Origin: Acidobacteria bacterium 28-9
GTDB lineage: Bacteria > Acidobacteriota > Blastocatellia > Pyrinomonadales > Pyrinomonadaceae
Direction: 5' to 3'
DNA: 64,000 nt
NCBI GenBank assembly: GCA_002050355.1
Contig: MWYY01000062.1
Span: 73,247-137,246 of the forward strand
Position numbers and translations under genes: made by a program. Every line of letters starts with the position of its first letter. Within the stretch, counting starts at the first letter, position 1. Positions 1 to 64,000 of the stretch are shown piece after piece. A model generated the notes under the pieces. That model was not told the DNA's origin and did not search any database. It worked only from the letters and a program-made list of their open reading frames with translations.

Positions 1-1
1 C

Positions 2-1801
2 GATAAAAACGTCTCGCCTTTTGAAGGTCAGACTGCGCAGTTGAACGGAATTGTAACGGCGCGATTAAAAAGCGGATTTTTTATTCAAACGCCGGATGAT
101 AAAACGGACAATAATCCGGCAACGTCCGAAGGCATTTACGTTTTTACGGGAAGCGAGCCGACAAGCGACGCAACCGTCGGAAATCTCGTAACGGTTACCG
201 GATTTGTTACCGAATTTCGACCGAAAGCCGAGCCTGCAAGTTTGCCTTTGACTGAACTTTCGATGAAGAAAGGAACCGATACGATAAAAGTCGTTTCCAA
301 AGGCAGTGCTCTGCCGAAACCGATTGTTTTAACCGCCGCCGATTTCGCGCCGAACCAGATTGACGAACTCGAAAAATACGAAGGAATGCGCGTCGAAATT
401 TCCGCGCTGACCGTTGTTGCGCCGACAAGGGGCAGAGTTAACGACAAGAATGCAGCTTCCGTTTCCGACGGCGTTTTTTACGCAGTTTTAAAAGGTATGG
501 CGAGACCGTTTCGCGCGCCTGGAATGGACGTTTATGATTACTACTTCTCAAAGGACAAGGATGAGTTGAAGAAAAATTTTCCTAAACTTTTGGTTTTCGA
601 TTCCAACCCTGAAACACTGCGCGTTGACAGCGACGAGCAATTAGGCGCGCAAACGATTGAAGTTACCAGCGGAGCGGAAATCAAAAATCTCGTCGGCGTA
701 ATGCATTACGGTTACCAGAAATACACGATTCTGCCGGACGCTGGCTTAAAGCCGGAGATTTCCGGCTTGATAAAATCCGAACCTTTGCCAGCGCCGACCG
801 AGCGGCAATTTGCGATTGTCGGGATGAATCTGGAAAACTTTTTCGACGACCAGGACGACCCTTCGATAAAAGAAGACATCGTAACGACCGAAGCGTTTGA
901 AAAAAGGTTAAAGAAAATCTCGACGGCGATTCGCTTGTATATGCGAAACCCGGACGTTATCGGCGCGGTCGAAGCGGAAAATCCGGCGGCTCTGAAACGG
1001 CTTGCGCAAAAAATCAATGATGATACGGTTGCCGATGGGAAGCCAAACCCGAAATACGAAGCATATTTGATTGAAGGTAATGACGGACGCGGTATTGATG
1101 TCGGTTTTCTTGTCAAATCTTCGCGCGTCAATGTCGTCGAAGTAAAGCAATTCGGTAAGGACGACCAATATAGAAATCCCGAAAAGAAGGAAAACGAAAT
1201 TTTAAACGACCGTCCGCCGCTTCTTCTCAAAGCAACCATAAACGACCCGAAAAACAATCAACCGTTTGGCTTTACGGTCGTCGTCAATCACTTGAAATCG
1301 TTTCTCGGTTACGAAACCGACCGCGTGCGGCAAAAGAAAAAAGCGCAAGCCGAATTTCTTGCAAAGTTCGTGCAGGAACGCCAAAAGGCTGACCCGAACG
1401 AGCGTATTGTTTTGGTTGGCGATTTCAACGCTTTTCACTTTCCCGACGGAGTTCTCGATGTTATCGGCACAATAAAAGGAACGCCCGCGCCAAAAGGACG
1501 AGTTTTAATAGCATCTGACGATTTGGTCAATACAAATTTAACGAATTTGGTCGATTTGATAAAGGAAGAACAGCGTTTTTCGTATGTTTATGACGGCAAC
1601 GCGCAGGTTCTCGACCATATGATTGTAACGGAAGCGATGAAAAAGCATCTTGCCGGCTTCGGCTACTCGCGCCTGAACGCGGATTTTCCCGAATCTTATC
1701 GCGGCGATGCAAATCGTGTAGAGCGTTTTTCAGACCACGACCCGGCGATTGGATATTTTTCTTTTGACGAAAAATCAACGGCGACGACGGTAAAGCAATA
1801 A
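2..1801 (+). CDS. Extracellular nuclease of the endonuclease/exonuclease/phosphatase (EEP) family, ExeM/NucH-like; 5' end runs off the window
   Basis: The frame stays open upstream of the listed TTG at 41 to the window edge (DKNVSPFEGQTAQ...). The N-terminal OB-like segment is GIVTA...GFFIQTPDD. EEP blocks are present: IVGMNLENFFD, VNHLKS, LVGDFN, LDHMIV, SDHDP. Confidence 0.7.
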   Translation, partial: DKNVSPFEGQTAQLNGIVTARLKSGFFIQTPDDKTDNNPATSEGIYVFTGSEPTSDATVGNLVTVTGFVTEFRPKAEPASLPLTELSMKKGTDTIKVVSKGSALPKPIVLTAADFAPNQIDELEKYEGMRVEISALTVVAPTRGRVNDKNAASVSDGVFYAVLKGMARPFRAPGMDVYDYYFSKDKDELKKNFPKLLVFDSNPETLRVDSDEQLGAQTIEVTSGAEIKNLVGVMHYGYQKYTILPDAGLKPEISGLIKSEPLPAPTERQFAIVGMNLENFFDDQDDPSIKEDIVTTEAFEKRLKKISTAIRLYMRNPDVIGAVEAENPAALKRLAQKINDDTVADGKPNPKYEAYLIEGNDGRGIDVGFLVKSSRVNVVEVKQFGKDDQYRNPEKKENEILNDRPPLLLKATINDPKNNQPFGFTVVVNHLKSFLGYETDRVRQKKKAQAEFLAKFVQERQKADPNERIVLVGDFNAFHFPDGVLDVIGTIKGTPAPKGRVLIASDDLVNTNLTNLVDLIKEEQRFSYVYDGNAQVLDHMIVTEAMKKHLAGFGYSRLNADFPESYRGDANRVERFSDHDPAIGYFSFDEKSTATTVKQ

Positions 1802-1807
1802 AACAAG

Positions 1808-1871
1808 AAATAAACCACATATAACCACAGATTTTTATTTAATTTTATCTGTGTTTATTTGTGGTTTATTT
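1808..1871. terminator. Bidirectional hairpin between convergent genes
   Basis: aaataaaccaca (1808-1819) pairs with tgtggtttattt (1860-1871). The inner pair is cacagat (1826-1832) with atctgtg (1847-1853). Confidence 0.5.
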
Positions 1872-1892
1872 CCCGATGTTCGTTTCCGGTTT

Positions 1893-2117
1893 CTAACTTT
1901 TAGGAAAAGCGTTTTTATACGCCTGAACCGCATCTGCCGCGCCCGCGTGCATAATTTCAGGTTTGTGATAACGCCAGTGTTTTTCAAATTCCTCGTCCGA
2001 CATTTTCGGTTTTGTCACGCGCTCCTGTGATTTCAAAAAATTTTCGCACCAATCGCGTATTTCCTGATTTTGATTCAACGCCGTTCGCGCTCCGTGCATC
2101 ATATTGTCTCGCTGCAT
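1893..2117 (-). CDS. Small hypothetical protein (74 aa)
   Basis: Charged, helical-looking ORF with composition typical of this genome. It overlaps only the implausible N-terminal extension of the 2012 ORF. No family recognised. Confidence 0.4.
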   Translation of the reverse strand: MQRDNMMHGARTALNQNQEIRDWCENFLKSQERVTKPKMSDEEFEKHWRYHKPEIMHAGAADAVQAYKNAFPKS

Positions 2118-2218
2118 TTTATGATTTCTCCTTTATGATAGATTTCTGTATAAAAACTTTTTCGCAATTTTTGCGTAAAAACTTAAAATTTATGTTTTAT
2201 TTTCCGGGAGTTTCTTTA

Positions 2219-3739
2219 GTGAAAAAATTTTTAATTGCCTTGTTACTCGTTTTATCCGCTTTCAACTTAAATTTCGCACAAACCGCAACCGGTAAGCAAC
2301 CTGCCGCTGCCGCAAAAACGGCGACTGCGAAAACTGCTGCCGCGCAAGGCATCGAAGTTCCGTTTGTCAATCGGACTTTGCCAAACGGTCTGGAAGTAAT
2401 CGTTTTGGCGGACAAAAGCGTGCCGTTGGCGACCGTGGAATTAGCCGTTCGCAACGGCTCTTTTACCGAACCGCCGGAGCTAAGCGGTTTGTCGCATATG
2501 TTTGAACATATGTTCTTTAAGCCAAATCAGGCGTCTCTGCTCTATCGGTGCCAGCTTGCCGAGCAATACGGTAACGTAACGTATTACAACAATCAAAATT
2601 GTTCGGAAAAAGCAAAATTCAAATCCCAAATCGGCAGTGTCGCGTATTTGAACGACGCCGAACAGCTCGACATCTTCAACGGCAGAACTCAGGAAGAAGT
2701 CGTCGAGTATTTTTACACGACGACAAGCCCATATTTGTTGAGTGCGATGCGCCTTATCAACGATGCGGTTCGTTATCCGACTTTTGACGAAAACGAGTTT
2801 GCGCAGGAAAAAAACGTGGTTGTCGGCGAGATTGACCGCAATGAAGCAAATCCGTTTTACTACCTCGACCGAGCCTTAAAGGATAAACTTTATTACAAAT
2901 ATCCAACACGCAAAAACCCTTTGGGAACGCGCGAATCGATTTTGACGGCGACAACCGACAAAATGCGTTTGATTCAATCGCGCTATTACGTGCCGAATAA
3001 TGCGGCTCTGGTTGTTACCGGCGATGTCAACGCCGAAGAAGTTTTCAAATTAGCCGAGCAGACTTTCGGAAGCTGGGAACGGCGAAAGGTTGACCCGTTT
3101 AAGGAATTTCCGCTTGTCGAACATCCGCCGCTTCAAAAAAGCGAAGGAGTGATTGTCGAGCAGCCCGTGCAAAATGTGCTGGTTAATATCGGTTGGCAAG
3201 GACCTTCGGTTGGCAAAGACGATGCGGCGACATACGCGGCAGACGTTTTTTCTTTTATTCTGACGCAGCCCGATTCGCGTTTTCAGCGCGCTATGGTTGA
3301 TTCCGGTCTGGTCGCGGCGGTTGACATCGGTTATTACACGCAGAGAAACGTCGGACCGATTCAATTGAGTTTGATTACGACGCCCGACAAAGCCAAAGCC
3401 GCGCTTCGTGCCGCTTACGCCGAAATCGCGCAGTTTGATAAACCCGATTATTTTACCGACGTAGAATTAGGAAACGCCAGAACGCTGGTCGAATCCAGAG
3501 ATTTGTTCGAGCGCGAAAAAATCAGCGATTACTCGCACACTTTGAGTTTCTGGTGGTCTTCGACCGGAATTGATTATTTTCGCGGTTATTACAGAAACTT
3601 ACGCGCCGTCTCGCGTAATGATTTAAACCGCTATGTCAGAACTTATATTCAAGGTAAGCCCCACGTCGCCATCGCGCTCGTTTCGCAGAAAGCGCAAGCT
3701 GAAGCCAAAATTACGCCCGAAGATTTAATAGGAAAATAA
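2219..3739 (+). CDS. M16 (pitrilysin/insulinase) family zinc peptidase, catalytic-type subunit, secreted
   Basis: The HxxEH zinc motif HMFEH is at 2495-2509. A signal peptide VKKFLIALLLVLSAFNLNFAQ starts at GTG 2219 (alternative ATG 2192). The upstream part of the listed ORF (from 2012) overlaps the opposite-strand gene and looks non-coding. Confidence 0.85.
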   Translation: MKKFLIALLLVLSAFNLNFAQTATGKQPAAAAKTATAKTAAAQGIEVPFVNRTLPNGLEVIVLADKSVPLATVELAVRNGSFTEPPELSGLSHMFEHMFFKPNQASLLYRCQLAEQYGNVTYYNNQNCSEKAKFKSQIGSVAYLNDAEQLDIFNGRTQEEVVEYFYTTTSPYLLSAMRLINDAVRYPTFDENEFAQEKNVVVGEIDRNEANPFYYLDRALKDKLYYKYPTRKNPLGTRESILTATTDKMRLIQSRYYVPNNAALVVTGDVNAEEVFKLAEQTFGSWERRKVDPFKEFPLVEHPPLQKSEGVIVEQPVQNVLVNIGWQGPSVGKDDAATYAADVFSFILTQPDSRFQRAMVDSGLVAAVDIGYYTQRNVGPIQLSLITTPDKAKAALRAAYAEIAQFDKPDYFTDVELGNARTLVESRDLFEREKISDYSHTLSFWWSSTGIDYFRGYYRNLRAVSRNDLNRYVRTYIQGKPHVAIALVSQKAQAEAKITPEDLIGK

Positions 3740-3741
3740 AT

Positions 3742-5106
3742 ATGAAAGTAATCAGATGTCAGATGTCAGATGTCAGTAAAACGCTTTTATTGACACTTGT
3801 TTTTATAACTTTTACAATTTCCACTTTTGCTCAAACGGTGGCGGGCAACAAAGCGAGTATTGCCGGGCAAACCGCGCTCGTAACGGAATTTGACGTAAAC
3901 GGCTTGAAGGTTCTGGTCAAACACCGCGCCAATTCGCCGACCGTCGCCGCCGGACTTTTTATACGCGGCGGCGCGCGCAACATCAACGCCCAAAACGCCG
4001 GAATCGAAAATCTGATGCTTGAAGTTTCGACCGAAAGCAGTAAAAGTTTTCCGCGCGAAACTCTGCGGCGCGAACTGGCAAGCACGGGAAGCAGCATCAA
4101 TTCGGGCGCAACGAACGATTACAGCGTTTTGAGTCTGGCTTCGACTCGTCAGAATTTTGACCGCTCGTGGAATGTTTTTACAGACATCGCACTTAACCCG
4201 ATTTTTGCCACCGCAGACCTTGAGCAGGTGCGGCAGAGACTTGCCACCGGCTTGCGCGAACAGGAAACCGACAACGATAATTTTTTGCATATTTTGCAAG
4301 ACCGCATTATTTACGCCAACCACCCTTATGCAAATTCGGTGAGTGGAACGCTCGACACGATAAATCGTTTAACTGCTAAAGATTTGAGCGAATATCACAA
4401 AAAAGTTATGCAGACTTCACAGCTTCTGCTCGTTGTTGTCGGCGACATTGACGCCAAGGATTTGCAAACGCGCGTCGCCGCAACTTTAGGAAAATTGCCG
4501 CGCGGCAATTACAAAGAGCAGGCATTTCCCGCGCTGGATTTTTCCAAAGCGACGCTGGACGTAACCCCGCGCACTTTGCCGACCAATTACGTGCAGGGCG
4601 TTTTTAATGCTCCGTCGCCGAATAATCCTGATTATTATGCGATGCGCGTCGCGATAGCGCTTTTGCAGAGCCGCGTCTTCGACGAAGTTCGTCTCAAACG
4701 CCAGCTTTCCTATGCGCCGAATGCAGAACTTGACTCTTTTGCCGTAAATACGGGAAACATTTACGTAACGGCAGTTGACGCCAACCAAGCTGTCAGCGTA
4801 ATGCTTAACGAGGTAAAAAATCTGCAAACTAGAACCATCAACCCGGAAATACTGGAAAGTATTTCCGGACATTTTTTGACAAAGTATTACCTCGCACAGG
4901 AAACCAACGGCGCGCAAGCCGCCGAGATTGCCAAATACGAGCTTATCGGCGGTGGCTGGCGCAATGCGTTTCAATTTCTCGACAAAGTGCGCGAAGTAAC
5001 CCCGCAAGATATACAAACCGTTTCAAACAAATACATAAAAAATTTACGCTTTGTCGTCGTCGGAAATCCGCAGGCAGTCAATAAAGATATTTTCCTGCAA
5101 AATTAG
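3742..5106 (+). CDS. M16 family peptidase, non-catalytic-type partner (no HxxEH)
   Basis: M16 fold-like sequence follows 2 nt after the first M16 gene. The zinc-motif position reads GIENLMLEV. Signal peptide is TLLLTLVFITFTISTFAQ. The start could instead be ATG 3763, inside the heptamer repeat. Confidence 0.8.
   Translation: MKVIRCQMSDVSKTLLLTLVFITFTISTFAQTVAGNKASIAGQTALVTEFDVNGLKVLVKHRANSPTVAAGLFIRGGARNINAQNAGIENLMLEVSTESSKSFPRETLRRELASTGSSINSGATNDYSVLSLASTRQNFDRSWNVFTDIALNPIFATADLEQVRQRLATGLREQETDNDNFLHILQDRIIYANHPYANSVSGTLDTINRLTAKDLSEYHKKVMQTSQLLLVVVGDIDAKDLQTRVAATLGKLPRGNYKEQAFPALDFSKATLDVTPRTLPTNYVQGVFNAPSPNNPDYYAMRVAIALLQSRVFDEVRLKRQLSYAPNAELDSFAVNTGNIYVTAVDANQAVSVMLNEVKNLQTRTINPEILESISGHFLTKYYLAQETNGAQAAEIAKYELIGGGWRNAFQFLDKVREVTPQDIQTVSNKYIKNLRFVVVGNPQAVNKDIFLQN
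3753..3776 (+). repeat. Perfect heptanucleotide tandem repeat (CAGATGT) x3.4 at the 5' end of the CDS
   Basis: Read directly as cagatgt cagatgt cagatgt cag. It translates as RCQMSDVS upstream of the signal peptide. Confidence 0.9.
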
Positions 5107-5130
5107 GATTTACCGGTTTTTAACGGAAAA

Positions 5131-5182
5131 CTAAAAAAGAGTAAAAGTGAAAAAAGTTTATGTCGCTTTTACTCTTTTTTAG
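5131..5182. terminator. Bidirectional rho-independent-type hairpin
   Basis: ctaaaaaagagtaaaag (5131-5147) pairs perfectly with cttttactcttttttag (5166-5182). It lies between convergent genes and has A/T runs on both sides. Confidence 0.6.
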
Positions 5183-5188
5183 TTTTGA

Positions 5189-7192
5189 TTAGCCGTCTTT
5201 TTCAGTCGACTTTTCCCTCTCCTTACGCGGCGGCTCAGGTTCGGTTTTCCGCTCCGGCTTCGGCGGTTTTTCCTCGCGCGGTTCAGGTTTCGGTTCGATG
5301 CGCGGCGGCTCAGGTCGCGGCTCAACTCGCGTTGGCGGCTGTTCGGAGCGCGGCGGTTGTTCACGTTCCGGCGGTTTTTGCTGTTGTTCCTCTCTGCGCT
5401 GCTCCTGCTCTTGTTGCTGAGAGGGTGGAGCGTAGCTGGGCGGCATCTGTTCACGCTCGCGGTTTCTGCTGCGCGGTTTGTATGCCGGCTGTTCGACGTT
5501 GCCTTCTTGAGATTTTTCTCTCGTTTCCGGATTGTCGTTGTCGCTGCCGCCACGCACAATTCCCGAATGCGGCAGACGCCTGACCGCACCCGTTTTTGGT
5601 CTTTCCGGGTTTCCGCCATCTTCTTTCGGCGCGCTCGGCAGAGTTCTTTCAACCGGCAGGCGATTACCGTAAATGCGTTCGTTGCGAAGACCTTCGTCAA
5701 GCGAAGTTCCTTCGTTTCTCTGGCTTGCTCCCGTCTGAATTTCCCGTCTGATTTTTCCGACGCGGGGATTGTCAACCAGAATTTCTCTGCTGATGTTGCC
5801 GTTTAAATCCGTGTATGTCGGGAGAATCGGCGGCTTTTCGGTTTCAAGCGGCATTCGAGACAAAACCTGTCTCGCCAGTTCCGGCGGCGCGGTCATAAAA
5901 CCTTTTGTTCTCCTGCCGAAGTCGCTGGCGTCAACCGCGACAACAGCTTTCGGCGGAACATCAAATTCCAGCGGCTTTCTTTCAAATCTGGAATTTTTCC
6001 CTCTCGCATTTTTTTCGCCGATTACCGGAGTCGGCGCAGGCGTCGGATTTACGATAACGGTTGTGTTATTGATAATCGTCGTGCGGCGACGGTCAATGTA
6101 AGTGGAGTTATAATTGTAATAATTGTTTTCATAAGGCAGCGGATACCAGCAAATTAAACTTCCCGAATAAGTTACGACAACTAAAGCCGGATGCCACCAA
6201 TTTCGGCGGGCGCGGTGCTGCGAATAAGGCGTCCAAACCCAGCCGTTATCAATGTAAACCCAGCGTCCGTGATGATACGTCGCCCAGCCCCAAGGCTCGT
6301 CGTTGACCCACGTCCAGCCGTAAGGCGGAACCCAGCGCCAGTGCCCGTAACGATACGGCGACCAATTGGCGTAATCGCTGACTGCGTTTGGAAAAGGACG
6401 CCAAACGTAACCGTATTTTTTCGTATAAATCCATTCGCCGTATTCGCTCAAATCTTCCGCGCCGTAAACATCGCGGTCATAATACTTATCGTAAGCCGCA
6501 TTTTGCAGACGCTTGGCAATCGTCGCATCACGCTCTAAAGCCCAAGTGTCAAAATCGTCTGCGTAACGCCCGGCGTCAGAGGTTTCCCACTCGCCCGCGT
6601 AATTTCCTTCCAGATAAATTCGCGCGCTTCTGCCGTTGCGAAGAACGAAGCCTGAATTTTCCGAATAAAGCCGCGCTTCGCCGTCGTCGGTAACGGTTAC
6701 GCGAACTTCCGGCTTACGGCTTTCGCCCGCATCGACGCGATACATTCCGGCTCGCTGCACGGCGACAGTTGTTTTCGGCGCATCAACTTCAAAATAACTG
6801 CGCTGTTTATCAAACGCCAAAACGCGCAGGCTCAAACTTCCCTGCGACAAACTAACCGCGATACCTTCGTCTTTCAAAGTTGTAATTTTCAGATATGAGT
6901 TTTCGGTAAGACGCAGGTAGTTACGACTGTCGAACTGTATTTCCAGGCGCGAGTTTGCATCGGTAGTAATTTCATCGCCTTCGACAATCGGTAAATTTTG
7001 CGCGGCGCGTTCCCAATCGCGGCTGCCGATTCGTTTGATTTTCGCATCGCCGCGCAAAAAACCAATTCGTGCAACCCGCGCCGTAACATTCGGCGTGTAA
7101 TCGTCGGCAGAGGCAAAAACGTTTGCCGTGTTCAAAAACAAAAAGGGCAGCAGGAGCGGAAATACCCAAAGAAAATTTCGTGCAGGACGCAT
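5189..7192 (-). CDS. Secreted FecR-domain / DUF6600-like protein with Pro/Glu/Arg-rich C-terminal tail
   Basis: Signal peptide is present. A FecR-like segment reads RIGFLRGDAKIKR...EGDEITTDANSRLEIQF. A Trp/Tyr/Gly-rich block reads YGYVWRP...YGHWRWVPPYGWTWV...WGWATYHHGRWVY. The last ~120 aa are low complexity (EPRPEPPRIEPKPEPREEKPPKPE). Confidence 0.7.
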   Translation of the reverse strand: MRPARNFLWVFPLLLPFLFLNTANVFASADDYTPNVTARVARIGFLRGDAKIKRIGSRDWERAAQNLPIVEGDEITTDANSRLEIQFDSRNYLRLTENSYLKITTLKDEGIAVSLSQGSLSLRVLAFDKQRSYFEVDAPKTTVAVQRAGMYRVDAGESRKPEVRVTVTDDGEARLYSENSGFVLRNGRSARIYLEGNYAGEWETSDAGRYADDFDTWALERDATIAKRLQNAAYDKYYDRDVYGAEDLSEYGEWIYTKKYGYVWRPFPNAVSDYANWSPYRYGHWRWVPPYGWTWVNDEPWGWATYHHGRWVYIDNGWVWTPYSQHRARRNWWHPALVVVTYSGSLICWYPLPYENNYYNYNSTYIDRRRTTIINNTTVIVNPTPAPTPVIGEKNARGKNSRFERKPLEFDVPPKAVVAVDASDFGRRTKGFMTAPPELARQVLSRMPLETEKPPILPTYTDLNGNISREILVDNPRVGKIRREIQTGASQRNEGTSLDEGLRNERIYGNRLPVERTLPSAPKEDGGNPERPKTGAVRRLPHSGIVRGGSDNDNPETREKSQEGNVEQPAYKPRSRNREREQMPPSYAPPSQQQEQEQRREEQQQKPPEREQPPRSEQPPTRVEPRPEPPRIEPKPEPREEKPPKPERKTEPEPPRKEREKSTEKDG

Positions 7193-7547
7193 AAGTTTTT
7201 CTCCTCGAAATTTAGATTTTCCTTTTGGGGAAAGTGGCTCAGTAAAATTTCTTCAACTGTTTGCCGCGCTTGAAGGCAAAAATTATACCGACCCGGAAAT
7301 AAACTTTCCCTCGTGCTTCCGCATTGAATTTGTTGACTAAAAGTAAAAGTAAAAAATTTATGCCGAACCAAATCGTGCAGCGGAAAAAATATCAAATACG
7401 AAATAGTATAAAATCTCTGAGACGAAAATTATTTATTACTAACAGTTTTCGGTATAATCAATAAAACTTTTCATTGCAATTTTGCAACTAAAAGTTTTTC
7501 GCTTTATAAATTAGCATATAAAATTTTTTGTAAAAGGACTTATAAAA

Positions 7548-8129
7548 ATGAAAAAATTAGCATTCATAAATATTATTGTCTTAACCGCCGTTTTCGCGGC
7601 TTTCGGACAAAAAACTACGACGACAATCAGACCGAAAGTTGTAACGGTAACAAAAACGCAGACAGTAAAAACCGAAACAACAGCAACAACGCCGCAAACA
7701 GCCGGTCAAAAAAGCGTGCGCGCCGCTTTCGACCGCCTTATCGAAGGCATCAAACAAGTTGACGCCGATAAAGTAATGAGCGTTTATCAAAACTCCGACA
7801 ATATTCTTTTCTTCAACAACAACGGCACGGCGACAATCGGCTGGGAAACGATGAAGAAAAATCGTGATTCCTCTTACCCTAAAACTAAAAATGTTACTTT
7901 AGACCCGACGGGCGTGCGCGTCGAGATGCTCGGCAGAGACGCGGCGTATGTAACCTGCAAATGGAAACAGACGCAGGAATACGATGGAAATCTCGAATCG
8001 GCTTCGGGCAGAATGACGCTCGTTTTCCGGCTTATCGGCAAAGATTGGAAAGTCGTTCACCTGCACACATCGCCCGACAATCCGGCGGCGACGCGCCCGG
8101 TTTTACCGTCAGAGAGAGACAATCAATAA
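7548..8129 (+). CDS. Secreted NTF2-like (DUF4440/SnoaL-like) protein
   Basis: Signal peptide, then a Thr-rich linker, then an NTF2-like core (AAFDRLIEGIKQVDADKVMSVY...WKVVHLHTS). Confidence 0.55.
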   Translation: MKKLAFINIIVLTAVFAAFGQKTTTTIRPKVVTVTKTQTVKTETTATTPQTAGQKSVRAAFDRLIEGIKQVDADKVMSVYQNSDNILFFNNNGTATIGWETMKKNRDSSYPKTKNVTLDPTGVRVEMLGRDAAYVTCKWKQTQEYDGNLESASGRMTLVFRLIGKDWKVVHLHTSPDNPAATRPVLPSERDNQ

Positions 8130-8176
8130 TCAATTAGCCAGGAGCAGACATGAAAATCAATCGTGTTTGTTTCTGG

Positions 8177-8557
8177 CTATATCTTTTCCAAAATAACTTG
8201 AGCAATTGCGTGGTCTGTTGTGTGCGACATTGAAAGAAGAACTCGATTTGCACCTAAGTTTTCTAAAATTTTATTTGCCTCGCCTTGAATTTTCAAACTC
8301 GGAACGCCGGTATCATTTGAGACAATTTCAATATCGTGCCACGTAATACCGCCGCGCCAACCCGTCTGCAACGCTTTCAAACACGCTTCTTTGGCGGCAA
8401 AACGCGCGGCATAAGATTGTGCCGCCGCTACTTGCTTAGCTTCGCAGTAAGCGCGTTCGCTTTTGGTGAAAACCCGCTCGACAAAACGCGGCGTTCTCGT
8501 CAGGATTTCGCGGATGCGATAAACTTCAACAATGTCTATTCCGATTGAAACAATCAC
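8177..8557 (-). CDS. acpS: Holo-[acyl-carrier-protein] synthase
   Basis: 126 aa with the GIDIVEV start motif, and FAAKEA...KA and ISLSH-like (LSMSHT) blocks typical of AcpS. Confidence 0.9.
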   Translation of the reverse strand: MIVSIGIDIVEVYRIREILTRTPRFVERVFTKSERAYCEAKQVAAAQSYAARFAAKEACLKALQTGWRGGITWHDIEIVSNDTGVPSLKIQGEANKILENLGANRVLLSMSHTTDHAIAQVILEKI

Positions 8558-9428
8558 AAAGCCGGTTCAAAGCTCAAAGTCTAAAATTCAAAGTGATGAA
8601 AGTTTAACCGAAAACGGCTTTTATTGGCGAGAGAAAAACGGCGTAAAAGTTCTTGTCTGTCGCGCGTTGGAAGAAAATGGTTTTACAAACGGTTTTTCGA
8701 CACGTCTCGGCGGCGTATCTTCTTTTCCCAAAAATGATTTGAATCTGGCAGGCTTTGGCGAAGACACGGACAAAAATATACTTGAAAACCGAAGGCGTTT
8801 TTTGCAGGTTTTCGACGGTAATTTTCAACTTGCAACCGCGTGGCAAGTTCACGGCGACGCGGTTAAAGTAGTTAAAAATTTGGCGCAAGCCACGGAAGGC
8901 AGCGGAAAATTCGACGCGCTTGTTTCAAATCTTCCGGGTATTTTGGTCGGCGTGAAAACCGCTGACTGCGTTCCGATTTTGCTCGGCGATGCGAAAACAC
9001 AAGCGTTTGCAGCGGTTCATGCCGGTTGGCGCGGAACCGTGCAGTCTATTGTCAAGAAATCTGTTGAGAGAATGCGCGCTGAATTCGGCACGAAAACGGA
9101 AGATTTAACGTGTGCGATTGGCGCGGCGGCAAGTTGCAAAAATTACGAAATCGGGCAGGAAGTGATTGACGCCTTTCAAACAAATTTCCCCGATTCCGAA
9201 CATCTTTTTACGCCTACACGCGAAAATCACGCTCTTGTGGATTTGCATCTCGCTAACGAAGAACAACTCGTTTCAGTCGGAGTTTTGCCCGAAAACATAT
9301 TCGTCGCGCCTTTTTGCACGATAGACAGAACCGATTTGTTTTTTTCTTATCGCAGCGAAAAAAAACTCTACGGCAAAACGGGACGATTGCTTTCTGTTAT
9401 TGGGTTGAAAGCGAAAGTCGAGACGTGA
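8532..9428 (+). CDS. pgeF: Peptidoglycan editing factor PgeF (YfiH/laccase-domain protein)
   Basis: GFSTRLGG, QVHGDAV, ADCVPILL, HAGWRG and FSYR motifs are present. The N-terminal ~25 aa are encoded by a heptamer-repeat tract and overlap the acpS start by 26 nt on the opposite strand. Confidence 0.85.
   Translation: MSIPIETITKPVQSSKSKIQSDESLTENGFYWREKNGVKVLVCRALEENGFTNGFSTRLGGVSSFPKNDLNLAGFGEDTDKNILENRRRFLQVFDGNFQLATAWQVHGDAVKVVKNLAQATEGSGKFDALVSNLPGILVGVKTADCVPILLGDAKTQAFAAVHAGWRGTVQSIVKKSVERMRAEFGTKTEDLTCAIGAAASCKNYEIGQEVIDAFQTNFPDSEHLFTPTRENHALVDLHLANEEQLVSVGVLPENIFVAPFCTIDRTDLFFSYRSEKKLYGKTGRLLSVIGLKAKVET
8565..8599 (+). repeat. Degenerate heptanucleotide tandem repeat inside the pgeF 5' region
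   Basis: GTTCAAA GCTCAAA GTCTAAA ATTCAAA GTGATGA, translated as VQSSKSKIQSDE. Confidence 0.7.
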
Positions 9429-9521
9429 AGATAAGGAGATTTGCTTTGTCATTCAAAATCTAAAGTTTCAAAATGGCATGTAAACAAAGATTTTTCTCCG
9501 CTTTTTCTTTCCTCGCCGTCC

Positions 9522-9998
9522 TTATTTAACCCGTGCCGTCAAAGTAATTTCCTGAGTTTTCGGTGGGTAGCAAACTTCGTTCGTACAAGTTTGATAGCGA
9601 ACCGTCGCGCGCACTTTGACGACATTTCCTTTGAAATTTGCGGGAACGGATAAATTAAAACCAAACGCTGCGCGTCCTTCATAAACGTTCAGCGTGTCTT
9701 CGGAGAACTCGAATCTGCGCGATTTGCCGCGCGGATAGCTGACGCCGCCGACGCGCGCGCCGCTCATTGCCGTTAATTTTACAACCGTCGGAATCGAGTA
9801 TTCGTTTCCCGGACGATTTGAATTGGCATGCAAACCGTTTGGAACGTTCATCACGATTGTGCCTCTGGTCGAACCGCCGCGCTTGACCGCGCCGATTGAA
9901 CCGTTTATGCCAACAGATTGCGCATATGTTCCAACAAGCGAACCGGACACGAAAACGAAAATTAAAGATAAAATTGCAGTAAATAAATGTTTTTTCAT
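9522..9998 (-). CDS. Secreted protein with DsbD/DsbC N-terminal-like (thiol-disulfide interchange) domain
   Basis: Start re-picked at ATG 9998, giving signal peptide MKKHLFTAILSLIFVFVSG. The C-terminal YQTCTNEVCYPP motif is typical of DsbD alpha-domain-like proteins. Confidence 0.55.
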   Translation of the reverse strand: MKKHLFTAILSLIFVFVSGSLVGTYAQSVGINGSIGAVKRGGSTRGTIVMNVPNGLHANSNRPGNEYSIPTVVKLTAMSGARVGGVSYPRGKSRRFEFSEDTLNVYEGRAAFGFNLSVPANFKGNVVKVRATVRYQTCTNEVCYPPKTQEITLTARVK

Positions 9999-10046
9999 AA
10001 TTTTTTCTCTCACAAGATTGATGGTTTTGCATCGCGGCAAGATGCA

Positions 10047-10577
10047 TTATTTCAGGCGAAAGCTGTTTATCATCTCGTTTATTCTATGAATGTAAACGTC
10101 TCTAAACGGCTGCAGAACTAAAACTTGCAGATTGTATGTCTTTTGCCGCTGGCGGCTTTCGACGATTTTTCGGAAATCAATCATTGAAAAATCGTCTTCC
10201 GTTTTCTCGCTTTCGAGCAGAAAGACTTTTTCGTCGCCTGAAGCATTTCCCAAAACTCTCTCCGACAATATTTTATCTGCTAAACTTTTAGCTTTCGCGC
10301 CTTCGCCATCAAAATTCAAACCGCTTGTAACTGTCAGAAATGCCTGCGCCTGCCGGATGTTTCGTGTATTCTTTTCGCCGTATCCGCGCGAATATGCTTC
10401 AAATAAAAATTCGGAATTTCCTTCGAGCGGACTCATAAAGCCTTCGGGTTTCGCAATCGCAAATTCGTCCTTTTCAATAAATTCCGGCACAAAGGCTTGC
10501 CCCGCGCTTTTTTTTATTTTTGTCGAAACGAAAACCATCAGCGCAACGACGACAATTCCAACAATAAAAATTTCCAT
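10047..10577 (-). CDS. Hypothetical membrane-anchored protein
   Basis: One N-terminal TM helix (MEIFIVGIVVVALMVFV). No family recognised. It sits between rlmN and the DsbD-like gene on the same strand. Confidence 0.5.
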   Translation of the reverse strand: MEIFIVGIVVVALMVFVSTKIKKSAGQAFVPEFIEKDEFAIAKPEGFMSPLEGNSEFLFEAYSRGYGEKNTRNIRQAQAFLTVTSGLNFDGEGAKAKSLADKILSERVLGNASGDEKVFLLESEKTEDDFSMIDFRKIVESRQRQKTYNLQVLVLQPFRDVYIHRINEMINSFRLK

Positions 10578-10616
10578 AAACTAAAATGAAATTATGATGC
10601 AAATGAACACTAAATC

Positions 10617-11702
10617 TTAACCTGAAATCTGCACCAAATTCGGCGCGTCTTTCGCCGCCAGTTGTCCACACGCCGCGTAAATGTCGCGCCCGCGCGGGCG
10701 ACGCACGTAAGCGGAGACACCTTTCGATTCTAAAATCGTCTGAAAGCGTTCGACTTGTTCCCAGGATGTCGGTTTGTATTCGAGCGGTTCGGCGGAATTG
10801 TGCGGTATTAGATTTATTTTTACTCGCTGCAAATCATACCGGTTCAGTAAATTAGCCAATGCGCGCGCTTGTTCGTCCGAGTCGTTAACGCCGCCGAGGA
10901 GAACGTATTCAAATGTGAAACGCTCGCCGCGGCGCATGGATTTCTCAAATTCTTTTGCCGCCGCAAAAAGTTCTTCGATGTTCCAACGCCGGTTTATCGG
11001 CATCAATTTGTCGCGCAGTTCGTCGTTCGGCGCGGAAAGCGAAATTGCTAAATGAGGACGTTTTTCAAGCCGCGCAAATTCATAAATTTTCGGCACAATT
11101 CCGGCGGTTGAAACGGTAACGCGGTTCGGCACGATAAAAAGTCCGTCCGCTTCGCTCATAATGTCCAGAGCTTTTATTAGATTTTCAAAATTTAAGAACG
11201 GCTCGCCCGCGCCCATTCCGACAAGATTTGTGCCGTGCGGCGTTTCCGCGCCCGTTCCATAAACGTCATTTAAGACAACAATTATCTGCTCGACGATTTC
11301 TCCGGCGGTTAGATTCCTCAATAAACCCAACTTCGCCGTCAAGCAAAAATCGCATTTGAGCGGGCAGCCCGACTGTGATGAAAAACAAATCGTGTCGCGG
11401 TTTTCCGTCGGAATAAAAACCGTCTCGACCGGAAGATTGTCGCGAGTTTTCATCAGAAAACGGCGCGTTCCGTCTTCGGAAACGAAGCGCGATTCGACTT
11501 TTAACGTCGAAGCCGTCGCCGTTTTATTCAACTTTTCGCGTAAAGTCTTCGGCAAATCCGTCATTTCCTCGAATGAACCTAAACGCCTTTGGTGCAAGCC
11601 TTTGAAAATCTGCGCGGCGCGAAATCGAGGCTCGCCGAGGTTTTCGGCAAAATCGGCTAATTCATTTTTTGAAAGTGCGGTCAGATGAATTTTTTCGCTC
11701 AT
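10617..11702 (-). CDS. rlmN: 23S rRNA/tRNA (adenine-C2)-methyltransferase RlmN (radical SAM)
   Basis: Radical-SAM CPLKCDFC motif, an N-terminal RFRAAQIFKGLH block, a C-terminal ACGQL motif, 361 aa. Confidence 0.9.
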   Translation of the reverse strand: MSEKIHLTALSKNELADFAENLGEPRFRAAQIFKGLHQRRLGSFEEMTDLPKTLREKLNKTATASTLKVESRFVSEDGTRRFLMKTRDNLPVETVFIPTENRDTICFSSQSGCPLKCDFCLTAKLGLLRNLTAGEIVEQIIVVLNDVYGTGAETPHGTNLVGMGAGEPFLNFENLIKALDIMSEADGLFIVPNRVTVSTAGIVPKIYEFARLEKRPHLAISLSAPNDELRDKLMPINRRWNIEELFAAAKEFEKSMRRGERFTFEYVLLGGVNDSDEQARALANLLNRYDLQRVKINLIPHNSAEPLEYKPTSWEQVERFQTILESKGVSAYVRRPRGRDIYAACGQLAAKDAPNLVQISG

Positions 11703-11801
11703 TGCAATTTTATTTTACCTCAATTCTGACGAAACGCGCACCGACTAAATTTTCAATAGTTTGTGATAAACTTTTTGAAAATCCGTTTGGCGCGAAATTT
11801 T

Positions 11802-12695
11802 ATGATAAACAAACCCATTATCGGCGGCATTATCGCTTTGGCAATCGTTGGTTTGATTGCGTATTTTTGTTTTTGGTTCGGAAAAAAAACTGTTGACGAG
11901 TTGCAGCAGACGAACACAAATACATCGGTGGAGCCGCAAATAATTTTGCCGCCGACAACGCCGGAGGAAGCCGAGCGGGTTTTTCTGGCTCTGGGAAATC
12001 CAAGCAATGCAACCAGCAGAACATCGAATCGGGACAATTATTTAATTGTAAATACGGCTTACACGCTTTCTTACAACAGCGGCAAAGGCACGGCGAATTG
12101 GGTCGCGTGGCGCATTGCCGAGAGCGATTTCGGAATAGCTGACCGGCAAAATAATTTTCGTCCCGATACGAGTTTGCCGCAAGGTTTTACCCGCGTAACG
12201 CCTGCCGATTACACGGGAAGCGGGTTTGACCGCGGGCATTTGTGTCCGAGCGCCGACCGTTCGACCAGTCCCGAAGCCAACGGCAAGACCTTTTTGATGA
12301 CGAATATTATTCCGCAGACAGGCGACTTGAACCGCAACGTTTGGGAGCGGTTTGAAACTTATTCGCGCGGCTTGGTCAAAAAAGGAAAGGTAGATTTATA
12401 CGTCGTCTCAGGCGTTTACGGCGAAAAAGGAAAACTCAAAAACAAAGTTGTCGTGCCGACCAATTGCTGGAAAATAATCGTCGCCGTTCCGCAAGGCGCA
12501 AACGTTTCTGCCGCCGTCAACGAAAACACACACGTTATTGCAGTTGATATGCCGAATGTTACGGGTATTGCCAACGAAGATTGGCGAAAATTCCGCACGA
12601 CCGTACGCTCAATAGAACAACGCACCGGTTACAATTTTCTCTCGAACCTGCCGCAAAATTTGCAAGACGCGCTGGAGACGCGCATGGAAAATTAA
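11802..12695 (+). CDS. DNA/RNA non-specific endonuclease (NucA/EndoG family), membrane-anchored
   Basis: DRGHLCP active-site motif and NxxPQ (TNIIPQ). N-terminal TM is IIGGIIALAIVGLIAYF. Start at ATG 11802 is preferred over 11763. Confidence 0.8.
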   Translation: MINKPIIGGIIALAIVGLIAYFCFWFGKKTVDELQQTNTNTSVEPQIILPPTTPEEAERVFLALGNPSNATSRTSNRDNYLIVNTAYTLSYNSGKGTANWVAWRIAESDFGIADRQNNFRPDTSLPQGFTRVTPADYTGSGFDRGHLCPSADRSTSPEANGKTFLMTNIIPQTGDLNRNVWERFETYSRGLVKKGKVDLYVVSGVYGEKGKLKNKVVVPTNCWKIIVAVPQGANVSAAVNENTHVIAVDMPNVTGIANEDWRKFRTTVRSIEQRTGYNFLSNLPQNLQDALETRMEN

Positions 12696-12774
12696 ATGTA
12701 TTTATTTAATTTTCCACAAAATGTTTCGAGCATTTCTGAAACTCAATGAAATTTTCACCGTAAAAAGTTAAATT

Positions 12775-13329
12775 ATGAAAAGAAAACTTTTTATAGGGGT
12801 TGTGAGTTTACTACTGGCTTATCAATCCGTTATGGCGCAGACAACAAGCGAAACAAAAACGGCTGCAAATCCGGCGGATGTTTCCTCGATAGAAGCGATT
12901 ATGAAAGCCGTCTATGACGTGATTTCCGGCGAAGCAGGACAAAAGCGTGATTGGAACCGCTTTCGCTCGCTTTTTCATCCGAACGCGCGAATGATTCCTT
13001 CGGGGAAAAATCCGCAAACCGGCACTTTCGGCGCACGTGCTTTGACGCCGGAAGAATACATCAAACGAAGCGAGCCTTTTATGGAAAAGGAAGGATTTTT
13101 CGAGAGAGAAATCGCACGGCGCACGGATTCTTACGGCAACATCGCACAGGTTTTTTCAACCTATGCTTCCTTTCATAAAGCCGACGACAAAAAGCCTTTC
13201 GCACGTGGCATTAACAGTTTTCAGCTTCTCAACGACGGCAAACGCTGGTGGGTAATAACGATTTACTGGCAAGGCGAAACGCCGGAAAATCCGCTCCCGA
13301 AAAAATATTTGAAAAGCAATAAAGATTAG
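12775..13329 (+). CDS. Secreted hypothetical protein, NTF2-like
   Basis: Signal peptide is present. The C-terminal RWWVITIYWQGE is typical of NTF2-fold proteins. The assignment is weak. Confidence 0.5.
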   Translation: MKRKLFIGVVSLLLAYQSVMAQTTSETKTAANPADVSSIEAIMKAVYDVISGEAGQKRDWNRFRSLFHPNARMIPSGKNPQTGTFGARALTPEEYIKRSEPFMEKEGFFEREIARRTDSYGNIAQVFSTYASFHKADDKKPFARGINSFQLLNDGKRWWVITIYWQGETPENPLPKKYLKSNKD

Positions 13330-13404
13330 TTTTCGTGAATCATAAACAGTAAATAGTCGGATTTGAGCAAACGACAAAACTATTTAAGAATCACCCGCTA
13401 ATTT

Positions 13405-13866
13405 ATGGCAGAGCATATTCTGACGCGAAAGTTGACTTTGGATTTGCCGCGCGAAAAGGTTTTCGAGTTTTTCGCCGATGCGGGAAATTTGGAACGCATT
13501 ACGCCGCCGGAACTCAAATTTCACATTATCTCCGCGCAGCCAATTATTCTCGGCAAAGGAGTTTCGATTGATTACCAATTAAAACTGCGCGGTTTTCCGG
13601 TTAAATGGCGCACTGAGATTTCCGAATGGAATCCGCCGCATTTGTTTGTTGACCGGGCGTTGAAAAGTCCGTATCGACAATGGATTCATCGCCACGTTTT
13701 TTCCGAAAACGAGAGCGGCGGAACGGACATTGAAGACGTTGTGCGTTACCGTCTACCGCTCGAACCTTTCGGAGATTTAGCGCATTGGTTTGTCAGCCGC
13801 GAACTCGATTATATTTTTGATTACCGGCAAAAGATTGTACGAGAAATTTTGCAGCCGAAAGTGTAA
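13405..13866 (+). CDS. SRPBCC (START/cyclase-dehydrase) family protein
   Basis: 153 aa. The FADAGNLERITPP...F.VKWRTEISEWNPP..F.D....GPY..W.H.H.F pattern is typical of SRPBCC ligand-binding proteins. Confidence 0.7.
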   Translation: MAEHILTRKLTLDLPREKVFEFFADAGNLERITPPELKFHIISAQPIILGKGVSIDYQLKLRGFPVKWRTEISEWNPPHLFVDRALKSPYRQWIHRHVFSENESGGTDIEDVVRYRLPLEPFGDLAHWFVSRELDYIFDYRQKIVREILQPKV

Positions 13867-13907
13867 ATAAAAGTAAAAAGGCAAAAGTAAAGGAGTGATT
13901 TTGCCTT

Positions 13908-14631
13908 TTAAAACTTAATCCAATCGGTAGGCTCTTTGTGATATGAAATTGTAATGCGTGTTTCGGCTCGGAAAAGTTCCGGGCGCATTTGCAGCGCTGT
14001 TTCCGCCATCAGACGCGCCAGATGCGGTTCGTTTGCGCGCTGCGAAAGATGCGCTAAAACGACGTGGCGCGCCGCGCCGTCAAACTCTTCGGTCAGCCAG
14101 TCGGACAATTCTTCGTTCGATAAATGTCCGGTTCTGGACAAAATTCTCTGCTTCAATTCCCAAGTGTAAATCGCGCATGTTTTAAGCATATCGCGGCTGT
14201 GATTTGACTCGATAACTATTGCGTCGCAGCAGCGAAGTTTTTCTTTTACGAGCGTCGTAAAACAGCCTAAATCCATCACGGTTGCGATGCGGACGCCCGC
14301 GTGTTTAGCGACGAATCCGAAATTGTCTGCTGCGTCGTGCGGCACTGAAAACGGCTCGAAATCAATGTCGCCGATGCGAAAGTCGCGGCTTGATTCTATC
14401 TCGATTGTCCGATTTTTTATCGCTTCAACTCTTTTATTCGCCTCGTTGTCTTGCCGATTCGTGTCGCGCAGGTAAGCATCTCGCGTTTCGCGGGAAATAA
14501 ACACCGGACAATTTAAGGTTTTGAGCAAAACGCGCAACCCGCCTACGTGATCGCTGTGTTCGTGCGTGATGAGAACCGCGTCTAAATCTGCAAAGTCAAT
14601 GCCGACAAAGGCAAGCCGACGCAGAGTTTCC
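13908..14631 (-). pseudogene. 5'-truncated duplicate of the MBL-fold hydrolase gene (lacks the first ~25 codons)
   Basis: Identical to 14832-15555. The listed ORF start at 14654 lies in the antisense of the duplicated SRPBCC fragment and adds 8 foreign residues (MSVPPLSL). Confidence 0.6.
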
Positions 14632-14790
14632 AACGAGAGCGGCGGAACGGACATTGAAGACGTTGTGCGTTACCGTCTACCGCTCGAACCTTTCGGAGAT
14701 TTAGCGCATTGGTTTGTCAGCCGCGAACTCGATTATATTTTTGATTACCGGCAAAAGATTGTACGAGAAATTTTGCAGCCGAAAGTGTAA
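14632..14790 (+). pseudogene. Duplicated 3' fragment (last ~52 codons) of the SRPBCC gene, with no start
   Basis: Identical to 13708-13866. It is fused at 14631/14632 to the antisense of the MBL gene. Confidence 0.6.
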
Positions 14791-14831
14791 ATAAAAGTAA
14801 AAAGGCAAAAGTAAAGGAGTGATTTTGCCTT

Positions 14832-15653
14832 TTAAAACTTAATCCAATCGGTAGGCTCTTTGTGATATGAAATTGTAATGCGTGTTTCGGCTCGGAAAAG
14901 TTCCGGGCGCATTTGCAGCGCTGTTTCCGCCATCAGACGCGCCAGATGCGGTTCGTTTGCGCGCTGCGAAAGATGCGCTAAAACGACGTGGCGCGCCGCG
15001 CCGTCAAACTCTTCGGTCAGCCAGTCGGACAATTCTTCGTTCGATAAATGTCCGGTTCTGGACAAAATTCTCTGCTTCAATTCCCAAGTGTAAATCGCGC
15101 ATGTTTTAAGCATATCGCGGCTGTGATTTGACTCGATAACTATTGCGTCGCAGCAGCGAAGTTTTTCTTTTACGAGCGTCGTAAAACAGCCTAAATCCAT
15201 CACGGTTGCGATGCGGACGCCCGCGTGTTTAGCGACGAATCCGAAATTGTCTGCTGCGTCGTGCGGCACTGAAAACGGCTCGAAATCAATGTCGCCGATG
15301 CGAAAGTCGCGGCTTGATTCTATCTCGATTGTCCGATTTTTTATCGCTTCAACTCTTTTATTCGCCTCGTTGTCTTGCCGATTCGTGTCGCGCAGGTAAG
15401 CATCTCGCGTTTCGCGGGAAATAAACACCGGACAATTTAAGGTTTTGAGCAAAACGCGCAACCCGCCTACGTGATCGCTGTGTTCGTGCGTGATGAGAAC
15501 CGCGTCTAAATCTGCAAAGTCAATGCCGACAAAGGCAAGCCGACGCAGAGTTTCCTTTGCGCTGAGACCTGCATCAACCAAAATTTTTGTTTTTTCGGTG
15601 CAGATTAAAACGGAGTTTCCCGTCGAACCGCTGCCGAGAACTGTGAACCTCAT
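14832..15653 (-). CDS. MBL-fold metallo-hydrolase (intact copy)
   Basis: N-terminal LGSGSTGN, then the HxHxDH motif (THEHSDHVGG) and C-terminal AHLS. 273 aa. Confidence 0.8.
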   Translation of the reverse strand: MRFTVLGSGSTGNSVLICTEKTKILVDAGLSAKETLRRLAFVGIDFADLDAVLITHEHSDHVGGLRVLLKTLNCPVFISRETRDAYLRDTNRQDNEANKRVEAIKNRTIEIESSRDFRIGDIDFEPFSVPHDAADNFGFVAKHAGVRIATVMDLGCFTTLVKEKLRCCDAIVIESNHSRDMLKTCAIYTWELKQRILSRTGHLSNEELSDWLTEEFDGAARHVVLAHLSQRANEPHLARLMAETALQMRPELFRAETRITISYHKEPTDWIKF

Positions 15654-15660
15654 TTTTGTA

Positions 15661-15732
15661 TGTAGGTGTTAGTTTTTGGTATCAGGATTTAGTCTGGTTT
15701 TTTACTAAAACCTAACACCTGAAACCTATTAC
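15661..15732. repeat. Hairpin-forming dispersed element, copy A (related to 41121-41190)
   Basis: aggtgttagtttt ... aaaacctaacacct forms an inverted repeat. The right end ctaaaacctaacacctgaaacctattac matches 41157-41184 at 26 of 28 positions. The arms are built of 7-nt periodic units. Confidence 0.55.
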
Positions 15733-16508
15733 TTCTCCTCGACTTTTCCGCGCAGCGCTTTTCCGACAACACGCGTAACGAGCGAATTCGGCAAAAACGC
15801 GCCGAAAACCGAGCCGACGTAATTTGTCCAACCCGAAACGACTTTGGATTTTCTGCTTTTAACCGCGCTCAAAGCCGTTTCAACAACCGCTTCCGGCGTC
15901 TGCATTCCCTTCATTTTAAAGGCTTCGGCGTGCGCCACGTTGAAAAAGTTGGTGTCGGTCGGACCGGGACAAAGCGCTAGAACTTGAATATTAAACGGAC
16001 GATTTTCCTCGGCAATTGCCTCGCTAAACGATGTTACGAAAGCCTTTGTCGCTGCGTAAGTTGCCATAAACGGAACGGGTTGGAAGCTCGCCGTCGAAGA
16101 GACGTTGATAATTACGCCGCTTCGCCGCTCGCGCATTTTTCGCAAATAGCGATGCGTCAAAGCAACCAGAGTTGTTACATTCAAACTTATCATTTCAAGC
16201 TCGCGCTCGAGTTCGAGTTTAGCAAAATCGTCCATCGAACCGAAACCGGCGTTGTTTATCAGCCAATCGATTTCAAATCCGTGTTTTTCAGTTTCGTTGA
16301 AAAGCCGTGCTGTGGCTTCTCTATCAATCAAATCAAGAGCGACGTAATGCGCCATAATTTTGTGTTCGAGCATCAGTTCGTCGCACAATTCGATGAGCTT
16401 TTTTTCGGTTCGCGCAACCAAAACCAGATTGTGTTTTTCCGCCGCCAACCTGCGTGCGAAGGCTTCGCCGATGCCGCCCGACGCGCCCGTGATAAGTGTC
16501 GCTTTCAT
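15729..16508 (-). CDS. SDR family oxidoreductase
   Basis: TGASGGIG cofactor motif, NNAG, and the YAATK catalytic motif. 259 aa. Confidence 0.85.
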   Translation of the reverse strand: MKATLITGASGGIGEAFARRLAAEKHNLVLVARTEKKLIELCDELMLEHKIMAHYVALDLIDREATARLFNETEKHGFEIDWLINNAGFGSMDDFAKLELERELEMISLNVTTLVALTHRYLRKMRERRSGVIINVSSTASFQPVPFMATYAATKAFVTSFSEAIAEENRPFNIQVLALCPGPTDTNFFNVAHAEAFKMKGMQTPEAVVETALSAVKSRKSKVVSGWTNYVGSVFGAFLPNSLVTRVVGKALRGKVEEK

Positions 16509-16570
16509 AAATTTTTTTTCTTCGAAGAAAATTGCAGGATCATTTTTGAAATATTTAAGTTACAGACGAA

Positions 16571-17110
16571 TCACTGCGACTGGTTGAATTTGCGGAAAAA
16601 TTCATCGCGCGTAATAGTATAAAAAACACATTCTGCGCCGTAATGTTGTTCGGTTTTTTGATATTTCATTCCGAGTTTTTCCATAATTCGCCACGAACCT
16701 TTGTTTTCAGGATAAGCGACGGCGACGATTCTTTCGAGCCGCACAATGTTGAATCCGTAATCCAGCCACGCTTTGGCGCATTCAAAACCAATGCCTTTGC
16801 CCCAGAATTCTTTTGTCATTCCATAACCGACTTCGATTTCAGATGTTCCGTCGAGCGGCTGCAGTCCGCTCCAGCCAATCATTTCGCCCGATTCCTTCCA
16901 AAGCATCGCCGACATTCCAAAACCGTATTTCGCGTAACAATCAATATAAAATTGCAGCCGCTTTTCGAGCGCCTCCGCATTTTGCAGGCGCGTGCCGCCG
17001 AGATATTTATTTACTTCCGGGTCGGAACGCAGCTTGACCAGCGTTTCCAAATCTTCGGTCGCAAATCTCCGAATCAAAAGTCTTTCGGTTTCGAGCATAA
17101 AGTCGGTCAA
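16571..17110 (-). CDS. GNAT family N-acetyltransferase (RimJ/RimL-like)
   Basis: LETERLLIRRF start, WGKGIG acetyl-CoA-binding motif. 179 aa. Confidence 0.8.
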   Translation of the reverse strand: MTDFMLETERLLIRRFATEDLETLVKLRSDPEVNKYLGGTRLQNAEALEKRLQFYIDCYAKYGFGMSAMLWKESGEMIGWSGLQPLDGTSEIEVGYGMTKEFWGKGIGFECAKAWLDYGFNIVRLERIVAVAYPENKGSWRIMEKLGMKYQKTEQHYGAECVFYTITRDEFFRKFNQSQ

Positions 17111-17204
17111 AAGTCTTAATGTTCAAAGTCGGTTTTGTCTTAAAATCCTCGAGTGGTTAAATTTCTCATTTATCGTATAATCACAAACGTTATTTATCAA
17201 ACTT

Positions 17205-18713
17205 TTGAGGAAACACGAATTGATTTCAAACGGCGCGACACTCGGCGAAATAGCAGAAAATTTGGGCGCAAAAATTTACGGCGACGCGGAGGCAAAAGCC
17301 TTTGACGTAACGCACGATTCAAGACAGGCAAAGGCGGGCGGACTTTTCGTTGCCGTGCGCGGCTTGACGATGGACGCACATCGCTTCGTCGCGGACGTGA
17401 TGCGGCGCGGCGCGGTCGGCATAATCTCCGAATCAGAAGTTCCGGCAAATTTTCAAGGCGCGTGGCTGCAAGTTGCAAACGCGCGCGTCGCGCTTGCAAA
17501 AGCGGCGGCGGTTATCAACGGTGATCCGTCGCACGATTTAAAGCTCGTCGGAATCACGGGAACGAACGGAAAAACTACAACGACTTATTTAATTTTCGCG
17601 CTTGCCGAAGCCAACGGTGAGAAAGCGGCAATGCTGACGACGGTTGAATATCGCACCGGCGAACGAAGCGAACCGGCAGTTCGCACAACGCCGGAGGCGA
17701 GCGACACACAGCGTTTTTTGCGCGAAGCCGTCAACGAAAATTGTAAAACGGCTGTTATGGAAACATCGTCGCAGGCAATTGACCTTCATCGCTGCGATTG
17801 GCTGAGGTTTCAAGTCGCCGTTTTTACGAATTTAACGCGCGACCATCTCGATTATCATTTGACGATGGAAAATTATTTTGACGCGAAAAAGGCTTTGTTT
17901 GATGGGCGAATCGGTGAAAAACCGGCTTCGAGCGTGATAAATATTGATGACGAATGGGGCGCCAAACTCGCTAATGATTTGAAATCAAACAATCAACGGG
18001 TCGTAACTTTCGCGCAAAATAACCAGGCGGATTTGACGGCGGAAAACGTTGAAGTTTCATTGATTCGAGGAACGTCTTTCGATTTGAAAACACCGCACGG
18101 CAGGAGAAAAATCACGTCGCCGCTCGTCGGCAAGCCGCACGTTTATAATATGCTTTCGGCGACTGCCGCCGCGCTCGAACTCGGCTACGATTTAGACCAA
18201 ATTCAAAAGGGTTTGGAGATGTGTGTCGGCGCGCCCGGACGTTTTGAAAGAGTGCCGAATGACGGAGATTTTGCCGTCGTTGTTGATTACGCGCATTCGG
18301 ACGACGCGCTGCTGAACACTTTGAAAACCGCCCGTGAATTAACGAGCGGAAAAATAATCACAGTTTTCGGCTGCGGCGGCGACCGCGACCGAACAAAGCG
18401 CGAGCCGATGGGCGCAGTTGCGGGAGAAAACAGTGATTTGGCTATCTTAACCTCGGACAATCCGCGAACCGAAGACCCGCTTAAAATTATTTCGCAAATC
18501 GAAGCTGGGTTAAAAGAAACAAATTGCCCATATTTTGTGATTTCAGACCGGCACGAAGCGATTCATCAAGCAATCAGACGAGCAAAATCCGGCGACGTTG
18601 TTTTAATTGCCGGAAAAGGACACGAAACTTATCAAATTATCGGCAGCGAAAAATTTCATTTTGACGACCGCGAAATTGCGCGCGAAGCTTTAGAAAAGCG
18701 GGACGAAGTATAA
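17205..18713 (+). CDS. murE: UDP-N-acetylmuramoyl-L-alanyl-D-glutamate--2,6-diaminopimelate ligase
   Basis: GITGTNGKTTT P-loop, DNPR motif (TSDNPRTEDP), GKGHE. TTG start at 17205. Confidence 0.9.
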   Translation: MRKHELISNGATLGEIAENLGAKIYGDAEAKAFDVTHDSRQAKAGGLFVAVRGLTMDAHRFVADVMRRGAVGIISESEVPANFQGAWLQVANARVALAKAAAVINGDPSHDLKLVGITGTNGKTTTTYLIFALAEANGEKAAMLTTVEYRTGERSEPAVRTTPEASDTQRFLREAVNENCKTAVMETSSQAIDLHRCDWLRFQVAVFTNLTRDHLDYHLTMENYFDAKKALFDGRIGEKPASSVINIDDEWGAKLANDLKSNNQRVVTFAQNNQADLTAENVEVSLIRGTSFDLKTPHGRRKITSPLVGKPHVYNMLSATAAALELGYDLDQIQKGLEMCVGAPGRFERVPNDGDFAVVVDYAHSDDALLNTLKTARELTSGKIITVFGCGGDRDRTKREPMGAVAGENSDLAILTSDNPRTEDPLKIISQIEAGLKETNCPYFVISDRHEAIHQAIRRAKSGDVVLIAGKGHETYQIIGSEKFHFDDREIAREALEKRDEV

Positions 18714-18721
18714 AATTTTAT

Positions 18722-20167
18722 CTACGAATTTTGAATTTCCGCTTCCGTTTTCTTCGTTAAATAATAATAAACAGGTAATCCGAGCAAAATCAGAATAATT
18801 CCGGCGAAAGACTGCGTCGGACTTGTCCAAATTGTGTTTATAAGCAGCCAGCCCGCGACAAGCAAAAACAGAATCGGCACAATCGGGTAACCGAACGCTT
18901 TGTAAGGTCTTTCCAAATCCGGGTATTTGCGTCGGAAAACGAAAATCGAAGACGTAACCAGCGCGTAGAAAATCCACGAGCCGAAAATAACGTAATCGGT
19001 CAAAGTGTCGAATGAACCCGAAACACACAAAACGCACGCCCAGATTCCCTGCACAACTAAAGCAATAACCGGAACGCGTGTGCCTTCCGAGAGTTTGCCC
19101 ATCGATTTAAACATTACGCCGTCTTGCGCCATCGCATAAGGCACGCGCGCACCCGTCAAAATCGAAGTATGGAGCGTTCCGACCGAAGATGCCATCAGTC
19201 CGGCGGTCATCAAAACGAGCGCGCCCGCGCCCAAAAATCTGACGGCAACTTCGCGCGCAACCGACGAATCTTTTGAAACCGAAGCAACCTGCGTCGGGTC
19301 AAGCACATAAAAATACGCGACGTTGACGAAAACATAAAGCAAAATTATCAAAATCGTGCCGCCGATGAGCGCGAGCGGAATGTTGCGCTGCGGATTTTTC
19401 ACTTCGCCGGCAATCAAAGTCAGATTGTTCCAGCCATCGTAACCCCACAGCGCGCCGAGCATCGCCGCGCCGAAACCAGCCATAAAAGTCGTTCCCGCAA
19501 CACCATAACGAACCGAATCCGCCACGCCTTCGCAGGCGCCGCCCGTATTTGACTGAGCAAAATGAGCAAAATCGCCGCCGCCGAGAAAAAACGCACCGAA
19601 GCCGACCAGCAGAATCAGGGCGATTTTTATAATCGTAAAATACGTGGCAAGCTGTCCGCTAAATACGACCGACGCGCAGTTTATCGTCGTGATAATAACA
19701 ATCATCATTACGGCGACGATTTGAAGCGATGTCAGTTCGTATTCAAAACCGAAAACGTTTGTTTGAAACAGAGTTTGTTTTAACCCGCCGCCAAGAAAAT
19801 CGTTGAGAAAAATCGCAAACGCGACGGCAACCGACGCTTGCGAGCCGGTCTTTGCAATAAAAATCTGCATCCAGCCGTAAAGAAAACTCGAGACTCGCCC
19901 GTAAGCATCGCGCAGAAAAACATATTCGCCGCCCGCTTCCGGCTTCATCGCCGAAAGTTCTGCATAAGTCAACGCGCCCGCCAGAGACAAAATGCCCGCC
20001 GCAATCCACGCCGCCAAAACCCAGCCCGGCGTGCCGACATTGCACGTCATCACGCGTGCTTTCAGAAAAACGCCCGTACCGACGACATTCCCGATAATTA
20101 TCGAAATCGCCGCTAGAAACCCGAGACCGCGCACCAAAGTTACCTTGTCGATTGAATTAGAAGCCAT
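18722..20167 (-). CDS. APC-family amino acid permease
   Basis: About 12 predicted TM segments, with N-terminal GNVVGTGVF and AELSAM.PEAGGEY blocks typical of the APC superfamily. Confidence 0.85.
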   Translation of the reverse strand: MASNSIDKVTLVRGLGFLAAISIIIGNVVGTGVFLKARVMTCNVGTPGWVLAAWIAAGILSLAGALTYAELSAMKPEAGGEYVFLRDAYGRVSSFLYGWMQIFIAKTGSQASVAVAFAIFLNDFLGGGLKQTLFQTNVFGFEYELTSLQIVAVMMIVIITTINCASVVFSGQLATYFTIIKIALILLVGFGAFFLGGGDFAHFAQSNTGGACEGVADSVRYGVAGTTFMAGFGAAMLGALWGYDGWNNLTLIAGEVKNPQRNIPLALIGGTILIILLYVFVNVAYFYVLDPTQVASVSKDSSVAREVAVRFLGAGALVLMTAGLMASSVGTLHTSILTGARVPYAMAQDGVMFKSMGKLSEGTRVPVIALVVQGIWACVLCVSGSFDTLTDYVIFGSWIFYALVTSSIFVFRRKYPDLERPYKAFGYPIVPILFLLVAGWLLINTIWTSPTQSFAGIILILLGLPVYYYLTKKTEAEIQNS

Positions 20168-20313
20168 AGATTTTAAAATAAATGATTTAACAGCAGATTG
20201 AGACAGATTAACACAGATTTAATGGTAATTGGTGAACGAATCGAACGCTTTTAATTAATCATTTATCATTTACCCTTCACCGTTGATTTCGTGTTAATCT
20301 GTGGATTCAAAAA

Positions 20314-21702
20314 ATGCGTGAAATAAATTTTTCAGCCGATGAGATTGTCAACGCTTTGCTCAAAATTTCCGAGCGAGAAAAAGTTTGTTTTCTTGATAGC
20401 TGCGCGGTTAATTATTTAGATTCGCATCTTTTAATTGCAGGCATAAATCCGCTCGAAACCGTTCAAATCACGAACGAAAACTCGTCTGACACCCTTGAAT
20501 TTTTAGACGAAAAATTGTCGAACAAAAATGCTGCGTGTATTTTCACAATTTCTTATGATTTTGGTTTAAGGCTGGAAAACATCGAACCGCGCCCGAAACC
20601 ATTTCCGAATTTTCCCGAACCCGACGTTTTTCTCGCCGTTTTCGATTGCCTTTTAATTCACGAATATAACGAAAACAAAACTTTTTTGACTGGAAATGAA
20701 AACAAATTCGAAGAATTCGAAACTCTTATCACCACTCATTCAAAAAGTTCCACAAATGCGGCGAACTCTTCAAAACCGATTATCACTTCGAATTTTACAC
20801 GCGAAAATTACCTGGCGACAATCGAAAAAATCAAGGAGTTTATTCGACGTGGCGACACTTATCAAACAAATCTGACGCAGCAGATTCGCGCACAATTGCC
20901 GGCGAATCTGACGGCTCAGGAAATCTTTCGGCATTTGCGGACGAATCATCCCGCGTCCTTTGCGGCTTTTATTCGACGAGACGCGGATTTCGTCGTCAGC
21001 ATCTCGCCCGAAAGATTCTTTAATGTTCAATGTTCAAAGTCGAAAGTTCAAAGTCGTCTGATTTCAATGTCGCCGATAAAAGGAACACGACCGAGAGGAA
21101 AAACAGAACAAGAAGATTTGAATTTAAAAAATGAACTCGTTAAAAGCGTAAAAGACCGCGCTGAAAATGTGATGATTGTGGATTTAATACGCAACGACAT
21201 CGGCAGGATTTGCAAGTTCGGCAGCGTTTCGGTTGAAAAGCTGTGCGATTTGGAAACGCATCCGACACTTTTTCATCTGGTTTCGACCGTCGAAGGCGAA
21301 CTGCGCGAAAATATCAGATTTTCCGACATAATCAAAGCCGTTTTTCCGTGCGGCTCAATCACGGGCGCGCCAAAGATTCGCACGATGCGGATAATTGAAG
21401 AACTCGAAACAGTACCGCGCGGTCTTTCAATGGGCGCAATCGGATATTCAATTCCAAATTCCAGATTTCAGATTCCAAACTCTAAATTTAAGATTCCAGA
21501 TGCGGAAACTCTTAGCTCTCAACTTTCAACTCTCCAGTATTTTGATTTAAGCGTGGCGATTCGGACAATGGTCGTGCGCGGGCGCGAAGCGATTTTTAAT
21601 GTCGGCGGCGGCATTGTAATTGACAGCGACGCTGGAGACGAATATGACGAAACCTTAACAAAAGCATGCGCCTTGCTCACCGCGCTCGGAGCGGAGGATT
21701 AA
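20314..21702 (+). CDS. pabB: Aminodeoxychorismate synthase component I / anthranilate synthase component I family
   Basis: GDTYQTNLT, SPERFF, PIKGTRPRG, VFPCGSITGAPK, GAIGY and DLSVAIRT blocks are present. It carries two in-frame repeat-derived insertions (see findings). Confidence 0.8.
   Translation: MREINFSADEIVNALLKISEREKVCFLDSCAVNYLDSHLLIAGINPLETVQITNENSSDTLEFLDEKLSNKNAACIFTISYDFGLRLENIEPRPKPFPNFPEPDVFLAVFDCLLIHEYNENKTFLTGNENKFEEFETLITTHSKSSTNAANSSKPIITSNFTRENYLATIEKIKEFIRRGDTYQTNLTQQIRAQLPANLTAQEIFRHLRTNHPASFAAFIRRDADFVVSISPERFFNVQCSKSKVQSRLISMSPIKGTRPRGKTEQEDLNLKNELVKSVKDRAENVMIVDLIRNDIGRICKFGSVSVEKLCDLETHPTLFHLVSTVEGELRENIRFSDIIKAVFPCGSITGAPKIRTMRIIEELETVPRGLSMGAIGYSIPNSRFQIPNSKFKIPDAETLSSQLSTLQYFDLSVAIRTMVVRGREAIFNVGGGIVIDSDAGDEYDETLTKACALLTALGAED
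21024..21058 (+). repeat. Degenerate heptanucleotide tandem repeat inside pabB
   Basis: TGTTCAA TGTTCAA AGTCGAA AGTTCAA AGTCGTC, translated as VQCSKSKVQSR. Confidence 0.7.
21445..21500 (+). repeat. Degenerate heptanucleotide tandem repeat (8 units) inside pabB
   Basis: TATTCAA TTCCAAA TTCCAGA TTTCAGA TTCCAAA CTCTAAA TTTAAGA TTCCAGA, translated with a 7-aa period as IPNSRFQ IPNSKFK IPD. Confidence 0.8.
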
Positions 21703-21723
21703 CTGAAAATCAAATTGTTTAAA

Positions 21724-22266
21724 CTACTGCTCGTCTTCTCTCAATAATTTCGTTGTGCCTTCGGTAACGCTCGGCTGTACTAAATCCTTTGTGTTGCGCC
21801 AGTTTTGATGAACCGTCGGAACGTATGTCGAAACCGGAATTGATTGCTGCGGCGGCAAGGCGGTTTGATTTTTTTGATTTAGGTTTCTGATATTGTTTGC
21901 AGGGATGTTTTGATTTTGAAAATCTGAAACGGGCGTTTCTTTTTTCAGTAAGGTAAAAGACGCAACAAGCAGAAGCAAGCTGCCCATCGTTCCCAAAATA
22001 GCCGCAGCCAACGCCAGCGAATCGGCACGCACCACACCGCCGAAAATCGGCGTCAGAATCAAAACGAAAAGCATAAACCAAAAGAGCGAGAAAATTAAAC
22101 CGTTGCGGCGTGTGAAAACGCTTTTCTTTTTATCAAATTCAGTAACTTGAGGCAGAAAACCGTCATGCGCGACGATTTCTGCAACAAGTGCGAGCGAAAA
22201 ACCGCACCGCGAACAAAATTTTGTTTCTTCCGAAATCTGCTGTTGACTGCAATTTGGACAATACAT
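21724..22266 (-). CDS. Zinc-ribbon domain membrane protein
   Basis: N-terminal MYCPNCSQ...CSRCG zinc ribbon followed by 2-3 TM helices. No defined family. Confidence 0.55.
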   Translation of the reverse strand: MYCPNCSQQQISEETKFCSRCGFSLALVAEIVAHDGFLPQVTEFDKKKSVFTRRNGLIFSLFWFMLFVLILTPIFGGVVRADSLALAAAILGTMGSLLLLVASFTLLKKETPVSDFQNQNIPANNIRNLNQKNQTALPPQQSIPVSTYVPTVHQNWRNTKDLVQPSVTEGTTKLLREDEQ

Positions 22267-22407
22267 TTTTTCCTCCCAATCGTTTAAATAATGCTGCCGC
22301 CGCTGTTGTCGGTTTGTCTTAGTGAGCGTGAATGTTAATTAGAAATTTTTAAGACTCTAGTTGCTAACGAATTTTGCAGACGAATTGTTCAAAGTTCAAG
22401 AATTGAT

Positions 22408-22887
22408 CTAAAGGCGCGAAATTTTCTCGCCGGAAAACATTTGAAGAATCGCAGCGGCGCGACCTTGAAAGTGTTCGGCAAGCGCGAGCGTTTCTAGCAA
22501 AATCTCGAAAATTGTTTGCAGCTTTTCAGGCGCGGGAATTTCGCGGTGCAAATCTTCGTTAGACGCGAAAAAAGCGAAACCTTTCGCCCGCGTTTCTTCG
22601 ACCTCCGCGAGATATTCTAAAACTTTTTCATTTGTCGAAAGTTCTTCCGGCAAAGTCCATTCAAAAGGGTCATCCCACAGTTTTGTCGTTATGCCACCGA
22701 AAGTCTGCTCAATTTTTCCTGCGCTTCGCAAGACATATTCGCCGCAGGAAAACGCCGCAAAAGATTGCTTCAACGCGCGCGACGGCTGCCAATAGAGTTT
22801 TTCGGGCGGAATCTTTACGACGAGCGCGCACGAGCGTGTGTGAAGACGAGAAAATTGTCGGTCGAAAGAATCTATAAGCGATTTCAT
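22408..22887 (-). CDS. Hypothetical protein, possibly DinB-like helical bundle
   Basis: Weak resemblance only (LW..P......, AEHFQGRAA near the C-terminus). Confidence 0.4.
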   Translation of the reverse strand: MKSLIDSFDRQFSRLHTRSCALVVKIPPEKLYWQPSRALKQSFAAFSCGEYVLRSAGKIEQTFGGITTKLWDDPFEWTLPEELSTNEKVLEYLAEVEETRAKGFAFFASNEDLHREIPAPEKLQTIFEILLETLALAEHFQGRAAAILQMFSGEKISRL

Positions 22888-22953
22888 ACGAAAAAACGAG
22901 CGAGAAAGGATTTTAACCTATTTCGCCCGTCGAATGTCATTTTTTAAAATTAT

Positions 22954-23325
22954 TTATCTGCCGTTGAATCTGCGGTCTTGTTCCTGCATTCCGAGTCCGT
23001 AATTTTTGCCGTGATAATTCAAACCGCTCTGAATTCTTCCTTTCACGCCGATTTGCACGCCTTTTGTCGGAACAGCGTTTTGCGTCGCAATCCACATCGA
23101 ACCGGTTCCGTCGTCAATTTTATAAACGCCGCCGCGAATCTGTGTGAACGGAACGTTGACGCCGTAACTGTCTGTGACCGTGCCGGCAACCGCAACTTCT
23201 TTGTTGAAATATTTTGACGGATTCGCTTCGATGTCGGCAATTCGCACGCGCTGCGGACACGCCGCGCCAAAAAGTCCGATTGTCAAAATCAAACCGAGCC
23301 AAAACGTTTTTGTTATTTTTTTCAT
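22954..23325 (-). CDS. Small lipoprotein, hypothetical
   Basis: Lipobox-like LFGAAC follows the signal peptide. 123 aa. Confidence 0.5.
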   Translation of the reverse strand: MKKITKTFWLGLILTIGLFGAACPQRVRIADIEANPSKYFNKEVAVAGTVTDSYGVNVPFTQIRGGVYKIDDGTGSMWIATQNAVPTKGVQIGVKGRIQSGLNYHGKNYGLGMQEQDRRFNGR

Positions 23326-23504
23326 TTTTCTCCTTTTATTTTCTCGAAAAACTCGGGAGAGCCGGTTGAGTATTTATAGAGATTAAAATTTCGCCGGAAA
23401 AGTTTGCCGCCGGATTTCAGTTTTTTCCTCCAAAAGGTTTGTCTCGCACCGGCGGCTTTGCTATATTTCAATAATAATTCAAAATTTCAGGAGATTTAAT
23501 TAAA

Positions 23505-24443
23505 ATGAAAAATTTTGCTCGCACCGTCGGTTTTTTGTTTTTGACAATAGTTTTAACCGTTTCAGTTATTGCTCAGGACAAAGAAACCAAAGACCAAACC
23601 TTTAATAAAATTGCCAAATTAACGCAGACGAAAAAATTGGAAGACGCCAATAAAGCGTATCAAATGAGCAAAGATTATCTGGCTAAATACGGCAAGGACG
23701 ATGATGATAAAACGAAGAAAATCAAGGCTTTTGCCGAGTTTTATCGGAACAGCGCTTTTAATAAAAAGCTGGATGAAACGAAAACCGCCGAAGCGATGGC
23801 TATTGGCAAAGAGATTTTAGCGCAGGAGCCGGAAAACACTTACGTTTCGATGAATCTGGCTTATGCCGGTTTCGATGCGTTGCAAAAAAATAAAAACAAA
23901 TCTTTCGCCGCCGATTCCATCGTGTATGCGAAACAAACCTTGACCCTTATAGAAGCCGGCAAACCTCCGAAAGCCTTTCAGCCTTTCACAGATCAAACCG
24001 AAGCGACTGCTTTTATGTATTACATTATAGGCAATTTTTCGCTCGATTCGGATATGAAAGAAGCCGCGCGAAATTTTTATAAATCGGTTCAATACGATTC
24101 CAAAATCAAAACCGATGCGTTCCCGTATTATGTAATTGCCACTTATTATGAGAAAGAATACGCAAAAGCGGCAACTGATTTTCAAGCCAAATACGCCGCA
24201 AAAACGACCCAAGACGCTGAAATGAAAACCGCAAAGGATAAGCTCGATAAATTAGTCGGCAATATGCTCGATGCTTACGCGCGCGCAATCAAATTCGGCG
24301 AAGCGCAAAAAAATCCTAGTTTGGCGACGTGGAAACAGCGTTTTACGGACATTTACAAATTCTCGAAGAAGAGTGATGCCGGAATGAACGAATATCTCGC
24401 CAGTCAGCCAAACGCCGCGCTGCCCGACCCGAGCGCGCTTTAG
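23505..24443 (+). CDS. Secreted hypothetical protein, helical/TPR-like
   Basis: Signal peptide is present. The body is Lys/Ala/Asp-rich and helical-looking. No family recognised. Confidence 0.5.
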   Translation: MKNFARTVGFLFLTIVLTVSVIAQDKETKDQTFNKIAKLTQTKKLEDANKAYQMSKDYLAKYGKDDDDKTKKIKAFAEFYRNSAFNKKLDETKTAEAMAIGKEILAQEPENTYVSMNLAYAGFDALQKNKNKSFAADSIVYAKQTLTLIEAGKPPKAFQPFTDQTEATAFMYYIIGNFSLDSDMKEAARNFYKSVQYDSKIKTDAFPYYVIATYYEKEYAKAATDFQAKYAAKTTQDAEMKTAKDKLDKLVGNMLDAYARAIKFGEAQKNPSLATWKQRFTDIYKFSKKSDAGMNEYLASQPNAALPDPSAL

Positions 24444-24533
24444 TTGTCGGCAAAAACTTTGACTTTCAGCCTAAGAGAAGTTAGCTTTTCTTAGGCTTTT
24501 GTTTTTTAATTTTTTCACAACAAACCTATCCAA

Positions 24534-25646
24534 ATGAATGCAGCCGGAAATGTTCGAACCGAAAAATTTTCTTTTACTTCCAGCATAGCGGCAGATGTCT
24601 GGCACCCGAAGCCGAACCGGGAAGCGTATGAATGGTGGTATTTCGATGCTTTGAGCGAAGACGGACGCGACGCGGTCGTGATAATTTTTCTCGACAATTT
24701 TGTCTTCTCGCCGCGTTATAACAAACTGTTTAAGAGTTCAAGGTTCAGGCAATCCGAAATCTCAGATCCCGCATCTCAAATCAAAAATTTCCCAGCTCTC
24801 GCATTTACTTATTACCGGGACGGAAAACCGAAATACCGGGCGATAAATGAGTTTTCAAACGACGAATTTTCGGCAGATGCGGAAAAACCGTCGTGCCGTA
24901 TGGGAGAAAATTTCTTTCGATTTAAACGCGCGCCTTACGGTTCGGGTTACGATGTTTCAATCGATACGAAACTCCGCAGAAACTTTCGTCTGCAAGCGAG
25001 TTTCGAATGGCTTTCGATTGAAAGCGATTTTTTGCCCGACAGAGATATCTCCACAAGCGACGCGCACAGTTGGAATTTGGCGGTTTCGCGCGCCGACGTT
25101 ACAGGCAGAATTAGTGTTGAAAACGAAAAAGGAAAAAATACCGACGTTGTTCATTTTCGCGGAACGGGTTATCACGACCATAATTTCGACAATCGCTGGC
25201 TGCCGCAAACCGTTTCCGACTGGCAATGGGGACGCGCGCATTTTACTGATTCAACTGCGGTTTTTTATCGTTACAAAGAGACAGACGAGGAAAAACCGAC
25301 GACAAAAATTTTTATCGTTCAGGACGAAGTTTTAAGCGAAATGGATGCGAGCTACGAAGAGCAAAATTTTGCGCGCGATATTTTTGGTATTAGGTATCCG
25401 AAGCAGCTAAGTTTTGCATCGGAAGGCAATGTGCGGTTGCACGTTAAGCCGACGAAAATTATTGACGCGAGTTTTTTTTATCTAAGATTTTTGAGTGAAA
25501 TGACTTTAACCTTAAGCGATGGCAGAGAACGAAAAACCGTCGGAATCACCGAATACCTCGCACCAAAAGCGTTGAAATATCGCTGGCTAGATTGGTTGGT
25601 GAATATGCGCATCGGGCGCGGCGGGAAAGGTTCATTTTTGCCTTAA
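24534..25646 (+). CDS. Carotenoid 1,2-hydratase (CrtC)-like / AttH lipocalin-like domain protein
   Basis: The N-terminal EWWYFDALSEDGRDAVVIIF block matches my memory of the CrtC signature WWY[VF]DA[LI]SDDG. The rest is not diagnostic. Confidence 0.5.
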   Translation: MNAAGNVRTEKFSFTSSIAADVWHPKPNREAYEWWYFDALSEDGRDAVVIIFLDNFVFSPRYNKLFKSSRFRQSEISDPASQIKNFPALAFTYYRDGKPKYRAINEFSNDEFSADAEKPSCRMGENFFRFKRAPYGSGYDVSIDTKLRRNFRLQASFEWLSIESDFLPDRDISTSDAHSWNLAVSRADVTGRISVENEKGKNTDVVHFRGTGYHDHNFDNRWLPQTVSDWQWGRAHFTDSTAVFYRYKETDEEKPTTKIFIVQDEVLSEMDASYEEQNFARDIFGIRYPKQLSFASEGNVRLHVKPTKIIDASFFYLRFLSEMTLTLSDGRERKTVGITEYLAPKALKYRWLDWLVNMRIGRGGKGSFLP

Positions 25647-25717
25647 GGCAAAAAACAATTACGAATTTCAAATTACAACGGATACCGGGAAATTTTCTTC
25701 AATTAGTAATTATAAAC

Positions 25718-26038
25718 TTACTTATTAGTGAGTTTGACCGCTGTTCCGTAAGCTAAAACTTCGGTCGCGCCTTGCGAAAATTCCGTCGCGTCGTAGCGCA
25801 TTCCGATAATGGCGTCAGCACCGATTTCCTGCGCGTGTTGAATCATTCGAGCAAATGCTTCCTGGCGTCCGGCTTCGCAGACACGCGTAAATTCTTCGAT
25901 ATTTCCGCCGCCGAGAGATTTGAAGCCGCCAATTAATCCGGCGCCGATGCCTGTCGCTCGCACGACGATGCCGCGCACGACACCCAAATACTCGACGATT
26001 TTTCCCATTTCAACCTCATTTCCGGTTGTAACAATCAT
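25718..26038 (-). CDS. YbjQ (UPF0145) family protein
   Basis: 106 aa with the characteristic VTT...G..I.EYLG.V.G..V and AIIG.RYD blocks. Confidence 0.8.
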   Translation of the reverse strand: MIVTTGNEVEMGKIVEYLGVVRGIVVRATGIGAGLIGGFKSLGGGNIEEFTRVCEAGRQEAFARMIQHAQEIGADAIIGMRYDATEFSQGATEVLAYGTAVKLTNK

Positions 26039-26054
26039 AATTTTCTCTCTTTAT

Positions 26055-27287
26055 TTAATCCTCGATAAGATGAACCAGCAAGCCGTCGCGCAGTTTCGGC
26101 TCGAACCAGGTTGATTTCGGCGGCATAATTTCGTTTATGTCAGAGACGGCAAAAAGCTCTTCCATCGTCGTCGGAAACATCGAAAACGCAACTTTTGCTG
26201 TGCCTTCGTCGACGAATTTTTCTAGTTCCGAAGTTCCGCGTTTTCCGCCGACAAAGCCGACGCGCTTGTTTGTCCGCGCGTCGTCGATTCCCAAAATCGG
26301 CGCGAGTAAATAATGCTGCAAGATGCTCGCATCGAGTTTTTCAATTACGCTTGGTTCTTGTATAAAATTTATAGTAAAGCCGAGTTTATACCATTTTCCG
26401 CCGATATACATACAAAACTCACCGTGATTTTGCGGCTCTTTCTCGCTCGATTCGCTGATGACGAAATTCCCGCGCAATTTCTCGAAAAATTCGGCTTCGG
26501 TTAAGCCGTTTAAATCTTTGACGACGCGATTGTAAGCCAGAATCCGCAAATCTTCGGACGGGAACATTCCGGCGACGACGAAATTATAATCTTCCGCGCC
26601 GGTATGATTGGAATTTTGCTCGCGCAGGATTTTCCGCGTCAGCAGTGCGCTTTCAATTCGGTGATGTCCGTCGGCGATGTAAAGCGCGGGAACTTCCGAG
26701 AAAGCCGAAACAAAATTATCGGTCAAGGTTACGCACCAGACGGTTTGTTTTATGCTGTCGGCACATTGAAACTCATAAATCGGTTTGCCCTGCGTCGCTT
26801 CGGAAATCAAGGTTTTTATCCGTTCCGTGTTGCGAAAGGCGAGAAATATAAGTCCCGTCTGCGCTTTTAACGCAAGCATATGTCCGGTTCGGTCTTCTAC
26901 TTTATCGGGACGAATTTTTTCGTGTTTTTTTATCGTGCCGAGTTTGTATTCGTCCAGCGAGCAACAGGCGACGACTCCGGTTTGCCGGTGCGCGTCGGTT
27001 GAAAGACGATAAACGTAAACGCACGGGTCGGCGTCGCGGACAAACAATTTTTCCTCAATAAACTTTTCCAGATTTTGCCGCGCGCGCTGAAAAACTTCTT
27101 CACACGAAATGTCTTCACCTTCGGGAAATTCCGCTTCAGAGCGCGTAACTCTCAAAAAACTAATCGGGTTTTCCTTGATAAATTCACGCACTTCCCGTTC
27201 ATAAACGACATCGTAAGGCACACAGGAAATTTGCTTTGCTCGTTCGAAAACGGGTCGCAAAGCGCGGAACGGTTTGATTACTGCCAC
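26055..27287 (-). CDS. DUF1015 family protein
   Basis: N-terminal MAVIKPFRALRP, internal ADGHHR motif. ~410 aa. Confidence 0.8.
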   Translation of the reverse strand: MAVIKPFRALRPVFERAKQISCVPYDVVYEREVREFIKENPISFLRVTRSEAEFPEGEDISCEEVFQRARQNLEKFIEEKLFVRDADPCVYVYRLSTDAHRQTGVVACCSLDEYKLGTIKKHEKIRPDKVEDRTGHMLALKAQTGLIFLAFRNTERIKTLISEATQGKPIYEFQCADSIKQTVWCVTLTDNFVSAFSEVPALYIADGHHRIESALLTRKILREQNSNHTGAEDYNFVVAGMFPSEDLRILAYNRVVKDLNGLTEAEFFEKLRGNFVISESSEKEPQNHGEFCMYIGGKWYKLGFTINFIQEPSVIEKLDASILQHYLLAPILGIDDARTNKRVGFVGGKRGTSELEKFVDEGTAKVAFSMFPTTMEELFAVSDINEIMPPKSTWFEPKLRDGLLVHLIED

Positions 27288-27371
27288 AAATTTCTCCTCT
27301 GAAATTTATAATTTATTCCAGATTTAATTAAAAGTTTTTTATCTTAAATGCTAATCCAAAATATAAAATTG

Positions 27372-27833
27372 CTAAGGTTGTTTGCCGTTTATTATTTCGT
27401 CAAGCTGTTTGCTGCCTTCTTCATTCTGCTGAAGCATCTGATTGGCAATGGTTTGTTTGTCAATTTTCCAAACACCTTCTTCACGGACGAAAGGCAATGT
27501 ATCCCAACTTCCGAAAGAATTTTTTACTTCGATTGTTGCCTTATCGCCTTCAACCTTTTCGTTGCGAAATTTAAGCTCGGTTTGGCTTTCGTTGAAAAAA
27601 GTTTCGTTTTTCACCACATCGTCAAGCGTTCGATTCTGCGCGCGGGCTTCCTGTTCAGCCATTTTTAACGAAGCGTCGGAGAGCAGCAATTTCATCGCCG
27701 TCGTATCTTTTTTCTTGATAGCTTGAGTGTAAGCCTTGAGAGTTTCGAGCGGCGTCGAGAGTTTCCGATTTTCGCCGCAGGCAAACAAAACGCCGGTCAG
27801 CAGTAAAATTATGAACTTAGAATAAAAACGCAT
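27372..27833 (-). CDS. Lipoprotein, hypothetical (DUF4878-like size and shape)
   Basis: Lipobox LFACG follows the signal peptide. 153 aa. Confidence 0.5.
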   Translation of the reverse strand: MRFYSKFIILLLTGVLFACGENRKLSTPLETLKAYTQAIKKKDTTAMKLLLSDASLKMAEQEARAQNRTLDDVVKNETFFNESQTELKFRNEKVEGDKATIEVKNSFGSWDTLPFVREEGVWKIDKQTIANQMLQQNEEGSKQLDEIINGKQP

Positions 27834-27909
27834 TTTTGAATAATCAAGAGCAAAATCGTTATACTAAAAAGCAAAGTATAACCTAAAACGAAGGGAAGCG
27901 AAAAAACCG

Positions 27910-28221
27910 ATGGAACGAAAAAAACTGTCCGACGAGGAAATTGAAAATTCTCTTGCCGATTTGAACGATTGGGAAGCGGAAAACGGAAACTTAAAAAAGC
28001 ACTTCGAATTTAAGAACTTTGCCGAAAGCCTGGCTTTTATCAACCGCGTCGGCGCGATTGCCGAAAAACTCGACCATCACCCGGACATTTTATTCGGATG
28101 GGACTACGCGGAATTTTTTATCACGACACACGACGCAGGTGGTATTACAGCGCAGGATTTTGCGCTGGCAAAAGAAATAAATAATTTAATGGAAAACGGA
28201 AAATGGAAAATGGAAAATTAA
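27910..28221 (+). CDS. phhB: 4a-hydroxytetrahydrobiopterin dehydratase (pterin-4-alpha-carbinolamine dehydratase)
   Basis: HHPD motif (LDHHPDILFGW) and ...THDAGGIT. The last ~9 codons are encoded by a hairpin arm. Confidence 0.85.
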   Translation: MERKKLSDEEIENSLADLNDWEAENGNLKKHFEFKNFAESLAFINRVGAIAEKLDHHPDILFGWDYAEFFITTHDAGGITAQDFALAKEINNLMENGKWKMEN

Positions 28222-28253
28222 AGCAAAAGTATTATCCATTTTCCATTTTCCGT
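28196..28253 (+). terminator. 19-bp perfect-stem hairpin straddling the stop codon of the PCD gene
   Basis: acggaaaatggaaaatgga (28196-28214) pairs with tccattttccattttccgt (28235-28253). The 20-nt loop contains the TAA stop (28219-28221). Confidence 0.6.
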
Positions 28254-28357
28254 TATCCGTTATCTTCCCGTCTTTGTGTTCTCACCGCTTTTTGCTTATA
28301 TTTCTTTTTTAGTTTTTATACTGAACAATTTAACAAAAGAGGTTTTTATATAAATTT

Positions 28358-29812
28358 ATGGCAAATACTCCTATTACGGTTGCGCACGGCGACGGCATCG
28401 GTCCCGAAATTATGGACGCGACGTTGCACATCTTAAAAGAAGCGGGCGCGCGGCTCGACATCGAAACGATTGAAATCGGCGAAAAAATTTATCTTTCGGG
28501 AAATGCTGCGGGCATTGCGCCTGAATCGTGGGAAAGTTTAAGACGCACGAAAGTCTTCCTAAAAGCTCCGATTACGACTCCGCAAGGCGGTGGCTACAGC
28601 AGTTTGAACGTCGCGGTTCGTAAAACGCTCGGACTTTACGCGAACATTCGCCCGTGCGTTTCCTACGCGCCGTATATCAAGACGAAACATCCGGTGATGG
28701 ATGTCGTCATCGTCCGCGAAAATGAGGAAGACACTTACGCGGGCATCGAATATCGCCAAACCGACCAGGTTGAAGAATGCCTGAAACTCATCTCGCGTCC
28801 CGGTTCGGAAAAAATCGTCCGCTACGCTTTTGAATACGCGAAACGTTTTAACCGCAAAAAAGTTACCTGCTTTATCAAAGACAATATTATGAAGCGCACG
28901 GACGGCTTGTTTCATAGAATTTTCGACACGATTGCGACCGAATACCCGGAAATCGAAGCCGACCACTGGATTGTGGACATCGGCGCGGCGAAAATGGCAG
29001 ACACGCCCGAAAACTTCGACGTTATCGTAATGCCGAATCTTTACGGAGATGTTCTCTCGGACGTAGCCGCGCAAATCGCCGGTTCGGTCGGCTTGGCAGG
29101 TTCGTCAAACATCGGCGAAAACGTCGCAATGTTTGAGGCGATTCACGGCTCTGCGCCGCGCCGCGCCGGACAAAATCTGGCGAATCCGTCGGGTTTATTT
29201 TTGGGCGCGATTTTGATGCTCGTCCATATAAATCAGCCGGATGTTGCCGAAAAAGCTCACAACGCCTGGCTTCGCACGATTGAAGACGGCGTTCACACTT
29301 ACGACATTTTCAAAGAAGGCGTTTCCAAAGAAAAAGTCGGAACAAAAGAATTTGCCGAAGCCGTCGTCGCCAGATTGGGACAAAAACCGGAAACTCTGAA
29401 AGCCGTAACTTACAAAGCAAACGTCGCAGAAACCGACGCGAAACCGATTTTCTCATCGCCCGAACCGCAGAAAAAACAACTCGTCGGCGTTGACGTGTTT
29501 TTGGATTGGTGGAAAGGTTCATACTACGGCGTGGCAAACGAACTCGGCGCGCTCGTCGAAGCGGTCAACGGCGACGGCTTAAAGCTGCAATCAATCGCCA
29601 ATCGCGGCGTCAAAGTCTATCCGGGCGGAAACCCCGACACCTTCACCGTTGACCACTGGCGCTGCCGCTTCGTCAGCGAGGCGGGCGAAGGAAACACGGT
29701 TGACAAAAACCAACTGATTTCGCTTCTGCAACGCCTTAACGAAGCCGGATTAGACGTTGTGAAAACCGAAAATCTCTACAACTTCGACGGCGCGAAAGGT
29801 TATTCGGCGTAA
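28358..29812 (+). CDS. icd: Isocitrate dehydrogenase (isocitrate/isopropylmalate dehydrogenase family) with ~130-aa C-terminal extra domain
   Basis: The core carries SLNVA.RK, NLYGD..SD and HGSAP blocks. A long C-terminal extension resembles what I recall for the Thermus-type 490-aa ICDH. Confidence 0.85.
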   Translation: MANTPITVAHGDGIGPEIMDATLHILKEAGARLDIETIEIGEKIYLSGNAAGIAPESWESLRRTKVFLKAPITTPQGGGYSSLNVAVRKTLGLYANIRPCVSYAPYIKTKHPVMDVVIVRENEEDTYAGIEYRQTDQVEECLKLISRPGSEKIVRYAFEYAKRFNRKKVTCFIKDNIMKRTDGLFHRIFDTIATEYPEIEADHWIVDIGAAKMADTPENFDVIVMPNLYGDVLSDVAAQIAGSVGLAGSSNIGENVAMFEAIHGSAPRRAGQNLANPSGLFLGAILMLVHINQPDVAEKAHNAWLRTIEDGVHTYDIFKEGVSKEKVGTKEFAEAVVARLGQKPETLKAVTYKANVAETDAKPIFSSPEPQKKQLVGVDVFLDWWKGSYYGVANELGALVEAVNGDGLKLQSIANRGVKVYPGGNPDTFTVDHWRCRFVSEAGEGNTVDKNQLISLLQRLNEAGLDVVKTENLYNFDGAKGYSA

Positions 29813-29838
29813 GTTTTAGAGATGAATTAGGAATGATG

Positions 29839-29866
29839 AAAGACGAAGTTTCGGCTTCGTCTTTTT
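29839..29866 (+). terminator. icd terminator hairpin
   Basis: aaagacgaag / tttcgg / cttcgtcttt followed by tttg. Confidence 0.6.
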
Positions 29867-29956
29867 GTCTTTAATTTACTTCTTTATATTTCCACAGCTA
29901 TATGTTATTAATAAACTTGTTTCATACGTTGTCGTTTGTTTCACCTATTCAATTTT

Positions 29957-30880
29957 ATGGAAAAGGAAACATTTTTTAATTACTTAAAGCCGTGGTCTAA
30001 ACGCAAGCATCGTATTCTTGGTAAATACTTAAAACCGTTTGCTGCTAAAGTAGCGACAATTACTCAAAATAGAGAAATTTTTTGTATAGACGGTTTTGCA
30101 GGCGCGGCTAAATATGATGATGGAAGCGTCGGTTCTCCTTTGATGTTAGCGCAACTTTCAGATGAATGTTCAAAATGGCAGAATCCTGTAACTTTGAAGT
30201 TAATTAACATTGAACCAAATAACAAAAATTTTTCTTCGCTGGAATATATAACGCAAGATTGGATAAACAAAGGAACTGTCAAAAACTTTAATGAAAAGTT
30301 TATTGATGCAATTCCTCACATACTTTCGGAAATACGAAACGCCCCGGCATTTTTCTTTGTTGACCCGTTCGGACCAACGGCAGTTCACTTTTCACATTTG
30401 CAACCGATTTTGCAACGAACGCAACAAGCCACCGAGCTATTTATCAATTTCGATACGGACGGATTGCAACGTATAGCTGATGCAAGTCAATCAAAAAGCG
30501 ATAATCCCAAAACCGTTAAATCAATTCCTAAAAATACTCAGAATGTTTCAGATATTATCGGAAGCGACGAATGGATACAAACATATCAGAATAAAAATTT
30601 GACAACCGAACAAAGACAGAATTTTCTGCTCTCAATTTATATAAATAATTTGAGAAAATTCGGATATGCTGTTGTTGCTTACCCAATTCGAGAGGCACTG
30701 GAAAAAGCGGCAAAATACCATATGATTTACTGCACTCGTCATAATGACGGAGTGATTTTAATGAATGATTTTATGTTTGAAGAAGAAAATTCTTTGGAAG
30801 AAGAACATTCAACTATGCATTTTCCGCTTTTTGCATCATCGGCGAGCAAGAAAAACGTCGCCAAAAACTGCATATTTTGA
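29957..30880 (+). CDS. tcmP: Three-Cys-motif partner protein TcmP-like, possibly truncated by a frameshift
   Basis: WSKRKHRILGKYL, IDGFAGAAKY, GSPL and FFVDPFGP blocks match my memory of TIGR04474. It sits immediately upstream of a Gp37/Gp68 gene. ATG 29957 is preferred over TTG 29936. Confidence 0.65.
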   Translation: MEKETFFNYLKPWSKRKHRILGKYLKPFAAKVATITQNREIFCIDGFAGAAKYDDGSVGSPLMLAQLSDECSKWQNPVTLKLINIEPNNKNFSSLEYITQDWINKGTVKNFNEKFIDAIPHILSEIRNAPAFFFVDPFGPTAVHFSHLQPILQRTQQATELFINFDTDGLQRIADASQSKSDNPKTVKSIPKNTQNVSDIIGSDEWIQTYQNKNLTTEQRQNFLLSIYINNLRKFGYAVVAYPIREALEKAAKYHMIYCTRHNDGVILMNDFMFEEENSLEEEHSTMHFPLFASSASKKNVAKNCIF

Positions 30881-31077
30881 CAGAACAGTTTCTTCAAAAT
30901 AATCTGCAAACAACAAGAAAACAAATCAAACGTCATCTGATTTTCGCTTATTTCGCTCAATTTCATACTAAAGATTACAATGCTGTCGTTAAAGATTTTC
31001 TTGACGACGAAAAATTAAAAGCCGCGCACGGTAAAAAGAGAATCAACGACGACGAAATTTTATTTTATTCCAAATAA
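30877..31077 (+). CDS. 66-codon ORF, either the detached C-terminal part of tcmP or a small coupled gene
   Basis: TTG start overlaps the tcmP TGA (TTTTGA). Its frame is open from 30781. Its stop overlaps the next ATG (TAATG). Confidence 0.35.
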
Positions 31078-31805
31078 TGGCTACAAAATCATCAATCGAA
31101 TGGACAGAATCAACTTGGAATCCAATCACGGGCTGCAACAAAATCAGTCCGGGCTGTAAGAATTGCTATGCCGAACGGCTGGCGAAACGGCTCAAAGCAA
31201 TGGGACAAGCAAATTACAAAAGAGGTTTCAAGCTCACTTTGCAACCGCAAATGCTTGAACTGCCGTTAAGCTGGAAGAAGCCGCAAACGATTTTTGTTAA
31301 TTCAATGTCTGACTTATTTCACAAAGACGTTCCTCTTGATTACATTCAACAAATTTTCGACGTGATGAAACGCGCTTATTGGCATCGTTTTCAAGCTCTA
31401 ACAAAGCGTTCGAGCCGATTGGCTGAGTTAAGTCCTTTTCTTGAGTGGTCGCCGAACATTTGGATGGGCGTTTCGGTTGAAAGCCAAAAATATGTTTATC
31501 GAATTGATAACTTGCGACGAACCGGCGCGGCAATTAAGTTTTTATCTTTAGAGCCTTTGCTCGGAGCGTTGAAAAATCTTGATTTGAGCGAAATGGATTG
31601 GGCGATTGTCGGCGGCGAAAGCGGTTACGGCGCGCGTCCGATTTTAGAAGAATGGGTGACTGAAATTCGGCATCAATGTCAAAATCAAAACGTGGCATTT
31701 TTCTTCAAACAATGGGGCGGCACAAATAAAAAGAAAACCGGACGATTGCTTGAAGGTAGAACTTGGGACGAAATGCCGGAAAAAGCTCAAGCAATCACAG
31801 CATAA
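31077..31805 (+). CDS. Gp37/Gp68 (PF07505, DUF5131) family three-Cys protein
   Basis: N-terminal [15 protein letters not shown]-x6-C-x2-CY (Cys codons within 31134-31166). Also GGESG and FFFKQWGG blocks typical of the family. Confidence 0.8.
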
Positions 31806-31856
31806 TTAAACAAAGATTTGTTTGAAATGCGGATTTGTCTATAAAGAAATAGAAAA

Positions 31857-32273
31857 ATGAATGACTTAAAACGTTTTTTAGACGCGCAGGAAAATGATTT
31901 TGAGCGTGCATTATCTGAAATTAAACGCGGCAGAAAACAAAGTCATTGGATGTGGTATATTTTCCCGCAAATCAAGGGTTTGGGTTCGAGCGAAACTTCC
32001 AGATTCTACGCCGTCAAAGATCGCGCCGAAGCCGAACTTTACCTGGCGCATCCGGTTTTGGGCGCGCGGCTCGTTGAAGTTTCCGAAGCACTGCTGGAAA
32101 TCGAGGGGAAAACGGCGAATCAGATATTCGGCAGTCCTGACGACGTGAAACTGAAATCCTCTATAACATTGTTCGGGTCGCTGGAAAACGCGCATCCGGT
32201 TTTCCGAAAAGTTTTAGATAAGTATTTTAACGGCGCAAAAGACCAGAGAACATTGGAACAGATTGACGTTTGA
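31857..32273 (+). CDS. DUF1810 family protein
   Basis: FLDAQE...Y..AL.E...G.K.SHWMWYIFPQ..GLG.S block. 138 aa. Confidence 0.75.
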   Translation: MNDLKRFLDAQENDFERALSEIKRGRKQSHWMWYIFPQIKGLGSSETSRFYAVKDRAEAELYLAHPVLGARLVEVSEALLEIEGKTANQIFGSPDDVKLKSSITLFGSLENAHPVFRKVLDKYFNGAKDQRTLEQIDV

Positions 32274-32308
32274 AAATGTAATGATGAATCTGTTCGCGGA
32301 TGAAAAAT

Positions 32309-32341
32309 AAAAGGGACGAAGCCGAAACTTCGTCCTTTTTT
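32309..32341. terminator. Bidirectional terminator hairpin between the DUF1810 gene and selO
   Basis: aaaagggacgaag / ccgaaa / cttcgtccttttt. An A-run precedes it and a T-run follows. Confidence 0.6.
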
Positions 32342-32360
32342 CCGTTTGAGAATCAACTCT

Positions 32361-33911
32361 CTACGAGCTGCACGAAAGCATTGAACAGCCGGCTTTTTCC
32401 TTTGCCCAATCGGGGCGTTTGGCAAACCATTTTTCAGATTCGGGTTGTTCGTCGTATGGTTTGAGAAGCAATTTAAATAGTTCGTCAACGACCGAATAAT
32501 CGCCTTCGTCCGCCGCGTCAATCGCTAATTGCGCCATATAATTTCGCAAAACGTATTTCGGATTGACCAGGTTCATCGCGGCGGTTCTTTTGGTTTTTTC
32601 GCTGGTTTCGGCGACGAGAATTTCGGCGTAGTTTTTTAGAAAATCAGTCCACTGCGGTTTGAATTTTTCGAGCGTTGCGGAATAGCTCGATTCTTCGAGC
32701 TTCGTCCAAAACTCATTCGGATTGTTTTCATCGAATTGGTCGAGTCGGCGGAAAAACAAAGTCATATCCATCTCAGATTGGTAAAGCAAATTTTCGAGTT
32801 CGGCGATGAAATCCGTCTCACCGGCATTTTTCAAACCTAATTTATCGGACATCATTCGGATGTGTTTCGGTAGATACGAAGTTTGGTACTTGTCCAAAAT
32901 TTCTTCGAGCGGCGCGGCGTCTTCGATGAGCGGATAAAACGCGTTGCCGAGTTGGAGCAGATTCCAGAGACCGATTGAGGCTTGGTTGCCGTAGCGGTAG
33001 CGACGCTGCCCCGCGTCGGTCGTGTTCGGCGTCCAGTTCGGGTCGTAGTTTTCGAGCCAGCCGTAAGGACCGTAATCAATCGTCAAACCCAAAATCGACA
33101 TATTATCGGTGTTCATCACGCCGTGAACGAAGCCGACGCGTTCCCAGTGAATCATCAAATCGAGCGTTCGTTCGGTGATTTCGCGGAAAAATTCGATGTA
33201 GCTTTCTTTGTTTGGCTCGCCCAAATGCGGGTAAAAATTACCAATCGTGTAATCGGCGAGCTTCTTCAAATTTTCCAAATCCTGCCGCACGGTCAAGATT
33301 TGAAAATTCCCGAAACGAACGAAGCTCGGCGCGACGCGGCAGACGATTGCGCCTTTTTCGTATTCGGCGTTGCCGTTATAAAACATATCGCGCAAGACTG
33401 CATCGCCCGTCAAAACCAGCGACAGCGCGCGCGTCGTCGGAACTCCGAGATGAAACATCGCTTCGCTGCAAAGATATTCCCGAATCGAAGAACGCAGCAC
33501 GGCAAGCCCGTCCGCGCCGCGCGAATACGGCGTTTTCCCCGCGCCTTTTAACTGCAAAGCCCATTGTTGATTATTATGATTGACCTCAAACAAGTTAATC
33601 GCTCTGCCGTCGCCCAACTGTCCCGCCCAATGTCCGAACTGATGCCCGCCGTAACACATCGCAAACGGCTCGGTTGCGGGATAAATTTCCGCGCCCGAAA
33701 AAACTTTCAGGAATTCTTCGCTGTTCGCGTCCGTTTCAGTTAACCCGACCGCTTTGAGCATCTGCGGCGAATAATGCACGAGCGAAGGTTTGCCCGGAAT
33801 TTTTGGCGTAACACGAGAAAAACAGGCATTCGGCACTTGGCGAACATAGTTTTCCGTAACCGAATCCGCGGGCAGCGCTTTATTAAAGGTGTCGTTCAGG
33901 TTTAATTTCAT
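32361..33911 (-). CDS. selO: Protein adenylyltransferase SelO (YdiU/UPF0061)
   Basis: 516 aa with YGGHQFG, GDGRA, RSSIRE and HGVMNTDN blocks. The C-terminus ...LSCSS has Cys at the antepenultimate position, where eukaryotic SelO carries Sec. Confidence 0.9.
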   Translation of the reverse strand: MKLNLNDTFNKALPADSVTENYVRQVPNACFSRVTPKIPGKPSLVHYSPQMLKAVGLTETDANSEEFLKVFSGAEIYPATEPFAMCYGGHQFGHWAGQLGDGRAINLFEVNHNNQQWALQLKGAGKTPYSRGADGLAVLRSSIREYLCSEAMFHLGVPTTRALSLVLTGDAVLRDMFYNGNAEYEKGAIVCRVAPSFVRFGNFQILTVRQDLENLKKLADYTIGNFYPHLGEPNKESYIEFFREITERTLDLMIHWERVGFVHGVMNTDNMSILGLTIDYGPYGWLENYDPNWTPNTTDAGQRRYRYGNQASIGLWNLLQLGNAFYPLIEDAAPLEEILDKYQTSYLPKHIRMMSDKLGLKNAGETDFIAELENLLYQSEMDMTLFFRRLDQFDENNPNEFWTKLEESSYSATLEKFKPQWTDFLKNYAEILVAETSEKTKRTAAMNLVNPKYVLRNYMAQLAIDAADEGDYSVVDELFKLLLKPYDEQPESEKWFAKRPDWAKEKAGCSMLSCSS

Positions 33912-34136
33912 TAATTTTATTTTCGCAATTGAAACGATGTTTAGACAAATTGTAATTGATAAATATTGATTAGCCGCTTAGATTTTTCAGTCTTCATTTT
34001 TTACCTTAATCGCTGATATTTCATTTTCGGCTTTGTCCTTTTTGTTTTTTGATTCCATAACTCAAATATTTTATATTTAGAATCTAACCGCAGGCAAAAA
34101 ACCACGAAAACTTTAAGCTGCACAGCAAAACCAAAG

Positions 34137-34583
34137 ATGGAAATAGAATATAAAAAATTAGAAATCGAAGATTTAAGCTGTTTAACGGAACTAATAAAAT
34201 TGTATGAAGAAGTTTTTGAAATGGAAGATTTTACATTGCCGGCAGCTCAATATCTGCAAAGTTTATTAGAGAAAGAAACTGTCATTTTTTACGCGGCGAT
34301 TATTAATAATAAAGTTGTCGGCGGCTTAACCGCGCACATTTTGCCGTCAACTTATTTTCCGTCAAGCGAAGTTTATATTTACGATCTTGCCGTCGAGACT
34401 GAATTTCAACGAAAAGGAATCGGCAGGCAACTGATAAATTCCTTGAAAGAATACTGTGCGAGTTTGCGATTGAAAGAAGTTTTCGTTCAAGCGGATTTGG
34501 AAGACCAACACGCGCTGGATTTTTATCAGGCGACAGGCGGAATCGCGGAAAGTGTCGTCCATTTTTCATACAAATTGAAATGA
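34137..34583 (+). CDS. GNAT acetyltransferase closely resembling AAC(3)-I aminoglycoside 3-N-acetyltransferases
   Basis: SEVYIYDLAVETEFQRKGIGRQLINSLKEY...VFVQAD..D..A..FY...G....V.HF aligns well with my memory of AAC(3)-Ia ([30 protein letters not shown]...[20 protein letters not shown]). Confidence 0.65.
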   Translation: MEIEYKKLEIEDLSCLTELIKLYEEVFEMEDFTLPAAQYLQSLLEKETVIFYAAIINNKVVGGLTAHILPSTYFPSSEVYIYDLAVETEFQRKGIGRQLINSLKEYCASLRLKEVFVQADLEDQHALDFYQATGGIAESVVHFSYKLK

Positions 34584-34642
34584 AAAACGGAGCTGCTATC
34601 TTTTCCGACCAGTAACCGTCGGAATTTTGTGATTGCTCTCTG

Positions 34643-34697
34643 GAAAATAGAAAAGATGCGCGCTGAATTTGCTTTCGTCGCGCATCTTTTCTATTTT
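34643..34697 (+). terminator. 19-bp perfect-stem hairpin 7 nt upstream of the purE start
   Basis: aaaatagaaaagatgcgcg (34644-34662) pairs with cgcgcatcttttctatttt (34679-34697). Confidence 0.55.
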
Positions 34698-34704
34698 GTA
34701 AGCA

Positions 34705-35199
34705 ATGAAAAATGACGAAAACCCGATTGTCTCAGTGATAATGGGAAGCAAATCCGATTGGGAAACGATGCGAAACGCTTCGGAAACACTGGGGAAATTT
34801 GATGTTCCGCACGAATGCAAAATCGTTTCGGCGCACCGCACGCCGGATTTGCTAGTTGAGTTTGCAAAATCTGCGGAATCTCGTGGTATTGAAGTTATTA
34901 TCGCGGGTGCGGGCGGCGCGGCGCATCTTCCCGGAATGTGCGCGTCGCAAACGGTTTTGCCCGTTCTCGGTGTTCCAGTGCAAAGTAATGCCTTGAGCGG
35001 AATGGATTCACTGCTTTCAATCGTCCAAATGCCAGCCGGAATTCCAGTCGGAACATTCGCAATTGGCAGCGCGGGCGCAACCAATGCCGCGCTTTTAGCC
35101 GTTGCGATTTTATCGAACACACAAAAAGATTTACGCGAGAAATTGAGAAAATTTAGAGAAGAGCAAACAAATGCGGTTTTAAACGCAGCTTTAGAGTAA
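34705..35199 (+). CDS. purE: 5-(carboxyamino)imidazole ribonucleotide mutase
   Basis: [17 protein letters not shown] and [10 protein letters not shown] motifs. Confidence 0.9.
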
Positions 35200-35203
35200 A
35201 AAT

Positions 35204-36349
35204 TTGAGCGAATCCAAAATCGAAATGGTTCTTCCAAATTCTACAATCGGCGTTCTCGGCAGCGGTCAATTAGGGCGAATGTTTGCGATTTCCGCGCGTC
35301 GAATGGGTTATCGCGTGCATACTTTTTCGCCTGAATCGGACACGCCGACCGGTCAAGTCGCGGATTTTGAAATATGTGCCGAGTATCAAGATTTGGATGC
35401 GGTTAAGAAATTTGCGAAAAATGTTGACGTTATCACGTTTGAATTTGAAAACGTGCCGTTTGAAACCGTCGAAGTCGCTGAAAAATTTGCGCCCGTCAGA
35501 CCAAACGGCGAAATTCTGCATATAACGCAAAACAGATTGAGAGAAAAAACTTTTCTTGCGCAAAACGGTTTTCCGGTTACGCCTTTTCGCCACGTGAAAA
35601 CCTTAAATGAATTGCAAAAATCAATCGAAGAAATCGGCGCGCCGGCAGTTTTGAAAACTGCCGGTTTCGGTTACGACGGTAAAGGTCAAACAAAAATAAA
35701 ATCAGTGGGCGACATCGAAACGGCTTTTGCAAATTTGAACGGAAACGAAGCCGTTTTAGAAGCGTTTGTCGAGTTTGAAAAAGAAGTTTCCGTCGTAGCG
35801 GCGCGTGATTTACGCGGGCATTTCGCCCATTACGGCGTGATTGAAAACGTGCACGCGAATCATATTTTAGACGTTTCTTTCGCGCCCGCTTTTGTTTCCA
35901 AAAAAACGGAAAAAGAAGCTGTCGAAATTGCGCGAGAAATTTTGGAAAAGCTCGATGTCATTGGCGTTTTATGCGTCGAATTTTTTCTGACGAAAGATGA
36001 AAAGTTGCTGGTCAACGAACTCGCGCCGCGTCCGCATAACTCCGGTCATTTAACAGTTGACGCCTGCGTTACTTCGCAGTTTGAACAGCAGCTTCGCACC
36101 GTATGCGGTTTGCCTTTGGGCGCGACTGATTTGTACAAACCGGCGGCAATGGCAAATCTGCTCGGCGATTTATGGGAAACGGGCGAACCGAACTGGCAAA
36201 AGGCTTTGCAGTTTCCCGAAGTAAAACTTCATCTTTACGGCAAAGCCGAAGCTAGAAGCGGGCGCAAAATGGGGCATCTAACGGCTTTATCGGAAACGGT
36301 GGAAGAAGCAATCAAAGTTGTGAAAAAAGCCCGTGTTGCTCTGAAATAA
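35204..36349 (+). CDS. purK: 5-(carboxyamino)imidazole ribonucleotide synthase
   Basis: ATP-grasp protein with GVLGSGQLGRM, YDGKGQ, NE.APRPHNSGH and KMGH blocks. It starts 4 nt after purE. Confidence 0.9.
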   Translation: MSESKIEMVLPNSTIGVLGSGQLGRMFAISARRMGYRVHTFSPESDTPTGQVADFEICAEYQDLDAVKKFAKNVDVITFEFENVPFETVEVAEKFAPVRPNGEILHITQNRLREKTFLAQNGFPVTPFRHVKTLNELQKSIEEIGAPAVLKTAGFGYDGKGQTKIKSVGDIETAFANLNGNEAVLEAFVEFEKEVSVVAARDLRGHFAHYGVIENVHANHILDVSFAPAFVSKKTEKEAVEIAREILEKLDVIGVLCVEFFLTKDEKLLVNELAPRPHNSGHLTVDACVTSQFEQQLRTVCGLPLGATDLYKPAAMANLLGDLWETGEPNWQKALQFPEVKLHLYGKAEARSGRKMGHLTALSETVEEAIKVVKKARVALK

Positions 36350-36440
36350 AAATCTTTGATTTTTACTGATTTTGTTTTATTATTTTATTATTTTCTTACA
36401 TATCTGCATCTAAATCACAAAAATTTCACAGAGGTTACCT

Positions 36441-37805
36441 ATGATGTCTAAAAAATTCGTTTTTACAGTATCCTTATTGATTTTGTTTTCGGTTCAATTT
36501 AGCTTAGCTCAAGTAAGAGTCGATGAAATCGCAAGTGCGGCAAGCGCCAAACTCAATCGTTCACGCGGTTTAACTATGCTCGATGAAATAAAGAGTATTA
36601 TCAAACAAAGATATTTCGATAAGAATTTTCGCGGCATAAATATAGACGAAAGATTTAAGATTGCCGCTGAAAGAATTAAAAATGTGGACACCAATAAACA
36701 AATTTTCCGCATTATTGCACAAGTCCTTTTGGAGTTTAACGATTCTCACACGCGATTTTATCCGCCGAACCGGGCATATCGAGTTGAATATGGTTTTACG
36801 ATGCAGATGATTGGCAATAACTGTTTCGTTACGGACGTTAAAAAAGGTAGTGATGCCGAAGCAAAAGGCTTGAAAGCCGGAGATATAATAGCGGCAATCG
36901 GGCAATATGCTCTTACAAAGAAAAACCTTTGGAAGATAAATTATACTTTTTATGCACTCGACCCGCAGGAAAGCATCAAGCTTTACGTGCTTACGCCAGA
37001 CCGCAAGGAGCGCGAAATCGATATTAAGTCAACCTTTAAATCTATCGAAGAAAGACGAAAAGAAGCGGAGAAAAGGCGCAGCGAGAAACGGGAAAATCCG
37101 TATAAGTGCCGGGAAATAAATTCAGAGGTAATTGCCTGCAGACTCGAGACTTTTGTTGTTGATAAAAGAATTATTGACAAGATGTTTGCTGAGGTAGGTT
37201 CGCATAAAAAACTTATTTTGGACTTACGCGGCAACGGCGGCGGCTACATCAAAACTGAAGAATATCTGACCGGACATTTCTTTGACCATGATGTGAAAAC
37301 CGCTACTTTCATATCGCGTTATAAAACCGAAGAGCGCATTGCCAAAACCCAAAAGGAAAAGGTTTATAAAGGCGAACTTATCGTTTTGATAGACAGCAAT
37401 TCGGCTTCGGCTTCCGAGATATTTTCGCGTGTTATACAACTTGAAAAGCGTGGAAAAATTATGGGCGATGTCAGCGCCGGAGCAGTTATGACAAGTAACT
37501 TTATTCAGATGACAAATGCACGCGGAGTTCCCGATTATGAAACATTTTCTTCTTTTGCATTAAGCCTGACGATTGCCGATATGATTATGAGCGACGGTAA
37601 TAGATTAGAAAATGTCGGCGTGATTCCTGATTATCCCGTCGGTCCAAACGGAGAAGCCTTGTCAAAAAAAACCGACCCCGTTCTAGCTTATTCTGCCGAA
37701 CTCTTAGGAGCAAAGCTGACGCCTGAAGATGCGGGCAAATTCTATTTTCTAACTAAAAAGTCGGAGGAAGATGATAAAGAAAATTCCGACACGGAAGAAA
37801 AATAA
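36441..37805 (+). CDS. S41 family (C-terminal processing / tail-specific) peptidase with PDZ domain
   Basis: Signal peptide, PDZ-like GLKAGDII, LDLRGNGGG, and the catalytic-Ser context DSNSASASEIF. Confidence 0.8.
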   Translation: MMSKKFVFTVSLLILFSVQFSLAQVRVDEIASAASAKLNRSRGLTMLDEIKSIIKQRYFDKNFRGINIDERFKIAAERIKNVDTNKQIFRIIAQVLLEFNDSHTRFYPPNRAYRVEYGFTMQMIGNNCFVTDVKKGSDAEAKGLKAGDIIAAIGQYALTKKNLWKINYTFYALDPQESIKLYVLTPDRKEREIDIKSTFKSIEERRKEAEKRRSEKRENPYKCREINSEVIACRLETFVVDKRIIDKMFAEVGSHKKLILDLRGNGGGYIKTEEYLTGHFFDHDVKTATFISRYKTEERIAKTQKEKVYKGELIVLIDSNSASASEIFSRVIQLEKRGKIMGDVSAGAVMTSNFIQMTNARGVPDYETFSSFALSLTIADMIMSDGNRLENVGVIPDYPVGPNGEALSKKTDPVLAYSAELLGAKLTPEDAGKFYFLTKKSEEDDKENSDTEEK

Positions 37806-37943
37806 TCGTAAAGAAAAATGGATAAAATTAATTCTTTCCATTTAACCGGACATCAAGAGACTTTTTACTTTATATATCGCATTACTTTGCGTTCCTAACT
37901 GATATATATCACAAATCTTAAATTCCTAAATTTGGAGAATCGA

Positions 37944-40900
37944 ATGAAAAAACGAGGATTAAAAGTCCAAGTCGTTGTGTGTATAACACTTCTTTTCTTA
38001 TGCTTAAATGTCGTTCCGTTTTGGGCGCAAACGACAAATCATAGTAAAAATACAGCCGAAAAAATGACGGAAACGTCGGCGACGGCAAATCTCTCCTGGC
38101 GTAGTATCGGTCCTGCAAATATGGGCGGGCGTGTTGCCGATGTCGAAGGCGTGCCGGGCGATCCGAATATTGTTTACGTTGCTACCGGTTCGGGCGGAAT
38201 TTTCAAAACAACAAACGGCGGAATGAAATGGACGCCGATTTTTGACCGGCAAAATACGATTTCCGTCGGCGACATCGCGCTTGAGCCGGGAAATCCCGAT
38301 GTTATTTGGGTCGGCACGGGCGAATCGAACACGCGCAATAGCGTTTCTTTCGGCGATGGCGTTTATAAATCAACCGACGGCGGAAAGAGTTGGAAACATC
38401 TCGGTTTGAAGGATACGAACACGATTTCAAAAATCATCGTGCATCCGAAAAATCCTGATATTGCATACGTCGCGGCAGTCGGTCACGTTTGGGGCGCGAA
38501 TGAAGAGCGCGGCGTTTTTATGACGACCGACGGCGGTAAGACCTGGCAAAAAACTTTGTATATTGACCAGTTTCACGGCGCGTCGGATTTGGAAATTGAC
38601 CCGCAGAATCCGAATATTCTTTACGTCGGGATGTGGCGTTTTGAGCGCAAGCCGTGGACGTTTACGAGCGGTTCGGAACAAGGCGGAATTTTCCGTTCGA
38701 CCGACGGCGGCAGAACGTGGAATAAAGTTGATAAAGGTTTGCCGAAATTGATTGGTAGAATCGGTCTTGCGGTTGCAGCAAGTAATACGAATGTCGTTTA
38801 CGCCATTCTCGAATCGAAAGACGGAACGCTTTACCGTTCGGACGACAAAGGCGAAACTTTCCGGCAGGTTTATAAAAATCAAAACATTGTCGGACGCGGA
38901 TTTTATTACACGACCGTGCGTGTTGACCCGACGAATGAAGATAAAGTTTATGCGGTTTCTTCGCCGCTTTTCGTATCATCAGACGGCGGGCGCAGTTTCA
39001 CTAGGATTTCACCAAACACACACATTGATTATCACGCGCTCTGGATTGACCCGCTCAATCCGAAGCGTATGTGGCAAGGACAGGATGGCGGCGTTGCCGT
39101 AACAATGGACGGGAAGGTTTGGGATTATATCAACAATCTTCCAATCGGACAGTTTTATCAGGTTTTCGCCGACAACCGCGAGCCTTTTTATAATCTGTCG
39201 GGTGGGCTTCAGGATAATGGAACATGGACGGGACCGAGCCGAAATCGTGAGCCTGCGGGAATTATGAACGACGATTGGCGAATGATCAGCTTCGGTGACG
39301 GCTTTTTTGCGATTGCCAATCAAGACAATCCAGATTTGTATCTGACCGAATCACAAGGCGGAAACGTAGTCAGAACCGATATGCGAAACCGCGAGCAGCA
39401 ATTGGTCGTGCCGTATTTCGGCGTCGGCGGCGCGGCGGAAAACGACAAATATCGTTTTAACTGGAATGCTCCTTTAATACTTTCGCCGCACGATAAAAAC
39501 ACGGTTTACTTAGGCGGCAGTTCGGTTTTTAAATCAATTGATTTCGGAAAAACCTGGACGACAATCAGTCCCGATTTGACGACGAACAACCTCACTCGCC
39601 TCAAGGACGCAGGCGGACCGGTTTTCACCGAAAACACTTCCGCTGAACATTACGAAACCGTTATCAGCCTTGCCGAATCGCCGCTTCAAGCCGGTTTGAT
39701 TTGGGCTGGAACTGACGACGGAAATTTGCAGGTTACAACGGACGGTGGAAAGAATTGGGCAAATATCGTTAAAAATGTGCCGAAAATGCCAGCCGATTCG
39801 TCCGTTTCGCACGTCGAACCGTCGCTCACGAATACGAATACGGCTTACATTTCATTTGACCGTCATAAATTTGATGATTATAAGCCTTACGTTTTCAAAA
39901 CAACCGACGGCGGAAAAAACTTTACAAATATTACCGGAAATTTACCGGAAAAGGCTTACGTCCACGTAGTAACGGAAGACAGGCGCAACCCGAATTTGCT
40001 TTATGCCGGAACTGAATTGGGTTTGTATGCTACCTATAACGGCGGTAGAAATTGGATGGAACTGAATATGAAAAATCTGCCGCGCGTCGCCGTTCACGAT
40101 GTCGTCCTTCACGCGCGCGACAACGATTTAATTTTGGCGACGCACGGGCGCAGTTTGTGGGTTTTTGACGACGCCGCGCCGATTCAGCAAATGAACGACA
40201 CCGTTTTGCAAAACCCGACGTATATGTTCGACGTGCGCCTGGCATATCGTTTTTCGACGATGATGACTCGCTACGGCATCGGTGACAAACTTTTTCAAGG
40301 CGCGAATCCGCCGCGCGGGGCGATTATTACTTATTATTTGAAGGACAAACCGGACGAAAAAATCCAACTTAAACTTGAGATTTCCGATGCCGGCGGCAAA
40401 AAAATTGCCGAGGTAAAAAATTTGCCGAAGGAAAAAGGCTTAAATCGCACAAGTTGGAATTTGAGTTATGAAGGCGAACGCCTGCGTCGCGCCCCGACAG
40501 CCGAACAAAGCGCATTTGCCGGCAATCCGCGCGGACCGCAGGCAATGCCCGGAACTTATACGATTCGATTGTTTGTCGGCGATAAAGTCGTGCAGGAAAA
40601 AAAGGTTGAAGTTCGCGTTGACCCGACTGTTTCGGTTACAACCGCCGAGTTGCAGTCGCAGTTAGATTTATCTTTGCGCCTTCGCGATATACTCTCGACA
40701 CTCAACGACGGGCTTCGACTGCTCGACAGCGCGAAACAGCAAGCCGAGCAAATCGAGCGAGTTGCAAAAGACCGTCTGACGGAAGTTCCGGAGGATTTGA
40801 CCAAAGCTCTGACCGATTACAAAAAACGAATTGACACGATAACCGGCGATTTGGTTGTCGGCGAAGAAGACGGCATCCGCGCTTCCGCAAAACTAACCGA

Positions 40901-41117
40901 CCAAATCGGCGGCTTATACAATACCGTCGGGGACGGCAATTTCTCGCCGACGGCAGCGATGCGCGAACAGTTTGGTTTACTGCAAACACGGTTGCCGTCC
41001 AAAGTTAGCGAAATAAACGGCTTTATCAACAACGATACGCAAAAAATGAACGCCGCTTTGCTAAAAGCCGGACTTCCCGTTATTGTTGTCGGCAAAGCAA
41101 TTGAGTCGCCGCAGTAA
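37944..41117 (+). CDS. Secreted BNR/Asp-box repeat, sortilin(VPS10)/GH74-like beta-propeller protein
   Basis: At least 8 Asp-box motifs (STDGGKSW, TTDGGKTW, STDGGRTW, SDDKGETF, SSDGGRSF, TTDGGKNW, TTDGGKNF, YNGGRNW). Signal peptide follows ATG 37944. Confidence 0.75.
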   Translation: MKKRGLKVQVVVCITLLFLCLNVVPFWAQTTNHSKNTAEKMTETSATANLSWRSIGPANMGGRVADVEGVPGDPNIVYVATGSGGIFKTTNGGMKWTPIFDRQNTISVGDIALEPGNPDVIWVGTGESNTRNSVSFGDGVYKSTDGGKSWKHLGLKDTNTISKIIVHPKNPDIAYVAAVGHVWGANEERGVFMTTDGGKTWQKTLYIDQFHGASDLEIDPQNPNILYVGMWRFERKPWTFTSGSEQGGIFRSTDGGRTWNKVDKGLPKLIGRIGLAVAASNTNVVYAILESKDGTLYRSDDKGETFRQVYKNQNIVGRGFYYTTVRVDPTNEDKVYAVSSPLFVSSDGGRSFTRISPNTHIDYHALWIDPLNPKRMWQGQDGGVAVTMDGKVWDYINNLPIGQFYQVFADNREPFYNLSGGLQDNGTWTGPSRNREPAGIMNDDWRMISFGDGFFAIANQDNPDLYLTESQGGNVVRTDMRNREQQLVVPYFGVGGAAENDKYRFNWNAPLILSPHDKNTVYLGGSSVFKSIDFGKTWTTISPDLTTNNLTRLKDAGGPVFTENTSAEHYETVISLAESPLQAGLIWAGTDDGNLQVTTDGGKNWANIVKNVPKMPADSSVSHVEPSLTNTNTAYISFDRHKFDDYKPYVFKTTDGGKNFTNITGNLPEKAYVHVVTEDRRNPNLLYAGTELGLYATYNGGRNWMELNMKNLPRVAVHDVVLHARDNDLILATHGRSLWVFDDAAPIQQMNDTVLQNPTYMFDVRLAYRFSTMMTRYGIGDKLFQGANPPRGAIITYYLKDKPDEKIQLKLEISDAGGKKIAEVKNLPKEKGLNRTSWNLSYEGERLRRAPTAEQSAFAGNPRGPQAMPGTYTIRLFVGDKVVQEKKVEVRVDPTVSVTTAELQSQLDLSLRLRDILSTLNDGLRLLDSAKQQAEQIERVAKDRLTEVPEDLTKALTDYKKRIDTITGDLVVGEEDGIRASAKLTDQIGGLYNTVGDGNFSPTAAMREQFGLLQTRLPSKVSEINGFINNDTQKMNAALLKAGLPVIVVGKAIESPQ

Positions 41118-41127
41118 AATCAGATAT

Positions 41128-41173
41128 CAGGTGTTAGGTTTTAGTTTGGAATCTTTCTAAAACCTAACACCTG
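41128..41173. terminator. Bidirectional hairpin (copy B of the dispersed element) between the BNR gene and crcB
   Basis: caggtgttaggtttta (41128-41143) pairs perfectly with taaaacctaacacctg (41158-41173). Confidence 0.6.
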
Positions 41174-41184
41174 ACACCTATCAC

Positions 41185-41568
41185 CTAAAATCTTTTTGCC
41201 AGCCAAACGCCGCTCAAAACACCGATTAACCCGAGCGCAAAACTCAGCGCGACATACAAAATCGCCGTCGTAAGTTGTTTTTCGCGGACGAGCACGAAAG
41301 TTTCAAATTCAAACGTCGAAAAAGTCGTGTATGCGCCGAGAAATCCGACAATGATTGCCAGCCGCAAATTTTCACTGATCGTAAATTTCTCGGCGAAAAG
41401 AATCAGCAGAAAACCGATGCAAAACGAACCGGAAATATTTATAAAAAACGTGGCGAACGGAAACGATTGAAAAATATTTGAAAGCGGCGAGATGTTCAGC
41501 AAATACCGTGCGACCGCGCCTAATGCCCCGCCTACGGCTACCGCAAAGATTTTTGTCAAACTTTCCAT
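41185..41568 (-). CDS. crcB: Fluoride efflux channel CrcB/FluC
   Basis: 127 aa, 4 TM, with GGALGAVARY and GFLGAYTTFSTF motifs. Confidence 0.85.
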   Translation of the reverse strand: MESLTKIFAVAVGGALGAVARYLLNISPLSNIFQSFPFATFFINISGSFCIGFLLILFAEKFTISENLRLAIIVGFLGAYTTFSTFEFETFVLVREKQLTTAILYVALSFALGLIGVLSGVWLAKRF

Positions 41569-41632
41569 TTTTTGAAAATCATCTTAAATAAATAAAAATA
41601 ATTATAAACTTTTGGTTCTGAAATATTTCTAT

Positions 41633-42376
41633 TCATTTCCTAATCGGCTTATAAAATTTTGCCAAAAGGCGCGGCGGAAACCCGATCCAGTAAAGCCCTT
41701 GAAAGAAAGACCAACGCGAGAAGGTCAGCAAAAACGAGCGGTTTTCAAAACGGCGCGAAGATGTCGTAACAGGTAAATTTATATGCACGAAGCGACCGCG
41801 CTGGCGCTGCAATCTTTTATACAAATCCAAGTCTTCAAAAATCGGTAAGAAACGAAATCCGCCGATTTTTTCATAAACATCACGACGAACGAAAATCGCC
41901 GAATCGCCATAGACAAGCCCGATTGAGCGCAAGTAAGGATAAAGTTTGGTTAGAAACCGCGCCCAACGATTTTCCCCGGCAAAGGTAATCTCGAAATTTC
42001 CGCCGACGACTTCCCTGTAACGCATAAACTGTTTGATTTGTCTGGCGCTTCCCTGCACGGGTCTGGTGTCTGCGTGGAGAAACCAAAAAACTTCGCCTTT
42101 TGCGTGTTTTGTTCCTTCATGAAGCTGGCGTCCGCGGTTTGCTTCAGCCATTTTTATTATTTTTAATTTTTTTAATTTTTCAAAACTATCAATGATTTCG
42201 ATTGTTTTGTCGGAACTGCCGCCGTCAACGACAACTACTTCATCAACATTTATAAGGCGAGACACGGCGTCGAGTGTTTTTTTTATTGAAAGCTCCTCGT
42301 TAAAAGTTGGAACAATAATGGAAATTTCAACCGAAGATTTGGTGTTTATAAATGTCGGGTCTAAAAGGTTTGGCAC
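41633..42376 (-). CDS. Family 2 glycosyltransferase, TIGR04283-like
   Basis: ISIIVPTFNEE, VVVDGGSSDKT, FLHADT, YGDSAIFVRR..Y..IGGF, EDLDLY.RL and TSSRRF blocks. Confidence 0.75.
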   Translation of the reverse strand: MPNLLDPTFINTKSSVEISIIVPTFNEELSIKKTLDAVSRLINVDEVVVVDGGSSDKTIEIIDSFEKLKKLKIIKMAEANRGRQLHEGTKHAKGEVFWFLHADTRPVQGSARQIKQFMRYREVVGGNFEITFAGENRWARFLTKLYPYLRSIGLVYGDSAIFVRRDVYEKIGGFRFLPIFEDLDLYKRLQRQRGRFVHINLPVTTSSRRFENRSFLLTFSRWSFFQGLYWIGFPPRLLAKFYKPIRK

Positions 42377-42648
42377 GTTTTTGCTGAAAGTTTTGCAATC
42401 GAAATTTATTGCGCCTAATCTAAAAAGCGCTTTTGTCAGGTCAGCTGGAAATTATTTCGGTTTCCTCTTACACTTTAATTTCACACACCTAAATAAAGCA
42501 ATATAAATTTAGCTTTTTTCAAGTTATTTTTCGCGGAAACAATGCTTGTCGGGAAAACAAAAAATTTTACTGTATTTCGCTTTTCCAAGTTCATCTGATG
42601 GCTTTGATTCAATTCAAAATGATATTCTCAAATTAGCAGTAAAATTTT

Positions 42649-43917
42649 ATGTTTAATAATTTTGTAAAGCCGCGTCGCGTCGTAATCACGGGTTTCGGGT
42701 GCGTTACGCCAATCGGCATCGGACGCGAAAATTTTTGGACGGCTTTAAGACACGGTGAAAGCGGCGTGCGGCAAATCGAAAGTTTCGATGTTTCCGATTC
42801 GAAGGTTAAAATCGCGGCGGAGATTAAGGGTTTTGATTGGGAAGCTGAGTTAAACGCCAAAGACCGCAAGCACGTTTCGCGCACCGTTCCGCTTGCTTTG
42901 CGGGCAGCCCGCGAAGCGGTCAAGGATGCAAAAATAGAGACGGAAGAATTGAGCTTGGCGGAGAGACAAAATTTCGGTGTCGTTTTGGGAACAGGCGGCG
43001 GCGGGCTTGAATTTACCGAGAGACAATATAAATACTGGTTTACAGGCGAAGAAAACAAAGCCAGCGTTTATACAATTCCGGCTTCGACGCACGGCGGATT
43101 ATCTTCGGAGCTTTCGATGGTTTTCGGTTTGCACGGACTATCTCACATCGTATCGACCGGCTGCACAAGTTCAACCGACGCAATTGCTTACGCGGCACAG
43201 AACATTGCGCTTGGCAAACACGATTTTATGCTTACGGGCGGTGTTGATGCGCCGATTGCGCGCGGAATTCTTGAAGGTTTTAATTTGATGACGGTTTTGA
43301 CCGACGATTGGAACGATGAACCGCAGCGTGCGTCACGTCCGTTTTCGGCTAATCGTTCGGGAATCGTTCTGGGTGAAGGCGCGTGGATTTTTGTGCTGGA
43401 AACTTTAGACGGCGCGCTATCTAGAAACGCAAAAATTTACGCGGAAATAAAAGGTTACGGTTCGACCTGCGATGCTTATCATCGCGTTCGTTTGCAGGAA
43501 AACGGCAATGAACCGGCGCGTGCGATGCAAATTGCAATGCAGGACGCAAATGTTTCGCCCGAAGAAATTGATTACATAAATCTGCACGGAACTTCGACGC
43601 AATTAAACGACCGCATCGAAACGCAAGCTGTAAAAAACGCTTTCGGCAAGCGCGCTTATAAAATTCCGGCAAGCGCGACGAAATCTCAAATAGGACATCC
43701 GCAGGGCGCGAGTGGTGCGGCTGGAATCGGCGCCGCTCTTTTAGCTTTGAACGAAAACATTATTGCTCCGACAATAAATCTAGACGTTCCCGATGAGGAA
43801 TGCGACTTAGATTACACGCCAAACGCGGCAAAAGAAAAAGCCGACGTAAAAATCGCTTTGTGCAACTGCATCGGCTTCGGCTCGAAAAATTCGGCATTGA
43901 TTTTAGGGAAAATCTAG
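42649..43917 (+). CDS. Beta-ketoacyl-[ACP] synthase family protein (KAS I/II type)
   Basis: RRVVITG start, active-site Cys context STGCTSS, HGTSTQLND and GH.QGASG motifs. Confidence 0.85.
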   Translation: MFNNFVKPRRVVITGFGCVTPIGIGRENFWTALRHGESGVRQIESFDVSDSKVKIAAEIKGFDWEAELNAKDRKHVSRTVPLALRAAREAVKDAKIETEELSLAERQNFGVVLGTGGGGLEFTERQYKYWFTGEENKASVYTIPASTHGGLSSELSMVFGLHGLSHIVSTGCTSSTDAIAYAAQNIALGKHDFMLTGGVDAPIARGILEGFNLMTVLTDDWNDEPQRASRPFSANRSGIVLGEGAWIFVLETLDGALSRNAKIYAEIKGYGSTCDAYHRVRLQENGNEPARAMQIAMQDANVSPEEIDYINLHGTSTQLNDRIETQAVKNAFGKRAYKIPASATKSQIGHPQGASGAAGIGAALLALNENIIAPTINLDVPDEECDLDYTPNAAKEKADVKIALCNCIGFGSKNSALILGKI

Positions 43918-44002
43918 CGAGCGACTAATTGTTTGTAATAAAAAAGCGCGAATTATTAAAAGCCGCGCCGCAAATTTCAGCTTATAATTTTAGAAAAAAA
44001 AT

Positions 44003-44272
44003 TTAATTGTTGTTAAAATTTATATCCGAAGATACTGCCGGCGGATAATGGAAAGAACCGAACGCCTGCAAGGTTTCAATATCGAAACGCTTTCGCGCGC
44101 CACAGCTCAAACAAGAACGATACGAATCTTTTCCGATTGTAAACGGACGACTCAATTGTTTATGCCAGCAGCCGAAAATTGAGCCGAATAAACCTATTTT
44201 ATTGCCGAACGCCCCGTCGGTTCGGTTGTTTAAAGATTTTGCTATTCTGTTTTGTTCTAAAATCGCCTGCAT
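44003..44272 (-). CDS. Small hypothetical protein with a putative zinc ribbon
   Basis: CWH...x18...CLSCG arrangement. 89 aa. No family recognised. Confidence 0.45.
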   Translation of the reverse strand: MQAILEQNRIAKSLNNRTDGAFGNKIGLFGSIFGCWHKQLSRPFTIGKDSYRSCLSCGARKRFDIETLQAFGSFHYPPAVSSDINFNNN

Positions 44273-44509
44273 TTTATTACTCCCCTCTTGATATTTCCCT
44301 TACACACTGAATTTCAATTTTATTCCCTGTTTTAGAACCACATTGCAAGGAATATTTTGCGGTTTTTATGATGAAGTTTTGACACAAAAGTTTGCTAATC
44401 TAATGTCAATCTGAAACAAATAAAATTTGAACGGCGTTTTTCTTTCGCTGCTTTCTTTAATTTTATATCTTCGCTAAAATCGTTCATATAAATATTTGGA
44501 GAATAAACG

Positions 44510-45502
44510 ATGAAAAACCGCTTTGTTAAAATTTTCTTTCTTTTTGCAATAATTGTTGTTTCGGTTTCCCGCGCATCGGCTTGGGACGATACGGGACATA
44601 AACTCACCACGTACATCGCTTGGGAACAAATGACGCCGCAGGCTAGAGACGCAATGATAAAGGTGCTTTTGAGCGCACCGGAAGATTCCGATTTGAGCGT
44701 TTTTTATTTGCAGGATTCGCGCTCTGCTGTCGCTAAACAACGCGAATTGTTTATGATTGCATCAACCTGGGCAGATATTGTTCGCGATAAAAAATTCAAA
44801 AACCGTAACGCGAAATATCATCACGGAACCTGGCATTATCTCGATACTTTCTTCCGCAACACAAACGGGCGAGTTGAAATTGTTACCGATTTAGAATCCG
44901 ACAAGGAAAACGCCGTCGAGCGTCTTTTTACGTTTGATAAAGTTTTGCGTAATACTTCGACATCGAATGAGGACAAAGCAATTGCGCTCGCTTGGATTTT
45001 GCACGTAGGCGGCGATATTCATCAACCGCTCCACGCTACGGCGCGCGTAACGAACATTGAACCAAAAGGTGACCAAGGCGGAAATCTTTTTGAACTCTCG
45101 CCAAAAGATACGCCGCGCGAAGATAAAGTTAACCTCCACTGGTTTTGGGATTCGATTGTCGGACGAAATATTCCGCGTGTGAATGATGCTTGCGATTCAG
45201 ATTACCTTCCGGCAATTGCGCAGCAAATGACAAAAAAATATCCGTTTGCAAAAATGCGTAGCCGTTTGAAAATTGGAAAATTCGACGAATGGCAGCAGGA
45301 AAGCTTCCGTATCTCTTCGACGGAAGTTTACCCGCCGACTTTGAAACGTTTTGAAATGCCGTCAGAAGCATATAAAAAACGGGCTTTCCAAATAGCGCAG
45401 GAACAAATCACGCTGGCAGGTTATCGCTTGGGAGAAATGCTCAACCAAATTTTTAGCATTCAAGTCTCCTCGAATGAATCAGTAAAAATAACAAAGAAAT
45501 AA
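44510..45502 (+). CDS. S1/P1 nuclease family protein, secreted
   Basis: The mature N-terminus WDDTGHKLTTYIA (family hallmark W-G/D..GH) and HVGGDIHQPLH are present. Signal peptide is present. Confidence 0.8.
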   Translation: MKNRFVKIFFLFAIIVVSVSRASAWDDTGHKLTTYIAWEQMTPQARDAMIKVLLSAPEDSDLSVFYLQDSRSAVAKQRELFMIASTWADIVRDKKFKNRNAKYHHGTWHYLDTFFRNTNGRVEIVTDLESDKENAVERLFTFDKVLRNTSTSNEDKAIALAWILHVGGDIHQPLHATARVTNIEPKGDQGGNLFELSPKDTPREDKVNLHWFWDSIVGRNIPRVNDACDSDYLPAIAQQMTKKYPFAKMRSRLKIGKFDEWQQESFRISSTEVYPPTLKRFEMPSEAYKKRAFQIAQEQITLAGYRLGEMLNQIFSIQVSSNESVKITKK

Positions 45503-45571
45503 AATTAAAACTTGAGATTTATGAAGAGTTTGCTTTGATTAAAGACAATTAAATATATTTTTTATTTTACT

Positions 45572-46645
45572 TTACAGGTTTTCAACTTCTGGATCCTTTT
45601 GTCTTTTCTTGCCGAAAAACCAAGCGATAAAAATTGAGATAATATACAAACCCATCATAGGGGTAGCAAACAGCATCATATTCGGAATATCTCCGGTCGG
45701 CGAAACAACCGCTGCGACAATCAAAATCACGACTAGCGAAATCTTCCAGCTATTAATCAATAGTGTTGCTGAAACCAATCCAATTCTGGCTAAAACATAA
45801 GTAATTGCAGGCATTTGAAAAATTATGCCCATCGCCAGCATTATTAATGTTATAAAATCAAAATAATCGGTTGCTCTAAGCATTAGACGAAAATCTTCGC
45901 CCAGACCGAGCAGATATTTTACCGCCGGTGGAAATAAAATATAGTAAGCAAATGCTGCGCCGATAACAAATGAAATGGTTGAAAGTCCAATAAACGGAGT
46001 AACATACGAACGTTCGTGGCGATACAGTGCAGGCGATATAAATCCCCAAATCTGCCATAGCAGAAAAGGAATCGAAAGCGCAATTGCTGTATAAAGCGAT
46101 ACAGTTACATAGAGCGTAAACGGCTCGACCGCAGTCGTAACAATCATTCTTTCGTCGGCGTTTGCACTGTTCGTCGGGTCTATATGCTCAAAATCGACGG
46201 GAAGTCTTATCCCTTGCGGAACGATTGCGTTACTTGTAAATAAAGGCTCTGCAGTAAACAGCCCTAACTTCCCTTCCCCATCTTTCGCTGCTTTCGCCAA
46301 AACAGAAGTGCCTGGAGAGACTACGCTGACGCCAAGTTTTGTTGACCGGTCAAACACATAACGCCCGCTATCACCTTCGTGCAAATTATTTAAGGGAAGA
46401 ACCTTTTCGCTTCCGGTCAAACCTTCGACCGGAATTTCGCGTCTTTCAGCTTCCGAAAGAGCTTGGCGAATTGGAACTGATAAAAAATTATAAATCTTAT
46501 CGGAAACAAACCAGCACAAAGCAAAAGCGATAACTACAATTATTACAGAGTTTACAAGACGACGGCGAAACTCGTCCAAATGTTCCAAAAATGACATCTG
46601 CCCGCCCAATTGTTGTTCTTCTTGTTTTGTTTCCTTAAAACTCAT
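45572..46645 (-). CDS. tatC: Twin-arginine translocase subunit TatC, with a ~100-aa insertion in the first periplasmic loop
   Basis: FLEHLDEFRRRL start region, a PALYRHER block, 6 TM pattern. Start is ATG 46645 or 46597; the listed start overlaps tatA. Confidence 0.85.
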   Translation of the reverse strand: MSFKETKQEEQQLGGQMSFLEHLDEFRRRLVNSVIIVVIAFALCWFVSDKIYNFLSVPIRQALSEAERREIPVEGLTGSEKVLPLNNLHEGDSGRYVFDRSTKLGVSVVSPGTSVLAKAAKDGEGKLGLFTAEPLFTSNAIVPQGIRLPVDFEHIDPTNSANADERMIVTTAVEPFTLYVTVSLYTAIALSIPFLLWQIWGFISPALYRHERSYVTPFIGLSTISFVIGAAFAYYILFPPAVKYLLGLGEDFRLMLRATDYFDFITLIMLAMGIIFQMPAITYVLARIGLVSATLLINSWKISLVVILIVAAVVSPTGDIPNMMLFATPMMGLYIISIFIAWFFGKKRQKDPEVENL

Positions 46646-46676
46646 ACCGCGATAAATTCGCTCTGACCTTTTTCCT

Positions 46677-47105
46677 TTATAACCAATCGCGTTTGTCGGC
46701 AGTTGTTTTAGCAATTTCGGGTTGTTTTAACTTTTCTATTTCTTTGTCTGTGAAAGTCTTTTCAAAATCTGCTTTAGTTATTTCTTTAATTTCCGGCAAA
46801 TCCGGCTTTTTGATTTCACTAATATTCGGCAATGTGGTTTGGCTGATAGAATTTTCGTTTTTTATTGTGTTCTCTGTTTGCAAATCCGTCAGCATTTCGG
46901 TTGGTTGTTTATCGTTTTCCAAATCTATTTCCTGTTGCCAGGTTTTCTTAAAATCGTCGGTTGAACGACGAAAATCAGTCATTGTTTTCCCGATTGTACG
47001 CGCCATATCCGGCAGTTTGCGCGGTCCGAACACTATCAGAGCAATTAGTCCGATGAGCATCAACTCCGATGTTCCGATTGATTCGAAAATAAACAGATAA
47101 AACAT
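46677..47105 (-). CDS. tatA: TatA/TatB-family Sec-independent translocase component
   Basis: N-terminal TM plus hinge LIALIVFGPRKLP, then an amphipathic helix and a long acidic tail. 142 aa is TatB-like in length. Confidence 0.75.
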   Translation of the reverse strand: MFYLFIFESIGTSELMLIGLIALIVFGPRKLPDMARTIGKTMTDFRRSTDDFKKTWQQEIDLENDKQPTEMLTDLQTENTIKNENSISQTTLPNISEIKKPDLPEIKEITKADFEKTFTDKEIEKLKQPEIAKTTADKRDWL

Positions 47106-47163
47106 TTTTAATTTCTACCTTCATACTTCTGCAAAATTAAACTCTTTTACTATGAAGTATTTT

Positions 47164-48189
47164 CTATCCAACTTCTATCAAATTGTTTTTGTAACACTCA
47201 ACTCTACCAATTACAATTGCGTTTGGAACCTGCGCTAAAAATCTTTCTGCCTTTTCTTCTTCCAAACTTATAAGCAATCCACCCGCCGTTTGCGGGTCAA
47301 ACAAGGCGCTTTGCATTTCTTTAGTTATAGTTTTTCCAAACCTGACAGTTTCGCCGACATATTCGCGGTTGTTTTTATCTCCGCGCGTCAACATTTTTTT
47401 TTCAATTAAATTCATTACATCGGGCAAAAGCGGAATTTTATCAGATTGTAATGTAAGCGTTACGTCGCTTGCTTTTGCCATCTCAAAAGCATGACCGAGT
47501 AATCCGAAACCGGTTACGTCCGTGCAACCGTTTGCCTTGACTTTCTGCATTACTTTAGATGCTTCTCTAGCAGAAGTTGTCATTGTTTTTAATACTGCCC
47601 TTTTTGATTCCTCACTCGCCTTGTCAAATTTTATTGCTGTGTTTATCACGCCCGTTCCGATTGGTTTTGTTAAAATCAATACATCACCTGCCTTTGCGCC
47701 GGAATTTTTTATAATTCTTCGATGATCAATAGTTCCGGTAATTGCATAACCGAATTTTATCTCTGAATCATCAACCGAATGCCCGCCTAAAACGACTACG
47801 TTTTCCTTGTTTAAAGCCTTTTGCCCACCTGACATTATTTCTCCCAAAACATCCCAATCGCCTTTCTGCGGATAACAAACTATGGAAAGTGCAGAAATTG
47901 GTGTTCCGCCCATTGCATAAACGTCGTTCAAGGAATTAATAGCGGCAATTTTTCCGTAGATTTCCGGCTCGTCAGCGACAGGTGTGAAGAAATCAACCGT
48001 TTGAACCAAAGCAATCTCAGCGTTAAGACGAAATACACCGGCATCGTCAGCTGTTTCATAGCCTACTAAAACATCCGATGAAAAATTCTGGTTCGGTAAT
48101 TTACTCAAAACTTGAGCAAGGTCGCGCGGCGCTAATTTAGCCACTCAACCAGCGCAAGAAACCATTTCGGTTAGTCGTTTATGTTTCAT
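47164..48189 (-). CDS. selD: Selenide, water dikinase SelD, selenocysteine-containing (in-frame UGA at 48145-48147)
   Basis: Reading upstream of the listed GTG start gives ATG(48189) K H K R L T E M V S C A G [TGA] V A K L A P R D L. RLT...AG-U-xAK aligns with E. coli RLTQYSHGAG-C17-GCK. Confidence 0.85.
48101..48119 (-). ncRNA. Candidate SECIS-like hairpin within the selD mRNA
   Basis: On the minus strand, UUGCUCAA-GUU-UUGAGUAA forms an 8-bp stem (one G-U pair) with a 3-nt loop, starting 25 nt after the UGA. No covariance check was possible. Confidence 0.35.
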
Positions 48190-48206
48190 AAATTATAATT
48201 CCTATC

Positions 48207-49070
48207 CTATTTAGAAACTAACAATTGGTAGATTCTATCCAAATCCGATTCACTATAATATTCTATCTCAATTTTACCGCCTGTTCCCTTTCCATCAGAA
48301 ATTATTTGGACTTGTGTCCCTAGTTGTCGTCGCAGTTTTATTTCTGCTGCTTTGACATTAGCATCTTTTTGCCTCGTAACTGCTTTATTTTCAGGCGCTT
48401 GCCCGTCTTCCCTGCCAATTCTTTTTACTGCCTTTTCGGTTTCTCTGACCGATAACGACATCTCAATTATTTTTCCGGCAAGGCGTCTCTGCGAATTTTC
48501 GTCTCCCGTCATCAACAAAGCTCTTGCATGACCGGCTGTAATTTTTTGCTCTTCGATTAATTTTTGTATATCATCGGGAAGTTTCAACAATCTTAAAAAA
48601 GTCGTGATCACAGTACGATTTTTCCCAACTCTTTCGGCAATCATTTCCTGCGTTAGCCCGATGGTTTCAATTAAATTTTTATAAGCTCTTGCCTCTTCAA
48701 TTGCATTGAGTTCTTGTCTTTGAATATTTTCAATCAATGCTAATTCGAGCAATTTTTCGTTTGCTACAGTTTTTACTACTGCAGTAATTTTTTTCAACCC
48801 TACCTTTTTAGCGGCGCGCCACCGTCTTTCGCCTGCAACTAGTTCGAAAATCGAACCTTTACGCCTTACTATAATCGGTTGTACTATTCCATTTGCTTTT
48901 ATTGACTGTGCTAAATCGTTTAGACTTTCTTCGGTAAATTTTGTTCTTGGTTGTTCAGCGTTTGGTTCTATCAAATCTATGCCGATTTCAAGTAGTTCCC
49001 CGCCTTTCGTCTGAGTTGTTTCTTCACCCAGAAGAGCATTTAATCCTCGACCCAAGACTTTCCTATTCAT
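48207..49070 (-). CDS. parB: Chromosome partitioning protein ParB/Spo0J
   Basis: [14 protein letters not shown] and GERRWRAA motifs plus an HTH region. Confidence 0.9.
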
Positions 49071-49824
49071 GAGTTAATATCTCCTTTGCCAATTCTATAT
49101 AGCTTTCCGCTCCCCGTGACCTTATATCATATAAAATTATCGGCTTACCGTAACTTGGCGCTTCTGCAAGCCGAATATTACGCGGAATTACAGTTTTCAA
49201 AACTTGAGTCCCATAAAAATCTCTCAAATCTTTTGCTACCGCTGCCGACAAATTAGTCCTTTCGTCATACATTGTCAAAAGCAAACCCTCAATCATCAAT
49301 TGTGGATTGAGCCCTCTTCTTACTCGTGCCAATGTATCAAATAATTCCGTAACTCCTTCTAAGGCAAAGTATTCACATTGTATTGGGACTAGAAGAGAAT
49401 TTGCAGCTGTTAAACTATTTAATGTGAGAAGTCCTAAAGACGGTGGACAATCTATAATTATATAATCATAATCATCTTTTATTTCTTTAAGTATTTTTTT
49501 TAATTTATATTCCCGCCGCTCTGCATCAACCAATTCAATTTCAGCACCTGCCAGGTTTTTGTCTGAAGGAAGTACCGACAATAGCGGTAATTCAGTTGGT
49601 AGAACTACCTTTTCAATCGGTTCGTTTAATAACATTACATTATATAGTGTTTTTCTATTATTTAGTCGCGGAATTCCAGAACCTGAGGTTGCATTTCCTT
49701 GCGGATCTGAATCTATTAACAAAACCTTTTTTTCTTCTACAGCCAAACTTGCTGCAAGATTAATTGAAGTTGTAGTTTTTCCGACACCACCTTTTTGGTT
49801 GGCGACAGCTATTATTTTACCCAT
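49063..49824 (-). CDS. parA: Chromosome partitioning ATPase ParA/Soj
   Basis: Deviant Walker [12 protein letters not shown]. 253 aa. It overlaps parB by 8 nt. Confidence 0.9.
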
Positions 49825-49879
49825 TTTTTTTGTTTCATTTTGAATTTGTTAGTTGGAATTTATTATACACAACAATTAT

Positions 49880-49934
49880 AAATGTGGAACGTGCCACCTA
49901 AATTATTTTCGTTTTGGTGGCACGTTCCACATTT
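49880..49934 (-). terminator. 19-bp perfect inverted repeat downstream of mnmG and upstream of parA
   Basis: aaatgtggaacgtgccacc (49880-49898) pairs with ggtggcacgttccacattt (49916-49934), with a 17-nt loop. Confidence 0.5.
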
Positions 49935-49943
49935 AACAAATTC

Positions 49944-51821
49944 TCAATTTGAAACTTGTGATGTTAAATAAACAAGAAGTGTAGAAATGGCTGATGGTGT
50001 AAGACCTGAAATGTTTCGTATTTGACCGAATGTTTGTGGTTTAGATCGTTCCAGTCGTTCTATCATTTCAATCGATAGTCCATTGACACGATGAAAATTT
50101 ATTTTTTCTGGTATTTTAAGATTATCATTGTGTTTTATTCGTTCATTAACATTATGCTGAGTAACTAAATAACCTCGATACAATAAGTCTGCTAAAGCGG
50201 TTTCCAAATCAGAATCTTTTATTTTCGCTTTTATTGCTTCGGGTAATATTCTATAAATAAACCCCGAATTTACACCTTGACGTTGAGAAAGTTGAGCTAA
50301 AGAAATTTTGTCGCCTAAATCAACGCCGAGTAATTGTGAAATTGAAACATATTCAGGGTCGGAGCGTTTAAAATTTGTTGACTCCAAAACACTCCTAAGT
50401 TGAGCTATATTATCTTGTTTATAATTAAATCTATTCCAATCAGAATCAGTTAAAAGCCCTATTTCATTGCCTATTGGAGAAAGTCTTTGATCTGCATTAT
50501 CATGTCGAAGTGTAAGCCGAGCTTCTGCCCGAGAGGTAAAAATTCGATATGGCTCATCAACCCCATGGTGAATGAGGTCATCAATCAAAACTCCGATATA
50601 AGCGGAATTACGTTGTAATTGAATTGAATCTCTTTTCTGGGCAAAAAAGGCAGCGTTAATTCCTGCCATTAATCCCTGACATGCCGCTTCCTCATATCCG
50701 GTAGTTCCGTTTATTTGTCCTGCCAAAAACAATCCGTCAAGCCGTGTAGTTTCCATTGACGGTTTTAATTCTCTTGGATCTACAAAATCATATTCGATAG
50801 CATAACCGGGGCGAATAATTTTCACCGTTTCAAAACCATCTATCATTTTGAGAAGATTTTGTTGTAAATCAGCCGGTAGAGAAGTTGAGAAACCATTTAA
50901 ATACACTTCATTTGTATTATGACCTTCGGGTTCGAGAAAGAGTTGATGACGATTTTTATCAGCAAATTTAACTACTTTATCTTCAATTGAAGGGCAATAT
51001 CGCGGTCCGATTCCTTTAATTTTACCTGAATAAAGCGGCGATTGGTAAAGATTCTTTCGAATTTTATCGTGTAAATCTTCATTCGTATAACCGATGTGAC
51101 AAGTAATTTGCGATTGCTCAATTTTTTCGGTTGCGAAAGAAAAAGCTACGGGGTTTTCATCGGCAGGCTGTGCTTCAAAAGCATCCCAATCTATAGTTCT
51201 ACCATCAAGACGTGGCGGAGTTCCTGTTTTAAGCCGCCCGACAGGGAAACCGAGTCTTTTTAAGCTTTCTGCTAATTCAATAGACGCAGGTTCACCAGAA
51301 CGACCAGCCGAAAACGATTTTTGCCCGGTATGAATTTTCCCGTTTAAAAAGGTACCAGTTGCAATGATTATGGCTTTTGCTCCAAGTCTCCGTGTATCTT
51401 GCAGTTCCAAACCGATAATTTTATTTTTATCAATAATTAAATCAACTACAACACCTTGTCTAAGATGTAAATTAGGTGTGGCTTCTAGAACACGACGCAT
51501 TTCTACGCGATAAAGCGAGCGGTCAGCTTGAGCGCGAGGAGACTGAACGGCGGGACCGCGCGAACGATTCAGGAGTCGAAATTGTATACCGGTACGGTCA
51601 ATTACTCGTCCCATAATTCCACCGAGCGCATCAATCTCCCGAACGATATGACCTTTAGCAATACCACCAATAGCCGGATTACAAGACATCTGACCGATTA
51701 AATCTAAATTTATAGTAACCAACGCGGTTTCTGAACCAAGCCTTGCCGAAGCCGAAGCAGCCTCACAACCGGCATGACCTGCCCCAATCACAATCACGTC
51801 AAAAACTTCATCGAATATCAT
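49944..51821 (-). CDS. mnmG: tRNA uridine 5-carboxymethylaminomethyl modification enzyme MnmG (GidA)
   Basis: FDVIVIGAGHAGCEAA FAD motif, and SCNPAIGG, GPRYCPSIEDK and GQINGTTGYEEAA blocks. 625 aa. Confidence 0.95.
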   Translation of the reverse strand: MIFDEVFDVIVIGAGHAGCEAASASARLGSETALVTINLDLIGQMSCNPAIGGIAKGHIVREIDALGGIMGRVIDRTGIQFRLLNRSRGPAVQSPRAQADRSLYRVEMRRVLEATPNLHLRQGVVVDLIIDKNKIIGLELQDTRRLGAKAIIIATGTFLNGKIHTGQKSFSAGRSGEPASIELAESLKRLGFPVGRLKTGTPPRLDGRTIDWDAFEAQPADENPVAFSFATEKIEQSQITCHIGYTNEDLHDKIRKNLYQSPLYSGKIKGIGPRYCPSIEDKVVKFADKNRHQLFLEPEGHNTNEVYLNGFSTSLPADLQQNLLKMIDGFETVKIIRPGYAIEYDFVDPRELKPSMETTRLDGLFLAGQINGTTGYEEAACQGLMAGINAAFFAQKRDSIQLQRNSAYIGVLIDDLIHHGVDEPYRIFTSRAEARLTLRHDNADQRLSPIGNEIGLLTDSDWNRFNYKQDNIAQLRSVLESTNFKRSDPEYVSISQLLGVDLGDKISLAQLSQRQGVNSGFIYRILPEAIKAKIKDSDLETALADLLYRGYLVTQHNVNERIKHNDNLKIPEKINFHRVNGLSIEMIERLERSKPQTFGQIRNISGLTPSAISTLLVYLTSQVSN

Positions 51822-52043
51822 AAACTTTATTAAGGGGTAAAAACTATTTCGTAATCTAATGTACTAAATGAAACATTCTATTTTATAAAATTATCAAGTT
51901 TTCTGCTAGCAAACGAAAGGATGCGTTATTGTAAGTTTAATCACTTCAATAGTTAAGGAATTATTCATTGAATTGCAAATTGTTGAAGCTAAAAAGAAAT
52001 TAATTAGACCAATATGGATTCTTAACCATTGCTTTACTTTCTA

Positions 52044-53843
52044 TTATTTGATGGCTGTTAAATTATTTGTAATACGACCAACGGGATAGAGACCGATCCT
52101 TTTATCTTGAAATTGAGACCGCATGTAAAAGAAATTTAAGCGTGCAAAAGGACTTGCAGCAAATTTTTCATCCTTCAATTTTTCCTCAAACTCTTTTCGC
52201 AGATTTTCATCTTTTACCAACATTTCCCTTGCTAATTTTTCCAAAATATAACCTTCTGCATATTCCTTTTGTTCAAAGATTGCATTAAAAAATCCCCAGT
52301 AAACAAAAGAATCCGTTGAATTTGGCTCAAGCAAATGAACTGCAACATTTGCCGATTTTTGCGTCAAGGGAATTATTACCGAATTCTGCGGGAAGTTGCG
52401 GATTTCCTTTACAGGTATTGTTTTAAAGCTCAGAGTTAGACGCCCTTCAAACGAAGTTGAAGACCATTTAGGCTCAGTCAAACTGTAACTTTCAACTTCA
52501 ATTGTTAAAGGCTTAGCGGTTCGCTGAAATTTTATATCGTGCAATTGTAAAATACTGATTACGTCTGTCCATTGCGGCGGAATAATATAATATAGAGGCG
52601 GCGCCACACCGATTGCAATTTTCGCCTCATCAAATTTCGGAATTTTTATGTCAAACGGTTTTGTACCGTAAACAATTTGTTTTGCGCCGGAAATTTCACT
52701 GTCTTTGACGCTGTATTCAACGCCTTTTAGATTAAAGGGTTCGGATTTGTCCGTAATCTGAAGCCTAAGAGGGAAGTTGTTTCCTGAATCGTAAGTTTTT
52801 CCGCGCTCGATAGTTTCTCTGTCGGCTTTTTTATTAGCTTCAAAAAGGCTCATTTTTGTTTTGCCAATTTCTTCGATAGTATAACGCAAAACATCGTAAG
52901 TTCCGCGAACACGGGACTTATAAGGTTTTAACATATGAGTTTCAATCAGCAAACCAGCACGATTTCGAAGCGGTGCGTAACCGGTCGCAAAACGCGGCGT
53001 GGCTATAAATGAAGCGAAGCCTTTGGAAACATCTCGCCCGTTAAATTCCAGATAATGCGTCAAAAGATTGCCTTCTTTTTCAACTTTCGGTACGACATTT
53101 CCGTCGAAATGTTTGTCCATCCAATTTTTTATAAACGGCGAAACATCTTGAAAATGCGCGTATTCATAAGTTACGTTGTAGCGAAAATCCGCACCATCGG
53201 TTACGTGACAATCGATAAAAAAATCGGGTTTCCATTCGTTCCACAGCGCCAGCCAGGCGCGCGTTTCCGGTGCATCGGCTTTCATATAATCGCGGTTCAG
53301 ATTGAGGTTTGTCGTAGTTGCGCGAAATCCCATTTGGTCGGGACCGTTTTGGTTTATGCGATTGTAAGGGCTAAAAAGTTCGTGTCCGTCAACGTTGTAA
53401 ATCGGCACAAAGATTATCACAACGTCCTTAAGCAAATCGGCGCGCGTTTTTGTAATGGCAATATCACGAAGGAGAGCCAATCCTGCGTCTTTTCCGTCCG
53501 ATTCCCCGGCGTGAATACAGGCTTGGATGAAAACGACCGCCTTGCCCCGTTTACGCGCCAATGACGGGCTAAATGTTTTGTCGGTTGCGACAATCAAAAG
53601 CGGCAAATCTCTGCCTTCACCGCTTTTTCCAAAAGTTTTATACAAAATTAAATCCGAAGCCTGATCCAATTTTCGGCTGAAGGCAATTGTTTCCGCGTAA
53701 CGCGGAGTTTGACGGTAATCGGTTTTCTCGGCAAAAGTTTGCCATTCTTTCGGAATGTTTATTGATTCACTTTGTGCGGAAATTGCCATAAAAGAAAAAA
53801 CAATAAAACCTGCATACAGAATAAGTAAAAAAATTTGGCGCAT
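52044..53843 (-). CDS. M14 family zinc carboxypeptidase-like protein, secreted
   Basis: HxxE zinc motif in ACIHAGESDG, NVDGHE, and a signal peptide after ATG 53843. Confidence 0.8.
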   Translation of the reverse strand: MRQIFLLILYAGFIVFSFMAISAQSESINIPKEWQTFAEKTDYRQTPRYAETIAFSRKLDQASDLILYKTFGKSGEGRDLPLLIVATDKTFSPSLARKRGKAVVFIQACIHAGESDGKDAGLALLRDIAITKTRADLLKDVVIIFVPIYNVDGHELFSPYNRINQNGPDQMGFRATTTNLNLNRDYMKADAPETRAWLALWNEWKPDFFIDCHVTDGADFRYNVTYEYAHFQDVSPFIKNWMDKHFDGNVVPKVEKEGNLLTHYLEFNGRDVSKGFASFIATPRFATGYAPLRNRAGLLIETHMLKPYKSRVRGTYDVLRYTIEEIGKTKMSLFEANKKADRETIERGKTYDSGNNFPLRLQITDKSEPFNLKGVEYSVKDSEISGAKQIVYGTKPFDIKIPKFDEAKIAIGVAPPLYYIIPPQWTDVISILQLHDIKFQRTAKPLTIEVESYSLTEPKWSSTSFEGRLTLSFKTIPVKEIRNFPQNSVIIPLTQKSANVAVHLLEPNSTDSFVYWGFFNAIFEQKEYAEGYILEKLAREMLVKDENLRKEFEEKLKDEKFAASPFARLNFFYMRSQFQDKRIGLYPVGRITNNLTAIK

Positions 53844-53930
53844 CTTGGTAAAGCGCAAAATGCTGCCGGACAGTTTTGAAAAAAGCATATAAACGAATCT
53901 AATTTAAAGACGTTGAAATAGGCAAGGAAT

Positions 53931-55112
53931 CTAGCTCAAAATCGAATTATTAAATGATTTTTCGACTTTTGCAATTTGAATTTCAACGTCGGGAAATGAA
54001 CCGCGCCCGAAAAATACGTGCCGCGCAAATTTTTTGCCGATTCTTCCGCGCATAAAACTAAAACCGAATTCTAAAAGCGTTTGATTTGAAATAAGCGCAA
54101 TCAAACGCCGCATCCACAGACGCGAGACAAATCGTGCGCGAAAAAATTCTCCCGAATAATCAAGCAAAACTTTCGGATTTTTCGTCTCTAATCTTTTCCA
54201 GATAATTTCAGAAGCAAACTTTGAAAGCCGCAGGCACGGGTCTAAACCGCCCGCCGTCAACGGGGAAACCGCGCCCGCTGCATCACCAATCAATAAACCG
54301 TTTTCATTTGCGATTTTTCGCAAAACTCCGCCGACCGGAATTTTTCCGCCGCGAGTTTCCGTTAATTTCATCCGACTCAAATCAACGATTTTATCAGCAG
54401 TTTTAACCTTAAATTCTTTTAATGCTTCGCGCGGATTAAATTTCTCGGCATAACCGCCAACGCCTATATGAATTTCCTCGCCGTCATTTGTAATCCAAGC
54501 CAAATATCCGGGGGCGAGTTTTGCATCCAAAAAGCAATGCAGACGCGGCTCATCAATTGAAAAAGCGTTTTGATAAACTTCTTCGTAACCGACAATCCAT
54601 TCTTTGTTTTCGTCTAAATTCAAATCTTCTGCAACGTGCGATTGTGCGCCGTCTGCGCCGACCAAAACTTTTGCTTTAACTTCCCAATCTTTGCCGCTTT
54701 TTTTTAATTTGACAATATTTTCAGATTCATTGATTTCGGTTGATATGTAACGAGTTTCATTTGCAAATTCAACACCGCTCGCAATACATTCCCGCAAAAG
54801 GTTTCCATAAAGTTTGCCCATTTTGCCGACGCGAAATTCATCTTTTTCACTTTCCAAATTTATTGGTTTTAGTTTTGGCGAGTAAAGCGTCACATTTCTG
54901 ACAGGTTTTCCGAGCGTCCCGGCAGGAAAATCGAAATCTTCAAGTGTTTTGCGTACAAAAATTCCGGTTGTGTGAATGCCTTTCGTCAAATCAATTTTTC
55001 TGTCAACCAGCAAAATTTTTGCGCCTCGCTGCGAAAGCAACTTGGCGCATTGTAAACCGGCAAGTCCGGCACCGATAATTACTACATCAAAACATTTTAT
55101 TTGACCGAACAT
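53931..55112 (-). CDS. FAD-dependent oxidoreductase, geranylgeranyl reductase family
   Basis: FDVVIIGAGLAGL dinucleotide-binding motif and a GDAAG motif. 393 aa. Confidence 0.75.
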   Translation of the reverse strand: MFGQIKCFDVVIIGAGLAGLQCAKLLSQRGAKILLVDRKIDLTKGIHTTGIFVRKTLEDFDFPAGTLGKPVRNVTLYSPKLKPINLESEKDEFRVGKMGKLYGNLLRECIASGVEFANETRYISTEINESENIVKLKKSGKDWEVKAKVLVGADGAQSHVAEDLNLDENKEWIVGYEEVYQNAFSIDEPRLHCFLDAKLAPGYLAWITNDGEEIHIGVGGYAEKFNPREALKEFKVKTADKIVDLSRMKLTETRGGKIPVGGVLRKIANENGLLIGDAAGAVSPLTAGGLDPCLRLSKFASEIIWKRLETKNPKVLLDYSGEFFRARFVSRLWMRRLIALISNQTLLEFGFSFMRGRIGKKFARHVFFGRGSFPDVEIQIAKVEKSFNNSILS

Positions 55113-55855
55113 AAAAACTCCATCGTGTTTTCTTTATCCTCGCCGAGAGGCTCAAATTCATAACCGAAACCTTTGAGATATTCCAAACATTCGGTTCGCA
55201 GATTTTCCGAATGAAGCGACAAAAATATTTTTGGTTTAGCCGGCAGAACCGTTTCGCGCGCGCCGCGTAAAACCGATAGCTCTGCGCCTTCAACATCAAT
55301 TTTGATAACTTTCGGCACAATTTTCAGTCTTTCCGCTACTGCATCTAAAGTAACTGTCGAAACAAGAGTTAAATTATTACTAACTGAATTTTTTTCCAAT
55401 TTATCTTCGTTTGTCAGATATCCCATCGCGGTATTTTGACCGGAAGAAAACGATTCCAGGGAAATTTTATCCGAACAAGCCGACGGAATTATGCTGACAT
55501 TTTGCAGTTTGTTAATGGTTACATGACGATACAAATGCGACAGGTTTCTTACAAGTGGTTCAAAAGAAACGATTTGTCCGCGCTCGCCGACAAGCCGCGA
55601 ACCTAAAACCGTATAGTAACCGACATTTGCACCGACATCAAAAAAAACGTCGCCAGAGTCTAAGTTTTTCGCAAAAATCTCAGTTTGTTCTGGCTCGACC
55701 AAATTAAAATATACTGAACCGCCCCCGCCTTCGCCTTCTAAAGTTCCGAGAACGAATTTTGCTCCACGCAGATGACCGCTTATTACCGGATATGCCTTTT
55801 TCGGCAATAATTTACCGAAAATTGCTTGTGCGGCTAAACGCGCTAAATTTTTCAT
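55097..55855 (-). CDS. FkbM family methyltransferase
   Basis: FFDVGANVGYYT and IDVEGAE motifs. It overlaps the downstream oxidoreductase gene by 16 nt. Confidence 0.75.
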   Translation of the reverse strand: MKNLARLAAQAIFGKLLPKKAYPVISGHLRGAKFVLGTLEGEGGGGSVYFNLVEPEQTEIFAKNLDSGDVFFDVGANVGYYTVLGSRLVGERGQIVSFEPLVRNLSHLYRHVTINKLQNVSIIPSACSDKISLESFSSGQNTAMGYLTNEDKLEKNSVSNNLTLVSTVTLDAVAERLKIVPKVIKIDVEGAELSVLRGARETVLPAKPKIFLSLHSENLRTECLEYLKGFGYEFEPLGEDKENTMEFLCSVK

Positions 55856-55887
55856 AAAATTTCTAGTTTAGGCAAAAACTTATTTCC

Positions 55888-56492
55888 TCAATGCGGCTGA
55901 AAATTCTCTAAGAAAAGATAAAGCGTAATAGTCGACAGCAAGATATAAATTAAGGCTATCAGACCTAGATTCATCATACTATTTTTCAGGTAAAGGTTCA
56001 GGTCAGCCGGTAAATCAAACACGATTTCCTTGTCAAAACTTTCAACCGGCGAAATCTTTTTTTCAAACGGTGGTTGCTCTCCAAGTTGAAATTCGGCTTT
56101 TTCATCACGCGCGAATTCACGGTTTTGTTCGTCAACAAAGCGCGCGTTAACCGTAATGAAACCGAGCATTGCTCATCTTGCATCATTGAAAACTTTAACT
56201 TTCACAATGTAAATTCGCTATAGACGGTTTCGTTGCCGAGCGTTTTTGTTTTTCTCACATTTATTACTGCCTTATGCATATGGCAATCGATAAAAAAACC
56301 GCAAAATTCCTCTGGTTCATTCAAAGCGAGCGTTTTTTCTTTGCTCAAAAGGGAAGTGCCAAACAGCAAAATCGTATAAAAAACAAACCATGTCGCAATA
56401 GCTCCGAAAACAAATTCTCTAAGCCAAGCCTTCATTGTGAAAATCGAAATAACCAACAAAATAAAAGCTACAATTAATCCGCCGATTGTCAT
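55888..56492 (-). pseudogene. Disrupted membrane-protein gene (one frameshift plus one in-frame TGA), or two small genes
   Basis: Frame A ends ...GNETVYSEFTL* at 56202. A second frame reads RIYIVKVKVFNDAR-TGA(56173-56175)-AMLGFITVNARFVDE... and is continuous with the 93-aa ORF. Confidence 0.4.
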
Positions 56493-56518
56493 CAACAATA
56501 ACAAGGATGCCCATTGTT

Positions 56519-56908
56519 TTACCTTCCTTTCATTGCCTTTATTAAGGCTTCCATATGATTTAAATATTTCGCCAAAGCATTTTTGCCCGCAGCCGTGATT
56601 TTGTATTCGGTCAGCGGAACTCGATTTTTGAAAGATTTTTCGCATGCTAAATAACCGGCTTCTTCGAGTTTGCGGGCGTGGACGCTGATATTCCCGTCGG
56701 TTGTATTGAGAAGATTTTTCAAATCAGTAAAAGATAGAGTTTCATTTGCCGCCAGCGCGCTGATTATTCCAAGACGCATACGTTCGTGGATAATTTTGTC
56801 CAGTTCGTTTGAAACGTATTCCGCCGCTTTTTCAATCTTTAACGCTTGCGGTTTTGTTTTTTCATTTTCCAAATTTTCTTTTTTCAAAGCCAAAATTTTG
56901 TTGCTCAT
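56519..56908 (-). CDS. Winged-helix transcriptional regulator (HTH_34-like)
   Basis: IHERMRLGIISAL...LSFTDLK..L..TDGN.S.H.RKLEEAGY pattern. 129 aa. Confidence 0.7.
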   Translation of the reverse strand: MSNKILALKKENLENEKTKPQALKIEKAAEYVSNELDKIIHERMRLGIISALAANETLSFTDLKNLLNTTDGNISVHARKLEEAGYLACEKSFKNRVPLTEYKITAAGKNALAKYLNHMEALIKAMKGR

Positions 56909-57531
56909 TATCCGCCGAACCTCCTTGCTATAATCGCTCCGAAAACGATGTGCAAAATACCAAAACTTAATGCCATCATTGAATTACCAAAATTTGCAGG
57001 AAGAACAAAAGCAAGCGTTCCAAGCGCGATAAAACACCATCCCATAATCGGAACTGATTTGACGGAAAAACTTCCGCCCATTATAACCGCCGCGCCGTAT
57101 AGCAAAATCCAGACGGGAATCAGCGTTTCAAAATGTCCCAATCGCCAAAGTCCGATTGTAATTACAAACGCGCAAATCAAAGGCGGAAGAAAACTCATAG
57201 CAAACTTTTTCGCCGGCGCGGAATTAAGTAGCACATTAGCGATTTTCGATTTTTGCCACATCGCAAATAAACCGATTGCAAAAGCTAAAACCGCTTCAAC
57301 CGCCCAGACGATTAACCAATCTTTGATTAATACTTGCTGATTAGCGATAAATGCTGCACCAATCGCCGTCAAACCCATAAAGATACCGCCGTAACCCGGA
57401 ACAGCCGTAAAATGCGTCGAGCGTTCCATCGTCTTGCGTATAAACTGCAGATTATCCATCGCCCGCCCGTGCAGACTCGGCGGCTGATCCGCTTTGCTTT
57501 CTTTTGTTTGAATTGCTTGAATTTTCGCCAT
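56908..57531 (-). CDS. Hypothetical integral membrane protein (first gene of the regulator operon)
   Basis: 5-6 TM helices. Its stop overlaps the regulator's start by 1 nt. Confidence 0.55.
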   Translation of the reverse strand: MAKIQAIQTKESKADQPPSLHGRAMDNLQFIRKTMERSTHFTAVPGYGGIFMGLTAIGAAFIANQQVLIKDWLIVWAVEAVLAFAIGLFAMWQKSKIANVLLNSAPAKKFAMSFLPPLICAFVITIGLWRLGHFETLIPVWILLYGAAVIMGGSFSVKSVPIMGWCFIALGTLAFVLPANFGNSMMALSFGILHIVFGAIIARRFGG

Positions 57532-57542
57532 AACAATTTGTA

Positions 57543-57571
57543 AATTTACAATAATTAATATTTTTTGTCAA
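57543..57571 (-). promoter_or_regulatory. Sigma-70-like promoter, which would give a near-leaderless transcript
   Basis: The minus strand reads TTGACA (57571-57566), a 17-nt spacer, then TAAATT (57548-57543). The ATG at 57531 is only 11 nt past the -10. Confidence 0.35.
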
Positions 57572-57728
57572 GAACTTTATATCATAAAGTTTTATCAGAT
57601 ATGCGTTTATTCATTTTAAGATGTAATAAAAATTATTTTACAACCGAAGTAAAAATGCTTTGTGGGTTTCCCACAAGTGGAAAAACATAAAAATAAAGTC
57701 AAAAGGGAAGTTGCGGATAAATATAGAA

Positions 57729-57777
57729 ATTGGCAGATGATAATTAATGTTTTTGAATACATTTATCAACTGCCAAT
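57729..57777 (-). terminator. 15-bp inverted repeat downstream of dnaN
   Basis: attggcagatgataa (57729-57743) pairs with ttatcaactgccaat (57763-57777), with one central mismatch. Confidence 0.4.
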
Positions 57778-57822
57778 AAATTTATTAAATGAATAGTACT
57801 GAAAATAATAAATTAAAAAAAC

Positions 57823-59010
57823 TCAAATTCTCAGCGGCATAACAATATATTTGTAATCGTAATTTTTCTCGCCAGCAATGTTTAATTGGGTTTGAGCATT
57901 GCCGTCTTTAAATTCAAAGGCAATACGAAGACGGCTGGAGTTTTCTTTGACCCGGACGGTTTTGCCATCAATCTCCTTTTCAAGGTTTTCTCCGGAATCG
58001 TTTTCGCCCGAACTGACGATATTTAAAAACTCCTGTAAATACTGCGAATTAAAACCGATGTTTACTTCTTCGCCGTTGTAATCAGCAGCGACTTTTTCTT
58101 CGGCTTCGCCTTCTTCAGAGCTTTGCGCACCGATTTCGATTTCATTTGGTTTGATAGTCAGACGAACTGACCGCGTTCTTTCATCAGCCATCAAAGAAAC
58201 GCGGCGAATCGCGTTTTTCATTTCTTCGGCGTCAAAGACAGCAACTTTGTCGTTGTCTTTGGGAATTACCATTTCATAATTCGGAAAACTTCCCGACAAT
58301 TTACGAGTGATAAGAAGTCTCCCCTCAACTTCAAAATAAATGTGGTTTTCATCTTCGCCAAAACTGACTTCACCGCTTGCGTCGCGTGCGATTTTTGTAA
58401 GTTCCATCAAAGCTTTTTTCGGAATCAGCGTGTCAATCGTTCCTTTATCAGCGTTTCCCGTCAATTGTTTTTCGACAAAGGCAAGGCGATGTCCGTCGGT
58501 TGTAACCATCCGTGCCATTTTGCCGTCAACCATAAACTTCGCGCCTGAAAGCGTAAAACGAGATTGTTCGTTTGTGATAGCAAAAGCCGTATTTTGAATA
58601 AAATGATTAAAGATTTCCGCCGAAAGTTTCATCGGCGCGCTTTTAAAGCTGGGAACTTCGGGAAATTGTTCGCGGTTGACGCCGGCTAACCTGAAATTTG
58701 ATTTGCCGCAATTTAATTTGACCCATTCGTTTTCATCTTTCGTAAAATGCACATCGGCGTCCGGCAAAAGGCGCACAATGTCAAAAAGTTTACGCGCCTG
58801 TATGCACATCGAACCGCTCTTTTTGATGTCGGCTTCGGCTTCGCAGCGAATTGTAACGTCTAAATCCGTTCCGATAAACCGAATTGTATTCTCGCCGATT
58901 GATTCAATCAAAATATTTGATAAAACAGGAATTGTGCTTTTCTTCTCGACAATGCCTTGAACAAATCCGAGTTCGTCTTTTAAAACGCTTTGCTTTATTA
59001 CGAATTCCAT
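57823..59010 (-). CDS. dnaN: DNA polymerase III beta sliding clamp
   Basis: 395 aa. The start MEF.I....L......V...V..K.T.PVLSN.L.E and the end Y.Y.VMP.RI are typical of DnaN. Confidence 0.95.
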   Translation of the reverse strand: MEFVIKQSVLKDELGFVQGIVEKKSTIPVLSNILIESIGENTIRFIGTDLDVTIRCEAEADIKKSGSMCIQARKLFDIVRLLPDADVHFTKDENEWVKLNCGKSNFRLAGVNREQFPEVPSFKSAPMKLSAEIFNHFIQNTAFAITNEQSRFTLSGAKFMVDGKMARMVTTDGHRLAFVEKQLTGNADKGTIDTLIPKKALMELTKIARDASGEVSFGEDENHIYFEVEGRLLITRKLSGSFPNYEMVIPKDNDKVAVFDAEEMKNAIRRVSLMADERTRSVRLTIKPNEIEIGAQSSEEGEAEEKVAADYNGEEVNIGFNSQYLQEFLNIVSSGENDSGENLEKEIDGKTVRVKENSSRLRIAFEFKDGNAQTQLNIAGEKNYDYKYIVMPLRI

Positions 59011-59404
59011 TTCTCTTTAACTCCTAAAATTTATCTTAGATTATAACTAAAAAATTTCTTTTTATATTCGCCGCCTTTTACTATTTATACTAATTTAAAA
59101 ACTTAATATTTTTATAGTAGTAGTAGTAGTGCCTGTGGAAATGTGGAAAACTCACTTAAAACATTGTAAGTAAAAGAATTAAATTTCCACAGGCTCTGTG
59201 GAAAACCTGTGGAAAACTATTTTACCTGTGGAAAACTTCGGCAAAAATATTGCTTTTCCACTTTTCCACAGCCCTAAATATTCACCAACCTGTGGAAATG
59301 TGGAAAACTTTTTTTAACTTGTTGAATGCAAACTACATATTCAAACGACTAAATTTTATCCCTGTGGAAAACTACCGCCCGATTTTGTGTAAAAAACCAT
59401 CTAA
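59011..59404. other. oriC: DnaA-box cluster plus AT-rich unwinding region in the dnaA-dnaN intergenic space
   Basis: TGTGGAAA[A/T] boxes start at 59134, 59142, 59197, 59208, 59227, 59291, 59299 and 59363. Complementary [A/T]TTTCCACA boxes start at 59183 and 59262, plus imperfect TTTTCCACT at 59254. An AT-rich tract spans 59031-59114. Confidence 0.8.
59115..59129 (+). repeat. (TAG)5 trinucleotide array, a DnaA-trio-like element
   Basis: tagtagtagtagtag is followed by t-gcc, then two abutting DnaA boxes (TGTGGAAATGTGGAAAA). Confidence 0.5.
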
Positions 59405-60850
59405 CTAACTGCAAAGATTATCTATTAGCTCGCTGACGACCCTGTGGAAATTTCTGTCTTCCCTAATTAAAGCATCAATTTTCTCAACCGAGTGCATAAC
59501 TGTCGTGTGATGTTTTCCGCCAAAATCGCGTCCGATTTCAGGAAAACTGTGTTTTGTTAATCTTTTACAAAGATACATCGCAACCTGTCTCGGTACAGCG
59601 ATTTGTCGCACGTTGCTTTTTGATTTTAGTTCTTCAACCGACAATTTATAATGCGTGGATACGGCTTTAGAAATTTTGTCGAGCGTTACGCCCTCCGCTT
59701 GTCCGTCATCAATAACATTTCGCATTGCATCTTGCACAAGCATTTTCGAAAGCGGCAAACCGCGCAGAGATGAAATAGCCACGAGACGAACCAGTGAACC
59801 TTCGAGTTCCCGGATGTTGCTTTTTACTTTGCTAGCAATAAAAAACGCAATTTCGTCCGGCAGACTTACGCCGTCTAAATCCGCTTTGCGTTTGAGAATA
59901 GCGACTTTTGTTTCCAAATCAGGCGGTTCGATATCGGCAATCAAGCCCCATTCAAAACGTGAGTGAAGGCGTTCTTCCAAAGTCGGAATTTCGCGCGGCG
60001 GACAATCTGATGTAATCACAATTTGTTTTTGGTCGTTGTGTAGCGCATTAAATGTGTGAAAAAATTCCTCCTGCGTCCGTTCTTTACCAGCCATAAACTG
60101 CACGTCATCCATTAGAAGAACATCAATCGAGCGATATTTTTCGCGAAATGTCTGAGTTTTGTCGTAACGAATCGCGTTAATCAATTCGTTCATAAATTTT
60201 TCGGCGGAAATATATGCGACCCGCAAATGTCTGTTTCTTTCCTTGATAGCGTGTCCGGCAGCATGCATCAGATGCGTTTTGCCGAGTCCTACACCACCGT
60301 AAATATACATCGGATTATAAGTTTTACCGGGCGATTCGGCGACCGCCAAAGCCGCCGCGTGTGCAAATTGGTTGCAGGAGCCGACAACAAATGTCTGAAA
60401 CGTATATTTACGATTGAGCGAGTTTTCAATCGGTTCAATATCAACGAAATTGGTCGAACTGCTTTTTTGCAGAATCTCGGGTTTTGATTTTTCTATAAAA
60501 TTAAAGCTGTTTTGTGGATTAGCGGTTGTGATTTGTTTTTCGAAGAAAAATTCGTCGTCCTCGTCGGCAAAATTCTCGCTCTTCGCTTCCGATTCCTCGA
60601 CTGCCCAATCGACACTGTAATTAGTCAAGTTCAATTCCTTCAATGTCTGCGTAATAACTTCCGAGTAATAGTTGTTGACCCAATCCTTATTCACCTGACT
60701 GGCACGAAGGTGCAGAATTTTGCCTTGGTCATCACAGCCGTCGAATTGAATCGGACGAAACCACGCCTCAAAAATTTGCTTGTTAAGCCGTTTTTCTACA
60801 GATTGAAGAATATTGCTCCAAACATTGTTGTTTTCTGTCGACATATTCAT
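59405..60850 (-). CDS. dnaA: Chromosomal replication initiator protein DnaA
   Basis: AAA+ Walker A GGVGLGKTHL, LLMDDVQF, and C-terminal domain IV (GGKHHTTVMH). 481 aa. Confidence 0.95.
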   Translation of the reverse strand: MNMSTENNNVWSNILQSVEKRLNKQIFEAWFRPIQFDGCDDQGKILHLRASQVNKDWVNNYYSEVITQTLKELNLTNYSVDWAVEESEAKSENFADEDDEFFFEKQITTANPQNSFNFIEKSKPEILQKSSSTNFVDIEPIENSLNRKYTFQTFVVGSCNQFAHAAALAVAESPGKTYNPMYIYGGVGLGKTHLMHAAGHAIKERNRHLRVAYISAEKFMNELINAIRYDKTQTFREKYRSIDVLLMDDVQFMAGKERTQEEFFHTFNALHNDQKQIVITSDCPPREIPTLEERLHSRFEWGLIADIEPPDLETKVAILKRKADLDGVSLPDEIAFFIASKVKSNIRELEGSLVRLVAISSLRGLPLSKMLVQDAMRNVIDDGQAEGVTLDKISKAVSTHYKLSVEELKSKSNVRQIAVPRQVAMYLCKRLTKHSFPEIGRDFGGKHHTTVMHSVEKIDALIREDRNFHRVVSELIDNLCS

Positions 60851-61011
60851 AGTCTTTCTCCACGAATTTTTGTTAAATCTTTGGTAAACCTTTTAAGCAA
60901 AAAATCTTTTTTCTATATCCCCAAACCGAATCGAAAATTCCTCTGATTTATTCCTTACAAACCCTTTTAAGTCAGCAACTTTTTTATGTTTATAGAACCT
61001 AAAGTAAATAG

Positions 61012-61166
61012 GTTTTCCACAGGGTTTTCCACAGGCTTGTGGAAAGTTGCTTAATTGCTAAAGTGACACTTTAACTGTTTTATTTTCAATAACTTACAAG
61101 AATTTGTTTCTTTGGAAATGGGTCAAAGACTATCAAAATAAAAAGAAAATAGCAAGAGAAATCCAC
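61012..61166. promoter_or_regulatory. Second DnaA-box cluster in the dnaA upstream region
   Basis: TTTTCCACA at 61012-61020 and 61024-61032, TGTGGAAAG at 61037-61045, AAATCCACA at 61158-61166. Confidence 0.6.
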
Positions 61167-61280
61167 AGGTTTCCGAAATTATTTTTTACCATTTGATAAA
61201 GCCCTTTTTTGACAAACACTTGGCAGGATTTTAGATTGTGTTAGACTTGTTTTTTCGATGATTTTGGAGCGCAAAACTCT

Positions 61281-61724
61281 ATGAAAAGAAGAAAAAAGAA
61301 AATGAAAAAGCCCGACGTGATGAAATCAAAAGAAATTGAATTGCGGTTGCAGATCAAAAAAATTACGGACGGGTTATTTTACACCAGTGAAACTGACGCC
61401 GAAATCCTGCCGTTCACCGGAAAAAAGGCTCAGGCGGTTACTTGTGAAGAAATACTCGCTCAAACCGGAAATGAGGCAAATTCACCGGTTGAAGAAAGAA
61501 ACTTCACGGAATTTTTTTCGCGCCTGACGGAAATTCAAGATTGGTTTGGCGATGAGGAAAAAACAGCGGCGCAGAAATTTACTGATTTGAAAAATTTGTT
61601 GGAGAAAAACTTAAAGAATTTAAAAGTTTTCAAAGTCGGCAAAATTCAGCTTGATATTTACGCCGTCGGGCTTGATGCGGAATGTAATCTAATGGGAATA
61701 CAAACAAAAGCCGTCGAAACCTAA
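61281..61724 (+). CDS. Nuclease A inhibitor (NuiA)-like protein
   Basis: GLFYTSETDAEILPF, FFSRLTEIQDWFGDEE...A.KF..L...LEKNLKNLKVF.VG...LDIYAVG and GIQTKAVET closely track my memory of Anabaena NuiA. The true start may be ATG 61302 or 61320. Confidence 0.7.
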   Translation: MKRRKKKMKKPDVMKSKEIELRLQIKKITDGLFYTSETDAEILPFTGKKAQAVTCEEILAQTGNEANSPVEERNFTEFFSRLTEIQDWFGDEEKTAAQKFTDLKNLLEKNLKNLKVFKVGKIQLDIYAVGLDAECNLMGIQTKAVET

Positions 61725-61810
61725 TTAAGTGGTGAACTATGAGTAGGCATTAAAACTATTTAGAGTAGTTTTTGTTCTTACAACTTATTAACAGCTCACC
61801 ACTTATAAAA

Positions 61811-62491
61811 TTATTTTTTCTTAACCGAACTCGCCCCAGAAGCTGTTTGTTTAATGTTTTTCGGCTCATTGGTATAATAGACAGAACTGGCACCGCTGGC
61901 GTCGGCGTTCAAATCGTTTGACGGCGCAACCGTTATACTGCTCGCGCCGCTCGAATCGACATCTGCATTTTCCGTCTGCAAACCTTCCGCATCAATTTTG
62001 CTTGCACCTGATGCATCGGCATGAAAGGATTTTACCGTTCCGTCAATTTTGATTTTTGACGCGCCGCTTGCTTCCGCTTGCAAAGAATCGGTTTTAACGT
62101 TTGTAGCAAGAGCGTTCGACGCGCCTGAGATGTCCAAATCGGTCAACTCCGGCATCGAAATTTTAACGTTGATTTTTGACTTCGCCGAAATTCTGCCTTC
62201 GCTGAAAATTTTCAAAGTATCGCCGTTTGCTTCGGTTTTGATGTATTGAAGCAAATTGTCGTCGGCTTCAACCGTAACGCTGAAATCTTTTTGCGCCGTA
62301 ACTTCCAAATTTATCGCGCCGCCGGCGTCAATTTTGCTGAAACCGGAAACGTTTCGCTGCTCGCTTTTCGTCGTTCCCGAACCGCGAACGCCGCCGCCGA
62401 AACCATTGAAGCCGCCAAAACCGCAGCCGTTAACGAAAACCAAACTGATTGAAAGAGCCGCCGCAAAAACAATTAAGCCGAATCTTTTCAT
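61811..62491 (-). CDS. DUF2807 / head-GIN-domain (putative adhesin-like) lipoprotein
   Basis: Start re-picked at ATG 62491 (MKRFGLIVFAAALSISLVFVNGCG lipobox). It has repeated beta-solenoid-like (D/E)ASGAS units. Confidence 0.7.
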   Translation of the reverse strand: MKRFGLIVFAAALSISLVFVNGCGFGGFNGFGGGVRGSGTTKSEQRNVSGFSKIDAGGAINLEVTAQKDFSVTVEADDNLLQYIKTEANGDTLKIFSEGRISAKSKINVKISMPELTDLDISGASNALATNVKTDSLQAEASGASKIKIDGTVKSFHADASGASKIDAEGLQTENADVDSSGASSITVAPSNDLNADASGASSVYYTNEPKNIKQTASGASSVKKK

Positions 62492-62570
62492 AATTTTTCT
62501 CCAAAAATATATTTTCCGCGAATTTGAATTTGAAAGGGAAACGAAAACCTTTTTTATAAAGTTCAATAAA

Positions 62571-64000
62571 TTATTTTGAAAAAGCCCAGTAAGACAAAAA
62601 CGCCTGTACAATTCCGATAATCAAACCGAACAATGCGCCGAAAAGCTCGATTGTCCGCAAGTGTTCTTTGGCGACGGACAAAACGAGACCTTCGAGTTTT
62701 TCAACCGGATAAAGATTTATTTTTTCGCGCACGACGTTGCCGATGTCGAATTCGCGGATTGCTTCGGGTAATTTTTCTTTGGCGGCGGAAATAATCGTTT
62801 CGGTCAAAGATTTTCCCGCTTGCAGCACTTTTTCTTCGGAAATGTGGTCGGAAAGTTTGCCGATCGGCGCGGCGAGAAGTCTTTCGATTTGTTTTGACAA
62901 AACCCGATTGATGATATTAGAAGTTTCCGGGCGAGAAATAACGTTCAGCAAACTTTTTGCCAGCATATTTTTGAACTTTTCTTCCGCTTGCGGATGCGCC
63001 GTCTGCAAAATTGCTCCTAGACTGTGCGGGCGAAGTTTTTGCAGTGTGTCGGTCAAATATGCCGAAACCGAAGTCATCATCTGTTCGCCCTGTAAAACCG
63101 AAAATACGCTTTTAGAAATTTGCGATTTCAATCTTTCGAGCTGTTCGCGCGCGATTTTTCCGATAATTTCGGGAAGCGGCTGGCGCATCGCGTTATCAAT
63201 TGAAGTGTTGAGAAAATTTTGCGCTTCGTTGGCAAAAAAATCGCCGCGCAGCGTTTCCTCTATCCGTTTCGGCAGACTTTCATTTACCAAATCGTCAACT
63301 TCTTTTATAAGATTTTCGCGCGAGACAAACATTTTTTTGAAAAACGGAAGATGCTCGTAATAATCGTGAACTTCACGTTTTATCAGCGCGCCGATTTGAT
63401 TGCGCGTACGGTCTGCTGTGATTATCTCGCTTAAATGGTGAACAATTGACTCGACTTGTCCGACCGCTTTTTCTTTAAGCAGCGCAACAGCATCTTCGGT
63501 AAACATTTCGCCCAGAGGAATTTGACTAACGGCTAAATCGTCTACGCGGCGATTGATAAAATCTCTGATTTTCTGCTCAAACACCGGTTCTTTAACGACC
63601 GAACGAATGCGTGTCTCCAAAAAACCAAGAATTTTATTAAACGCTTCTTCATCAACAGTTTCAGAAATCCGGCGCGATAAAACTTCGTCAACACGCCGAT
63701 TGACAAAACCTTGAACGGAGGCGACGGTTTCCTCGCTCTGCAAAACGCTTTCGATATATTCAAAAATTTTTGTTTGCAGCGAAGAAATCGCATCCAAAAC
63801 AGGCTCGCGGATGTTTGCGGGCAAGGCTTCGACAAGCGATGGATAATTTTGCGAAAGCAAATCGTGACTGTAAGAATCAACGACGCCTTGAATTTTTCGG
63901 CGCAAAAAATCCTTCTGGAAAAGTTCTTCCAAAACCGTTTCCTGGGAAACAAGCTCTTCGCCGACGGCTTTACCGATAGCTTCCGCCAGCCGCGTGCGAT
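62571..64000 (-). CDS. DUF445 family membrane protein; 5' end probably outside the window
   Basis: The frame stays open upstream of the listed TTG (63932) to the window edge. The body is long and helical with a C-terminal TM (FGALFGLIIGIVQAFL) typical of DUF445. Confidence 0.65.
   Translation of the reverse strand, partial: RTRLAEAIGKAVGEELVSQETVLEELFQKDFLRRKIQGVVDSYSHDLLSQNYPSLVEALPANIREPVLDAISSLQTKIFEYIESVLQSEETVASVQGFVNRRVDEVLSRRISETVDEEAFNKILGFLETRIRSVVKEPVFEQKIRDFINRRVDDLAVSQIPLGEMFTEDAVALLKEKAVGQVESIVHHLSEIITADRTRNQIGALIKREVHDYYEHLPFFKKMFVSRENLIKEVDDLVNESLPKRIEETLRGDFFANEAQNFLNTSIDNAMRQPLPEIIGKIAREQLERLKSQISKSVFSVLQGEQMMTSVSAYLTDTLQKLRPHSLGAILQTAHPQAEEKFKNMLAKSLLNVISRPETSNIINRVLSKQIERLLAAPIGKLSDHISEEKVLQAGKSLTETIISAAKEKLPEAIREFDIGNVVREKINLYPVEKLEGLVLSVAKEHLRTIELFGALFGLIIGIVQAFLSYWAFSK

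Follow-up and report, generated by a model that had tools for sequence, protein, structure and literature searches.

The stretch between positions 29864 and 31805 of the window (the whole 64,000-nucleotide piece of DNA analysed here) is probably a self-contained, horizontally transferred tcmP-DUF5131 cassette, a decayed copy of the genes for a putative SAM-using nucleic-acid enzyme. The cassette is about 1.95 kb long and consists of an upstream region, tcmP and the DUF5131 gene. The genome is that of a member of the Pyrinomonadaceae (Acidobacteriota), and the DNA downstream of icd, where the cassette lies, is hypervariable. Overall, it can be considered a degenerate copy of an already known candidate pair.

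An ORF scan of the window gave four plus-strand reading frames, at 29957-30880, 30877-31077, 31077-31805 and 31857-32273. The sequence-only reading of this DNA had placed them correctly, together with the overlaps TTTTGA and TAATG and the 51-nt gap before the DUF1810 frame. The left flank is icd, coding for NADP isocitrate dehydrogenase (28358..29812, plus strand; NF006673, 770 bits). It is followed by a terminator-like hairpin on the same strand (about 29838-29866), which forms the left boundary of the cassette. The right flank is selO/ydiU (32361..33911, minus strand; NF000658, 556 bits), separated from the DUF1810 gene by a bidirectional terminator hairpin (about 32310-32337, both strands; the minus-strand terminator-like site is at 32335-32314). 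This hairpin repeats the core of the icd hairpin exactly, in inverted orientation, the two forming a 28-nt inverted pair. The block had been described as wedged between two housekeeping genes, each with its own terminator; both genes and both hairpins are indeed there, but selO itself belongs to the variable region.

The cassette lies entirely on the plus strand. A conserved, presumably promoter-containing upstream region (29864..29956) is followed by the 5' part of tcmP, a pseudogene fragment of 307 aa matching TIGR04474 (29957..30880, or from a TTG at 29936). A 4-nt deletion site at 30843..30844 shifts the frame, and the 3' part of tcmP continues in the shifted frame (30844..31077; the mechanical ORF 30877-31077 codes for 66 aa). 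The intact three-Cys gene of the DUF5131 (Gp37-Gp68) family comes next (31077..31805; PF07505, 334 bits), its start codon sharing its first base with the end of the tcmP stop codon (TAATG). A promoter scan showed no enrichment and no sigma-70-type consensus promoter in 29864-29956, and Rfam and tRNA scans found no RNA genes across the region.

With a GC content of 0.359, tcmP is the lowest among the 49 long ORFs of the window (mean 0.455, sd 0.040), and the 1.94-kb cassette falls at the 3.5th percentile among segments of the same size. Since the DUF5131 (0.438) and DUF1810 (0.458) genes are compositionally ordinary, the AT-richness is confined to the left part of the block. This agrees with the earlier hand counts, 16/60 G+C at 30181-30240 and 34/60 at 29581-29640, both of which were exact.

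Similarity to the cassette of contig L001 begins at 29864, and the upstream region 29864-29956 aligns with both L001 and L002, though the genomic context in L001 is different. Nucleotide identity of the whole cassette is 83% in L001, where the context is unrelated, and 91-93% in L002 and L092. The two genes are adjacent in six other contigs (L001, L002, L083-L085, L092), and in all of these except L092 the pair sits alone between housekeeping genes. The cassette was found at icd in none of the 80 genomes of related species. The unrelated context in L001, this absence, the ancestral adjacency of icd and purE and the low GC of tcmP support the suggestion that the block was acquired horizontally.

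The DUF1810 gene (31857..32273, plus strand) is well identified (PF08837, 197.1 bits against a cut-off of 25) and had been named together with the pair in the sequence-only reading. It is missing beside the pair in five of the six other contexts (L001, L002, L083, L084, L085), and in L092 it is 1.96 kb away from the pair, with a putative R-M system in between. It is therefore an unrelated neighbour located outside the cassette.

The profile comparisons suggested earlier, with TIGR04474, PF07505 and PF08837, all gave matches far above the cut-offs. TcmP scores 138.3 bits with TIGR04474 (cut-off 53; the match extends over positions 1-259 of the 263 in the profile) and 86 bits with the PDC-M30A model. 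The blocks WSKRKHRILGKYL, DGFAGAAKY, GSPL and VDPFGP, named in the sequence-only reading as typical of this family, are all present in the first frame. The predicted TcmP model (pLDDT 95.8) has Trm1, MnmM and RlmJ as its best PDB neighbours. There are 95 PDB matches at E <= 1e-3, and almost all of those listed are SAM methyltransferases. The model thus predicts a class-I SAM-methyltransferase fold, in accordance with the Rossmann-fold methyltransferase proposed before.

The seven-strand Rossmann fold, with the strand order read from the model, is common to TcmP and the class-I SAM-dependent nucleic-acid N-methyltransferases of the Trm1, RlmJ and RsmD type. TcmP also seems to resemble SAM-binding methyltransferases at the motif level: it has a motif-I-like DGFAGxGxY, an acidic residue ending strand 2 (E85) and DPFG directly after strand 4. 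DPFG may be present in Trm1 as well. TcmP differs from the Trm1/RlmJ/RsmD type in a large inserted helical region, a probable winged helix at the C-terminus and its near-obligate pairing with a radical-SAM-like protein. The structural similarity is low (TM at most 0.42), and at the sequence level no solved methyltransferase is matched significantly. The C-terminal domain is a probable winged helix, as it resembles that of RPA32 (E 0.0086, marginal) and weakly matches the Pfam GMT-wHTH domain. Searches against PDB sequences with single sequences and profiles gave nothing significant for either TcmP or the DUF5131 protein, RPA32 being the sole marginal match. A few TcmP family members match the RsmD family weakly. 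We do not claim a family relationship with E. coli RlmJ, as the profile comparison covered motif I only (22 columns, probability 30%).

The DUF5131 protein matches PF07505 at 334.1 bits (gathering threshold 28.9) over profile positions 1-243 of 243, PDC-M41B at 409 bits, PDC-M30B at 390 bits and PHROG 2045 at 318 bits. Its N-terminus had been read correctly as 14 residues (letters not shown) followed by x6-C-x2-C. The three-Cys motif is C20-x6-C27-x2-C30 followed by Y31, so the family pattern G-C-x6-C-x2-C-Y-A is kept, and all 51 invariant columns of a 103-sequence family alignment are present. The predicted model (pLDDT 90.2) has six beta/alpha units. Its best PDB fold matches are viperin (E 1.6e-3, TM 0.47; marginal) and spore photoproduct lyase (SPL), though the E values of all matches stay above 1e-3 and generic TIM barrels give similar scores. 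Judging from this model, the protein is closest to a partial beta/alpha barrel related to radical SAM enzymes of the SPL clade.

Radical SAM membership is supported by the homology of the DUF5131 protein to TIGR04471 (E 4e-20). Besides, DUF5131 was listed as a radical SAM subgroup, with spore photoproduct lyase as its neighbour in the sequence space of the superfamily (PMC9477430). Together with the marginal viperin and SPL fold matches, this supports a radical-SAM-like version of the earlier idea that the Cys triad marks an Fe-S-type partner. DUF5131 would share its predicted partial beta/alpha barrel with viperin and with the clade that includes SPL, PA0069, Rv2578c and the "radical SAM mobile pair" A/B proteins, and it likewise has an N-terminal three-Cys loop ending with C-x2-C-Y-A. 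Unlike the SPL clade, it has CX6CX2C in place of the canonical CX3CX2C motif, which is absent, and Radical_SAM (PF04055) is not among its Pfam matches at E <= 0.01. It is also shorter (242 aa) and would need a methyltransferase-fold partner.

Nearly every TcmP-type gene is adjoined by a radical-SAM-like partner of the SPL clade; among 48 viral TcmP loci, 43 have a radical-SAM-like partner adjacent. The dN/dS values are 0.04-0.12. An alternative TcmP partner matches three radical SAM models, those for PA0069, Rv2578c and mobile pair B. Both families are large: 2106 representative clusters were found for TcmP at E <= 1e-3 and more than 8000 scored relatives for DUF5131. The latter occurs in 181 phage records, mostly as a solitary gene in early or replication regions, near DNA methylases, HNH endonucleases and polymerase. 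The gp38 gene of phage phiE125, located upstream of the DUF5131 gene of that phage and coupled to it, is not TcmP-like. The gp43/44 defence system of Gordonia phage CarolAnn was considered as a member of the same family and rejected, being RexAB-like and unrelated.

Several contexts of the pair are related to defence. In L092 it is flanked by a HigBA-like pair and by a D12 methylase with a partner gene, in L096 it lies between McrBC and a CapP-like (peptidase-HTH) gene, and in Gordonia phage Easley it has the integrase on one side and the immunity repressor on the other. The pair also seems to be present in M. tuberculosis. PADLOC lists TcmP/DUF5131 among its unvalidated phage-defence candidates as PDC-M30 and PDC-M41, "PDC" entries being unvalidated "guilt-by-embedding" candidates. 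Both window proteins match the A and B models of these entries and have the same two-gene architecture, and the full length is that of intact family members, but the window tcmP is split by a frameshift. PDC-M30 was reported to be commoner in phage-resistant P. aeruginosa strains (PMC10855318). The system is accordingly a catalogued, though unvalidated, one. The defence-type role which the sequence-only reading considered a reasonable hypothesis gains support from the PADLOC listing and from the defence genes adjoining the pair in relatives. In the searchable literature we found no functional or biochemical study of the pair (as PDC-M30/M41, COG4422, TIGR04474 or Rv2734/35c) and no report of anti-phage protection by the expressed pair.

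Judging from the folds and the neighbouring genes, TcmP and DUF5131 may constitute one SAM-using enzyme acting on nucleic acid, most likely DNA. The winged-helix and methyltransferase-fold subunit would bind and present the target, and the iron-sulfur subunit would act on a base or sugar by radical chemistry. Invading DNA might be damaged in this way, or else a protective mark might be set. More tentatively, we speculate that this is a new two-component, SAM-dependent, DNA-directed radical enzyme, serving bacteria and temperate phages in immunity or anti-immunity and carried by a minimal, integrase-free 2-kb cassette that in this lineage enters the 3' end of icd. In such an enzyme, a radical SAM subunit of the SPL clade would act, by a DNA chemistry not yet described, on a base offered to it by the winged-helix/methyltransferase-fold subunit.

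The pair could also be a DNA-damage-response or repair module, in which an SPL-like enzyme reverses or processes a lesion under the guidance of a DNA-binding methyltransferase-fold partner. We consider this unlikely, though it has a basis in M. tuberculosis. There, Rv2735c, which has a TcmP domain, shares a transcript with recA-recX (PMC3062782), and the Rv2734-Rv2735c-recX-recA cluster is differentially expressed under mitomycin C, being induced by it (PMC5057432). Co-transcription of the pair with recA-recX and its place in a mitomycin-C-induced cluster point to DNA repair. The position of DUF5131 next to SPL in sequence space, the presence of SPL among its best fold matches, the matches of the alternative TcmP partner to PA0069, Rv2578c and mobile-pair-B models and the CapP-like gene adjoining the pair in L096 are also consistent with it. 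However, no gene like Rv2735c follows recA-recX in M. smegmatis, so the linkage in M. tuberculosis may be an insertion accident. A patchy, mobile 2-kb cassette found in unrelated contexts, beside McrBC, R-M and toxin-antitoxin genes or in the lysogeny slot of a temperate phage, also argues against a repair module.

The window copy of the cassette is most likely inactive and recently decayed, as suggested by comparison of its sequence with intact homologues. In a DNA alignment, tcmP lacks 4 nt after position 30843 relative to L001, L002 and L092; the site is occupied by GAGT or GGGC in the relatives, and L092 carries an intact tcmP allele there. The repaired 373-aa TcmP aligns with intact homologues of 373-379 aa over 100% of its length. 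The family is conserved as full-length proteins of about 370-400 aa, and the C-terminal domain is fused in 120 of 120 query-covering homologues among the matches listed. In the window, frames of 307 and 66 aa are found in place of such a single uninterrupted protein. As read from the assembly, the first two frames would be one tcmP split by the 4-nt deletion 5' of the probable winged-helix domain. The description of three translationally coupled ORFs thus does not hold for the first two, which are halves of a frameshifted gene; their coupling appears to be an artefact of the frameshift. The deletion may also uncouple the downstream DUF5131 start from upstream translation. Because of the split, and of this presumed uncoupling, the copy is likely inactive. 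The block had been named the best candidate in the window for an uncharacterised system; this copy is probably non-functional, as the same reading had hinted in speaking of a "repaired tcmP".

A working defence or modification module of the kind proposed in the sequence-only reading is quite improbable; the 4-nt gap would then have arisen in assembly or sequencing, or TcmP would still function as two polypeptides. In favour of it, the DUF5131 protein is intact and retains every invariant residue. Window-specific substitutions in tcmP are mainly synonymous (10 against 4 non-synonymous) and give no clear sign of relaxed selection. The shifted-frame C-terminal part is still open, with 64 of its 66 residues identical to L092, and the TTG start of the second frame overlaps the stop of the first. 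On the other hand, the loss of GAGT between tandem GAGT/GAGC resembles natural slippage and not a homopolymer error, there is no purine-rich ribosome-binding sequence before either this TTG or the DUF5131 ATG, and the fusion of the C-terminal domain in all these homologues argues against a two-polypeptide TcmP.

The region downstream of icd is highly variable. No selO was found downstream of icd in any of the 80 related genomes, while icd and purE are adjacent in more distant relatives, suggesting that purE is the ancestral downstream neighbour of icd. The synteny comparison proposed for icd and selO thus showed the block to be variable at this locus, but selO also lies inside the variable icd-purE interval. 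In the closest relatives, the region contains GmrSD, Fic/Doc, HigBA-like, UPF0175/DUF3368, CHAT-TPR and Dcm genes, as well as a putative R-M system and toxin-antitoxin islets. The icd islets of relatives are 1.7-3.7 kb long. Direct copies of the icd 3' end are located downstream in L003, L004, L002 and L092, and several islets of the closest relatives are bounded by direct copies of the last 50-240 nt of icd plus the terminator. In the window there is no second copy of the icd 3' end, and the short weak direct matches that were found could be due to chance. Only in the closest relatives does the region look like a set of defence islets; in the more distant ones, judged by eye, the icd-purE gap contains mainly ordinary accessory genes (thioredoxin-like, Ser/Thr kinase-TPR and transporter genes).

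In E. coli, e14 and phage 21 integrate into the 3' end of icd, and the islets of the relatives are likewise bounded by duplicated icd ends. Unlike e14 and phage 21, these islets have no integrase, and the window has no second icd 3' copy. Campbell-type homologous recombination could produce the same duplicated pattern. This resemblance, the 181 phage records of DUF5131, mainly in early regions, and the match to PHROG 2045 would fit the relic of a prophage or of an integrative element whose genes serve phage replication or DNA metabolism, hence the name "Gp37/Gp68", and have no function for the host. Such an origin is highly doubtful, as the islets, in the window as well as in L003, L004 and L092, contain no integrase-like ORF or other phage gene, five other contigs have the cassette by itself among housekeeping genes and both genes are under strong purifying selection.

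A housekeeping-like tRNA/rRNA modification pair, only incidentally present in islands, is very improbable: the best structural neighbours of TcmP are tRNA/rRNA methyltransferases, its motif I resembles that of RlmJ, a few relatives resemble RsmD and several radical SAM enzymes modify RNA, but the similarity is at the fold level only and the pair is absent from most relatives, mobile, phage-encoded and located among defence genes.

As its copy is broken, the window adds little on the function of the pair. It contributes the cassette boundaries and context evidence, namely the defence islets at icd, the lysogeny slot of a prophage and the embedding beside McrBC. Intact close relatives suitable for cloning have also been identified (L092, proteins P0001 and P0124). 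The TcmP/three-Cys pair is widespread, and if it does carry out radical-SAM-based modification or damage of DNA, this would be new chemistry for phage defence or DNA repair.

The islet between icd (28358-29812, plus strand) and selO (32361-33911, minus strand) holds four plus-strand ORFs, at 29957-30880, 30877-31077, 31077-31805 and 31857-32273. Their overlaps (TTTTGA, TAATG) and the gap of 51 nt before the last, as described in the sequence-only reading, were all reproduced in the ORF list of the window. The proposed families were strongly recovered by HMM searches: TIGR04474 (TcmP) scored 138 bits (cut-off 53 bits), PF07505 (DUF5131) 334 bits and PF08837 (DUF1810) 197 bits. The hand-counted G+C contents (16/60 and 34/60) were exact, and the left part of the islet is indeed AT-rich. 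tcmP (GC 0.359, GC3 0.312) has the lowest GC of the 49 long ORFs of the window (mean 0.455, sd 0.040); DUF5131 (0.438) and DUF1810 (0.458) are compositionally ordinary. A second low-GC cluster of four minus-strand ORFs (47164-51821; GC 0.365-0.401), whose GC3 values (0.24-0.34) reach below that of tcmP, is possibly another acquired island.

Terminator-like hairpins were found at both ends of the block, as reported. The one following icd (29839-29866) and the one between DUF1810 and selO (32310-32337) share the same stem, and the 6-nt loop of one is the reverse complement of the other's, so that they make a 28-nt inverted repeat (89% complementary) bracketing the tcmP-DUF5131 cassette together with DUF1810. 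The hairpin pattern occurs twice in the whole window against 0.01 expected occurrences. Possible origins of the repeat include an inversion or a shared terminator that arrived with selO. Weaker inverted repeats lie just inside the cassette ends (29868-29888 and 31840-31860; 76% over 21 nt). They include TTCTTTATA / TATAAAGAA, a 12-nt version flanks the cassette in L001, another contig carrying the pair, and the repeats could be terminal repeats or merely AT-rich promoter-like sequence. Further upstream, a long hairpin (28179-28265) between a pterin-carbinolamine-dehydratase-like ORF (27910-28221) and icd matched Rfam models of plant miRNA precursors on either strand, in each case below threshold; these matches mean only a long, near-perfect stem, and the hairpin is probably a terminator.

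The coordinates and overlaps of the three coupled ORFs stood, but the first two are not separate genes: they are parts of one frameshifted tcmP. ORF1 ends at about position 286 of the PADLOC models of the TcmP component, which are 368-381 positions long. When the ORF2 frame is extended upstream and joined to ORF1, the result is a repaired protein of 373 aa, which aligns over 99-100% of its length with proteins of 373-379 aa (top match 95% identical). DNA alignment with two homologous loci places a loss of 4 nt after 30843 in the window, where L001 has GAGT and another pair-bearing contig, L002, has GGGC. The absent GAGT falls between tandem GAGT/GAGC, the pattern expected from slippage. A metagenome scan designed to detect both alleles of this site returned one contig only, JAABUN010000638.1 (L092), with the intact allele. 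On the minus strand of this contig, tcmP spans 4833-3709 and DUF5131 3709-2978, and its TcmP (374 aa) shares 97.9% identity with the repaired protein of the window.

Since conservation in the TcmP family extends over the whole length of the protein, loss of the fusion matters. The stop of tcmP and the start of DUF5131 share a base (TAATG), and no ribosome-binding sequence was seen ahead of this start in the window; an early tcmP stop 197 nt upstream probably lowers DUF5131 translation too. Both genes have evolved under strong purifying selection (dN/dS 0.04-0.12), and the window-specific changes in tcmP (10 synonymous against 4 non-synonymous) indicate that the lesion is recent. The window copy is very probably dead.

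Similarity between the window and L001 runs from 29864, the first base past the icd hairpin, through the end of DUF5131. In L001 the pair is 86% identical and has a PilZ gene on one side and an aminotransferase gene on the other. In all six other contexts (L001, L002, L083, L084, L085, L092), tcmP lies next to DUF5131 in the same orientation, and the genes around them differ in each. DUF1810, which had been counted as a member of the block, accompanies the pair in only one of the six, L092. By these comparisons, the transferred unit is the 1.95-kb cassette (29864-31805), and DUF1810 is a bystander. We consider it likely that the cassette is correctly identified, that it was acquired horizontally and that its tcmP is broken.

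The cassette is itself a mosaic. The tcmP core (30190-30790) is 98-100% identical among the window, L092 and L002, while in the 5' half of DUF5131 (31086-31385) the window is only 81-84% identical to these two contigs, which are 97-99% identical to each other. The synonymous divergence of the window from L092 is likewise uneven, with dS 0.11 in tcmP and 0.69 in DUF5131. The contrast suggests that cassette alleles have recombined.

By its icd relatives, the window belongs to Pyrinomonadaceae (Acidobacteriota). Across 80 species genomes, purE lies no more than about 100 bp downstream of icd in the more distant species and 0.1-6 kb downstream in the closer ones. In the more distant relatives the gap, judged by eye, holds mostly ordinary accessory genes. 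None of the 80 genomes has tcmP, DUF5131, DUF1810, selO or the GNAT gene at this locus, so the icd-purE interval of the window is lineage-specific over its entire 4.9 kb. In the two closest species (icd 96% identical), the genes downstream of icd code for a GmrSD type IV restriction enzyme, Fic/Doc, a Gp49/HTH pair, UPF0175/DUF3368, a CHAT-TPR protein and a Dcm methylase.

Several islets of 1.7-3.7 kb have at their borders direct repeats of the icd 3' end (its last 50-240 nt) together with the icd terminator. These relatives of window 29633-29866 are located in the icd regions of the closest species (L003 10286-10394 and 14127-14367; L004 11199-11320), in L002 (2362-2468) and, standing alone, in L092 (about 4980-5049). 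The region with such copies holds GmrSD, Doc, HigBA-like, CHAT-TPR and Dcm genes as well as the tcmP cassette, which in L002 is bounded by them together with a short degenerate downstream ORF. In E. coli, e14 and phage 21 undergo Campbell-type integration at the icd 3' end. The islets recall this scheme and differ from it in that no integrase is present in them and no second icd copy is found in the window. In the closest relatives, the arrangement resembles the outcome of Campbell-type insertion, repeated several times, at the 3' end of icd.

At L002 2295-2468, about 74 nt that match the sequence upstream of purE and its start codon run directly into the 107-nt icd 3' copy. A sulfatase gene and another purE start come next. 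The arrangement is either a scar of rearrangement or a chimeric assembly. L092, the closest relative, carries, in window orientation, a HigB/HTH pair, a 223-aa unknown protein, the 70-nt icd 3' copy with its hairpin, tcmP, DUF5131, a 362-aa protein with an overlapping D12 methylase, DUF1810 and selO. The 362-aa protein (no Pfam hit) and the D12-class N6-adenine DNA methylase (1039-2927, minus strand) form a putative type II R-M system, in a space that is 51 nt long in the window. A fragment resembling the 362-aa protein survives in L003 (12664-13062).

No solved structure was detectable by sequence for either family. The fold inferences of the sequence-only reading, like its family assignments, proved largely right. 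The TcmP model, built from an intact relative (P0001) with 115 diverse homologues, has a seven-strand Rossmann fold (pLDDT 95.8) and 95 PDB matches at E ≤ 1e-3, those listed being almost all SAM methyltransferases; the best neighbours are Trm1 (E 1.8e-5), MnmM and RlmJ (top TM, 0.42). In this model the conserved DGFAGxGxY after strand 1, E85 at the end of strand 2 and DPFG after strand 4 correspond in position to motifs I, II and IV. A weak resemblance to a winged helix was seen in the C-terminal 90 residues (RPA32, E 0.0086; Pfam GMT-wHTH in 7 of 115 members).

The DUF5131 model (pLDDT 90.2) is a six-unit beta/alpha partial barrel with marginal best PDB neighbours: viperin (E 1.6e-3, TM 0.47), spore photoproduct lyase and lipoyl synthase. 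The protein matches 'radical SAM mobile pair protein A' at E 4e-20, under the cut-off of that model, and RadicalSAM.org lists DUF5131 as a subgroup beside spore photoproduct lyase (PMC9477430). In P0139, a close homologue of 362 aa, about 120 extra residues directly behind the conserved GGESG(Y) motif may represent an intein or an error of gene calling.

Among 48 viral contigs, the TcmP relative adjoins DUF5131 in 25 and a different, 253-aa three-Cys protein matching the PA0069, Rv2578c and mobile-pair-B radical SAM models in 18, which ties TcmP specifically to this radical-SAM-like clade. The second kind of pair, a TcmP passing TIGR04474 followed by the 253-aa protein (GCQHGCLYPCYA), occurs in the IMG/VR contig L096 (2361-9866), immediately behind McrB-McrC and ahead of a CapP-like peptidase-HTH gene, and in 17 further viral loci.

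The pair is not new to the catalogues: PADLOC already lists it as the candidates PDC-M30/M41. Our tentatively favoured model is a two-subunit, SAM-using enzyme that would act on DNA and would serve in genetic conflict. For a defence role we count the PADLOC entries (unvalidated 'guilt-by-embedding' candidates), the defence and toxin-antitoxin neighbours in L003, L004 and L092, and the L096 placement between McrBC and the CapP-like gene. We also count Gordonia phage Easley, where TcmP immediately follows the immunity repressor and has the integrase on its other side, a slot typical of genes expressed in lysogeny, and S. meliloti, where a TcmP gene is listed beside Hna and treated by the source paper as a putative transcription unit with it.

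The pair may instead have a repair role: M. tuberculosis Rv2735c is co-transcribed with recA-recX (PMC3062782), its cluster responds to mitomycin C (PMC5057432), and a DNA repair enzyme is among the radical SAM relatives. A role in phage DNA metabolism may also be considered, as the 181 phage DUF5131 genes mostly stand alone, close to DNA methylases, HNH endonucleases or polymerase. The main use of the window is as a pointer to intact relatives for experiments.
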